This document shows, in pieces, positions 1 to 64,000 of a stretch of 64,000 nt of DNA. The position numbers and the translations under genes are program-made. Positions within the stretch are counted from its first letter, which is position 1. Every line of letters starts with the position of its first letter. The notes beneath the pieces are model-generated. The model was given only the letters and a program-made list of their open reading frames with translations. It searched no databases and was not told the DNA's origin. The DNA is from Takakia lepidozioides. Its lineage: Eukaryota > Plantae > Bryophyta. The stretch covers positions 60,264,001-60,328,000 of the forward strand of contig CM060731.1 of assembly GCA_030704615.1 (NCBI GenBank), in the 5' to 3' direction.

Positions 1-634
1 TACACTTGGACTTAGATGACATTGGACACTTGGGCCAACTGCACAGGCTACCCTAGTACAACATAATTGAAAGCTCCTAGATAGATGAGGAGGGAGTACT
101 CCTTGCCACATATTAAGGACGTCACACAACTGATGCAGTCGTCATCTTAAATTGCAGAACAAAACCCTTACAATCAGATAATGACCAGTTGTAGTCTCGG
201 CCTGAGCTTGGTGGTGTAAATTGGAATTAGAACCATATGCAGATTGTGCTTGAGCTTGTATCATGGCCACAGACACTAGTCTCATCCAAAAAGGGTTTGA
301 CCAGCCCTCAATAGAAAGAATTCAATTATGCATTCGCAGGATTACTCCAGTAGTAGGATTACTCAAGTAGTAGGATTTATACAGTTGTTCAAAAGATATC
401 AATATTCTTTGGATGCAAGAAACAACCCAGAATTCAACCAAGGGAGTATAGTTATTGGCATTGTGAGAGAGAGAGAGAATATTGTACTAGTGTTGTGCGG
501 GTCCGAGTTTTGACCGCGGGTACCCGGCGGGTTAGGATCCGGGTTACCCGGACCCGTGCTATCACCAAAAACCCGGACCCTGACCCGTTAGAAATGAACC
601 CGGAACCGGACCCGCCTGCTGGGTTGTGAAGCCT

Positions 635-1094
635 TAAAACAAGCCTGAAGCATATACTCATTTCCTCTCAAGAAGCGAAGTTGCACAACAAAGGGGTGAG
701 CGGAAAGAGCAAGCAACGCGCGAGAGGAAGATCAAACACACGAATCAGACACTAAGCAGCTCTCATCCAAAAACTTGTACACCCAAATCACATATACCGC
801 AACACCCGAGTACACCGCCCCGACCTTGTGTCAGGGCGCCGTCTTTATACAAAAGCCCTAACCTTAGTGGCCCGCCGCGTGGCGAGGCATTATAGGCCCA
901 AGCCCATGGTGCTGCCTTGCAGCCCTGGATCTAACGAAGGGCCAGGATCAAGCCACCAGCCTAAACTAACCCTAATCTAAACATCATTGTAACGGATTAA
1001 CGGCTTTATAGGCCAAAAAAATATACGATGAATGTGTATCGCCGTTTTGGATGAAACGGGTAAATCTGTGATGAGGAAAGTTTGGGGCATCACA
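635..1094 (-). repeat. 3' LTR of the Gypsy element (core shared with the 5' LTR)
   Basis: Matches 13773-14248 with about 11 substitutions by eye, plus a 16-bp duplication present only in the other copy. Confidence 0.95.
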
Positions 1095-1106
1095 TCTGTG
1101 AAGCCT

Positions 1107-1113
1107 ACCCCCC
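1107..1113 (-). promoter_or_regulatory. Polypurine tract of the Gypsy element
   Basis: Minus strand GGGGGGT, 12 bp upstream of the 3' LTR core. Confidence 0.65.
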
Positions 1114-1481
1114 ACGAAAAATCCTGAGCTCCGTGAAGTACAATATAAGAAATAACAAGTAAATGTTTGGGGAGAAAATCACCCTCCACTGCTGGGTGAA
1201 AAACCTACCAAAGGAAAACCTGGCACCTGCAATTTGGGCCGAGGACAAAACCTTTGGCTAGGAAAACCGTGCAGGGAGTATACGTGGTGACATATCATAG
1301 GTCTACAAAATGCATCAAGAGCTAGAACAAAAGGCCAGATCCGCAAGCTAACACTAATCCGTCGAGGAAGCCAATCTGAAGAAGATCAAGACATCATTCC
1401 ACCGTACGTCCCTCCACATTGATGCACGTAAGATCAAAGACTAGCTCGGAATGCACCAGATCCGTGAGAGAAACGGGTTCA

Positions 1482-2111
1482 TTATGCACATGAATATTGA
1501 ATTAGTATCTCCCGAGGACATCCATGCCGCATAAGGATCTCATTGAAGAAGAACTGAGCTACAGCATCACTAGCCTTGGAACGCAAAAGCCAGACTTCTA
1601 CCCACTTAGTCAAGTAGTCGGTAGCAACACAAAGGTAGCTTCGACCCTTTGATGTGAGTGTGAGGGGTCCTACTAAGTCAATGCCAACACGAGCAAAAGC
1701 ATGGGTGATAGGCAAAGACTGCAGCTCATACAAGATCCGGGCCCTAGGGAGAGCAATATTAGCACGACAACCTTCACATTTAGAGATGAACTCGGTGACG
1801 CTTCGGTGAATTCCCAGCCAATAGTATACCTCTTGGATGCGGGCCACAGTTTTCTTGATACCAAAGTGACCTGCATACAAGGAACAATGGAAACGCTCCA
1901 ATAAAGCATTCAGCTGGCTCCGTGGTGGCACCTCCAAGTAGCATGGCACTCCCCCTCGAGTGAGCTCCTTGAAAAGCTTATCACCCATAAAACGGTGAAT
2001 AGACACATGATAGAGAATTTGTTTACGCAATGACTCAGAAATGCCAGCTGGCGAACGCCCTGATTGGCATCGCTGGAGTAGCGCAGCATGTAGCTGATCA
2101 TCCATGACTGC
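1482..2111 (-). pseudogene. Gypsy integrase (Zn-binding domain and first half of the core), truncated
   Basis: FHCSLYAGHFG...CEGC (HHCC), then IDLVGP...DYLTKWVE...HGCPREIL. It ends before the second catalytic Asp. The upstream linker continues at 7945-8200 across the CACTA insertion. Confidence 0.9.
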
Positions 2112-2509
2112 CACTACAACAGATCGCGGTATATATGACTATATATATGACTATCCCGTAGTCATAAACGGTACATATGACTGCAATGACTTTAAGTCAT
2201 GCAAACCAAGTGAATACAATGAGTATAGTATGGTCGGTCATGGATGACTACAGTAAGATGAACCAAGTGATACATCTCACTGTCATGTGGCAATCATATG
2301 TACTTCTACCATATATGACTTAGTGTGCTGCTGCAAACTGTACACGTGTCTCTTTTTTATAAGTCCAAGAGGTTTTGTGGATGTGTGCCATATGGCGTCT
2401 CCCGAAATGGCCATGTGGCATATCCATAAGGAAGATCTGTAGTCATCACATATGCACTGAAGATAGCAACAGATGTAAAATGCGTATGTCTTTCTACGTT
2501 TGCTATTGT

Positions 2510-2735
2510 TCCAGCACAACAACAAATCAGCAGGATTCACGTCCGGCCTGCTGTACATACCTTGCAAGCATCGCATTCCACGACACCACATCTCGTTCAG
2601 CCATGGTGTTGAAAACTCCCTTCGCATCCTTAATGCACCCACATTTGGCATACATGTCCACCAGGGCAGTGTTCCGAATGACATCCGGTACAATTCCAGC
2701 TTTGACGATGTCACCATGGACCTCTTTCTGGCCCT
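2510..2735 (-). pseudogene. Captured PLS-class PPR fragment
   Basis: KEVHGDIVKAGIVPDVIRNTALVDMYAKCGCIKDAKGVFNTMAERDVVSWNAMLA. Confidence 0.85.
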
Positions 2736-5142
2736 CTTGGATGAATCTGGGCCCACATTCTATCCTTGCTCCTTCAGCTATCCATGCCTATGCACAAATC
2801 ATGCATACATCCTTGCCTTGCTGCTAACAGCTGACGATGACAGCCTAGATTTGTTCTAGGAAACACCCAACTCAACTTATCACACTAGCTCCTATGCTCA
2901 ATTGCATCTGCTACTCTCTATAATCAGACAGACATTCACCTTCTTGCCTCGATTGTCCCACCATTGACTGGGTAAGAAAAGTATTCATTCCACAGCTTCT
3001 CCTCATCTCTGTTACCTGTTTCTGGATACTTTTATGTTGTCACGTTGGCAGTACTCCTCGTAGTCATACTTCAAACAGTCATATGCCCTGCAAAACATGC
3101 AAGAACAAGAGACAGACAGAAAGGAGACAGAAATCAAGAGTGTCCCTTCCAAATCCAGGTGCTGAGTGTACAGTAAGAGAAATACCTCCTCGACATCCCG
3201 GAGCTTAAGCTGCTCAATAAGGAACAACCGCTCGAAAACATCTCGCTCCTCTTCAAGCTTATTAAGTTCAATAAGATTCCAAAAACCGTAGCCCATGCAA
3301 ACACCTAGACACAGCAGAGTCATTGGAAATAGCATAAGTAACATTCATTCATCTAAGATGATGATGCTTCCAGACAAAATATCAGCCTGCAACCAACACA
3401 CAGAATGCCATTTCTCTCATTTCTTACTTGTCAGATTGTCTGAGCTGACTGAGGCAGCACATGAAAAAGAAGTCCCAAGGGAAATGACCTGTTTGCAGGC
3501 TTGCTCCAGCTGCAAAATGTCGTTGACATGCGAGCCCATCAGTAATGATCCAGTGCTGTCGCTCCTTATGTGGCCCAGCCTCTAGCATTCAAGCAGCTTA
3601 CATCACCCTCTTTTCACTTTAACTTCCAAGTTGTGCTCAAATTTCAGCACCAAGAAACATCTCCTCACAGTAAACTGGATAAAGGTCGATATTAGACCGG
3701 TGTAATTGGCACAAATGCCCCACTGACCATGACCACATTTCCTGACTATTTAGACAAAAGATAGCATAAGCTCAGGCGTGAACAAGTTGCTTACACTAAC
3801 AAATGGTCCGATGAGTGATTCTTGGACGACACCTAGGTAGCATTACCTAGGGCCCCTGCCATGAGGAGGCAGAGTAAATCAGTTGGGAGAGACTGGTGTT
3901 CCCAGCAGCTCTGACAACGAAACACAAATGAAACAATAGAAGAAATACCTCTGCTTCAAGAAAATCCGAACTCTTGTGAATCCTTGGAGATTCTGACAGC
4001 CTGAAAAGGAATTTCAACTAGTGAGATGGTCACAAATGCCGCATGTGAAAACAATCCCCCACTATTGATAGCAAATGAGCAACTCATCCGGTCATTCCAT
4101 CATCAACCATTGACAAGTCTCTTTATTGTTATGCAATCTGCTGAGAGAGAGCGAGAAGTATAAATTAGACTAAGTCTGCCTACAGTTTCACATCTTGAAT
4201 GTTATCCCATGTTATCCCACAGGGCAAAGCTCCAGCACCTCAACAATCAGTTCCAGAGTAACAATGCAATCTTATCAAAAAAATCTCATACACTCTAACT
4301 GAGTGTGGATTGAGCATCGTAAGTATTCATAACAACATCCATTCTACCAATAAAGTGTAAAAGGTTGAGCAAAGAACTGTATGAAGAATGCATGACAAGT
4401 TTCAGTATAAATAGAAACACTTGCCTCACATCATAAAGAGTTCGCAATTCTTGCCCTGGCAAAGTGGAGCTGGCCATGCAATGCTCCCCGCAGTCCTGCT
4501 CAGGAACAACAACATTCACTCACTGATCCCACATGAGCTCTTTGACAACTTTTGAGCTACAAGACAGTTCTCTAGAAGAGAGAGACAACGTCAGCCAAAG
4601 ACAACATAAATGAGAGCCCCATCCCCACCAGGGCTACCGCCCTCTTTGGAGGGGGGCTCTAAAGGCCCCAGACAAATGTTGGCTAACAGCTGCATGGGAC
4701 CCCTCAGAATATGAAGACTGTCCACAGTCAATATATAGCATTTAATGTCACTTGCATCTGGGGGACTCTCTTTTCAAGCTGTTGCTTTGAGTTTGGAAAA
4801 AATCTTCCAATTGTCTCAACATGGAGCATCACAGTCTCCAACAGCTTCATATGGGTAAACTACTTCACATTTATACAAAAAATGTGATACATTCCCAGAT
4901 AACTGAGGCTGTCTCAGTGAAGGAATGGACATTGCTACAACAGATGAAGACAGCAAGATAGCAATTGCCCTCTCAATTGAGAATTGTTTCATCCAGCTGA
5001 GGTACTTCAAAGCAGCAGTAATTAGTGCTTACAGCGGTAACTTATGGCTTGCTCCACAGCTGTAATTGGACAAAGGAAGTTTCTACAACATGTCTGGCAC
5101 ATTGTCTAGGCATCCCTAGGTCCATGCAGATTTCTAATACTA

Positions 5143-5560
5143 GAAACATGTCCACCAGGGCAGTGTTCAGAATGACATCTGGTACAAATCCAGCTTTGAT
5201 GATGTGACCATGGACCTCTTTCCCCTTTTCCAGAGCTCCCAAGCTTGCACACGCATTGCAAACACAAACAAATGTGATGTGGTTGGGCTTCACCCCTTCG
5301 TGCAGCAGTTGCTCATAGGTCTCCAAAGCATTCCTACCACACCCATGCTTGGTAACTCCTGCCAACATTATATTCCACGTGATCAAAGATTGTTGAGGCA
5401 TTCTGTTGAACACTTGGTGAGCATCCATGATGCTTCTGCACTTAACATACATGGAGATAAGGGTGTTGAGTAGAAAAACATTTGGCGTGCATCTACTTTG
5501 GATAATGTAAGTGTGCACCTGCTTTCCAGCGTCCAGACCTTCCATCTTGTTGCATTTAAG
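5143..5560 (-). pseudogene. Captured PLS-class PPR fragment
   Basis: GKQVHTYII...NTLISMYVKCRSIMDAHQVFNRM...ITWNIMLAG...KPNHITFVCVCNACASLGALEKGKEVH. Confidence 0.9.
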
Positions 5561-5819
5561 CAAGGGACAGACATACGTACCTCAATCTGCTGAAATGCCT
5601 CATTGGTTTTAAGTCTGTAGAGCCTCTGTCAGTCTGCATGCCGCAAAGCATCTTCACATGCCCAGAAGTGCCAGAAGAGGCATTGTGGACTCCCTCTCTT
5701 GATCCTCTTTTAGAAGTTGTGGTCATGGTTGAGGTGCCTGGTTTCATGAACTGTGCCGCTGCAGCTGCAGCCTTTAGTTGACCATCTACCATGCAAGTTT
5801 CTTGTAGCTATTGATCCAT

Positions 5820-6490
5820 AGGGAATCACATCTGGTAAAATTCCAGCTTTGGCGATGCAACCATGCACCTCTTTGCCCTTTTCCAGGGCTGCCAGGCATG
5901 CACACGCATTGCAAACGCACACAAACCTGATGTGGTCGGGCTTCACCCTTCCCCAATCATTTGCTCATAGGTCTCCAAAGCCTCCATCCTGTGCCCCTGC
6001 TGTGCATACCCTGCAAGCATGGCGTTCCATGACACCACATCTCGTTCAGCCATAGTTTGGAAAACTCCTTTCGCATCCTGAATGCACCCACATTTGACAA
6101 ACATGTTCACCAGGGCAGTGTTCATGATGACATCTGGTACAATTCCAGCTTTGATGATGTCACCATGGACCTCTTTCCCCTTTCCCAGAGCTCCCAGGCT
6201 TGCACACACATTGCAAACACAAACAAATGTGATGTGGTTGGGCTTCTCCCCTTCGCACATCATTTGGTCATAGTTCTCAAAAGCCTCCATCCCACGCCGT
6301 AGTTGTGCATATCCTGCAATCATCGCACTCCACGATACCCACATCTTGTTCAGCCATATTGTCGAACACTCCCTTCATACATGTCCACGAGGGTATTGTT
6401 CAGAATGACATGTGGTACAATTGCAGCTCTGACAATCGCCATGGACCTCTTTGCCCTTCTCCAGAGCTGCCAGGCTTGCACACATATTGC
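5820..6490 (-). pseudogene. Captured PLS-class PPR fragment, frameshifted
   Basis: VSWSAMIAGYAQ...KPNHITFVCVCNVCASLGALGKGKEVH...RDVVSWNAMLAGYAQQG repeats. Confidence 0.9.
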
Positions 6491-8198
6491 AAACTATCAA
6501 AGGTTCACTCAACCAGTAACTTACAGAAATTAAACCTGAAAATTTAGGGCCAATTTTGATAAGAGGGGAAAACATGGTGAAATGTGTTGATGAAGGTTGC
6601 CTTCATTAGCAGTGCCTAATTTATCAATTGTGTCGCTGCTGCTGCGCCTTCCAGTTCACCATCTACCCATGCAGGTTTCTTGTAGCAATGGATCCACAAG
6701 GAATCATAGGTAATCTTGTGCTTGAAATCCGGCCCTCTTCCAGCAAACACCCCAACCCTAATGATGAGAGGGCAAAACAGACTGAAATAGGTTGAAGAAA
6801 AGGCGCCCTCACCAATTTAGGGCCGATTCTGATAAGAGGAGAAAACACGGTGAATGTGTTGAAGAATGTGCCTTGAGTAGCAGTGCCTGATTTTATCAAT
6901 TGTGCCGCTGCTGCGATTTTCCACAGCTGAAATGCGGCCTGCTAAGACCAAGCTGACTCTCCCAAGAACCTTGTAAACATTAGGAAGAATACCAAATCAT
7001 AACAGGAGCCAAGCGCCCACATTTGCAGGATGGACTAACTTAGAAATTTACATGGTACTTTAAGAAAAAACCACACCTTGTGATTGCGGTTGTCCCACCA
7101 TCATGAAGAAATTCAGGGCCGAGTCTGATGAGAGGTCAAAACAGGCTGAAATAGGTCGAAGAAGAAGGTGCTTTCACCACATTGTCCTCGACCTTGTGTC
7201 ATGACCCATGGAGGATTTGACTGACCATGAACACAATAGGACCTCTTGTGTTTGTTGCTTGTGTCTGTAGTCAGGTAATGTCATATTGGTCTGTGAGAAC
7301 CACCACGGTGCAGCTGAGCGGGCGTCGATTGAAACACGGACTGCTAAGACCAAGCTGTCTCTCCCAAGAACCTTGTAAGCATTAGGTAAAATACCAAATC
7401 ATGGTACTAACAGGAGCCAAGAGCCCATTGCGGTTGCAGTGTAGGTTGCGCTTCGCCCCTTCCTGCATCAGCAGCTCAAGAATAGGTCTGCAAAGCCTCC
7501 ATCCCACGCCCCTATCCTGCGATCATCGCGTTCCATGACCCAACACAACAGCTCGATACTAAAAAACCGCACAGGAAAAAAAAAAAAAAAAAAAAAAAAA
7601 ACTAAGTCCTAGCCGTCTCATGCGCAACCCTATAAGCAACTTTTTTAACTTTTTTAACCTTTTGGCTACCAGGCTTGGACTAGAAGTCATTCCGGCGACT
7701 ATTTGGTGGTGAGCTCGCACTGGTCAACCATCATTGACCAACCATCCGTTTAGTGCGGAGCCATGCAGTCATGATAACGTCTATCAAAATAGTCGGATAG
7801 AGGACTACGTAGTCATGTAGTCATTTCAACGACCACGTGAAGCCCCATTTGGTCCAAAAATACAAGGAAGTCATGGTCAAAGTCAGAAAAACCATGACTA
7901 CCACGGCTCGGCAGTCAGATATACCTCGATCTGTTGTAGTGTGCACTGCACATAAGAGGTAGACAATGGGTTTTAGAGAAGGTGGTCTGGAGTGCCTGCA
8001 CCTATGATCTCCAGCCAGGGATCATTTGATACTACTCATGGACAGCCAAATCAGGCCTTGAGGCTCAAGCCAATAGTCACACCGGAGTGCAGCAGCCGAA
8101 ACACAAACAAACTCGGGGGCCTAGGAAAGAGAAGGACGAAAACACAACAGGGAACTTCCACCAAATCTTCTCGCGAAGCGATAGAGCCACCACACATG

Positions 8199-8996
8199 CT
8201 AACACATGATTGAATCAGCCAGGATCATCCAATAGGCTGGACCAGCCCCAAGCAGACAATATGCCATGGGATCCAGAGCCAAGGGTTGCTGATCTGCACA
8301 AAGAAGTTTGAGAACAGGGGCAGGATCAGGAGGAGGGGCAGCATCAGCAGCAACCACGTCATCCAAGGTGAGCATAGGCCTGCTGACAAGATGATCAATC
8401 CGTGTGAGTGCATCAGCATTCGTGTTTTCCTTGCCCTTCTTATAGACTATATCCATGTCAAATTCCTGCACTATACACTCCGGATGGCAGCATCTACCCA
8501 GGTACATGCAACCTCTTAGCGTAGCCCATCTAGCAAGTCTGCCATGAAGTTCCCTAGGCTTGACAAGAGCTTTGAGTGGAAGATGATCAGTCTCTACCAC
8601 AAACCGGCTGCCATGCAAATATTGCCGAAAATGCTTTACACCAAATACCAGGGCTAGACCCTCCTTATCCGATATGGAATAATTCCTTTCATGACGATCT
8701 AGACGACGAGATGCATAAGCGATGACATGCTCCTTGCCTTCTACTACTTGACATAAGATGGCAGAGATGGCAACATCAGATGCATCAGTCTGAAGCAGAA
8801 AAGGTAACTCAAAGTTGGGAAACATCAGGATGGGAGCTGAACACAAAGCCTTGCAAAGGGTGTCGAAGGCAGCCTGCTGGGAGAAGGTCCATTCAAACCT
8901 GGCATCTTTGCACAACACGTTGGTCAAAGGGTGAGCAAGTTTAGCAAAGTTCTTTATAAAGCGCCTATAATAAGAAGCCAGCAGGCTTTGATACAA
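8199..8996 (-). pseudogene. Gypsy RT connection / RNase H domain
   Basis: YYRRFIKNFAKLAHPL, LQTDASD, IAYASR, ETDHLPL and YKKGKENTNADALTR motifs; frameshifted relative to RT. Confidence 0.92.
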
Positions 8997-9820
8997 TGTT
9001 TATCCCTGGGGATAAGAAAGCCCCAAACAGACTCAAGCTTGGCAAGATCAGGAAGCGAACCATCTTTTGACAGAATATGGCCAAGGAAGTGGAGCTCAGG
9101 CGTGAATAATTCACATTTCCTGGGCTTTACTTTAAGGCCTGCAGTGCGCAATTTGCTGAAGACACGCTGCAAATCAGCTAAGTGAGCATCAAAACTGGCT
9201 GAGTAAACATTGATATCATCAACATAAATTAAAGCACACTCCCAACGAAGGTTCCCCAAGACAATGTCCATGAGGCGTTGGAAAGTAGAGGTGACATTGC
9301 ACAAACCAAAAGGCATGGTCTCATATTGGTACTTACCCATGCGACACACAAATGAGGTCTTTTCCTTGGCTGCTTCAGTAAGAGGAACTTGCCAAAAGCC
9401 AGATGCAAGATCAAGAGAGGAGAAAATTGTGGCACCATGTAGTTGATCCAAGGTTTCATTAATCTTGGGTAGAGGGTAGGCATCTTTTTTTGTAATATCA
9501 TTCAGCTTCCTGAAGTCAACACAGAAGCGGGTTATGCCATCTTTCTTTCCAACCAGGACAATCGGACTAGCCCAAGGAGAGACTGACGGTTTAATTACAC
9601 CAGCATCAAGCATCTTCTGGACTTCTTCTTGGATTATGGCACGTTCATTGACACTCTCTCGGTAAGCAAATTGTTTAATATGAGCCCCTTCAATGACAAT
9701 GTCATGTTGAAGAATAGGAGTGCGCCCTAGGTCAGTGGATCCCAATTTGAAAATATCTAGATTCTTTGCAATAAGCATTTCCACCTTCCTCCTTTGTCCA
9801 GAGGAGAGAGTTGTGCCCAA
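8954..9820 (-). pseudogene. Gypsy reverse transcriptase
   Basis: SPWASPIVLV, RFCVDFRKLN, LDLASGFWQ, MPFGLCN, YVDD and FLGH motifs. Confidence 0.95.
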
Positions 9821-9984
9821 CTTGATTTCAGATTAAACTTTGGTGAGGGCCTTCTTACCTCCTAGGCTGAGATCAGGAGCAGATGGTGGTGCAACTGCAG
9901 CAAAGGCAGCAACCGTATCTAAGGGACCATGTTGGATGCCAATGGCCTCAAGACCAAAACCAGCCTACACCTCTTGTATGTCAG

Positions 9985-10275
9985 CAATGGGGAGAGCAGT
10001 GATGCGAGCCAGAACCTACCCCTTTTTAATAGTCATAGGGAAGCGCTCAGGATTAGCAATCAGGATCTTGACCTCCTGTCTATATCCTCTATCAAGAACA
10101 CCAGTGGCCACCAGGCAGTGCTTAAGGGCAGTTAATCTCCTCCAACCCTCAATTTCTAGGAAATGAGTAGCAGGACATAAGAAAGCCAGACCAGACTTGA
10201 CCACCCTTTGGGTCAAGGCAGGGATGGTGATGTTAAGAGGTGCATGAATTAGAGTAGAATTCCTTGGAATAGCTA
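9985..10275 (-). pseudogene. dUTPase-like domain between protease and RT
   Basis: IHAPLNITIPA..QRVVKSGLAFLCP..HFLEIEG....ALKHCLVATGVLDRGYRQEVKILIAN...MTIKKG*VLARI resembles trimeric dUTPase motifs, including GVIDxDYRGEIKVxLxN. Confidence 0.65.
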
Positions 10276-10529
10276 TGGGCACCCCTGTCCTATCCCTAGC
10301 ACCCGGAACATGCCACTGATACAAGAGTTGGAGATCAGGCTGAATCTTGTAGAAATCATTCCAATTGAGGTTGGAGTGAGAGTTCTGTTGTACCTCCTTT
10401 ACCAAGGCTTGAACTCTGGACAAATTGGCTGTAGCAGACCCAGCCTTGATCTTCACTACTTTCAAGGGAACCACTACTTCATGCCCTTCTCCATTGTTGA
10501 AGCAAAGGGAGTAGTCTATTAGGTTGATG

Positions 10530-10800
10530 GTGGCACCAGCTCTGGTCATCCAGTCAAGGCCTAGAAGGAATTGATCTCCAAAGGTGACTATACAGGTAAT
10601 CACAACCTCATTTTTATGAATTCTGATGGGAACAGTGACTAGTCCTAAGGGCTCATACCTGGATCCATCGCAATAAGCACCTCAATACTTGTGGCAGGGC
10701 ATAGTTTAAGACCAAGAACTCTCACAACACTCAAAGGTATGGCAGATATAGTGCATCCAGTATCAACCACACAGGGAAAGCTGAGCTCATGGATATGGCA
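10530..10800 (-). pseudogene. Gypsy aspartic protease
   Basis: FPCVVDTGCTISAI (DTG at 10756-10764) and downstream FLLGLDWM; frameshifted. Confidence 0.85.
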
Positions 10801-10950
10801 CTGCGCCAGGAGGGGACTGATCTGCTGACCAGCAGTCTACCTACTGAGAGGACAATGCAAAGCTTTGAAGTTAGTAGATAGAATAGCTTGAATCAGAACA
10901 AACAGGGTTGGTGAATGATAGACCTCTTGCCCCCTTCCCAAGAGATCGTG

Positions 10951-12500
10951 CTAGTTTAAAGGAGGGGAAGAGCCATTAGTTGTCTTCTTGTTCTTGATCA
11001 GCTCTGGTAGCCCTGCTCTGTCTGGACAATGCTTCGTCCAGTGTTCAAAAGACCCACAAATGTAACAGGCAACATGATTGCCCTCATAGGCTTGCCCAGT
11101 TTGGGTTCGACCTCTATTGTTACCTCTTGTTGTGCTTTGGCTGTGTCGAGGCTGCCATCTCTGTTGATGAGCCTGCATGGCAACAAACTGAGTAGCCACA
11201 GACTCACTAAGACTTCCCACAGTATATGTCTTAGCAGGAGGAACATAGGGTGAGGATGTTGCAGACATGCCAAGCTCTGAGCCCACTGGAGCTTGAAACT
11301 TGGCACGATGATGCATTAATTTGTTGTCAGCCAAGTCTGCCATTTTAAGATTAATTTCTGCTAATATAGTCTTGTCATCAACAAAATGACGTCGCTGAGC
11401 CCAATTCTAAATAGTGAAGGCAACCCAAGGAGAAAATACATTTTAACCATACGATCCCTTTCTGTCAGGTCTATGATGTTTTCAACAGCAGCAAACTGAA
11501 GATCCATGTAATACTTCCATAAAGATTCCCCAGGTTGGTAAGTCCTGGCCGAAAGCTTGGTGAAGCAATCCAGAGGCCTCTCGGGAGGTTTGAACAAGGT
11601 CTTTGCCCATTCCACCAAAGTTGCCCTATTGAGGCTGTGATCATCCATGACAGCTGCATGTAGTAAGTCACGAGCTGGTCCCTTCATGCTCATTCTAAAT
11701 ATCGTCATCTTGAAATTCTCAGGCACTCCATTGAGCAATGACTTCAAACATCTGAAGATATCTATCAAAGTCTTCTCCCATGGTATATTCTGGGTAAGGT
11801 TGAGTGGTCAGGTGGCGGATTAGATGACAAGGCAGGCTATGGTTGATATGACCAGGGAGGACAGACCCATGAGCAGGGCAATAGGGAATTATGGGAGCAG
11901 CATTACCATGCACATAACCAGCATTAGATGCAGAATTATAACTCATACTATTATTACCAACTGATCCTGAGGCAGTTGAGGCTGGCAGACGTGGCGCCAC
12001 CGAGCCCATGGGAAGAGCAGGTATTGCCACACTTGACTGAGCAGCAGGGTTAGTAGACTGCAAGTGGGTTTGTGGCATGTCACTCACGGGAAGAGTGGAT
12101 GCCACTCCCACCGGCTGTGTTGACACAGATCTGACACTACTAAGAGGGATATTGCTAGCATGCAGACCCATGGACTAACTAGAGACAAGATGTGGTGGCA
12201 CCCTAGCCCGTGCAGCAGGGAGAGTCCCCACAGATTGGCCAGCTATGGCAGGAGGCAGAGCAGCAAACATACTAGAAGGCCCTTGCATCATGACACCCCT
12301 ACCTTGAACAACACCATGCATATTCAACACAGGAAGACTGCCCACATGCACACCCGAATTCATAGGCGACATGTTCCCTCCCCCGAGAGTGGGACTAGGG
12401 AAATTCACAACAGGCAGCACCCTAGGACTCAAGTTAATAACCTAGGCTGGCATACTGCTCGTAGTAGCCCATACATCCGAACCAGACCCTTTGATTTCCT
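10951..12500 (-). pseudogene. Gypsy gag, with stops and frameshifts
   Basis: Low-complexity N-terminus, capsid-like GEDFDRYLQMFE / QPGESLWKYYMDL, and zinc knuckle CYICGSFEHWTKHC. Confidence 0.8.
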
Positions 12501-12733
12501 GGACATGACGAGGATGGGAGGGCAGAATGTTTAATCTCCTAGCCAGCGTAGGCTAAGTTCGTCTAGCCTCAAGACCACTAGATCAGACGACTGTACTATC
12601 AAGGCCCCACCCGTCAGACCATCAATTAACTGTGAATAGGTAGGTGCCAAGGCGCAGGGCCGGAGCTGAAACCGCAGTGCCCTCAAGATCAAAGCCCCCG
12701 TGCCTTGTAACATCAACGACAACCAACTTCTCC

Positions 12734-13558
12734 CTACCACACCAGGCCATGATGAAGCTCTGCACTTTGAACACCAAAAAGAGGCAGATACAAGCCAACT
12801 TCCAACCAGGTTAATTCACGATGGTTCAGAAAACGCGACTTGATCGCCCTGGATGGTAGACGCTCTTCATTGCGTAGCTCAAATTCGCGCTTAGCAAGCT
12901 GTCTGGCCCTGGATATCACCGCACCAGGCTCAAGCAAAGGTCGTGTGAACAGGGCCTCGTGATGACTGGTTAGTGCATCAAGATCACCTACAACAGCCCT
13001 CTCTACACGCTCAAACCAAAGCTGATCTTCATCATATACTTCACACAACAGATCATCTATTTCCTGCGACAATTCAATGTCTCTCTCCAATTCTGCTGCT
13101 TGCTGCCTACTTTCAAAATATTCAGGGCCTGGATCCACAAAATTATCAAAGTTATAGTAGTCCGGGTCACAGCTATCTAGAGAGCTGTCAGACCTCTCAA
13201 ACCTTGGCGACCACGCCTCTACCTCCCTCATATTATCATAATCACTACCACCAGGAGAACCCAATGAGACAACAAGGGCTGGAACGCAAGCAGCAGGCTT
13301 GGGAAGAGGCGATGCTGGCAAGGCAACAATGCCAGGCCGCGCGCCGTCGGTAGTGTTAGTAATAGCAAGAGTGTCAGCAGGGTTAGAAACAACGGGATGA
13401 GCAACAATAACAACACCAACAGAATGAGAAGCAACAGGGTCAGTCTCCACACTAGGATCAGCCTCGATAGCAAGTGCCACGCTAATCCGAAGGAACAGGC
13501 TCTCCCCCTCTCTGCGAGCTACACAAGACAAATCACGAACTGTAGCCATCCCCTGCAA
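12734..13558 (-). CDS. Extra ORF upstream of gag (or gag N-terminal extension), unknown function
   Basis: 274-codon open frame between the PBS and gag with an acidic central region; no recognised domain. Confidence 0.4.
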   Translation of the reverse strand: MQGMATVRDLSCVARREGESLFLRISVALAIEADPSVETDPVASHSVGVVIVAHPVVSNPADTLAITNTTDGARPGIVALPASPLPKPAACVPALVVSLGSPGGSDYDNMREVEAWSPRFERSDSSLDSCDPDYYNFDNFVDPGPEYFESRQQAAELERDIELSQEIDDLLCEVYDEDQLWFERVERAVVGDLDALTSHHEALFTRPLLEPGAVISRARQLAKREFELRNEERLPSRAIKSRFLNHRELTWLEVGLYLPLFGVQSAELHHGLVW

Positions 13559-13754
13559 TCACACCCCCAACGCACATCGTGAGATGGCAAAATCACAGCA
13601 GCAGGAGAAAACAGGCAGGAGAAAACAGGGCAAAGCGAGGAGCCGCCATCGATAACACGCATTAGCGAACCACTTAGGCAGCAGGACATAGAGCAAATCC
13701 CGCGAAGGATGTAACTGATCCTGACAGTGCGGGCAGGATCCACCACGCCTAGAG

Positions 13755-13772
13755 TACCCGGCGTCTCCACCA
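13755..13772 (-). promoter_or_regulatory. Primer binding site, complementary to the tRNA-Ala 3' end
   Basis: Minus strand TGGTGGAGACGCCGGGTA immediately after the 5' LTR; tRNA-Ala ends ...UCUCCACCA. Confidence 0.8.
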
Positions 13773-14248
13773 TAAAACAAGCCTGAAGCATATACTCCTT
13801 TCCTCTCAAGAAGCGAAGTTGCAAAACAAAGGGGCGAGCGGAAAGAGCAAGGAGCGGAAAGAGCAAGCAGCGCGCGAGAGGAGGATCAAACACACGAATC
13901 AGACACTAAGCAGCTCTCATCCAAAAACTTGTACACCCAAATCACATATATCGCAACACCCGAGTACACCGCCCCGACCTTGTGTCAGGGCACCGTTTTT
14001 ATACAAAAGCCCTAACCTTAGTGGCCCGCCGCGTGGCGAGGCATTATAGGCCCAAGCCCATGGTGCTGCCTTGCAGCCCTGGAACTAACGAAGGGCCAGG
14101 ATCAAGCCACCAGCCTAAACTAACCCTAACCTAAACATCATTGTAACGGATTAACGGCTTTATAGGCCAAAAAAATATACGATGAATGTGTATCGCCGTT
14201 TTGGATGAAACGGGTAAATCTGTGATGAGGAAAGTTTGGGGCATCTCA
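13773..14248 (-). repeat. 5' LTR of the Gypsy element
   Basis: Direct repeat of 635-1094. On the minus strand it starts TGAGATGCCCC and ends ...CTTGTTTTA, directly abutting the PBS. Confidence 0.95.
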
Positions 14249-15132
14249 GGGTCCAGAACCCGTTAAACCCGCTACCCGCGGGGCCAATGTAGCGGGTCAG
14301 TGTCCGGGTCTTAATTTTAGATGGGGCATGCGGGGTCCACCTTAGATTTGGTAGGTTTTGTTGTGAGGGGTCGAGCAGCAACTGTAGCCCAATGGCCACA
14401 TACCACCTCAAAAGCGATTGTGGGTTCAATCCACAGGACAAATCTGGCTCCTAATATTTGACCATTGGCGCTTTCTGGCGATTTTTTTAATTTTTACTCT
14501 CATAATTCCTTAGTAAAAGTAGCTCACCCATTTTCCAGGTCGAAATCTGGCGATTTTTCGCCAGATTAAAAAAACACTGGCCCTATGGGACCATAATTTA
14601 CACCTCCCAAAGGAGGCGTCATATATTATTATTAGGCCAGATCCCAGACATCCATGCTATAGTGATCTATGAGCCTTGAGGCATATTACTATTCTTAACA
14701 TGTTTTAAAGAATTGATATTGGAAAATGGAACTCAAACTTCTATTTTAATTCTTGTGTTAAACAAGAAATACATATTCATGGTATATTTTGAAGGAATGT
14801 CTCTTAAAATTAAATTCATTATTAAGATTTAAAAAAAATTCCAGCCAAAAATAATTTTATCCCTAATTAATTTTATTTTTCTAATTTATTTAATCAATTA
14901 ATTAGGACCCGGATCCGAACCCGTGAACCCGCTAATATTTTCCAACAACTACCCGGACCCTAACCCGAGTCCGTGTTGACAAACCCGTGTTGACAAACCC
15001 GGACCCGACCCTACCCTGAACCCGGATTTTCCAAATTTCAAAAACCCGGATCCGGACCCGGACTTGGCTCCAAAAAAAACCCCGAACCCGGACCCCGCGG
15101 GTTGCTTAAAAAGGTAGGACCCGCACAACATG

Positions 15133-15360
15133 GAATGTACTCATAAGTCGTTGTTTGCAATAGCCTTGTGGCCATTGACCCCACGCCCAGTTTGAGCGGA
15201 ACAGAAGGGAACATACTACCATTGTGAGAGGCTCACTCCGGTAGTGTGACTTACCAAATTAGTTCCAGTTATCCAGATATCCTCTAGAAAGCCCTTCACA
15301 CAAGCATCAACTTGCTGTGTGTGAGCTGCCCAGCAGTTAAGCCCCAACAGGGCCAGGGCT
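15133..15360 (-). mobile_element. 3' fragment of a LINE (same family as 33125-34610); its (TC)n tail lies at ~464-480 on the other side of the hAT/Gypsy insertion
   Basis: Reverse complement matches 34375-34610 (GGTCAATGGCCACAAGGCTA...TTATGAGTACA). Confidence 0.85.
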
Positions 15361-16199
15361 GAGAGGGAGGGGAGGGTGCACATTGCCAATTAGCCATCGA
15401 CATCAGCTGCTACATGTAAACCCCATCGGCATTTCTTTGCAGGATAATAAGCCTTCAAAGGCATCGCCAGGCAAGAAACTGAGTCTGAAATTGCTACTGA
15501 GGGGAAGCTGCAATCATTATCATGGAATTGTGGCCATGGCTCTCTGCCCGGTTTTTAGAGAAGCGAAGAGGAGTAAGGGGGCCGGCGTGTTAGAGGAGTA
15601 GAACGGCCCACAAGCATCATGCACTCTCAAGAAAGGACTTGCCTGAAAATAGCCACAGCATGCAACATTAGTAGAACTAGGTGTTTGGTACAACTCTTTC
15701 AGAACCAGGGTTTAGGGTCGCAAGGTATGTAAGTCTGTCAATCTGTAGCAGTACTTTGTGTAGAGTATGTGATAGTAAATTGGAATCATCCGCATTACCT
15801 GCTTTACGACCCAACCACCGGCACCATACCCTTCTTTGCTTCTTCACAAACAACACTCCAGCATAAGTTGAGAGGTGCTTGGTGTAGTCCTTCACCAAAC
15901 ACACAAGTTCATTGCATCCCTGACGGCTTAATAGATCTGATTTATCTTCTGTATTTCCATTTGCTTTCATATTGCCTGCGCACTGAATCTCACCATAGCC
16001 CACCACACACACGAGTCTCGAGACCGCCAGTCTTAGAGAGACGACACGACCGCGGGTGCTCTACGGTTGAGACCACTTTGGTCTGTGGAGCTACTCTCTA
16101 CAAACCGCGGAGCTACAACATCCACGAGGATGCTTCAGATGAATGGGGACGGAAGAGACTCCTGATATTTCATCCGTTAACTTTTCATCAACAAATTTG

Positions 16200-16400
16200 A
16201 AACAAACCTCAAACAGCAATTGGCTCTCTTGCTTTGCTTTGGCACAACATAAGGGAAGGTAAGAGTAGGGAGCATGACTCAGCACAACACACCAATCAGC
16301 GCCTTGACACGGTGTAAGGTCCTTTGACCACATTTTCTCCATTGACTTGCATGTCTCTACAAAGTCTCCCTCTACAAGAGAGCCAACAAATCATATATTA
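16200..16400 (-). repeat. Dispersed repeat, inverted copy of the unit at 32150-32480
   Basis: Shares GTCAATGGAGAAAATGTGGTCAAAGGACCTTACACCGTGTCAAGGC...GCTGAGTCATGCTCCCT. Confidence 0.8.
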
Positions 16401-16442
16401 GAATTCAATCTCCCAGAACTAATAGAGAGAATCTCCAATTCA

Positions 16443-16685
16443 ATGGGCATACCAGATCAGTTGGATAGTGCACTCAGTGCCACCAGATGATCCTGGGGTC
16501 AAATCCTGCTACCTGGACGGGTGGGGTATGATCTTCTCCCCCTTCCCTTGGGCGGTGTCCATGCGAAGGCCTTCGCGGCGAGGTTACTTTGGAAGAGCTT
16601 ATTTTCTCCTCTCACTATAGTTAAGGGGCCTGATTTGTGAGCTGTCGCTCCCAGGTGTTTCCCTCAATAATGTATATTTTTTTAA
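16443..16685 (+). mobile_element. Probable tRNA-derived SINE
   Basis: B-box-like GGGGTCAAATCC. The 5' body is shared with 32895-32975. The 3' end (AAGGGGCCTGA...GTCGCTCCCA) resembles 24720-24760; A/T-rich tail. Confidence 0.55.
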
Positions 16686-17786
16686 ACATTGGCATTATAT
16701 TGCCACTTAAGAACTGAGAAAGTTGACTGAAAAGGCGGAGATGGGCTCCGCAAGGGAGCTCCACGTTTCACGGTGTCGACGCTTGCGGGACTTAACTTCT
16801 TCTCTCACCATGTCTGGGAAAGATCAGTCCAATATGCCACACAAAACTTCGATGGAGCAAAAAGAAAGGCAGACACGGAGTTCAAGGCACCTGATTTCCT
16901 ACACGGCTTGGTAGACTCCAAAAGTAGACCTGCAAAAGCCAGAGATAATTCATTTTGTACGGAACAGAGGTCTTACACTATCAACACATCAGTTGAAACA
17001 ATGGTGGAATAACAAAAATCTTGTTGAAAAATGACCCTTAAAATTATGGATATTTTCTTGTTGTCAGTCACACTGGCAATATCATGTCAAAGTCACTCCA
17101 AACTATGAAAGGTTCACTCAACCAGCTAACTTGCAGAATTCTGAATTGTATCTGCTTCTCTCTATAGTCCAAGAGGCATTCACCTTTTTGTCTCCATTGT
17201 CCCACCATTGACTGCCCGTCGGAAAAGTGTTCATTCCAAAGCTTCTCCTCATCTCAGTTATTGGATATTTTCCTGCTACCACATCGGCAGTAACATCAAA
17301 GTCACTCCAAACCACCACAGATCCACCCTTCGAGCTAACTTACAGACTTCAATATGCAAATTCAGGGCTGAGTCTGATGAGAGGGCAAAATAGGCTGAAA
17401 TAGGTCGAAGAAGAAGGTGCCCTCACCACATTGTCCTCGACCTTGTGTCATGACCCATGGAGGATTTGACTGGCCATGAACGCAAGAGGACCTCTTGTGT
17501 GTGCTGCTTGTGTTTGTAGTCAGGTAATGTCGGATTGGTCAGTGAGAACCACCACGGTGCAGCTGATCGGGCAGAGACCAAACTGACTCTCCCAAGAACC
17601 TTTGTAAACATCTTGCCAAGTTGCCTCAGCAGCCAGAAGAAATTATTAACCACCTGGACTCACATCAACTGTTAAGGTCATACATATGTACCAATCCCCA
17701 TACTCTACTGACTGTTGCATCAAGACACATACAAAAAAGACATGACAGTCTCAGGCTCTCTACTTGCTATATAACATTAGTGATAA

Positions 17787-20700
17787 TGTTGGAAGTAATT
17801 AAACATATCTACAACCAGACATACTGACAAGTCACAGTTAACAATAGAGATAAGCCTCGGTTAGCTAAAAGATAGCTAAAGTTAGCTTCAGTTATTAGTG
17901 ACTCAAGTCATTGTACCAGAATAGCAGGTGGAGATATCTTAAATAAAAGCATGGAGTTATGCTATAGTTATCTCAGCTATTTCTGGATTAGACTTTGAGT
18001 ATAAATAGGGAGAGCTCGGAGCTTGTTGTGGTCCTATGGTTGGGTGGAGAGTTCTCAGTAATCAGTTCATCTTTTATCTTTATTCTTTGTCGAATTCCAA
18101 CATGGTATCAGAGCCATTCTTCTCTAGGTGAGAGTTGGTAGTTGAGATTGAGAGAACTTGATTATGGCTGGAGCGTCGTCTTCTAACAATCCTCCTTCTA
18201 TGTCTATGACGAGTGCATTAGATGTGAGAGTGGAAGATCGATTCAATGGAGCTAACTATCAAACCTGGAAGTTTAGGATGGAGATGGTCCTTCTAGACAA
18301 AGATCTATGGGGAGTGGTTGATGGATCAGTCCCAAGACCTGACACTATTGTTGGCCAAGCCATATGGGATAGGAAAGATTAGAAAGCAAGAGCTAGCATC
18401 ATCACAAGTTTGAGAGACAAACAGTTGCATCTCATTATAAGTGCTAAGAATGCTAAGGATGTTTGGGACAAGCTAGCAAGCATATATGAGACGAAGGATG
18501 TCACATCGCAAGTGTATGCAACGCAAAAGTTCTATGGTCTGAAGATGACCGAGTCAGACTCAGTTGAACAACACTTGAATTTGTTTTGTGTGTTGCGAGA
18601 TCAACTGGTCTCTGTGGGAACTAATGTGACTGATGAACACGCCGCAGTGGTGTTATTGGCAACCTTACCTGAATCCTATGATGGTTTTGTGGTGTCTCTA
18701 GCAGGACAAACCAACTTAACTATTGATGTTGTCATAGGACTTTTCCTCAACGAGGAAACAAAAAGAAAATGTCAAGGTACGTCTACAGAGGTAGACAGAG
18801 CTTTATTCACAGGCAAGACTGGAGTAGTCTTGAATAGAAGACTCCCTTCATATATGTCTCAGAAGTCCCAGAGGTTTCAGAAACCTCAATCTAGCTCAAA
18901 GATCAAAAAGGCCAAAGTGAGGTGCTTTTATTGCAATAAACTTGGTCACATGATCAAGGATTGTAGAAAGCGCATTGCTGATGAGCGCAGCAGAGAGAGT
19001 CAAGGGAACATAGCTACTCATCAGAGGAATGCTATTCTATTTGTTGTGTCTCTCTCAGCCACTACTAGACAGAAGCATGTGTGGTATGTTGATTCAGGAG
19101 CATCTCAACATATGAGTTCAGAGAGAGAGCATTTCTTATCCTATAGATCTCTTTCACCTACACAATATGTTCTTTTGGGAGATGATAGCAAGCATGTCAT
19201 TGGTGGGGAAGGCTCAGTCTCTCTTATGCTCAATGAAGGGGAAACCATAGAGGTGGAAAATGTCCTACATGTCCCTACTTTAACAAAGAACCTGTTGTCT
19301 GTAAGGCAAATTGTTGCAAAGGGATACAGAGTGGTATTCCAAGATAAGAGTTGTACTATCACAGATAGCTCAGGAGCTGTGGTAGCAAGAGCTATTCTTG
19401 ATAATTGTTTGTATAGATTACAACATCATGTCTCTAGTGCTCTTACCACATTTTCACCACAGTTGGGATCTACACCTGTCATGTCAGAAACAGAGTTGTG
19501 GCATAGAAGGTTAGGTCATGTGAGCATTAAGAAGTTGAGACAGATGCAACTCTCAAGCCATCTTGTGGAAGGACTACCATTGAAGGAGATGAGCGATATG
19601 CGTCTATGCAAAGGTTGCTTTGAAGGGAAGCAACATCGAGGTCAATTTTCTAAGGATGGTGGACGAAGAGCCACAAGTATATTGGAGATTGTACATTCTG
19701 ATGTGTGCGGGCCAATGCAAACCACATCACTTGGAGGAGCCAGGTACTTTGTGACATTCATTGATGATTTGTCAAGGAGGGTTGTGGTGAATTTCCTAAG
19801 GCAGAAAAGTCAAGTGCTAGAGAAATTCAAGGAGTTCAAAGTACTTGCAGAAAAACAAACTGGAAAGCCTTTTAAGATTTTGAGATCTGACAATGGTGGT
19901 GAGTACATCTCAAAGGCTTTCAATCAGTTTTGTAAAGAGAATGGAATAGCTCGACAGTTTACTGTTCCATATACACCTGAGCAGAATGGTGTAGCTGAAC
20001 GGATGAATATATCACTACAAGAATCTGCAAGGAGTATGTTGAAAGAAGTGAATATTTCAAATCATTTTTGGGCAGAAGCTGTTGGCACTGCAGCATATCT
20101 TCACAACAGAATACCTACCAAATCAGTGTTGGGAAAAACACCAGAAGAGGTATGGAGTGGTCAAAAGCCTAGTGTGGCTCATTGTAGAATTTTTGGATGT
20201 CGTGCATATGTCCATATCCCTACTCAGAAGCGAAGGAAACTTGACTCAAATCAGAAGGATGCATCTTCATTGGCTACACAGAAGGTGTGAAGGAATATAA
20301 GTTGTTCAATAAGACAATTAAGGCTATCAAACACAGTAGGGACGTAGTGTTTGTTGAAAGCTTCATACCCTCTTTGGTAGTGGGAGAAGATGACATGGGA
20401 ATGAGCTTAGAGCCATTACACCATTTCCAAGAAGAGTCTTATGAGGAGCAAATGATGGAGGTGTTCAACTTGATGGAGTTGATCAAGGAGTCGAAGTTGG
20501 TGAACCACTTGTTGATATGGACTCTAGAGATGAAGTTGAAGATGTGCCAATTCTAAGGAGATCTCAGCGGGAAAGAAAAGCTCCTAGTAGGTTGATTATA
20601 TCTATGAGTGCCATTGAAGCTATGGAAGAAGCATCACAAGTAGTTGAGCCTGCTACATATGAGGAAGCGATGCGCTCTCCAGACAACCTACAATGGGAAG

Positions 20701-21397
20701 AAGCAATCAACTCAGAGTTGGATTCATTGATGCAAAACAAAGCATTGACACTCACTAGGTTGCCTACAGGACGAAGAGCCATTGGTTGCAAGTGGATCTT
20801 CAAGTTGAAGTACAAAGCTGATGGATCTATTTACCGGTACAAAGCTCGTCTTGTAGCTAAAGGCTATGCACAAATTAAAGGAGTGGATTACAATGAAACC
20901 TTCTCACCAGTGGTGAAGATTTCTTCTATCAGAGTGTTGTTAGCATGGTTGCGGATGTTTTGACGAAGAGTCTACCACAAACAAAACACATGAAGTGTTC
21001 AACCTTACTTGGTGTCTCTTCTCCAAAGACAAACGAAGTAACTCAATGATATGGTTTAATTGAGTGGGAGTGTTGGAAGTAATTAAACATATCTACAACC
21101 AGACATATTGACAAGTCACAGTTAACAATAGAGATAAGCCTCGGTTAGCTAAAAGATAGCTAAAGTTAGCTTCAGTTATTAGTGACTTAAGTCATTGTAC
21201 CAGAATAACAGGTGGAGATATCTTAAGTAAAAGCATGGAGTTATGCTATAGTTATCTCAGCTATTTCTGGATTAGACTTTGAGTATAAATAGGGAGAGCT
21301 CGGAGGGTGGACACAGCTTGTTGTGGTCCTATGGTTGGGGGGAGAGTTCTCAGTAATCAGTTCATCTTTTATCTTTATTCTTTGTCGAATTCCAACA
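17787..21397 (+). mobile_element. Ty1/Copia LTR retrotransposon with internal deletion of most of RT and RNase H
   Basis: LTRs 17787-18102 and 21071-21397 (TG...CA; about 5 substitutions and an 11-bp indel). 5-bp TSD GATAA, tRNA-iMet PBS TGGTATCAGAGCC (18103-18115), PPT TTGAGTGGGAG. Confidence 0.97.
18158..20963 (+). pseudogene. Copia gag-pol (gag, Zn knuckle, PR, GAG-pre-IN, IN, RT N-terminus)
   Basis: CFYCNKLGHMIKDC, WYVDSGASQHM, WHRRLGH, VHSDVCGP, RSDNGGEY, QNGVAER, YKARLVAKGY. Stop at 18380, frameshifts, truncated at ~20950. Confidence 0.95.
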
Positions 21398-21638
21398 GAT
21401 AAGATACTCGCACCTATCCCTGTGTCTTGCAACTGTGGGAGAGGGGAGTGTGCCCTGTCGACTTTGCAATTATACTTCAAATTAACACCTGTAGGAAGCT
21501 TGAGCAATAGTGTCTGTTATCTCTAAGGGATACCCGGAACTGTAATTCTAGGATAAGAATCTTCATTGTGTTAGGAATTAGACAGCTTACCTACTTCTGG
21601 TAGCAAATCATCAAAGCAGCCAAGAATAAGAAGTCTAC

Positions 21639-21967
21639 CTGGTCAGACACAGTCTCAGGAACTACTGGCAGCTCTGTGCAATATGGGGGTGCGCAAGCTT
21701 TTGTAGGAAGGAAATGATCTGCATGGCACCCAGTGCACTTTCAGCGTTTCTTTCTACAAAGTATAATGAGGACAAACAAAACCCCAACATTGCTTACAAA
21801 ACTTGAGCATGACAAATGCATGCCTAGCAGTAACCCAACAGTACTCATCATGAAATGGTGCACAACCAACAGAACCTGGTCAGACGAAATGCCACTTGCA
21901 AAGGCTGCGTTGACACTTTCCTTCGTGAGATGTGCAACCACCCAAGTTTGGTAGCTGGTACTCAAGC
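21639..21967 (-). pseudogene. TFB2: Captured two-exon fragment of TFIIH subunit p52/TFB2
   Basis: Exon 21876-21967 reads LEYQLPNL-VAHLTKESVNAAFASGISSDQ. A GT-AG intron follows, then exon 21639-21718 reads IISFLQKLAHPHIAQ-LPVVPETVSDQ. Both contain frameshifts. Confidence 0.85.
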
Positions 21968-22869
21968 CTGCAAACACAACCTTACCCCACTAAGATCCAC
22001 CTAGCATTTGGAGGTTGCTCTTTTCAGGATGTTGGAGCTGTGTCAACTTTGATGCACCCTACAGCTCGTCAAGCTCACTAAGGGAGGGCCTCTGGAAAAT
22101 CTTGACTCTTGAAACTCAGCCCATCAATACACCATTGCCTCCAACAGCAAAGTGTAAAGTGATGCCTAAGAGAGAATTAAACACTTACTTTCAAAAGCTT
22201 CTTTATTCACTACAAGGCATGACGTGTTTCTTCTTTAAGAAATTCCGTAGAGAGAATTGGCATCAGGGAAGGTCCAATATAAGGTTTAATGAAAACCAAC
22301 AGCCCAAAAACTTCCCCATGTTTCCTAGACAAACTTCTTCACATTGTGCATTAAGAAAAAGCCACACCTTGCGATTGCGGTTGTCCCACCATCGTAAAGG
22401 ATCTTTAAAAAACTCATGCCAACTCTGCTCCGTGTTGCAAATTCAGGGCCGAGTCTGATGAGAGGGCAAAACAGGCTGAAATAGGTCGAAGAAGAAGGTG
22501 CCCTCACCACATTGTCCTCGACCTTGTGTCATGACCCATGGAGGATTTGACTGACCATGAACGCAAGAGGACCTCTTGTGTGTGCTGCTTGTGTTTGTAG
22601 TCAGGTAATGTCGGATTGGTCAGTGAGAACCACCACGGTGCAGCTGATCGGGCAGAGATTGAAACACGGCATGCTAAGACCAAGCTGATTATCCCAAGAA
22701 CGGCGAGCTCCCAGCCGAAACTCTCCAACTGCAGGTCTGCCATGCATGTTTGCCCTCCCTCCCGCTCGCTCGTTCTAAGTCTGTTCACGGCTACCGTGAT
22801 GGGCAACTTTTTAAGTTTTTATACCTTTTTGCAAACCCTATATGCAACTTTTTGAATTTTTTTTAAATT

Positions 22870-23070
22870 TTTTTTAAAAAGGAAACCTCATGCCCTTGAG
22901 GAGGGGGGAAAATTAACCCCCTTTCAATTATGGGCCATGAGACCTACAGGATGGTCAACGCCCAGACATACCGTCTCGAACAATCCCAAACACGAGGTAG
23001 GGCAGTGGGTTTGAATTTTTGAACCCCAAACCAGCAGGCGACACACTGTGCACTTACTAGCCGATGTGCT
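22870..23070 (-). mobile_element. SINE copy (family of 24560-24770)
   Basis: Reverse complement shares TCGGCT.GTA, TTTGGGGTTCAAAA and CATGGCCCATAA.TGAAAG with 24560-24770. Confidence 0.6.
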
Positions 23071-24229
23071 TTTTATATATCTTTTGCACTTTGATTCTTT
23101 AAAAAAAATTCATTCTATTGTTCAGAGTCTCAAAATATAAATATTCATATATTGTATATATAACCAGAAAAGCATGTGTCAACACGTGCACTCATGTAGT
23201 GATTCATCCATGTGATGATCTGGCAGAATGCATTAGAGTGAGAGTCATGAAGTCATATTTTCGTCTTAGTTATGCCGGCTTTGGCCGGAGTCTTCTCTCT
23301 CTCCGTCTAGCAATATGCACACATCATTCCAGTGTAGCCATGATTGTGACTAGTAGTCATATCCGCCATGCCAATATTCGTGGTCAAACATGTTTGACTT
23401 ATGTTGAGCACAGTCTGAGTCATGCAGTCGCATACGCCCTCCCCAGATTTGCGTTATGACTTCAAAAGCATTTACGACTGCAAATGGCATTTCTGCCACA
23501 AATCGGCCATGACTGCGCACCCATGGGAGTCATAAAAGCCGCAATCTGTTGTAGTGACAGCAAACATCTCATGAGTAATTAAGCCTTGTAAATCCATTGA
23601 TTACTTGATGTAAAATTGTACCTCATGCCTGCGCTAATGACTGTAACAGATCCCAGAGAAGGCTCTGCATCCCAACATGCTAATGCCATGTCAGCATTAC
23701 CCAAACTGGATTGTAAAGCAAAGACTTGGATGGCCCCCTACTACAAGCAAGCAACAGAAAAAAGACCTTGCAAACTGCAGTTGCATGAATGGACTATTTT
23801 CAGATTACTCATATGCATACAGTTGTCTTCCAACTTCTTCAAGAACTTCCACAAACAGAGTTAGACCTGATAATTGGCATGAGACTGAGGGAAAACATTT
23901 GCTGGATCAAATGGGCCCCAAAATTTGTATCTTTCAGTTTGACTTGTTCCTTATCTCCCAATCCAAAAGATGGTGCCACCAGAATACTAGGATTAAGGTG
24001 ATGTTGCTCGCATAGGAAAAGGTACAGTTTCAGAGTTGGCTGTAGCTTTTTGGGAACAGCTATCCAGACTGACAGGAGCCTGTGGATGCTAGGTCTCACA
24101 CACAGTTGCGAGTATGTTTGTGCCCCAATGATAATCTGGTGCTACATTAAGGTCTACCATTGACATCACGCTACCAAGGTTTTCCATATAAAAATTCTGC
24201 CAAGTAGTAGGAAACAACTGAATCAAAGA

Positions 24230-24367
24230 CAACCATGACCCCCTGACATCTCCCATGTAGGTCTCATGGCCCATAAATGAAAGGGGGTTAAATTTTCCCC
24301 TCCTCATGGGCCTGAATTCTAGGTTGTCGCTCTCAGGTTTCTTTTGAGGAAAAACAAACAAAAAAAA
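24230..24367 (+). mobile_element. 5'-truncated SINE copy
   Basis: GTAGGTCTCATGGCCCATAAATGAAAGGGGGTTAAATTTTCCCC followed by an A-rich tail; matches 22870-22950 (inverted). Confidence 0.55.
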
Positions 24368-24559
24368 TGAATTCTGAATTTATCACTGCCCAATCTGTGT
24401 GTTCATATTATGTTATACTTTTACATTGTTCTTAATGTTTTTGCATAGTATATATTTCCAGTCAAACAAATCATTGTTCTCAGAAGAAGTCGTCGCTAGC
24501 AGTGCGGAGCAACGCGAAGCCCTAGTATTTAAAAACTAGATTGAGACAAGAAAATACAA

Positions 24560-24770
24560 ATCGGCTGGTAGTTCAGCACAATGACTTGCCTTGGCGGTTT
24601 GGGGTTCAAAACCCGTTGCCCTGCTCCTTATGTGTGGATTGTTCGGGATTGTTCATGGCATTCTGTCTGGAGTTATTGTCCTGTGTGCCTCCATGGCCCA
24701 TAAAATGAAAGCCCCCTCCTCAAGGGCTGAATTGTGGGGTGTCGCTCCCATGTTCCTTTTAAAAAAAATT
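24560..24770 (+). mobile_element. tRNA-derived SINE
   Basis: A-box-like TCGGCTGGTAGTTCAG, B-box-like GGTTCAAAACCC, A-rich tail, related copies nearby. Confidence 0.6.
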
Positions 24771-24846
24771 AAAATGTCAGTCTTGCCCAAGGGGAAATAA
24801 TAATCAATAAATAAATGACTCCTAAATGCCTCTCATTTTTTAATAA

Positions 24847-25414
24847 TAGGGTCATGAATGCACGGGCGGGCCCCGCCAGTACGGCCCTTGGGGTGAGCTC
24901 ATAAGCCCACCCCATTCAAACCCTCGAACAGACCGACTCCAACCTTCTAGCGGACAGGCAACCCTCATACCGGCACCCCTCCAAGCCTCCAATAGACCGG
25001 GCAGACCCCCCTCCAGCAAACCGGCAGATCCTCCAAGCATACCCGGCTTGGACCCTCCAACAGACCGGCAGACCCTTCGACCCTTCAACAAAATATATAT
25101 TTAATAATACACATTACTACCACAATACACCTTAACAAGATTTGAACACCACACCTTGTGTTCATAAATTATTGCTCTTAACCACCAAACTACCCATCAC
25201 TTTCTACAAACCTTTGCAATAACTAATGCTTTATGTGCATATTGTGGGCCCAGCAGACTAGCTCATGTGTTTTGTGGCCCTAGTAGACCAGCTTGCCAGG
25301 CAGACCTAGCAGCCGGGTCCGCCCGGGTCTGCCAGGCCGCTCCTACCATCGGCGACCCCCTATATGCCACACGCGGCCCCGCCGCAACCACATGCGCAGG
25401 CATTCATGACCCTA
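24847..25414. mobile_element. MITE with TIR TAGGGTCATGAATGC
   Basis: 15-bp inverted termini at 24847-24861 / 25400-25414 and GC-rich AGACC/ACCGG subterminal repeats. TSD is ambiguous. Confidence 0.65.
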
Positions 25415-27722
25415 TTATTGTTTAAATGAGAAGCCTCCTAAATTATATTCAGATTGTGATACCTATATCCAATCCATATTAATTATATATCTATTATGTA
25501 TCCAATATTGATTATATCCATTGCACTGTGTGCCGTCGATACTCATACATAGGTTTTCCTGAACAAAATGGATCTGATACTGGTATTAGCCTTCAGGTAC
25601 CAAATTTTCAACAGGGGTATTGCCCAGAGTATATAAGTAAACACAATACCGGGCGAATACAGGTACATGCTAGGTAATGGCGCTAGCTGATACCATACTG
25701 GTCTTGTACTTCATACCAGTGTTGACACGAGTTTCTTGTTTTTCATCATGCCATGTTGTCGTCATTCTTTTAAGCTGCCCAAAAACTTGAGTTATGAAAA
25801 TCATTTTTGTCAAATCTGCTCTCATATTTCTTTCTTTTGTTTGTTTTTCCACATATTGAATGTAAATGTTACAGCACTTCTAAAGCACTTCTAAATATTA
25901 AATCACCAAGCAGGAATGGTTTGCTCGGTTCTCAAAATACTCATAAGTACTTTAACCCTTTGGTTTTGTGGCGAGCTCGTTTCAATTTACTAATTTATTA
26001 CTATAGTACGTATATATTATAATATGATAATGGTAATAGCTAATGAATGTCGAATCTATATTTAATATATTTATTCTATATTTAAATATTTAAAAATATT
26101 AATTCTAAAATATTTCAATTGTTAAAATTTGGATTTATAAAAAGCTTGACAAGGAGAGTAGCCATAAAATGAAGTGGCTCTCAGTTACATCAAAAAGAGT
26201 ATCATTAATTGATTGAATATGACATTGTTTTGTAGGTTCTTACTAGCGCCCTTTTTGTTGATGTTGTGAAAAGGCCACAAATTTTACCTTAGAAGTCCTG
26301 AAATTTTTAGTAATGTGCACAATGGGTCCCATCATTGAGAGGTTTAATCGTTGAGTTTATAATGAACAGTGTTAGTATTTTCTTGAATTATGTATTTGGT
26401 CTGACCATTTATGATAGTTCTCAATATCTTACATATGGGTCCGTGGGCGCCAAAACATGCTTCAGTAGGATGAAATGCTCCAAGAAACATCGTCACAAGC
26501 ATCCGTGAGGACTTCAAATTTTCAATTTTCTCTTGCTCTGGCCTATTATTCGAGGTTGTATGATATTCGAGGTTATATTAGATAATAGGCTCGGGCCTAT
26601 TATATGATGAATCCGAGGTTAATTGGAAGCACCGCAGATCCAATAGGAAGGGTAGATCTCGTGTGCAGCTCTCCTTTGCTAGTCTTGGAGATAGTTAGTG
26701 TAGTTCAGTCTGGCAGTAGCTAGGTCTGATCCTGTTGGACCTTCCTGCCTAGTTCCTTGTGCTTACTCTGGAATCGAAGCAGTGTCTTCCGACATCAGCC
26801 TCTATGGCACCCCTTTGGAGGTTATTTTTTCCTCCTCTTGTATCCCAACCTAGCCGTGTTTTTTTTTTAAATATGATCTACAGGGCCTCCGTCCCCTTTT
26901 CTATTTTAAAAAAACGAAAAAAATGAAAAGAAAAATTCAAGCCTAAGCTTATGCTCCCGACTAGCAGCTACAGTTAGCCAACCTACAGCAAAAGGTCATC
27001 AGTTGATGGTCACAAGCCAGATGTGTAGCCTACCCGGAAGGAGCCCGGAAGTCTAGACACGACTAGATTTAGTGAAGACAACCTGCATAGCTAGCTCATG
27101 CACCATTCCAGCGGACTGACATGAGACCATTGACCACACAAGTTATGGGAGTGGAGTATTAAGTTGGGAAGAATTCAGGAGGGCATAGGACTGTTACTAG
27201 CCAGTGACTGCGATTGCTACATCTTAGACTCTGGTAGATTCAAGTAATTCCTCCACTTTGAGAAGAACACATACATGGAATAACAAGGTACAGACGACAT
27301 AGTTTGCTCCGTCTCTGCACCAACGTACTGAACAAATCAAAGAACCAGGTTTGTGAGGATGGCATTGAAAAATGATTTGATACTAGAACTCACAACAGGA
27401 GCCTGCAGTTGGACATTTACGATTGCACACTCCAATTCTCTACCACTGTTTCTCATTGCAGGCAATGCAGGTGGCCTCTGAACACCAGAGGTGATCTGTT
27501 GGCTAGTTCAATCACATGCAGTGTGATATTGTTGCCTCTTGTGACCACAACTGCTGCAATCAGATAGTGCCACTTGAAATGGTGATTCTGGGCTTGTATC
27601 ATCTACACCCTTGTGAAAAAGAGAATTTGACAAAGGGTGCACAGCTGTTGTCAGACAAACAGACAGTCCCCCAGCTTAGCTAGGAAAAGGGCAAGTCTGG
27701 GCCATCAATGTCAGTCAGTCAG

Positions 27723-30629
27723 TCAGTCAGTGCTAGACTGAATGTATATGCGATGAATTTCCTTGGCGCTCAGTTTTTTCCGGCACGTGGGACACTTCTT
27801 TTGTGCCTGGATGGCACCCTTGATACAAGCTTGACAGAAAATATGGCCACACACAGTTGATGTCTCCAGCTTCATTGTGTCCATGCAAATCGGACAAACA
27901 AACTTCGGTCCTTCCTTGACCTTGGGTTGCTCAGACACCACAGATTCCACTCGCTTTCGCTTCTGCAAAGGTTCAATGATCCACAGCTGTCAGTAAATGA
28001 GACAGCCTTGACCCACAGCTATGACAAATATAACTGCATTACAAGATCGCACTGGAAGTTATGGAATGCCCACATCCTACTTGTGACTATAAAGTCTGCA
28101 CAAATGGAAAATAAACAGAAACTGTCGATATGCTCTATGGTCTCCACCATGCTAGGCTGTGTCTGAAGGCAAGCAGTAGGGCATAAGCCCACCATGGGAG
28201 ATACCCAACTATTACTTTCAGAGTAGATACTGAAGCTCAGAACAGGAGAGAAAGGAACAGGCACTCGGATGAGGCTCGGGTGACCAATAGTTAACTTTCA
28301 GAAAAAGGACCCTCAAGAAACATCAGAATTGACCAAGAAAAGGTTACCCGAGGATTGTCTGAAAGAAGCACACAGTCTTCATTGGAAGGCGCCGCAGTCA
28401 CCTGGGGTAGAGCACGTATTCTGAATGTGGAGGACCCTGACCCTGAAGACCACAGAAGTTAAGGTGAGGTGCAACAGCAACTTTGCTTTCTTCACATTGA
28501 CTTTCACTTCATTTATGTCGCATGAACTGATTAGTTGGTCTCCTTGGCTTTGGCCGTTTGCTAGTCAAGTTAATGACTGGAAACACTTACTGAAAGGTAC
28601 TGTTTGTAAGATTTTTGTAGTTCATTTGTTACCTCAAAGTGCTCTCTCCCTACAGAGAACAGAGGAGTTTTTTTCTGTGGTTTTGAGACAATTAAAGAGG
28701 CAGAAATGCCTTTTCTTTTCGGGCAGGCCAGGTTTGAGAGAGATAGAGCAGAGTACTGCAGCAGGGGAGGGAGAGCAGAAAGCAAAGACACTCCAAAGAG
28801 TCTGAGTCTTAATTGGCATGGACACTACAGGTGACAACACAGCACTTACTCATTCTTCTAGAGCTAGGTCTGAAACATACCTGCCAACTCATCAGGAGCT
28901 CTACCTGGCAGACATCCGTGAAACCCTCTTTCTACCTTAACAACATCCCCCTTGCCACCAAGAGGCCACTTCAGAGTGAACGTCCTTGAACATGGGGCTA
29001 AAAACCTCCAGTCATGTGGGGTCAGCATATATGGATCTACATGAGGCTGGACCACAGTAAAAGAGGAACTGAAGTCCCACCCAAGCTGGAAATTTGGGTT
29101 AGGTTACAGTGTCACATCAAGCTACGTGCCAGTTCTAGAGACGTCAGGAAAAAGCAAGACGCCAGGAGGTCCATGAATCCCATATGAAATCATGGCTAGA
29201 TCAAAACTGTAGGAAGACATCAGGTAAATGGAGCATTTCATTTTCTGTGCTTAATGCCCCAAATGCAAAGACAGGCTCTGGACAAAGTCAGATAGGAGAT
29301 ATTCCCTTATATACCATGAGCAGTATACAAGGGACAGGCTACAAGCTGCATGAGCAAAAAGTCTGTCCCTCTTTGCTATCTGGCTGGGCCCTCCATCCTT
29401 GCCGCTGCACAGAGGCGTAGAGAGGAACAAAGGGACAAAGAAAAGCCCATGTGAATTAGTATGCAAGTACCCTACTGGAAATCAGTAGCACAGGTCCAGA
29501 AATATTGAATAGGTACAAGCTCTTTGGGAAGCTCCCAATATCATTGTTGTGCCATTTGTTTGTGGCAGTTGCTTCATGCAGACAATAAAGCACCATCCCC
29601 ACATTGTGCATGCGATACTCTAATGCATAGAGAACAGAGCATGAGTCATCACTGACAGAAGTACTGCATGCTGTTATTCCTCTATGTCAACGATCAACTA
29701 TATCCAAGTGCACTTGCACAGATACAGATTCATTATGGTTAGCCTGCAGATCATGTGTTGAGAACATGTAGGGTTTGGGACATACCATCTCCCAAACATA
29801 ACATTCCCCGAGCTCCCTCGGTCTAAACACTTCTCCTTTGGGTATGGAAGAGGCCACATGCAGCCCCAGATTTACCACACATGAAATGACTACTGTTACT
29901 CTCGATATCAGGAACACACCAGTTCTGTCCACACCGCCATCCATCTTGGATAACATGAACATGTCCGGATAGCCAGTGAAAATCAGATGCAAACAAGCTC
30001 TCGGAAACCTCATAGGAAGTAGAGTACGCACCACCAGGGCCAAGGCGAAGCTCCAAAAGATCTTCTTGCTCTCCCGATTGACGCGTAACTCGCCGTGGCA
30101 TCGACCGGCCCATAGACTTTGCCTGCATCCAAACCACAAAATCCAAATAATCAAGACAGCTACAATGTGCTAAGAAGAAACAAAACCGGTACTTGACGAC
30201 CTGTCTTGGACGCTGAAGCGCCTTGATTGGCAGCCTTCCCTCAGTGATGTTGGTGAGAAGGCTATAACAAGACGATGATCAAACATTGCGTGTCAAACTG
30301 AATTAGAAACGAAACACGCAGACCACGTACATAGGGCAACGGAGCAAGGGAAGACAAGGGGCAGACATTCCAACTTCGTTCAACCGTACAAAACAACATC
30401 ACTGTGACAAACAAACCTGAGCAAAGGAACGAGGAGACGACATCACAACATCGTCATCGTCATCATCAACAACAATGGTGATAGCCATCGCACTGCTGGC
30501 CGTGCCACCAACCACAACAGGCTTTTGCACCTCTGGCTCTCCCAATCGTGCATTCAGATCCGCAACCCGCCGCCGGCCGCGGTTCCACTTGAGAATATGG
30601 TCTCGGCTTGATCCTCCCACCACACTCAT
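27723..30629 (-). CDS. RNF4-like SUMO-targeted ubiquitin ligase (SIMs + C-terminal C3HC4 RING), ~212 aa
   Basis: Exons 30417-30629, 30032-30122, 28348-28442 and 27723-27962, with GT-AG introns and consistent phases. SIM-like ITIVVDDDDDDVVM and EDCVLLSD; RING CPICMD...CGHIFCQAC...CPTCRKKL. Confidence 0.85.
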
Positions 30630-32149
30630 GCTTTTCTTCCGAGTCGCCAAACCTCTCACCTTCCTCCCCCTGTAAGTACGCCTGAATCCCCTTCCTCGCA
30701 ATCCCAATTCCACTTCCACGGTTTTTTTTTTTTGGGCAGACCTCTATCAAACCTCTATCTCCCCACACCGTTTGTTTTCTTGATCCAACCTGTCTGTAAC
30801 CTGTTGCCTCAAGCAAACCCTTGCACCAAGCCACCGATAAGGTCGCAGTGTTGTGCACACAACAGCAACACGTACAGGTAACAGGAGGCAGATCAGCGGC
30901 AACCTCCACCCGCCATGGACATATACGAAGCTTCCATGGCTCACCTCCGTCTCGAACAGGACCACCACACACCTCTCACGCTCAAAACAGACACCTTCCA
31001 ACTAGGGTTCCGCTCAAGCTATCGCCAGCCATTAGCCATTATTCCCATCAGCGTAACTGCCCCGGAGAAGCCGGCTTCTCCAGCCCTGTGTCCGGATGAC
31101 CTTTTTTGGCAATTCTGGCGAAACTTGTGTGTGCCCCACCACCAAGAAGCAGCTCCTGGTTTTGAATTCGCATGATTCGTCTTCCCACTGGCCCTTACAG
31201 CCACCCCCGTCCCGATCTGGGTTCAAATCCCCGTGCACTCATCTTTTGACCCTCACCACGTATCGCTCTCTCCTCGAGAGTCTCCCAACTCATGGGCGAC
31301 TTTTTGAAAGAACCGCAAGTGTGGGAGGGGAAGCTTCCCGGATAAGTCATTGGGCCAGTGCAACGGTCACTCGGATTTGAGCTCGGGTCGGTAGTCTGGC
31401 GAAGCTAGGCCTATCCCCAGTTTTAGAAAATAAAAATAAAAATACCTCCCCACCGAATTTTTCATCTTCTTTTTATTTTCACCAAATAAACCCGAGCCTG
31501 CCTTTAAAAAGAAAAAGAAAAAGTAACCCGAGCAGCCGTGCCAACGAGTCAGCCAGTGTTTCGGATGGGACTTTTTAGATTATTCATTTTTCTTTAATTT
31601 TTATTTTTATTCAGCAATCAGCTCAGCACTTCAAAAAGACCCGTGATGGGAACGAGGAGGTTCAACGTCCTCTTTCAATGAAGAAGGCCGACATAAGCCT
31701 GAACTCCCGTCAGCACCCCATGCATGTGGACTCTGGGAATCTAGGGTATCCATGCTTCTCTCACATACTCTTTGATATGCACACTGAAGCTCGAAAGGCG
31801 TGGATTAAATTGTCTGCAGACGTCTGCAAGCATCCACAGTGACTGCCAAGACTCGGAGGTAGACTGGAAATCTTAATATGCTCAAGCCCCAAGTACACCA
31901 GCTCGCTTCCACCATCGAACTGGCGAACCTAGGCACGCTTTTCTCTATTGAACTGGCGGCACCTGAAGGGTAAGCAGCCCGCGAAGCCGAGCTTTGACAG
32001 GTGATTGCTCCCATCTTCAGCGACTCCTTTGGGCGGTGGTTGGATGTTGGCGGGGCCCTCTAGTTAGGCCTCACTCGTTGGCCAGCAGTTACGAAGGTCT
32101 AGTCTTGATTGTGCCAATCAGTGCTAGCTGCACTGTCATCTTCATGTTT

Positions 32150-32480
32150 GTTTGTTGGCTCTCTTGTAGAGAGAGCATGTTGAAGTCAATGGAGAAAATG
32201 TGGTCAAAGGACCTTACACCGTGTCAAGGCTCTCATTGGTGTGTTGTGCTGAGTCATGCTCCCTAGTCTTACCTTTCTCTTATGTTTTTGCCAAAACAAG
32301 AGAGCCCATTGCCTTTTGAGGCTTGTAGAGAGAGACTTTGCAACATGTTGGTCAAAGGACCTTACACCGTGTCAAGGCTCCGATTGGTGTGCTGTGCTGA
32401 GTCATGCCCCTCACTCTTACCTTTCTCTTATGTTTTGCCGGAGCAAGAGAGCCCATCGCTCTTTTAGGTTTGTTTAAAGC
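32150..32480 (+). repeat. Two tandem ~150-bp units of a dispersed repeat
   Basis: GGTCAAAGGACCTTACACCGTGTCAAGGCTC occurs at ~32202 and ~32350; a third, inverted copy is at 16200-16400. Confidence 0.8.
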
Positions 32481-32669
32481 TTGGGATCAAGTCAACAATG
32501 GTAGTCTTCCTTGTCATGGCTAGTCTCCATGGCGTTAGTCTCCATGGCGTTCGTGGTTTCAATCTTTTCCCGTCTCGAGTGATGTTGACGGTCTTTCTCT
32601 TGTTCTGTCAGGGCTCATCACCCAGTGGGTGTATTCTTGGGTTTTTTATTTTCTCTTATCAATAAACAA

Positions 32670-32975
32670 CCAACAGTCGGTAGCTCAAGGATAGTGCACA
32701 ACCAGCGTGTAGCCCAGTAGTAATGGGCGCATGGCACATACCACATTGGATGTGGTTGTGGATTCAAACCACGGTCTGGTGTGTCATGAAGGTGTCCACC
32801 TTTCAGTTGGAGGGCAGTGCCCGTGTGGTGAAAAGACACCATAATTTACGCTCCCTTAGGTAGGCGGGGTTTTTTTTTTTTTTTTTTTTAGCCTCCCAGA
32901 TGATTCTGGGGTCAAATCCTGCTATCTTGACGGATGTGGCATGTGAGCTTCTCCCCCTTCCCTGGGCGGTGTCCC
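32670..32975 (+). mobile_element. SINE-like remnants (two adjacent)
   Basis: TAGCTCAAGG / GTAGCCCAGTAG A-box-like and GGATTCAAACC B-box-like elements, similar to 14380-14440. 32895-32975 matches 16483-16560. Confidence 0.45.
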
Positions 32976-33124
32976 ATTAATTGGGACGCCTCGTTCGCAT
33001 GACTCCTTCCAAGCGGCCCTTAAGGACATCCACTCCAACCAAGGAGGGTAACAAGTTGGCGGTGGGATCCCTAAGACCCCTTCTGATTCTCTCTCTGTCT
33101 CTCTCTCTCTCTCACCCTTAGTTC

Positions 33125-34610
33125 ACATAGCTGTGTCACTGTTAACGGACAGAAGTCCAACTTCTTTGACATAGACCAAGGTGTAGCTCAAGGATGTACT
33201 CTTTCCCCTCTGCTCTTCAATGTTTTCATCAATCAACTCCTCGAGGATGTGGAAAGTGAGGGATTTAGGGTTAAGGGTGGGTGATACCACCATACCAGCC
33301 CTTATGTTTGCGGATGACTTCGCAGGCATAGGAGAGACTCCAACCAATCTCCAGGAGTTGATTGATTGCGCGAAGAGATACTTTGATCTTAAGGGGCTAG
33401 AGACTAATGTCAGCAAATGTGCAGTGGTAGCATTCAACGACAGAGGAGAGGGAGGAAGTGATCTTAAGTGGCAGTGGGATACCCAAGAGATCCCGGTCCA
33501 CCCTAAACCCTACACTTACCTGGGCGTTCAGTTTTCCTCCAATTGTAATATGGATGCACATATCCGGAAAGTTGTTCAAACTGGCAAATGCAAAGGTCTG
33601 GGGCTCACTAAATTTTTCCACTGCAGAGGGGTCAACTCTGAGGTTTAGAAAACCATGCTTTGTCGCGTTATTTAGACCTGCATGGAAGTACGAATCTGCT
33701 ATATAGGTTGATAACTCCAACCAGGCTAAGTCTCTAGAATCCATTCAAGTGGGGGTGCTTAAGGAGTGTATGTCAGCATGCTCCAAAACAGCCAATGTGG
33801 CTGTTCGGGGTGAGTTTGGCATTCCGTCCTTAAGCTCCCTACGAGATGAATTCAAGGTCAGATGGTGGGGTCAGCTGCAACATAAGCCCAAGACCAGATA
33901 TCCTAAGTTAATCGACTCTATATCTTGGAAACAGGACCGCCCTGTCAAACAGGCTAAGTCCTGGTAGAAGAGAGTAGGAAAAATCTGACTTAGAGGCTGT
34001 AGTGTCCAAAGCCATGTCTGTTGCCATGAGATTGTCTGATGAAAATGAAGTTAGGCAGAAAACTTCCCTGAACTTGTTTCCAGTCAGTGACATGGGGGAG
34101 GACATCTTGGATGACCTCAAGGGTCTACCCACTCTCGGCACTAGACTGAAATTTAAACTCGGGGCAGGAAGCCTACCTTTGAACAGCTAACAGAAGCAGA
34201 GAGGAAAGGGAGAGTGCAATTGTCCGTTGTGTGGGCAATCTAAAGACAATATTCATTTTCTGATATACTGTCCGGGGTTCTCTCACCAAAGAGACGCTCT
34301 CTTCAATTCTATCAAGGGAATTGTGCCTGTACCCCTGTTTACCAACTTTGAAAGTCTCAAGGCTGAGCCAAAAGCCCAGGCCCTCCTGAGGCCTAGTTTC
34401 TGGGCAAATCACACACAACAAATTGATGCTTGTGTGAAGGGATTTCTAGAGGATATCTGGAAAACCCGGATTAATTCTTTATATGAAGGTAAGTCTTACT
34501 ACCAACGTCAGCCCCTGACAGAGGTAGGTTCTGTTCCTTTTGTTCCCGCTCAAACTGGGCGTGGGGTCAATGGCCACAAGGCTACGGCAAACAACGTCTT
34601 ATGAGTACAA
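33125..34610 (+). mobile_element. 5'-truncated non-LTR retrotransposon (LINE; RT C-terminal half and CCHC finger), pseudogenised
   Basis: GVAQGCTLSPLLFN, FADD, KC..V, YTYLGV and CPLCGQSKDNIHFLIYCP. 15-bp TSD TCTCACCCTTAGTTC (33110-33124 / 34611-34625). Confidence 0.92.
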
Positions 34611-35649
34611 TCTCACCCTTAGTTCCTCTCAGATTGTGGAAGCAATTGAGCATTTTCATGATGTGTAGGGTTCAGGGTAGGGTTTTGTGTAAAGCAGAGG
34701 TAGAGGTAGAACCGAGCAAGGTTTAGGGTAAATCTAAGTGAGTAAGAGGTTGTGTATGGCAGAGGAATGATCTTTGGAGTGATAAACTGATGGAAAAGGG
34801 AGTGTGTGGGGCTGGACTGAGAGTGAGGGAGAGGCTGGAGAATGGCTCATGAAATGTATATGCTTACAATGACTGAGATGGTGATTGGTTTATATAACCA
34901 AGCCTATTACTACTATGATTGGCTTGTGAACTTAAGGCATGAGTGGTTGATTGTTTCATTTCGAACCTGATATGCTTTGAGCCTGGTTCCGGAGATTTAT
35001 CTCCAGACCTGCAATCAGCTTTTGTGATGAGTTTACAATCTGCATATATGGTGGTAAATGTTATATATCAAACCTTGGTTCTTTCCTAATGTGAATGACC
35101 TGGAAACTTTGTTAGAAAGATGAAATTCCATGCATTCACGCCATTGGATGCCAAACTTTTCTTGGCACGTTGGGCCAAGGTTTGTATGTGTTCACGAACT
35201 GCTGACCTTGCTCGTTGCCCGGTTGGCCTTATTTTCCATCATTGCTAACTTTATGGGGTGGAGGGGCTTGTGTTAGGCTGCATCAAAGCGTGCAAAGGAA
35301 GGGGGGACTCAGGCTGTGGCGAATGCTACTGGTCCACCTACGACATGGGTGCAACAAGGCCCGAATGGCCCATGGGTGCAATCCAAAGGTGGGCAAACGT
35401 GGCTGCAGCAAGGAGCACCTACCTGGCAGCAGCCCATGGCCCCTCCATAGACGACGAACACGTGGTCATGGATTCCAAGTGGGTCCAATGGAGGACCCCA
35501 AGGAGCTTGGGTACAAGGAGGTGCCCAAACTTGGGGCCCTCCATGCAACGCCGCTGGTGGGCAGTGGGCAGGCCTCCCTTTTAATGGTGCTGCTCCTCCA
35601 TTCACCCCCCCTGCTGGTGATGATCAAGATTCCACACAACAAGGGGATG

Positions 35650-36480
35650 TGGCGTCGCAGGCTGCAAACAAAAAAAGACAAAAAAAGGTTGGCTGCAAAG
35701 GAACATGAAACTGATGCAAAAGCCCGCAAATCTGTTGGGCTGAAGCCGCACAAGGTACAACTAAACTCTAAGGGGGAAGTAGACCAGGGGTGTGAGGGGA
35801 AGGATTACTGGCAGAGCTCCTTGTGGGGACTCTGCATCAGATATCTTGATCCTAGCATTTTGCTAGCAGACAAGCAGGAACCCACTGACATGGCCAAGGT
35901 TAAGGAATCCATGGACGTGGATTTTGAGTACTATCCTAAACTTATGAGCGTTGACAAGTTCCAGAAAGCATGTGGGAGGATTATAAAAGTACACCGCCAA
36001 AAGTTAAAGCTGGTGTGGTTGGCTGGAGGTCCATGCCCTCCGAGTGGAGAGTCCTGCCATTAGGATGCATTGGTGAAGTACTGGGATTCCCCCAAGGGCA
36101 AGAAAGAAAGTGAGAACATGAAGAGAGCACGATCCAATGTTACCAACCCATCGAGGGTTGGAAGAGCAGGGTTGGCTGGACAAGCCCGACGCTTGGTAAT
36201 ATGAATATCTGCACCACATTTTAATATATATATACATCTATATGTATATACATATATACACATGTATGTGATGGAGTAGGATACCATCTCTGCCCTATGA
36301 GGTAGTTGCAAACTGTCACTATAGTCATGCCTCTGTGAACGCCCCACTTGTTTGGATGAATATGGGCTAATTTTTTTTTTTTGTTGTGGCCCAAGCAGAA
36401 GAAAGAGAGAGCACGAAGTCCAAGCATCACTGAGCTGGCACACGCATCAAAGGCGGACAAGGGTTTAAGCTCCCAGTCAA
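35650..36480 (+). pseudogene. CACTA TnpA-like (Ptta/En/Spm-type) gene fragment
   Basis: DALVKYWDSPKGKKESENMKRARSNVTNPSRVGRAG matches the W..LV.YW.S.....S..N..NR......H..G pattern. Premature stop and intron present. Confidence 0.65.
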
Positions 36481-36589
36481 TTGGAGGTGCACAGGTAAAT
36501 GGTGTGTGGGTATTTTTGCTGGAGCAGTAGCCAGGCCATGCGGGCTGATTATGTGTCTTTCTTTGGCTGTATAGGGAGGGGGTGAAACA

Positions 36590-37024
36590 TTCAATGACTT
36601 CCGAAACCACTTGTTGAGTGACCACAAAATGACTCATAGAGTCATTCTATGAAAACTGAGAATATACAATATCACTCACAGAGTGGTTATGTGAGTGGTT
36701 GACGTCTCTCAGCAGGTCATTGGAATGATTACCCTCAGAGTGGTGTGTAAGCTATTTGAGTCATTCATGGTGTCTCTCTGAGTGGGAACTATGGATTGGA
36801 GTCATTACTAACAGAGTGGTGTGTAAGTGATTAGGAATACCACTGGAGGAATTCATACCACTAGTACAGTAATATATTTGTGACTACTTATACCACTATA
36901 CAAGTGGTAATATAGGCAATTGTGTGCATTTGGCTACTCCCACATTTTTAAATTATACCACTATTATAGTGATGTGCAAGTGATTATGAACATGACTAGA
37001 GGAACACATACCACTAGTGTAGTG
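36590..37024. mobile_element. Right end of a CACTA element (subterminal ACCACT/AGTGGT array and terminal CTAGTGTAGTG)
   Basis: More than ten ACCAC/GTGGT motifs in both orientations, ending in TAGTG at 37024. The matching left TIR was not found. Confidence 0.65.
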
Positions 37025-37235
37025 TTTAAAGAAGTACCATTGGGGATTCAAGCTCCACAAAATAGAATAGAATCCCAGAGAGTTAAGTGCTGGAACACTG
37101 TCAACAAAATCCAGCCATGATAAAAACACTAAGCCTAACTTGTACACAGCGTCTCCGCATGCATGCTAGGAACACTGAACTGCTTTCATGCCTTCTTCTC
37201 ACTGCCAGCAATGTCTATGCCCGGGCAAACGAAAT

Positions 37236-38480
37236 CTAAGCCATCTTCATGTTCTTCTCTGGCCAAAGACAATTCAAACCAACGACATCCTCCAACATTG
37301 TTTGCGGTGGGACCTCTTCCTCGTTAAGGTGAGGCAAGACACAATTGGCAATATAGATATCATTTACCTCAACCCGCCACAATCCCTCAGGTATAACACG
37401 GCAGTGATATGTATCTTTGTCAGGCACACCAGTGACAATTCCACTGGCAGCCCTGTGTCGTGGTAAATGAGGATCATACAGGCTGATTTTGTCCTTCAAC
37501 TTAAACTGCACACAACACCCACCATAAAACCCACATTAATCAACCCATGAAGACATACATGTACATTGAAAACTAGATAATGAGCACCGCCCAGTATAAG
37601 CAATCACTGAAAGTGTAGAGTACTTTTGGTAGCATAAGAATATCTGCCACTGTGGCAGGGGGTTGCCTTTGAAGGCGCTGCAGGTGGTGCACTGTCAGTG
37701 GCAGTATCAAGAGCGGCTTTCTCAGCCTGCACACATCACGCCCAATACCCCTTAGCAGTTTTATTTAGCAATGCATCTACTAATAGTTTGAAGTACCCAA
37801 CATGTAAATGGCCACATTGTACAGAACTGATAGCCAACAGGTGCATGCATGCTCACCTCTAGTACGGAACTGCTGCATGGAGAGGTGCCTCCTGAAGGCC
37901 CACCTGACTCTTACTCCCGCTAGAACTTGGTGTTATGTCACCATTTGCATCAGTCAAGGACTTTGTGCCTTTGGCAGCAGTGGCTCTGGTTACACGCTCT
38001 CATTTTCGCATGTACTTCTTATCAGCTCCCTTCACGATGGTTGGGGCAGGGTCCTCTGCTTTAGTCCCCTTCTACATGCCAACAAAACAACAAGGTATAG
38101 TACATGAGTACGTCTTACCATACCTGATGCATAGAATTCATGGCACACACCAATAAATAGATCATTCATGAAATGTTTTAGAGTCAAAAACAGAAAGCCC
38201 AAGGACAGGAACCAAGACAAAGTCTTTGAGGACGTACCTCTTTCTGTGGGGAAATTGGCTTCACATGCTGATCTGCCAACCCCCTACTGTCACCCTTACC
38301 AGCACTCTCGGTGGAGCAGACGTCCTCACCAGCAGCCAATATTGCTGTCCCGCCAGCTCCACCTCCCTTCTTACGTGGCAATTTATCAGGAATTCCCTTG
38401 CGCCCCAATTTTACTTGGGTCACCACAAGGTCCTCAATGGCAGACGACTTTGGCTTTTCCCCAACCTCAAGAGGTTATCC
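37236..38480 (-). pseudogene. 3' exons of a second CACTA TnpA-like gene, cut by the element starting at 38507
   Basis: The last exon AASGIVTG...YHCRVIPEGLWRVEVNDIYIANCVLP......LEDVVGLNCLWP resembles the En/Spm TnpA C-terminal domain. Upstream low-complexity exons have GT-AG borders. Confidence 0.6.
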
Positions 38481-38873
38481 CTGCACCCAAGCAAAACACA
38501 CGTCTCCACTACAAAACGGAAGTGGTTACTTTACCACTATGACACGTCATAAGTGGTTGGTTTACCTCAGTGACACATCATTGACATGTCACAGTGGTTA
38601 ATTTACCACTGTGACTCGTCAGCTCACAGGTGGACCCGGACGTGAGTGGTTCGAACCACTGTCCTTAACCACCGGTGCCACGTAATGTCTTTTACCACTC
38701 ACTTGTCCTAATGCACTGGTTCTTCATCACTCTGGGGCCAGAGTGGTTTAGTGTCTTTTACCACTCAAAGTGAGTGGTTAACAGAGTAGTTATTCTGCGT
38801 TTTTCTTCTAGTGGTATTTACAGACGTAGGTTTGTCGAGGGCCTGGAGTATTTTTCTAGGTCTTCTGCACGCA

Positions 38874-41800
38874 ATGGGGAACGACATTCGCAAGAAGCGA
38901 GCACTACAAGAAGCATCAAAGCCAAAGAAGGGAAAATGCAAGTCGTCGGCAGCTGGCAATGATGACAATGAGGCCGGGACTTCCGAGGAAAGAAGAAACA
39001 GAAGGAGGATCAGGATCCAGCATTGATGTCAGATAATAAGACACCTAAAGCTGGGGAGATTTTTGACAAGGAAAAATGCGAGAAGATGGAGGAGAGGCTC
39101 ACGAAGGAATACAATGATGTATTTCCATTCGGATTCGAGAGTACCTTCCTTGTGAAGGTTTCCATGATGGAACTAGCTCCAAGGAGCATGGTTTACATGC
39201 CGTTAAATATCAAGCATAAGGACGAAGTGAAAGCGCAACTCTTCCAACTTCATTTGTTCGACTCCAAACATCCGGTGTATCTTGCGCCAATCAACCCTTC
39301 CAATCCCGAGAAGATTGCTTCATCGCGACCGAAGCAATGGAAGGAGATGGACGTATCAAGGTTCTTCGTAATTGGTGGACAACACACCATCGTGGCAGCA
39401 AAGGTAATGGACTTCATTTCCTCCTAGACCTCTCTTTTAACGAACCTCCACTGGGCAGTGGAGGTTGGCGTTGAACTACAAAATTGGATATGTCCCCACA
39501 CTTTCAACTCTCTCACCCTTTTTACATTAACTGTAGCAGGAACTTCTCGAGGATCTTGCCGACAACGAACTGAAGGAGTACTACCGGGAGTGGCCTGCGA
39601 AGATTGTATGGTCTACCGATGAACAAAGGCTCCTTAAGTTGTCAAAGCTCCTCAACGATCCCAATAAGGCGCAAAAGTTTGATACAACAATGCCGGAGAA
39701 AGTTGTGCATGCGCGAATGTTATTCAACCTGAGGGGGAAGCCAAAGAAATACAACGATCACACCACCAAGTCCGAGACGAAACAATGGAAGGTATGCATT
39801 TATGGAATCAAAATCTACTATTCACATTCATTTTATGCTAAAGAATACTTCTGTTGTCGGAGTGACAACTAATTTATCCCTGAATGAATGTGCAGGACTT
39901 CATGTTTGCCTGTCATTTGATACTAGAAATGGGTAGCATTAAGGAGGCAATGGTCCTGGTACTTTGTGACGACGCCGTTTGGAAGATATGGGAAGATGTT
40001 TTCAAAAACTGAGAGCAGGGAAAGCTACTCGACCCGCTTGGGATACAGTACAAGGGTGAACAGCAACAACTCACGAAATCTGCTATCGCAAAGCTGCAAG
40101 GGTTGAACAGATGGCAGCTGATAAAAGTTGCGCAGAAAATCCTGGACCTAAAATTGACCATTCGAGATTACAAAGGTCAAGACAAATCAATTCAAGGCAT
40201 GAACAAGTACATAGACGACATGAAAATGCGCCGGTTTATTGTCGACGATGTGATGGAAGTGTTGGGGTGGCCTCGGAAGAGCAAATAGTGCACGGAACCG
40301 TACACTAAGGACGAGTGGCGTGAAGTGAAGAGAAAGTACCACTTCAATAAAGCAGAGTTCTCAACATTTAAAGACAAATTGGGGACAGATTACATCCAAA
40401 GCAAGATCAAGATGAACATGGAGACAAAACCACTCACGGCCGTTTTTGTTAAGTACGTCTCCTCCATCAAGAAAGCTTATGAGGATAGAGAGGATGCCAT
40501 GGCAATTATTTCAGCGAGTTTCAAGACTCATTACGCTATCATGGGTGGAGAAACAAAATTCGCCGATGTCAAGTCCCGTCTGCGACTCGCACCGAAGAAA
40601 CGGTTTGACAACATAGCGATGGTGTTCGTCAATACAGTTTCTGAAGACGACTCTATCGTATTTGAATCCAACGATTATGTGAACATACTGGAGGCCTTTG
40701 TGGCTCAGAAAATGAACATGAGTGCTTTTGTTTTCTTCTCGACGCAACCGTCCTCAGCCAATCTGGTCTCCTACATCCAAAATGGTCCCGGAAGAACAAC
40801 GTATCTTGTCTGTCAGGGATTTTATGTTCCGGGAGAGTATGAAAATATTTACAAAAACAGCACGAAGAATTTCTCTCGGACTGTACTGTGCCTGGACTAT
40901 GTTTTTTCAGCGACACCTGAGGAGATGCAGAATCCGGACGAGCACATCTCCACCATACTGTTAATCGAGCCAATACAGCCGATTCTGGAAGGGCCCTCTG
41001 AGAAGCCATCAACTTTTGAAGAAGAGTGCAAGACTTATAATCATGAGCTACGAGCTGACACATACGACTATTTGGCCTCCCTGTTTTGTCGAGACGGGAT
41101 GTCCGTTGTCAACATCTTCGGAGGCGTGATGTTGACGTACGCCCTTCATGTAAGTGTAAAACCTTTTTGCATTTTAAATACGAATTTTACATTTTTGATC
41201 AAACACGTCCTCTGTTTTACTGACTGGGTTTATCTGCAAGCAAGAAACATTCGGGTGCTTGACATCAACCACTCAACCAAGAAAAAGTTTTGCAAAGGAA
41301 AAGTTGAAGCGAATTGTAAGAAGCTTCAAATTGAGAATGACAATGTTGCTGAAGAGGTTGACGGCGGAGATGATGATGAGGATGAGGAGGAGGAAGATGA
41401 AGACTTGGAAGAAGGAGGCGGACATTCCGAACACGTAGAGGAGGACGAGGGCATCGATGATAACGGGGACAACGAGGGCCACGATGGTGACAATGCAGAC
41501 CGTTGGGAGGCTGGACACCTAGATGTGATTCAGGACTTCAAAACACAGTCACAGGATGGTATTGAGAACATCACCCATGACGTTACGGTCCACAATGTCG
41601 TGATTCTGGATGGGGATTTGTCGAGTTCAAGCGAGAGAACTAAGAGTAATCCTGCTTCACCATCAAGGGGTGCGGAGGTGAGCTCAATCGAGGTGCGCGA
41701 CAATTTTATTGGGAGTGCAGACGTCTGGTTCAAACCTGTAGAAGGGGATAAGCCGGCGCCAATGTCCCCGTCTCCCACAAAAGAGAGGGTAGAGAGAGCG

Positions 41801-44153
41801 AGGCCAACGAGCCCGTGTCCCACAAAAGACAGCGGACACAGAGGGAGGACTAAGAGCCCGTCCCCCGCAAAAATGGACAGTGGTGACAGAGCCAGGACTA
41901 TAAGCCCGTCTCCAAGAAAAAACAGCGGAGGCAGAGGCCGAACTCAGAGCCCAACTCGCTCTCAAAGTGTCTCCCAGCATGTCAATTTGGATGCAGGTAA
42001 CGAATGACACTTGGAGATTTATGGTGTTTTTAAGCATTATAAATGGAACAAATTGTGTGTATTGCATCTGGTTGTGTTCTGGTTGTGTTTTTGGCAATAC
42101 CTGATCTGTATCTTAATATTTCCCACCTTCTTGAACTTTACATGTGACTGACGGTAAGAAAACTCGTATAGATCCATGAACGGAAATTGGAGGAAATCAC
42201 ACAAACCCGGACAGAATCCATCGCGACTCAAACAGTGAGGAGGCAGGTGGACTTAACAATAAGGGCCAGCCCAACTGATCCGGTCAAACAAACAACCTCC
42301 ACTGCCTAGTCGACGTTGCGAGATGGAGGAAATGAGCCGGAGATGGTCGTTGCTCACCGCGAAGGAAAAGAGAGCGAGCAGCAACATCAGCAAATTCGGA
42401 ACCCCTCCCCGAAACGGGTATACACCTCATAACCATCTTAGCTATGTTTTTCTTTGTCCTTCTTCTAGTTTTCAAAATAAATTAATTGTTCTGTTATTCC
42501 ACAAGATGATATGATTCACCCTCCAATCGACTATCACAAATCTGTGAACCCACAGGATTGGTATCGCCTCTCTGAGGGACCGAAAGGATCTCGACTAGGA
42601 TACTACGTCCTGGTTCTTGACGTCGGTTACCTTGGTGAGGTTTACCTCCGAGATGGCCCCACATCCCCTCCCGCAACCCATCCTTGTGTGTGCGCTGGAA
42701 AATTCAAGCTTGTAGTCCGAAATGGGTTGGACGACTTCCTGAAATGGGTCCTTAAGCATTTTGAGGTCTACTTTTGGAACACTAGACCGTTAGAAAATGT
42801 CCTGGATATAAGGCTGGCTTTGTTTAGAAGAAGGTTTTACGAGGTCAGGGAATTCAGCAATGAGAACTGCATGAAGCATAGACAGACGTTCAGTGCCGAA
42901 TGGCCCAAATATCCGAAAGCGCCAATATATCTTAAACGTCTCTACGACCTTTTCACTATAGACGACCCTGTAGCGTACAAATCAAACACACTTCTTATCG
43001 ACACTGTAGAAAATATGTATAAGTCGTACTTGAACCCAAAGTCGCTCGGTATCTTCCTTCCAAAATATAAAGCGCTCGTCGACCCATACAAGGACAGGTT
43101 TCTTCTTGATGAACTCAAACCGCACCTGGAAGAGTTGCGGTAATCCGGAAAAGACGATGATATATTCAACGTGGAAAAACCCATAGGATGTCCACTGTAT
43201 AATGACCCAAAGGTCAAATGCCTCTTGCTATGGGATTTACAGTGACAGGTTTATCTTAGAAAACAAAAATTTCCTGACGCTTCATTGGAACAGTTTGAAA
43301 CGTAGATGGCTGCTTTAGATTTTCATGAACCTCGACTGTCCAGTGGACGTTGCTCCCAATGTCAATCCTGTCCTTGGTTTATCTTGATTACCACCTGAGT
43401 GGATGTATGAATTTCTCACAGATTGCAGCACCAATTTCTCCAGTTGCGAAAGGATTGCGCTTGATAATTTTTGACCTGAATGAAGTTTTGTGTAAAGTCT
43501 TGAAGCACCAGAAGAGCTATAGTGTCCCCCAAATGTCCAAGACAGACTACACGATACCAGCTCTTGTTGGATTTCGACTTGTCTATAGGCGGGAAAAATA
43601 TCGTGAGATGTGGACAGAGTTGAACAAACATTTCCGTCTAGGTATATGGAGCTGCATGATGTACAAGAACTTGCAGCCTATACTGGACTTTATGCTTCGG
43701 GGTCTCCCTCAGCCGACATTCGTTATGTCTCAGGAAGATTGTATCTCCTGTCCTACTTCTATCCACCCTCAATTTATATCAGGATACGACCCGCCGAGTC
43801 TGTTCTTGAAGCCATTGATGACGGTCTGACAAAGATTTGGTGGTCAGTACAACCTAAGTAACACTCTACTTATTGACAATTCAGCTATTTAGTGTGTGTT
43901 GAACCCGCCTGAATCCTGCCTGACTCTAAAATCGTTTGAATCCGTTGAGACGGACTCTTGCTATCTCCAGAAGGTTCTTCAGAAATATTTGCTTGAAATG
44001 AAGAAATCTCACACCGTTTCCAGTTATCTCAGGGAAAAGAGGATAGGACTTAAGCCTTGTCAGATTGTTTCCACCGATCCCAAGTTTAAGCCTCTCCTGG
44101 ATTATGTTGATGATTCTAATTACGGGAATCTCCGATATGATGCTTCAAAATAA
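38874..44153 (+). pseudogene. Cargo gene A: ParB/Srx-like + beta-class DNA MTase-like + acidic + SP-repeat + two FCP1/SCP-like (HAD) domains
   Basis: Exons ~38874-39403, 39540-39791, 39896-41149, 41240-41996, ~42170-42417, ~42505-43348 and 43422-44153. Motifs: FFVIGGQHTIVAAK; HELRADTYDYLASLFCRDGMSVVNIFGG; VLVLDVG..VVRNGLDDFL..NTLLID; LIIFDLNEVL..GIWSC..NTLLIDNS. Several in-frame stops and one early frameshift. Fusion of all exons into one gene is inferred. Confidence 0.6.
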
Positions 44154-44165
44154 AGATTTTATTGA

Positions 44166-46900
44166 TCAACCACGTCTGTGATTCAATGTTTGAAGAAGAG
44201 GGTCGTGCAATTGAAGGGAAGCCAAGTGCCTGGATGATGCTTCACCGTCGATGACAGAAATCTCAACAGTAGTGTGAACGTTGTCCCTCTGTAAACGAAT
44301 TTCTAATATGGAGGATTCCAATGGAGGTCCCGACAATAAGTTGGCATCAGCAGCATCGCCATGAATCTGCAGAAACAAACTTACTAGGTCAATGTACAGA
44401 CACGGGATAACCTCCACTGCACAGTGGAGGTTGTCGGATTTGAAAAAGCCCCCGAGACGAGTTTCGGAGAAGGCCTGTATCTCAGAGGATCGGGATGGTA
44501 TGGGGTGGAAAAACGCTTGGATGAGACTAGGAAATAGCTTGGCATATGGATATGTTGAGGTAAGAGTGCAAATGCAACTGCAAAAGAATTGGAAAATCAA
44601 ATTATGAACAAACAAGATAAGAGTGGGATCCACGTGCCTACCAAGGTAATCAGGTTCCTTTTGTTGTGGGATCCAAATACGAGGATCAAGATATCTTCCA
44701 TACCAGGCCCAGCAGGCATGGTCTCGACCAATAGGCTTATGAGACCACTTTGTCCGGTTCTCGCTAATGTAATCAATAACTGTTGAAGCTCCAGCCATCT
44801 CCGATATATATGACCACACTGCTTTTGTCATATCATCCCGGTCATGCAATCCGTTTGGTGAAGGTTTGAATGAGAAAGGGAAGAATCCAGTATTTTGTGG
44901 GTTTCGCAGGCCTTTTGATGGCTCATCATCTACAAGAAGTATTTGCCCCTGCGTAGCAAACGGTCTACCAGGGTACCTGACAATAACATTTTGAATATCA
45001 TTCACGAGATATTTCATCCCGGGCCTGATATAACCGGTGGTATCCTTACAATCCTCAGCAGACCATATGAAGCAAAACTTCTTTGCTAGTTTTGTGGGGA
45101 CGAAACTCTCCGACATCCTACAAAGAGCACCTCTATCAGCACATGACCAAATGGCAACGTGAAAATGCTTCAATGCAAGGTCCAGAAACTCCAAGACTCC
45201 AGGCCGAGGCACCACAAATGGTCTGTCAGGAACTTGAAGTGTCACATTCCTGAAACGAAATTTCTCCTTAAACAGTTCACCGTCGGTTGGGGGTGGCCGG
45301 TAGCAGAGGAGTCCATTGACACTCAAAATTAACAACATCCGTTTCCTCTTCCCCGCTGTTGCATGTAAAGGATGAGAGACAAAGTTATCCTGAGCAGGTT
45401 AATCACACACTGACATTAGTGTTTCTGCCATGAAAAATACCCACGACCCAGAATGATTGAGTGTATGGAAGATCAACACGATTGTGCAAAAAATGGCAAA
45501 AAATGTTGTGGGCTTGGAATGTTTCATGAGGAGGGTGAATATTGCTAAGAAGAGGAACGTCGACTACCAAGTGGAGGTTCAGGAAAGTACCTTGTACGGA
45601 GGGAAATTGATGAAGGTATCGTGCTGCATCCCCGCCTGTTGAGAAAAGATGGAGTTAATTAGTGCATAACCAAACGAACAGAAAAATAAATAAATAAAAT
45701 AAAATAAAATGGAGAAATGATATTGAATAATACCGATGTCGCCTTATTGGAAAGTCTCGCTGGCGGACTTGGCATCCCAATGGACGTGTTTTGACGATAC
45801 CCCGGTATGTCCGAGGTATTCCTTTTCTTCCTCGAGTCTGCTTTGTCTCTGACGAAGGACTTCTCTCCGGTGGAACTGATTTGTAGAAGAGATGGAAATG
45901 GTTTGGGGGCCCTATTCCGCTTATTTGGTGCAGAACATTGCGCCAACACTGCAGGGGGGAAGCCCAGAAGTTGCAATTGAAGTTTCGTCCTTGTCCTCGT
46001 TGAAAGGGTTTCGGAGAAGGGGAACGGAATGTAAATTGTCCCTTGAGCACTCCACATCCTGAATGGAATTCACACGTAACGAAGGGATTACCTCATAACG
46101 GATTTCCAATGAAGACGTCGTTTGACAGGAAGGTCACAATCCGCAGATTTTCTGGCTTGGAGTAAAACAAGAACATCAGACCCAGTACTAAGGAAAACAA
46201 AAGGACGAGTTAGAATTCAGATATAAGTAATTTTACCTGACTCCTTCTAATTTGGGCTGTCCAACCTTCGTGCTGGGGAGAGAAAGAGAGAAAAGAGGCA
46301 ACGTTGTGCTACGGAGCCGCGTCCTCAACGGATGACATTCTCGAGGTAGATTTCACACCATTGACACTTAACACGGAGGGTGAGGATTGTAGAGTGAGGT
46401 CCACGAAATCCCCTGCACATTTGTCAAGTTGTCTTCCATCTGCGACATTCAATCCTAAACAATCCTGCAACAGAATATCATTTTCAGGATTTGGGCCTAA
46501 CATTTGTCATTTCCATCGCCTCTCCCCAGTTACATTCAAGGAACGAATTCTAAAAGAGGAACAAGAGCTGCGTGATTGGGAAGAATGGCGGACGTGCCGG
46601 GAGGCTTCAAGGGCATCAAGTAGAGTTGGCAGTAACATTTCAGATGACAATGTCAGCCGGTTTCACCTTCCTGAAAGTATCTCCGTGTCCTCTGGAGCGG
46701 AGACCATTGCAAGTGGTTGTGGTAACCGGAGGCGTCTTCAGACACATGCCTTGACTGCGAGCCGTTTGGGAGGAGGCTCAGTATTATTAATGAGTTAGTA
46801 TAAGCCGTAACGGTTCTATGCCTTCAGAATCTATGGCTTGTATGGCATTAAGTCCATGAACGGATGGACAATTGACGTTCATTTTTTTGTTGGTCCATCG
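44166..46900 (-). pseudogene. Cargo gene B: low-complexity N-terminus and an FCP1/SCP-like (HAD) domain
   Basis: LLILSVNGLL...VVPRPGVLEFLDLALKHFHVAIWS...FIWSAEDC...ILLVDDEPSKGLRNP (44800-45345). Upstream exons at ~45740-46150 and ~46240-46900 contain stops. Confidence 0.7.
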
Positions 46901-47339
46901 CCTTGAATGATATAATCTCAAATAAAATATGAATGTTTCATATCATCAATCGGGTCCCAACAGACTCGTTTTTCCATGTTGTCCTCTCCATCATTGTTTC
47001 ATATTTGGTTCTGCCATTATTCCATGTTTGTTTTTGTATGTCATTTTGGATATCGGAGCTCTCATCATTGTTTGATTCATTGCATCCTCCCATTCCTTTT
47101 AATGAACGTCAACTTGGCAGTGGATGTTCATCTAAGACCACAATACATACTTGTATTTTTGCGTAGAATGTGTGGAGGATTACATAATTTGTTGTTATAT
47201 AGTGCACAAATAGTCAAATAATTAGAGATATATCTATTTATTTCTATTATAGATTATAATTATTCATATATCTTGTATTATTTCTGGACCAAACAAAAGT
47301 CCAGAATTAGTTAAAATATAGTTACAAGCTTAACCGGAG

Positions 47340-49540
47340 GCAATAGCCCAAAGGGGGGGTTTACAACTATATGACTTGAGGTCCGTTTGGTAGAAACTTC
47401 CATAGATGTCGGTGTTCTCATCCCGACGTTCGTTTGTTCCCCTCAAGCGCTTGTTCCCCACATCCATTTTCGAACCGGTTCTATACCTAGTAGGTGCGGC
47501 GTCATGATAAGCAGGTTGGGAGTCAAGGCAGTACCCGTTTTCCGGTAAACCCGGCGATCCAAAGTGCCTGTTACCTAACTGCTTCGACTCCTTAACTTGC
47601 AGGTGCGGCCTGGCCCTTATATAACTACTTGAATCTGCTCATGAGGTTATAGTTGTTGCTAATTATAACATATCATTAATTGTTACTAATTTATTTTTGT
47701 GCTGCAGATTGGGATGACTTTTTAGAGGATTATGGAGATGCAATTGCCAGATGTTGTCTACGGCAAGTTGAAACCGGTCAAGCTCAGGAGCAATTTTGCA
47801 CTTGGTTTATCAAGGCAAAACTTACGTGTGAAACTTCCATGGAAAAAAATGTTGCTCATGGTATATGACTCTAGCTTTAACATATGCTGACGAAGCTACC
47901 ATGCTTGCTCATCTCGACATCACCAAAACCAGTCCTCGAGGTTGTTCTCTTAGAGATGCTTACTTTGACACTCGAATTTTTTTTGTGCGAGGTGGTGTTG
48001 AATTGTATCATCTGAGAGAATTCACTTGATCACCCCCTAAAAGTGCGCAATTCAATTGAATTGCAAGGGCAACTCAATTGAACTAACCCTAATTTGCAAT
48101 TCAATTGAATTGCTGACTACACTTCAATTGAATTGTAATCTATAATTTTTAACTTATTTTTGTATATAATATATAATATATATGTACATGTATATATTCA
48201 AATTATATTTATACACATATAAGAGTATAAGCTAAAAATACATGTTGCCCGTCTATTCTTGCTGGCCCTCTTTCTTGTGCCCTTGAGGAAATTGTGGAGT
48301 TGTGAAACCAGCCTCAGCCTCAACGAGAAAGGGAGAGCCAGAGACGGAGACAGATCAGCAGCTTCCTGTGATTCACTAGCAAAAGAAACATGGCTGGCTC
48401 CGAAAAAAACAGACAAAATCAAACCTGACAATTGATGAAAGGCTTCCCCTGCATCACCATGTAGTCCCCTAACAATAGTATCTGGCCAAGGACAAAGAAA
48501 ACAAAAATTATGTTCATCTTGAGAATTATCAAAAATTTGGATACCCTTACAAAGGTATCATGTTGAAGTTGGGATGTGTGTTCTATATAAGTTTAATATA
48601 TCAAACTCTTACACGTTGATACTCTTACATTGGTATCATGTTTGGTATATGTACATAGCCATATATTGGCACCAACATCCACAAAGAGAGACAATCCCGC
48701 TTTTACAAGTGCTTCGTGACTTCCCCTCTCTCTCTCTCCCTCTCTCGCTCTCCCTTAGGCTTATCTTGGGCTCAAGCCTTACCACGGGCAAAGGATTGAC
48801 AGACGGATAGCAAGAATAGACAGGCAACATGTATTTTTAGCTTATACTTGTGTATATGTATAATTTAAATATATACATATGTATTATATACATAAATAAG
48901 TTAAAAATTATAGATTACAATTCAATTGAATTGTAGTCTGCAATTGAATTGAATTGCGAGTTGACAATTCAATTGAATTGCCAATTCGCAATTCAATTGA
49001 ATCGTGTGCCGACAATTCAATTGAATTGCAAATTAGGGTTAGTTCAATTGAATTGCGTTTGCAATTCAATTGAATTGCGCACTTTTAGGGGGTGATCAAG
49101 TGAATTGCGATGCATTTCACATCAAGGCCTTTTTGGAATTCCCTAGACCATCACAGGCTGGGTAAAAAAAATGGTTTTGGTTGTATCTGGTGCTCCTGAC
49201 AGTAACTACTCGAATAAGACAGGACGAGCTACAAGCTTAAGAGGCTTAATATGATGGGAGTTCCAATGGACTATCAGAAACACGGACCATCACTCACGGA
49301 AGCGTTTATGAGGTACAATATTGACCAAGATGGAATCTATGACCCCGCTATTCAGAATATCATGTCTAGTGAGGTTGGTAGTGGTGGAGATGTGAGTTGG
49401 AACGAGGCTTTGAAGGTTAAAACTAATTGGTACTTGAAAGCTCAATACGGTATTCAGGAGAACAATCAGTGTCCTTCGGAGATTGAGGCTTCTCATAACG
49501 TTCCAATTAATTTGGATGGGATTGCAACACTGCCGCTCAA
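47340..49540 (+). pseudogene. Cargo gene C, unknown product, interrupted by the TIR element at 48023-49102
   Basis: The reading frame ...FVRGGVELYHLRE|LRCISHQGLFGIP...MMGVPMDYQKHGP is restored across the insertion. Its stops are TAA/TAG, compatible with mutated Gln codons. Confidence 0.5.
48023..49102. mobile_element. Non-autonomous DNA transposon with ~230-bp TIRs and AATT TSD (Sola1-like)
   Basis: TIR begins CACTTGATCACCCCCTAAAAGTGCGC and contains arrays of the palindrome CAATTCAATTGAATTG. TSD AATT (48019-48022 / 49103-49106) is fixed by reading-frame restoration. Confidence 0.8.
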
Positions 49541-51212
49541 AATAATGATGTCAATGCAATTGTCGATACTTATGGTCCAATTGATACTCAAAGTGATGAT
49601 TGTAACAATGCTGCTTTTTGAAATGATGTCGTTGTTGCTGATGTTGATTGCATTCTGAAGCAATTTTATTCACGCAATGGACACAGCATCATTTCTTCAA
49701 ATTCTCATAATCAAATTGGTCCACATGTTTTCAGGGGAATATATTTTAACTGTGTGTTTCAGATCATGCCACTTCTTGCTGGACCTAATGTTGACGCTTC
49801 GAAGTTGTTGTACGGATTCGATGCAAATTGAATGTAGCTTAGATCTAGATTTCAAATTTCAGAGTAGTTTCTTAGAAGTTTGAATTGTTGTAACATTGTT
49901 TTAATAGTTCAGATTCTTAGCTAGGGTTAGCTTGTGCACACTTTGTTTTGTCATACATGAGAATACTACTGATACATTAGATGCTGATTACCTTGATCAG
50001 GCACATCGATAGTGCTTTCGACAGACATTTGATAGTAATAATTTGAGGAAATTTCATCCATTGTCGGCGTTGTAATTTGTTTGTTTGCAGATAGATACAT
50101 TTTTGTATCGTCTATCGTGGAACCCGCAATTGAACTGCCGGAACCATAAGTAGGACAATCGTCAAAAAATACCATATAAGACACCAAAACCGATTACGAT
50201 TATAGTATTGTTATGCTTAACTCATGCCTTGATGACTCTTACGACGCCTCGCCATCCGGTGGTGATTAAGCTTACTTGTTGGAATTATAAAAAAGCATCC
50301 TCAGAGACAATGGGGGCGATATTTTTGGTGTTCATTGTTGTGTACCGAAGAGGGAGACTTCGTATGGGTTTAGGGGATTTCGTATCTGAAGGAATGACAA
50401 CGTCTAAGTGAATTCTGTGTCTTGACAATATATTTGGTGTGGCTCATGTGTGATTGATCATCTCTATTTCGAGTCTCTATCTGTTGAATCCTGCTCTTTA
50501 GTCTCTGCTGAATCTCCACCCTAAGCTGATTTTGAGCTTTACACTTCCATAGTAATCAACTTACACTGGAACACATTTGAAACATAAAGAACATGTGCCC
50601 AGATTGGACCTCACTAAAAATATAGGGTCCTTGCATCCAAACGACTGCAGTCCCTGCTGTAGGCATGGCCAAAAAAGTACGGAAGGTTTAGAGCAGAATT
50701 AGGGTTAACGTTCAGAATTAGGGTTTTGTGAAAGGATGCTGGATAGGGTGGCTTGGTCGTGGATTTGAAAGGAAGAACGGTGGGAAACCCGCTCTTCTGC
50801 GGCGGCAATCCGCCGTCAGAGCTCACTGCTCTTTGTTGTTGAGAGTGTGAGCACATTGAGATTCTAGCTCACTGCAATCTCTCGTTAAATGGAAGGCACT
50901 TGATTTGTGTTCGAGCGCGGATCGTGCATGATCTGAAATTTCCGCTGTGCGAGTATAAGGTTCACTTCTACAAATGTCTGTTTGATCGGAGTCCCCATCT
51001 TTGATTCCCTTCGCATGAAGTTCTCAATTCCTGGTTGCGGGGCTCCTTCCTGAGCGCTTGCGTGAGTTGGTCTGAATGGAGTAAATAATTGTTACGTTAA
51101 TCGTGTTCATCACAGCTAATGTTTACTCCATTGCTGACCAGGAGGCTGTCTTAGACACAACAAGATTTTGATCAAATCCAAGAGGGAAGGGTTTGGGAAG
51201 GGGCTCGCAGCA

Positions 51213-54200
51213 ATGTACCGGATGGTTAGATTCTCGCCATTTCGCAGACGTCTTTTTACCGAACAAAAACTTTCCAGTACTTCGCAACTTTCTTCACAAA
51301 ATGTAGGGAGAGGTGGGGTTTTCTCCACGCAACTCTCTACCTTCTCAGTTTCTTCAACCCGGAACTCCCATTCAATGATAGAGGCTCCTATGGGGTCCTT
51401 TTCCACTGCCAAGTGTAATGCTCGGGCAATCTTGTCGTTGGACTCCAATGGCTGCTCTTTGTTACCTTCCAATAATCCAGTCAAATTGGAAGTGCCCTTC
51501 CAGTCACGAAGTTGTAAGAAAGGGAGCTTGACGGACAGAGTGGGTGGTCACTCGAGTTGGGCTGGAGTACATTCTGGCACGGTGAAAATTACATGCAGTA
51601 GCAACTTTGGTGGCGTTGGAATTTTGGCTGGAGACTGTAGTAGAAGGAAATTGTACCATGGGTTTCGGAAATCTTTCTTTCATGGTAAAGAAGATTTGGC
51701 TCGTGGGCGCGGATTTACAACGTGGGTTGGGGGTTCAGGCTCTATCCCCCCAGGACATGAGGGTGGAGATGGCGCAGTTAAGACGGAGGCAGCAGCTGAC
51801 CCCTATCTTGCAAGAGAATTAGCCTTGGATGCGGTGGTTAAAATCTTTACAGTGGCTAGCAGCCCCAACTACTTTCTTCCTTGGCAGAACAAGCCTCAAA
51901 GAGAAATCACTGGTTCTGGTCAGTTCTCTCCCCCCGGGCTTCCACTCCCATCAACAAATTCTATTCCCAAACGGAATAAATAAGAGGCGGGGTATGAAGT
52001 GCATGCAATGAATTGCCCGACGTTATTGTATTCTTAGCTGTAAATCAGTATTTCACGCCCACAACTTCAGCGCTCCCCTCCTGGGGTTGGGCGGCCCTTT
52101 GTTGGGACTGCTACAAGTTTGCTACTAGCAACATACTGCTGGTTTGTTAAGGACACGAGTCTCTTTATGAGGTCCATACGAAAGGGCGCCCCTGAGGTTC
52201 CTAGTCTGGTTGCAAATAACTTGTGTGTATGTGATATAGACAGTTGCATTGAGCATCAATGGAGTTGTCATGCTAGGATAATCAATCAATAATGTGCCAG
52301 CAAACACTTCTAAGCAACGCAGACAAAGACATTACAGTCAGCCTCTTGATGTCTCCATCTTCATTAGACTCAGTGGATCTGATTTTCTTTGCAATCAGTC
52401 ACACATGTGAGTTTGCACTGTGCGGCTGGCACTATTGTAGGTTAGATGATATTCAACCACTCCATGGACTGTTTTCTCCCCAGCTTGGTAAGGTCTCTGA
52501 TCACTCTGTGGAGATTTACTGTACTTATTGGGTCAAAGTTATCAGTTGTCTGTATCCATTTTGGGAACATGTCATCATCTTTTGCAGCAGCATGAAGAGG
52601 AAATATAAAGTTTTGAAATTTTGCAGGTTTTGTGATATCCGGGGGACGAATAGTGACAAATGCCCATGTGGTTGCTGATCAGACGTTTGTATTGGTGCGC
52701 AAGCATGGATCACCTATAAAGTACCGGGCTGTTGTGGAGGCAGTAGGGCATGAGTGTGACCTAGCTCTGCTTCATGTCGACAACAACGACTTTTGGGATG
52801 GAATGAGGGAGCTTGAATTGGGAGACATTCCTTTACTTCAGGAGTCTGTCGCTGTTGTGGGATACCCCCAAGGTAGGGATGTACCAGTCAAATGTGTCTG
52901 CATTACCAGGGGAATCATTGCTGTGCCTGTTGTGAGAGTTGTTGGTCTCAAGCAGAGACAAGTGGTGGCTTTAGATCCTCCTTGTTTGGGCATTTCCTCT
53001 TACTGTAGGAAATTCTGGGAGGAATTAGTCACCATTGACACCAGTTGAAATTGTTCTTCTTTTCATGAAATATACAGGGGGTGATAATATTTCAGTGACT
53101 GGTGGAGTTGTGTCGAGAGTTGAACCTACACAATATGTACATGGGGCATCCCACCTGATGGCTATTCAGATTGATGCGGCCATCAATCCTGGCAACAGTG
53201 GGGGTCCAGCGCTTATGGAGGACAAGGTGGTGGGGGTGGCCTTCCAGAACCTTCCAAATGCCGAGAACATAGGGTGTGTAATGGAATATCTTCTCTGATT
53301 TTGTCACTCTCCCCAACAGAATCTGTCTTGCATTCTGTCATTCATACTCACTTTTAGCATGGTGTGGGGTTGTGCTCACTCCCACAATTTCGTTTAATTT
53401 AGTTTGATTTAGCAGGCCGTGTCTTCACAATTTTGAATAGTCACTGCTCTGCAGGAAACTCCAATGCACACATTCTCATTCTTTGTCTAAGTTTCTGTAT
53501 GATATGCACACATGCATGTGCTTCAACATCACAATATCAAGTGACCAACAAAGGTGGGGCTGATGAAATGTGGCAGGTACATAATCCCTGTACCAGTGAT
53601 CAACCATTTTCTGTTGGATGTGGAGGAGTCAGGGCGTTACATTGGCTTCTGCTCCTTGGGAGTCACATGCCAACCGACTGAGAATGTGCAGCTGCGGGAG
53701 CATCTGAGGTATGAGTTAAGAGAATGCTGACAAAAAATTGTGTTTTCCAAAGTAAAAAAGCTTACATGGTTTGCAGGATGAGAAGACACGAGAAATCTTA
53801 AAAAGCACATCTCTGTCTCTGTCTCTCAGTCCCCACCACCCCCTCTGATATCATGAAGTTTGTTCAAGTCATCATCAACCTATTGATTTTACATTATGTC
53901 GTAGTCTGAGTGTATTGTTGATCAAGCTTGCAGCCTGAAAGAATTGTCTCATCTCTATTGTGCAGCCTCTCTCTCACACACACAATGGTAGTGTATGTTC
54001 CCTATTGTTCCTTCAAGACTGAGTGCAGGGTCTATGGCCAGGAGGCTGTAGCAAACAATGTCTTATGAGTACATTCTCTCTCTCTCATTCATCACAGGGC
54101 ATACAACAATTGAATATACATGTAGAGATGTATTCGGTAACTGCTCCATGGGGCTGTTAGCTGTTGAGGACATAGTCCCCATGAGACTTCAACCCTTCCT

Positions 54201-56818
54201 GGAACTAGGGTCAAACTCTCGAGTGTCCGATCCTTAGTGAAGATTGGCACCTGGGTTACCTGAGTTTTTCCCCTAAAGAAGGAAACAGTCTTACCAAGAA
54301 AAACGTTCTACGGTGTCTGATAGGCCTGCTGAGTGAGCCTCCCATGGATGTACTAATGAATTGTCTTTCTTTTCTCGCTATATTGCATACACATACACTC
54401 AAAATTTCATATGTATCACGGCCATCCTAACTTTTTGCTCCACATACGTGAATGATTTATCCAGAAGGGCATTCTAGAAATTTAAACCCAATCCCAAATA
54501 CTACTGATTTGAAACTTGGATTAACGGTGAATTTCTGGATCTATTCATGTATGTGCAGGATGCCACCGGGACTGACAGGTGTCTTGATTAACAAGATCCA
54601 TCCACTGACTGACAGCTATCGTTGCCTTCAAAAGGATGACGTTCTTCTGGCCTTTGATCAGACTCCCATTGCAAATGATGGAACAGGTAGACTTTACAGC
54701 TTCATCTTCACCTACTCTATTTTATTCTTGTGTCTTGGCCAGTCTTTAAGAGAGTCAAGTAAGGTGCTTTTCTTGGCTGTAACCTAATCCTGATAAACTG
54801 AGACTCCTCTCATAATTGTGAACAGTGAAAGACATTCCACCTCACACACACTCGAGAACTGCAGCTAATCTCCAAACCTGAGAAACTGAAGTCAGTCTGC
54901 AAGTAGTTTCTGGGCTTAAATTTGGGGGCAGTTCTGTATGGTTTCACCCTCCTGGGTCTACGGGGATGGACAGACAGATGTGACAAGACATCCAGAGAGA
55001 TAATGAGGCTAGGGTCAGTAATGATTGGAAGCGCAGCTGACAATGCTGAGATGGCAGTGCATTTTCGTAACAGGGAGCGCATCTCATTTGATCACTTGGT
55101 GTCCATGAAAAAAGCTGGTGACACTGCCCACCTCACCGTGCTCCGTGCAGGCGAACAACTCAACTTTGAAGTGAAGCTCGGCCCTGTATGTATTCCTTTT
55201 TCTGTTTGTTATTCCTTCCTCTTCAGTAGGTGGTTAAATGTGTCTCTTTCTTTCCCTCCATCATGTTCCTCGTTTACTCGCTGCAAGGCTCGGCATTGCA
55301 ATTTTAGTTCAGTATACATATTTAGTTACTGCAGTTAGTACCATGGAGTGTCCAAAGTTCAGATCCTACATAGATCTGCAGTACAATTTGTATTTCATGG
55401 GGAGTCATTGCAGCCAGGTCTCCATGAATGACCTTACGTGAAAGTTCACACCAGCTATGTGACTCTTCTCAAGCTAATATACTCAGGTTATCATGTCTTC
55501 TAACACAGAATTGGCTGCCATGAGCAAAACAATGAGTATTTTTGCACATTCTACTAAGTATTTCCTGCCTACTCCAAAGGAGGGCCAGTCTTCATGGGAA
55601 GTTACTGTAATGTATTGTCACAACCAAGCTATTACCTTCCCCCTGCCCTTTTTGACTTTGCTTACCTTGTTTTGCAGCTTCGGCCATTAGTACCAATCCA
55701 TCAGTTTGACAGACTACCCAGTTACCACATCTTTGCAGGGCTGGTATTCACACCACTGACTCAGCCCTACCTGCATGAATATGGTGAGGACTGGTACAAT
55801 ACATCGCCCCGTCGACTCTGCGATCGTGCCCTTAGAGCCAAGCCCACTAAGGCAGGCGAGCAGGTGGTCATCTTGTCTCAGGTGATGATCTGCTTTGTGA
55901 CGAGAACTGTTGCGGATTTCAAGATATTAAGATACCAGTTTCTCAATTTGGAAAACAAGTACTGCATTTTCTGTGAAGTGCAGTATGAACCATGGAGGGG
56001 AAAGATAGTATGATGCTCTGATCATTCTCAATAGCCAACTGCATATGGAAACTTTGTCTTCAGAATGCTTCACCTTAATCCCCCTTTCAGCAAATGATTG
56101 AGAGCATGAATCATAATTTGTTGCTTTGCTCATGTGACTGTTGCTCCATGAGGGGTTCCATCCACTCCCTTGTGTAGAGGATGCATTGTGTTAGTGCCAC
56201 TCTTTGTGTTGAAATTTCGAGGCTTCATCTTGTGCTATTTAAGAAAGACGTGTGTGCCTCCCCTCACTTAAATAAGAGCTTACTGTAGGATGGGGCTGAA
56301 TGGCAGGTGCTAATGGATGAGATCAATGCTGGCTACGAACGATTGGCTGAGCTTCAGGTTTGTTATACCATATGACATCTGGGTTGTGGGTTGTGCTTTC
56401 CAGCTGCATTCTTCTGCAATTTGTTCCTAGGGGTATTAGGCTTCCACTTCACTAAAGTTGTTAATCAAATCTCCAGGTGAAAAAGGTGAATGGGGTTGAG
56501 ATTCATAATCTTCGGCATCTACGGCAACTGGTAGAGGGCTGTGCAGAGGCGAGCCTTCGCTTTGATTTGGATGATGGACGGGTGGTGGTGCTCAATTATG
56601 AGGCTGCCAAAGAAGCTTCCTTCCGGATCTTGCAACGTCACCGCATTTCGACTCCCACATCTAGCGATCTTTTGGTCGATGAAAGTGTGAGGGAGGAGGT
56701 GCTGGAGTGTTGGGAGCGCCCCTGGATACAGCAAGAGGAAAGTGACTCAGACGATGCAAATAGGGAGGAGGCAGTGGACTTGCCAGTTAAAGTATCCTTG
56801 GTGAGATTCAATAGGTAG
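51213..56818 (+). CDS. DEG10: Deg/HtrA serine protease DEG10 (mitochondrial type), 9 exons
   Basis: Exons 51213-51918, 52627-52872, 53078-53273, 53577-53708, 54559-54686, 55058-55185, 55678-55881, 56307-56357 and 56477-56818. TNAHVV, ECDLA and GNSGGP triad motifs; PDZ regions; [16 protein letters not shown]; presequence-like N-terminus. Confidence 0.93.
53978..54074 (+). mobile_element. Short 3' fragment of the same LINE family in DEG10 intron 4
   Basis: ATGGCCAGGAGGCTGTAGCAAACAATGTCTTATGAGTACATT, flanked by CTCTCTCTCA on both sides. Confidence 0.75.
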
Positions 56819-58040
56819 GTATTTTGTTGCCTTGCCTGCTCCAGCTCCCTATCTTCGACTCTCCCCACCCCAAATAAGAGTTGTGTTTGCGCCTTTTGTA
56901 TGTCAGGTGCACACATGTACCAATAGCCATTATCCTGTTTGGTTGGTTTATTTTCTTATTCTTCACAATGCCCTTTCGACATTGCTACAGGTGTCAAGCA
57001 CCAGCAGCTGCCAGGCAGGTGGTGCTGTATGAAAATAAAGAGAGTTCTCTTCAAAACTCGTTGAATTTGACTGAATTGTTTTTCTTTGAATGAATTGTGG
57101 TGATGGACTCCCTTAATGTAGGTTCTTCAGAACAATCAGAACCTTTCGTAGTCATACTGGAAGGGAATACTGGTGTCTGGAGGATGAAAAAGAGCTGAAG
57201 GTGGTTAACACTGGGTTAACTTGTTGATTCCAGGTGAGTTTGAAGGGCAGGTGTAGAGCATAAATGCTCAAGTTTGGAAGCATTGTGCACGGCGTCTGAT
57301 GGACAGGCCCCAATGGCCTCACAACCGCTGCCATCAAAGGTTGCCCTGCTGATACGGATTTTAGGAATGACAAGGGGAAGTTAGCATGTCCGGAGGGACT
57401 TGCTTATTATTCCTTAGCATTTTTGTTGGGTCAGGATAATCCCAGGGTTTGATCTCTGGAGAAGAGAGAACGGAAAGGATGGAAAGGATGTACGCACTTT
57501 CAAATATGCAAATGATGGGGGTATCAGCCATCCGAGAATGATCAGAATTGATTGTCCAAGGTTTTTTGTCCTCCTTACATCAGCGGTTCCTGAAGTCCCT
57601 TGCGTTTGGCAAATTTGGTCTGAAGCACAGGACATTGGGAGCAGAAATTTCCTATTATTTCACCATGAGTTGATGCTCATTTTTTCGCTACCACTCAACA
57701 TTCTTATCATCTGGTGAGCTCTTGGAAGAAATGCCCACCAACAAGTCTTAGGTCTCTTGTCTCTCTGAGAATCATTCCCTTCTTCATTCGACGACACTTA
57801 AGTTACTCCTGAGTCTTTATGGTGCAGACTCTCAAAAAGTCATGGATGCTCCTTGGGTAGCACCTGTAAACTCTGCCAAAACTCCTGTCAGCCTCTCTAC
57901 CACCATGTGTCATCCCCAGCAGTTCTGTAGTGCTTGGTTCCATTGTTGGACTAATATAGTAAGGGAGCACTGGAACATCAATGTGGTATCACACTTCTTT
58001 GTAGCTCAACACGTACTTAATAAACTGGGAGCCTTGCCAC

Positions 58041-58326
58041 CAGTGTTTTTATTTCTGGTGAAATTTCGCACTTTTTCGATCTCAAAAATCAAAATAGAAT
58101 ATTCTGTCGTAAATTCCCTATTTTCTCATGGATGAAATCGCCAAAATTCTCAAAAATATATATAAATCTTGGATGAATTCTCCTAATATGGATGATATAC
58201 ATGGATAAAAGTACAGAGAAGGATGATTCTGTCCAAATTTCAGTGGATGAGCAGAAAATATGGCTATTTCCTGCAAAACTCAGTAGCCAGTCCTGTTCTT
58301 TTCCAAATTTGAAAAAAAAAACACTG
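58041..58326. mobile_element. hAT MITE
   Basis: CAGTGTTTTT...AAAAACACTG termini; 8-bp TSD CTTGCCAC (58033-58040 / 58327-58334). Confidence 0.9.
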
Positions 58327-59420
58327 CTTGCCACCTAAGCCTTTTTTTTTCTTTTTTTTTTGGCAAAGTGGGGAATGAAGCCCACAAAAAGCCATTCTAT
58401 TATCGAAGTAGAGAACAGAATAGAAAGGAAGCAATATGCATGTTCTGTATTTTGTGTGTTGCACTCTAAAATAGAATGGCTTGGCCAGTAATGAAAACAT
58501 ATCACGAAAAGAGAGGAGGGTTTCAAAGTGAGAGGGATGAAACATGAAACCCAAGAGTGATGGTGTGGTTCAGGGACTCTGGGTGGGTCTGTTGTGTGTT
58601 CTCAATTATGGCTACAGTTATTTGCCCCAGGGACATTCCCTTGTCCCAGAGAAAGCTTAGTAGCCCAATGAAGTGCTTGGCAGTGTCCTCCAGAACCTCA
58701 AAACAATAATAACAACAGGCTGGAAGGCCCCACCGTCCCTCACAAACTACAAAATCCGTACTCTAACAATTGTGGGCTATGGCGGAGGGTCACATTCATC
58801 CCTTCCCTCTATTTTGAATTTGATGCACTGGCCACAAATATATGAGAAGGAGAGTGAAGGAGGAGTTATTGGGTCCAATTACTTTCATTATTCTTCCCTC
58901 CCCAAATAGGGAGTGGGTCATAACTTCACTTTGTGGGCTTCTTAACTTTTGCAGGCTGTGAAATCTCAGAGACTTCGTCTCTGGGGAGATTGGAGGAAGG
59001 GGATTCCACACAGGCTGGAGGACTGACTGTGTTGTGTGAGGGAGGACAGTTAGTACAGCACACAATGCAGGTGCTTTTTGGGTGCTGGCCTTCCATCTCA
59101 GAAGAGGCGCTCCGGAGTGGTAAGCTTAATCTGGTCTCAGCAGCATTGTTTGAGGATGCTTTCAACATGTGTGCAGCTAGTGTGAAGACTCTTAAGACCA
59201 AAGCTGCTCGGGGGGGGGGGGGGGGGTGGAGCGGCGGTGAGGAGGATATGCAGATGAAAGTGTGTTGGATTCAGACCTGAGGCTTACTTTGCAGACTGCA
59301 GAGTATCAGGTCGGAAGGGAGTGATCCACAGTTCCAAGGTGAGAGAAAGTGAAGGTCAGGGAGAGGGAGAGACGTGGCAGACAGCGGAAATGAGGTGCAA
59401 GAAGCTGAAGAGGAAAAGGA

Positions 59421-60590
59421 ATGGATAGTTGGGGTGGTGGACGTAGCGAGGAAGGGAGTAATCAGTGGGATGCAGAGCGGGTTGCCATGGCAATGCATCG
59501 CTCTTCCTGTCATATGAGTTCAACAGATTGTCGAGTCAGGTGTGATTGTGGTTCCATTCGAAGGGCAAGGCAGCAATCCCGACGGACATGTAGGAGTAGT
59601 GCAGACAGGGCTTGTCCAGGAAAAGTCTCGACTTTTAGATTGCCTCAAGTTGTGTGGAGACCATGGGTTTCTCTTGTTATTGTCTTCGTGTTGACCGGGT
59701 GTCTGTCACCGAGTGCGTATGCTTTTAGCCTTGGTAGCTTGAAGGGTAGGAAGCTTGCAACAGGGACGAATATCACTACAATAGATCAAACAATACAGGC
59801 GGCGGCTTTCGCAGCCTTCACCCATGCGAAAACAGGGACTATCTACAATGCCACACTCCCCTCGTCCCTTGCCAGCGTCACTGTCCAAGCTATTCGCCTC
59901 CGCACGGGGCACTTGAGGAGAAAGGGATTAGTTTTCAACGAGTTCAACATCCCTCCCGGGTGTGTGGTTGAAGATCGTAGTCTCGTCAGGGTGATCTTGG
60001 TCTACAGGAATTTCGGCAATTTATCCATCTATCTATCGCCTATTGCAGGTCAAGGTTTCGTGAGTCCCGTGGTTGGTGTTTTGGCCTACGATGCTTCTAA
60101 TCTCGGGGCCATAGGCCTCGCGCCAGTCAATGTCAATGCAACAGGGAGCCCCATCACAGTGAGACTCCCATTGAAGTATGCAACCGCATCCCCTCGCTGT
60201 GCTTCTTTTGACATCAGCGGGACAGCCAATGTCAGTCAATTGAGCTCACCGCCAAACACATGCTCATCTACTCATTTTGGAGATTTTGCGCTGATAGGGG
60301 TGGTGCCCACTCCGGCTCCTGCTCCATCCCCAGTGTCTGCGCCTTCCAAAAAGCACCGGTCAAACGCATGGAAGATCGCCCTTGGGACGGTATTGGGTGT
60401 CGTAGGGCTTGTGCTTATACTGGCTCTTTTAACACTTTTGGGCTTGCGGTTCAGAGAGAAGCAGCGCTTTTCCAAAATGCAATACCATGCTGACCGTGGA
60501 GAGAATCTACAGTCATCGTTTGTTGGGAGCAGCAGGGCGCCAGCCGCAGGAAGCACTAGGACACGACCAACGCTTGAGACACTCGAGTGA
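59421..60590 (+). CDS. DUF1191 family single-pass membrane protein (single exon; start codon uncertain)
   Basis: KTGTIYNATLPSSL..AIRLRTGHLRRKG..EFNIP..LVYRNFGNLS..VGVLAYDASNL, PAPAPSP linker, TM helix, C-terminal VGSSRAPAAGSTRTRPTLE. Confidence 0.88.
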   Translation: MDSWGGGRSEEGSNQWDAERVAMAMHRSSCHMSSTDCRVRCDCGSIRRARQQSRRTCRSSADRACPGKVSTFRLPQVVWRPWVSLVIVFVLTGCLSPSAYAFSLGSLKGRKLATGTNITTIDQTIQAAAFAAFTHAKTGTIYNATLPSSLASVTVQAIRLRTGHLRRKGLVFNEFNIPPGCVVEDRSLVRVILVYRNFGNLSIYLSPIAGQGFVSPVVGVLAYDASNLGAIGLAPVNVNATGSPITVRLPLKYATASPRCASFDISGTANVSQLSSPPNTCSSTHFGDFALIGVVPTPAPAPSPVSAPSKKHRSNAWKIALGTVLGVVGLVLILALLTLLGLRFREKQRFSKMQYHADRGENLQSSFVGSSRAPAAGSTRTRPTLETLE

Positions 60591-62159
60591 GCTGACATCC
60601 AGTGCAGAAGCTGCCATCCCAGTTTCATGTGCTGCTGTGTTGGTGGATGCCCCAGCTTAGATAATTGCAGCATTTGGCTGTGATGCACGAGTTGTAAGTA
60701 GGAGCAGGCGGAAGAACGGAGGCATGTGGATTGTGCCCATGCCCACTGCAGCGGAGTCCAGGTGAGGAAGCCTCCCAAAAAGGGCGTTCCTCGCATATTA
60801 GGATGTCAGAGATGCTTATCTGCAGAAAACTGTATTCGTGTGAAGCAGGCTGGTAATGGTGAACAATAAGGTTGTGTGCTGATGCCTGTGGTTGTCCCCC
60901 ACAGTAAGAGAGCTACAGATGGGGTACACCAAGTATGGGCTGCATTCTTTTGGTGAGGATTGTGACTGAATAGAGGGCGTTCACGCATTGTAGTGGTGCA
61001 GTAGACTCCATTCATTCTTTGTTGTTTGAGAAATAATTTGCCAGAGGCAAAAGCTGTTCATTGCGGCAATTCTTCTGTCACATTTTAGCATCTCTTGTTT
61101 GAGCTAGGGTCTTTGTGGTGACAGAGAAACTATTGGGAATCTTCTGTCACCTTACTTGAAGAAGAGTGAGATCCCTCAGCTTCCATCTCTACACATCGAG
61201 AATTTTGAGGTTTATCGTCCTGAACAGATCAGTCTGGTTCTTTTCATTACTTTTTCCCAGTCCAATGAGTGAAAATGCTCTTGTAGAGATGACGTCCCTT
61301 CTGTCCAGAGGAAGTTGAGGTCAGATCAGTTCTTAGTTCTCTGTTGACACATTCTCTCTAATGGTGGAATCTCTGTTTCCCCGCAAGTTCATCTTACAAG
61401 GAGAGATTGTTTGAAAGTGGTGGAGTGGGATTTTATGTGCGAATTCTGGTGGCAGGTTATAGAGACCTCGAACGCACTTTGCTCCAACAACACCATCAAT
61501 TGCTGCCTCATAGGTCAGATGCTGAACAGATTAATAGCATGACACAGACTACTTAGTCTTGGTAGGAAGAGATTAAGGAGAGGATGGACCCTGGTGACAA
61601 AAATGCTGAGGTACACAGTTCCAGAATGAATTGGAGAGATTAAGAAGAGGCTGGCTTTGCAGGAGCTCGAGAATTGGCACCTTCGTGACCTCAGAGTGCA
61701 TGATCCCGAATGTGTATATATAATTGCTTCCCTTACCCATTGGGAATGCCTGTCCAGTCTATGGACCTTCCGAGTTGGGAAGGTGAGGATCAGCTGCAGC
61801 AATGCCACTAAAGGTTGGCCCCCTTCGACAGCCCAGGTTTTAGGCCCGCCTTCCCCCTGCGAAACGCCCTGCCACGACGGATCCCCTGCCCGACGGAACC
61901 GGGTTGACCCGGGGCCGCGGGCTCCGGGTCCCGTCGTGTGTCTGAAGGAAATCGAGAGAGTAGCTCGGGGTTTCTGTATACACGTATACACGCCTTTTAC
62001 TCATTACTGCTATACATATTAATATTATTTTCGCCAAACCTAATTTCCATTTTTGGGCTTATCACCAACCCCTGCCCACTAAAAAATCCACATCTGCCAT
62101 CCAACTGAGATCGAGGAGAACTGACCGTACGATGTGGGGCCCACTGACACAGTCTGTTA

Positions 62160-62439
62160 CAGCGTTTTTTTTTTGGCGAATTTTCGCCAAATGGCGACCT
62201 CAAAAAATAGAAATGAATATTCCGTAGCAAATTCCATGTTTTTTCATGGATGAAATCGCCAAATTTCTCCAAAAAAAAATTTAATGGATGAACTCGCCAA
62301 ATATGGATGATATGAATGGATGAAAGTATGGATGTGGATGATTCTGTCCTAATTTGGATGGATGAACAGAATATATGCCTAATTTTTGCAAAACTCTGTA
62401 GCCACTCGTGGTATTTTCCGAATTATAAAAAAAACTCTG
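62160..62439. mobile_element. hAT MITE (family of 58041-58326)
   Basis: CAGCGTTTTT...AAAACTCTG termini; 8-bp TSD GTCTGTTA (62152-62159 / 62440-62447). Internal similarity to 58041-58326. Confidence 0.88.
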
Positions 62440-64000
62440 GTCTGTTACTGCTGAAAATCTCAGAGATTTTGACCATGGAGATTATAATGTTTTTGTGTTT
62501 AATACTGTTCTAGTTGGATGAAAGATTATTATTTGCTTAAGATTATTTGTTTGGATGTGGCTAAACGTTCATTTGGATGGTTTTACCATCCGATTTCTAG
62601 GCGAGCACCTAGTGTAGCACCTACTCAAGAAAATTCATCCAATTTGGATGAAACATGAATGCCCATTTATGTGGAGGACCTCAAAAGCATGAAATGTATT
62701 TTGTTTTTCTTAAATATTCAAGGATTTGTTGGATGCAAAGTCCCTGCGGTCAGATGTTTCCAAACACATCCATTTACTCAGTCACTAGAGATTTGCCCTT
62801 TCTGAGGCTGCCATGCTCTAATTTGGGCCTGCCCTAAGTTAGGTGGGGTCACCTGTTGTGCCCATCTTTACATCAGTTACATCAATGATCGAGCTGCCAG
62901 TGTGGCCCGTGGTATTGGGGGGCCACGTCCTCCACCCTTCCTGGCGGGCCCCAATCCCGACACGAGCAGGCCAGTCGCAGCAGGGGTCCACCGAACGCAT
63001 CTTGGATCCGCCAACGGGGTTCCCTTCAACAGCCTGGCGCCACGTATGCAGATCTGGGCAGCTCGGGCAGCGAGATGCTGCAGCCCGGAAACCAAAATAG
63101 CTGCTAAAGTGACTACCTATTGCCGCACTGCCGGTAACCGCTGTACCGGGTGGCGGGGCTTGTGAACTCCACATACGAAGTCCGTCATCGGATCAAAGAT
63201 TGCAAGACTGTCTACTGTGGATCGAGCAATCCCGATACCAACTGACCCATTGAGGCAGTAGTACTCTATCTTTACGTGTTTGGAATATATTACCCCTATC
63301 ACCCTCGATTGTGCACTCCATGAGAACAATCCACACTCGTGACCAACTGCTGAAATGACATCTATCCTATTACTGGTCGTTTCAACGGAACACTGTCGCT
63401 TTGTACATGTTGTTCAAATGACATACAACAACATATTTTTCTGGAACGACATTAAGAGAAAAATGTTTTTTCAACATGTCAGTTCAACAGTGTTTTACAC
63501 TAGTGCTACTACCCAAAGAAATGCATTCTACCTGTCAAACTAGTAGCTCGTGAATTCATATCAGTAACCATGGCAAGTCTACCTCAATATCAACATCGAT
63601 CCACATGTCAAATTGAACTGTAGCCCGCATAAATATTAATGTACTCGTTGATCAAAACATATGTGTCAATTGATAATATTTGGTCATACATTGGATTGTA
63701 TGTACTAGGCTATCAAGGTAGAAAACCTGCATCAATCCTCTACAGTTGATTTCCATGTATATATGTGCTAAAATACAAACTCGAGGTTATGCAGTATCAT
63801 GAAGCAATAGACTAACAAACTGGTTTCGTATTCTTTAATATGAAAGCATTTGCAATACATGAGCTAATAAGAGGCAGTGCCTCAGCCATCGACTAATTTG
63901 AATAACCAACAAAGCTGTTGCAATCCTCCATCTGATGATGAGTGTAGAAGTTTATGATGTGTTATACTTGTATTCCAAAGAGGCTTCTATCAATGGGGAC

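Follow-up and report, generated by a model that had tools for sequence, protein, structure and literature searches.

Structure of the element

In the 64,000-nt stretch of Takakia lepidozioides DNA analysed here (the window) lies one decayed copy, truncated on its right side, of a DNA transposon that has CACTA ends and is multi-copy in this seed-free land plant; the copy carries two spliced genes and six examples of a 24-bp dyad (Table 1). A sequence scan placed a CACTA-type terminus at 38507 and twelve subterminal motifs behind it, in agreement with a preliminary description of the locus. The terminal 310 bp are also found on other element bodies, and contig depth over the subterminal array is 25,000–53,000, versus ca. 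5,000 in the element body, with loose contig ends at 38810/38814. No right-end partner of the 38507 terminus and no TSD were found within the window, nor was there a Pfam match to TnpD or TnpA in 37 stop-free stretches from 45.4 to 50.7 kb, which is compatible with truncation or with a non-autonomous family. The sole Transposase_24 match (36064–36201) is part of a neighbouring element. A 55-codon exon-like stretch (47701–47865, + strand), which may resemble part of TnpD, has no Pfam match and was rejected as a remnant of that gene. The element had been thought to finish at 46900, but dyad 6 and a CpG-rich remainder lie beyond this point; it reaches at least 47128 and probably ca. 48000, near which the copy appears truncated on its right side.

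Gene A (38874–44153, about 1,500 codons) lies directly inside the CACTA end, as anticipated. Its seven phase-consistent exons begin with an ATG at 38874, 60 bp inside of the subterminal array, and its six GT..AG introns (88–175 nt) chain correctly through to the terminal TAA at 44151; putative exon 5 may contain one more intron, in the vicinity of its dyad (42294). The acidic tract and SP-rich repeats expected from the preliminary description are present, the latter as 45-bp repeats at 41767–41936. The window copy carries a one-base frameshift near 38985 in exon 1, where other copies keep the extra base, and stops at 40010 and 40286 in exon 3 (TGG at 40010 in other copies), at 43141 and 43243 in exon 6 (TTA at 43141 in other copies) and, internally, at 43827 and 43890 in exon 7; additionally, the acceptor before exon 4 reads CAA, as opposed to CAG in 17 of 17 covering contigs. 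Gene B is convergent, with an intron at 45428–45591 and a tentative start and exon structure. It might be a TnpA gene, given a 34-residue match to the neighbouring TnpA-like ORF (E 0.014), but this match has no continuation.

Table 1. Features of the element, in coordinates of the window
Feature	Coordinates	Strand	Remarks
CACTA-type terminus, left end	38507–38525	+	CpG observed/expected jumps from 0.37 to 0.73 here
Subterminal array	38521–38815	.	12 ACCACT/AGTGGT motifs, both orientations; common to other element bodies
Gene A exon 1	38874–39403	+	Encodes basic N-terminus, then the ParB-like domain's first half, which finishes with the GGQH motif
Gene A exon 2	39540–39791	+	Second half of ParB-like domain, by eye versus phage ParB N-termini
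Gene A exon 3	39896–41149	+	Helical region, then alpha/beta domain (about 40500–41149)
Gene A exon 4	41240–41996	+	Last part of alpha/beta domain, then acidic tract and SP-rich 45-bp repeats
Gene A putative exon 5	42172–42417	+	Inferred; preserves phase; contains three TGA codons
Gene A exon 6	42506–43248	+	NIF/FCP1-like domain 1; DVG in place of DxDxT
Gene A exon 7	43422–44153	+	NIF/FCP1-like domain 2; DLN; ends at TAA 44151
NIF/FCP1-like domain 1	42505–43140	+	Pfam E 2.5e-7, 31.0 bits
NIF/FCP1-like domain 2	43419–43826	+	Pfam E 8.6e-5, 22.7 bits
NIF/FCP1-like domain 3 (gene B)	44631–45383	-	Pfam E 1.3e-7, 31.8 bits
Gene B	44166–46900	-	Convergent, spliced, decayed; Ser/Arg-rich N-terminal exons and NIF domain 3 (SVN; placed at 44700–45383 within the gene)
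Dyad 1	39443–39466	.	Perfect; gene A intron 1
Dyad 2	42294–42317	.	Putative exon 5 or unrecognised intron
Dyad 3	43328–43351	.	Intron between NIF 1 and NIF 2
Dyad 4	44409–44432	.	Perfect; towards the 3′ end of gene B, in either an intron or an exon
Dyad 5	45556–45579	.	Gene B intron 45428–45591
Dyad 6	47105–47128	.	Upstream of gene B
CpG-rich remainder	47130–48018	.	Probably still element DNA; stops at MITE insertion

Domains of the deduced products

The spliced gene models were searched exon by exon; since introns split both the ParB-like and the methyltransferase-like domains, sensitivity was lower for these two calls. The ParB/Srx-like domain attributed to the product has moderate support from Atlas features, with scores of 0.90–0.94 to DUF6551, ParB_N and DUF3723 and eight of the ten family-bearing matches in a single clan, and from the GGQH motif of exon 1, which aligns with the GGHQR of phage ParB (hhalign E 0.06). 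Searches with its intron-split halves gave no match in Pfam, PHROG, NCBIfam or PDB, and exon 2 alone aligned to phage ParB without significance. The nucleotide-binding box (GxRR/GQHR type) reads GGQHT in the window copy, lacking the arginine. Position 39198, which by eye coincides with the place of the ParB N-terminal arginine, codes for Met in the window copy and for Arg in other copies.

The beta-class DNA amino-methyltransferase fold assigned earlier to the alpha/beta domain was not borne out by profile tests: it had no match in Pfam, PHROGs, NCBIfam or PDB, no methyltransferase was matched in 1.8 billion representatives or by phage tblastn, our own 15-sequence profile scored no better than shuffles (527/1000), and Atlas returned nothing usable for the region. 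Single-sequence AlphaFold models (pLDDT 39 and 35) were too poor for interpretable fold searches. What does fit, by eye, is the predicted order of strands and helices, together with a motif-I-like stretch that is the best hhalign stretch of the domain (E 0.67). The DPPY of motif IV, (D/N/S)PP(Y/F/W), is absent, the place assigned to it by eye reading NTVS (40631–40642), four base changes in 12 from any form of the motif; because the copy is ca. 4–5 % from its family, loss by decay is unlikely (P about 0.002). The SAM-binding motif I (FxGxG), located after motif IV, is not intact either (IFGGV, 41114–41128). The methyltransferase assignment is one made by eye, with the fold unconfirmed.

The three FCP1-like pseudo-phosphatase domains, including the one supplied by the minus-strand gene B, were all recovered above the Pfam gathering score for NIF (PF03031; 21.8 bits). 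None conserves DxDx(T/V), the catalytic motif of FCP1/SCP phosphatases (PMC7281111), the motif position being occupied by DVGYL, DLNEV and SVNGL, and the second or first catalytic Asp is missing in all of them. They are 24–34 % identical to one another, over short stretches only. The DLN/SVNG pattern would resemble the plant/fungal DxNG-type FCP1-homology subfamily more than true CPL/SCP enzymes. Our literature search found no publication describing NIF domains in transposons, and the addition of NIF domains to such cassettes in land plants seems unpublished.

Homologues were sought by word-based searching (with the ParB exon and the alpha/beta and NIF3 regions as queries), by scanning viral, prokaryotic and metagenome contigs for patterns, by tblastn against phages at E 10 and among PDB sequences; none was identified, a result that does not demonstrate novelty. 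A phmmer search of the 1.8 billion representatives returned one match, to a PAS-repeat protein over 58 residues, which was judged spurious, and the single bacterial contig matched in a dyad search was judged unrelated.

Dyads inside the element

The six copies of the dyad, at least four of which are in introns or spacers, share 16 invariant and perfectly symmetric positions, while their flanks are unrelated among sites. Scanning the whole window identified no dyad outside 39.4–47.1 kb, and the chance expectation is about 0 at ≤3 mismatches, for a consensus derived from the same six sites. The arms vary independently, often breaking hairpin pairing, which fits protein half-sites and not an RNA or ssDNA stem; a hairpin function was rejected, given that arm changes lack compensation. 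The dyads would be the cognate sites of the ParB-like protein. However, their CCACT core is also present in the subterminal motif, and TnpA or another protein could thus read them. The earlier idea that protein A binds element DNA agrees with the six family-specific dyads and the high CpG retention (see below), but the ACCACT arrays, proposed then as targets, are less probable in this role than the internal dyads.

Copy number, decay and CpG content

Depth in DNA contigs stayed flat, at ca. 4,000–9,000, from the ParB-like and alpha/beta domains through NIF1 and NIF2 to the final part of gene B; single diverged contigs had a depth of about 50–70, and the family size is roughly of the order of 100 copies. 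Most or all other copies lack the lesions that could be checked (the frameshift, two stops and the broken acceptor), and in a diverged relative (82–84 %) the exons stay collinear, with different introns and a different low-complexity tract. This multi-copy, even depth and the rarity of the lesions elsewhere support that these are element genes that later decayed and not Pack-type scraps, as had been argued from the reading frames. The window copy is dead and truncated, with many C-to-T/G-to-A changes, and intact copies elsewhere in the genome are better material. No RNA of the cassette family was found, only that of 85–91 % relatives, and among the contigs listed none surely bridges the CACTA end and gene A.

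The CpG observed/expected ratio is 0.77 in the element (0.84 in exons) versus 0.3–0.45 elsewhere, the rise starting at the CACTA end; the adjacent CACTA has 0.32, and the coding parts of Copia and Gypsy elements have 0.27–0.33. The element seems to have been under-methylated in the past, but CpG retention can also be explained by youth or by recent arrival from another host.

Possible role of the cassette

The reading we favour, with a probability of about 0.45, is that gene A, the convergent gene B and the dispersed dyads form a ParB/parS-like self-recognition system, probably devoted to anti-silencing. Protein A (about 1,500 aa) would comprise a ParB-like domain, a helical region, a methyltransferase-like domain without catalytic motifs, an acidic/SP-rich linker and two NIF-like domains; a dimer would read the dyads in their double-stranded form, in the way that ParB reads parS, and might, judging from ParB biology only, spread from them in an NTP-dependent manner. 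The enzyme-derived domains would act as binding or decoy modules, and the predicted outcome is VANC-like, with silencing marks kept off and transcription on across the element's own family. In favour of this reading are the symmetric dyads confined to the element, the ParB-clan features of exon 1 with the Arg of other copies at 39198, the flat contig depth, the CpG retention and the published analogues. Against it count the blank homologue searches, a ParB assignment built on a short motif and on Atlas features scoring under 0.95, a methyltransferase assignment made by eye, the derivation of the dyad consensus from the sites themselves, the CCACT shared with the subterminal motif, the other possible causes of CpG retention and the failure to find RNA of the family. 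It is unlikely that the system is, more broadly, a portable one common to land-plant DNA transposons of several superfamilies, in which an NTP-dependent clamp would spread over its own element from family-specific intronic dyads, and dead methyltransferase and CTD-phosphatase domains would keep silencing away while contacting RNA polymerase II in its phosphorylated state. If true, a sliding clamp of the bacterial kind would be at work in plant chromatin, and VANC would be joined by another anti-silencing system of independent origin.

It is quite improbable that the cassette instead serves transposition, with protein A or B binding dyads and ends so that the termini of a very long element are joined or its transposase is loaded, replacing or aiding TnpA, with no effect on silencing. 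Gene A does lie just inside the end, where the main transcription unit belongs, CCACT is common to dyad and subterminal motif, no TnpA was found in the remnant, and ParB clamps bridge and condense DNA; nevertheless, the dyads are in introns far inside the element and not grouped at the end, synapsis has no use for NIF or methyltransferase-like domains, and CpG retention is left unexplained. We give little credit to a self-limiting regulator, where protein A on the dyads would repress or time transcription, as ParB-family members such as KorB do, and the NIF domains would remove or mask Pol II CTD phosphates. The domains do belong to the NIF family and SCP1 acts with REST in repression (PMC7281111), whereas the incomplete catalytic Asp pairs and the apparent history of under-methylation argue against it. 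Poorer still are the prospects of protein A as an active modifier, its ParB domain targeting the dyads and its alpha/beta domain writing 4mC/6mA with a non-canonical site: the strand/helix order, the motif-I-like stretch, an algal precedent (an Ectocarpus protein, with the same proposal) and the reported existence of 4mC in Marchantia (10.1101/2021.02.12.428880) are in favour, but NTVS is too far from motif IV for decay, FxGxG is not intact and the profile test was negative. Very improbably, the cassette would be a chance juxtaposition of unrelated captured fragments beside a CACTA end, functionless for the element, as the window's lack of a TSD, a right end and TnpD, the shared terminal 310 bp and the want of a sure bridging contig would allow, but the seven exons in consistent phase, the checked lesions missing from most or all other copies, the low identity among NIF domains, the exons retained in the 82–84 % relative despite different introns, and dyads and a CpG signature co-extensive with the cassette from the CACTA end onwards all oppose it.

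Comparison with known systems

Presenting the cassette as a new system was an overstatement, because ParB accessory genes of Ectocarpus Sola1 and of red-algal (Bostrychia) CACTA/Plavaka elements are published with the same hypothesis; the basic design was already proposed for seaweeds in 2025. The Ectocarpus Sola1-1_Ec32 accessory protein (1104 aa, ParB-like plus N4/N6-methyltransferase-like) has been suggested to bind the element that encodes it and to modify it (PMC12477816). Compared by description, both would be large ParB-like/methyltransferase-like proteins of giant DNA transposons, but that of Ectocarpus is from a brown alga and the Sola1 superfamily, with no NIF domains or dyads described, while Takakia gene A lacks methyltransferase motifs and a confirmed fold. 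In the Bostrychia Plavaka (EnSpm/CACTA) PAG1-3 cassette, which also includes a methylase gene and moves between transposon superfamilies, a ParB-like accessory gene is located beside family inverted repeats, with a self-binding hypothesis (10.1101/2025.02.11.637652). The superfamily, ParB-like gene, inverted repeats and hypothesis are shared with Takakia; however, Bostrychia has separate genes for a ParB–2OG oxygenase fusion and a methylase–SET fusion, and its repeats form tandem arrays, whereas in the land plant a single gene combines ParB, alpha/beta and two NIF domains, another gene supplies the third NIF domain, and the dyads are dispersed and mostly intronic.

To our knowledge, VANDAL/VANC is the only case in which binding to an element's own sequence and its de-silencing have been demonstrated. 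The likeness is in a factor that is encoded by the element and acts sequence-specifically on non-coding sites in members of its family, which in VANC are fast-diverging repeats (PMC10398659), with the outcome predicted here and experimentally shown there; VANDALs are Mutator elements of eudicots, with an unrelated protein and short tandem motifs. With bacterial ParB/parS and phage ParB-N6_N4_Mtase fusions (PMC12704722), the cassette would share a helical region after the ParB-like domain, dyad sites that are long and, for the fusions, the ParB-methyltransferase order, but it is nuclear, spliced and transposon-borne, without ParA, and the GGQHT of the window copy lacks the box arginine. Because the obvious candidate target of the protein lies on the element that encodes it, the self-recognition hypothesis raised for algae can be tested directly in a land plant, and tools against transgene silencing could be developed from a module that binds DNA or counters silencing in a family-specific manner. 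Regarding FCP1/SCP CTD phosphatases, the three Takakia domains pass the family cut-off, none with the catalytic motif, and would directly link a transposon protein to the Pol II CTD code.

A CACTA end opening a CpG-retaining element

The CACTA left end reported in the preliminary description stands: from the CACTA at 38507 onwards, the first 310 bp contain 12 ACCACT/AGTGGT motifs, in both orientations. A search of the window allowing up to 3 mismatches found no partner CACTA end, and neither TnpD nor TnpA was found inside the element. The CpG observed/expected ratio climbs from 0.15–0.41 to 0.73–1.05 exactly at 38507, thus tying the end by composition to the cassette (the spliced gene A, the convergent gene B and six dyads), and remains high until ca. 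48,000, the site of a MITE insertion, which suggests that the element is cut off near 48 kb. The ratio is 0.77 for the element versus 0.27–0.33 in the coding parts of adjacent retroelements; values of 0.6–0.8 also occur elsewhere in the window, in some LTR and other stretches. A lineage that replicated in an under-methylated state would be expected to leave such retention, but so could youth or recent transfer. A second CpG-retaining stretch (30001–32000, observed/expected 0.79) has no identified gene.

Gene A and its family of copies

The spliced gene claimed to lie inside this end was recovered as seven exons in consistent phase, from the ATG at 38874 to the TAA at 44151 (ca. 1,500 codons), separated by six introns of 88–175 nt. 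This copy of it is damaged by a single frameshift near 38985, by an acceptor reading CAA and by nine internal stops, three of them in exon 5, which may conceal a further intron. Phase, rather than RNA, suggests that the N-terminal half is continuous with the NIF (FCP1-like) domains.

The proposal that these were element genes that later decayed was supported, because the element and its accessory genes are real and multi-copy, this copy is dead and the lesions checked are absent from most or all other copies. Among 40 differences listed in a comparison with the organism's public DNA contigs, the base lacking at 38985 is present in other copies, which also read TGG at 40010, TTA at 43141 and CAG at the acceptor; the remaining stops of gene A lie outside these 40. 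Coding differences among those listed (10 synonymous, 20 non-synonymous) are in the proportion that neutral decay after insertion should produce. Summed contig depth, which is not a copy number, was ca. 4,000–9,000 in most bins of 38.8–44.4 kb and 25,000–53,000 over the CACTA end, with 50–70 for single diverged contigs; as a rough reading, the family has on the order of 100 copies. Depth and composition, rather than a bridging contig, point to linkage of end and body across copies. A 987-nt contig (82–84 % identity) matches exons 2 and 3 of gene A and differs in the intron, and another retains both flanks of the acidic and SP-rich tract without the tract itself. RNA contigs matched only as 85–91 % relatives over short stretches. 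One contig, found in two independent RNA data sets, is 91 % like the second half of the first NIF domain (42899–43139) and runs on into the same unrelated sequence in both, being either a transcribed relative or a fragment within another transcript.

Predicted domains

Exon-by-exon searches with the spliced models of genes A and B retrieved no homologous proteins. Regarding the three domains described as FCP1-like pseudo-phosphatases, all pass the Pfam NIF cut-off and none has DxDx(T/V); they are mutually 24–34 % identical, over short stretches only. Exon 1 of gene A is probably ParB-like: it draws ParB-clan clusters by language-model features, and the GGQH box at its end aligns with that of phage ParB-methylase fusions (E 0.06). 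Other copies read Arg at 39198, within this region.

The beta-class methyltransferase fold fared less well. No profile search gave a significant match, two structure models of the alpha/beta region were too poor to use, and the catalytic motif is absent, too far from canonical to be decay of this copy. The order in which strands and helices are predicted does agree, and the best local hhalign stretch is the motif I region (E 0.67), as first described. Leaning on the algal precedent discussed below, we somewhat favour a methyltransferase fold. By motif, the cassette encodes neither a canonical methyltransferase nor an active FCP1 phosphatase.

A short RYLDP-containing similarity links gene B (44653–44696) to the neighbouring TnpA-like ORF (35839–35882), with 75 % identity over 44 nt and E 0.014 at the protein level; either coincidence or a vestige of TnpA within gene B may account for it.

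Dyads and a possible role for the cassette

The six dyads differ by 0–3 mismatches from AAC(C/G)TC(C/G)ACTG-NN-CAGT(G/C)GA(G/C)GTT and were found nowhere else in the 64-kb window; at least four of them lie within introns or spacers. Sixteen positions are invariant and symmetric, flanking sequences are unrelated, each arm varies independently of the other and folding is poor at several sites, the pattern of candidate sites that a dimeric protein would bind in double-stranded DNA.

ParB-like accessory proteins are known from algal transposons. Ectocarpus Sola1 encodes a 1104-aa ParB plus N4/N6-methyltransferase accessory protein (PMC12477816), and red-algal CACTA/Plavaka elements contain a ParB-like PAG3 beside inverted-repeat arrays plus a methylase gene, in a cassette that shifts between transposon superfamilies (10.1101/2025.02.11.637652). 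Among such systems, function has been shown only for VANC (10.1101/2025.02.11.637652; PMC10398659). In the mostly subscription-free literature searched, we found neither NIF domains nor cassettes of this kind described for transposons of land plants.

Most likely, the ParB-like and helical regions of protein A would bind the dyads, and the protein's catalytically dead, enzyme-derived domains would keep its own family expressed; the cassette would work as the ParB accessory cassettes of algae do, perhaps also as VANC does, each functional step being one that we infer. Less likely, the cassette would serve transposition, mark itself actively with 4mC/6mA or repress itself, or would be functionless cargo.

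Genomic setting

The window is repeat-rich nuclear plant DNA, with a Gypsy element, a Copia ORF, a LINE fragment, an older CACTA piece and, on the right, host genes.

Features of the window around and within the CACTA-ended element
Feature	Position	Strand	Details
Gypsy element	621–14151		RT, RNase H, integrase; interrupted by other repeats
1.4-kb element	22904–24300		45-nt terminal inverted repeats starting GGGGG
Older CACTA piece	35206–37024		TnpA-like ORF on + strand
Spliced fragment	37239–38474	minus	
Dyads (24 bp, n = 6)	starts 39443, 42294, 43328, 44409, 45556, 47105		
MITE, ca. 1.1 kb	48019–49106		94-nt arms 97 % complementary; internal AATTCAATTGAATT repeats
DegP/HtrA protease	51700–56900		ordinary host gene; trypsin and PDZ_3 domains
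DUF1191	59421–60590		ordinary host gene

The TnpA-like ORF of the older CACTA piece has a Transposase_24 match (36064–36201, E 3.7e-5). This piece is strongly CpG-depleted, in contrast to the element at 38507, and its ACCACT array (36606–37015) terminates in TAGTG at 37024. The element seems to have inserted into an intron of the adjacent spliced fragment, whose last exon, presumably resembling a TnpA C-terminal domain, had no match in Pfam. The 1.4-kb element is possibly non-autonomous. The Gypsy element contains a dUTPase-like stretch (10019–10603), and its LTR repeats (698–997 and 13852–14151) are split and permuted-looking.
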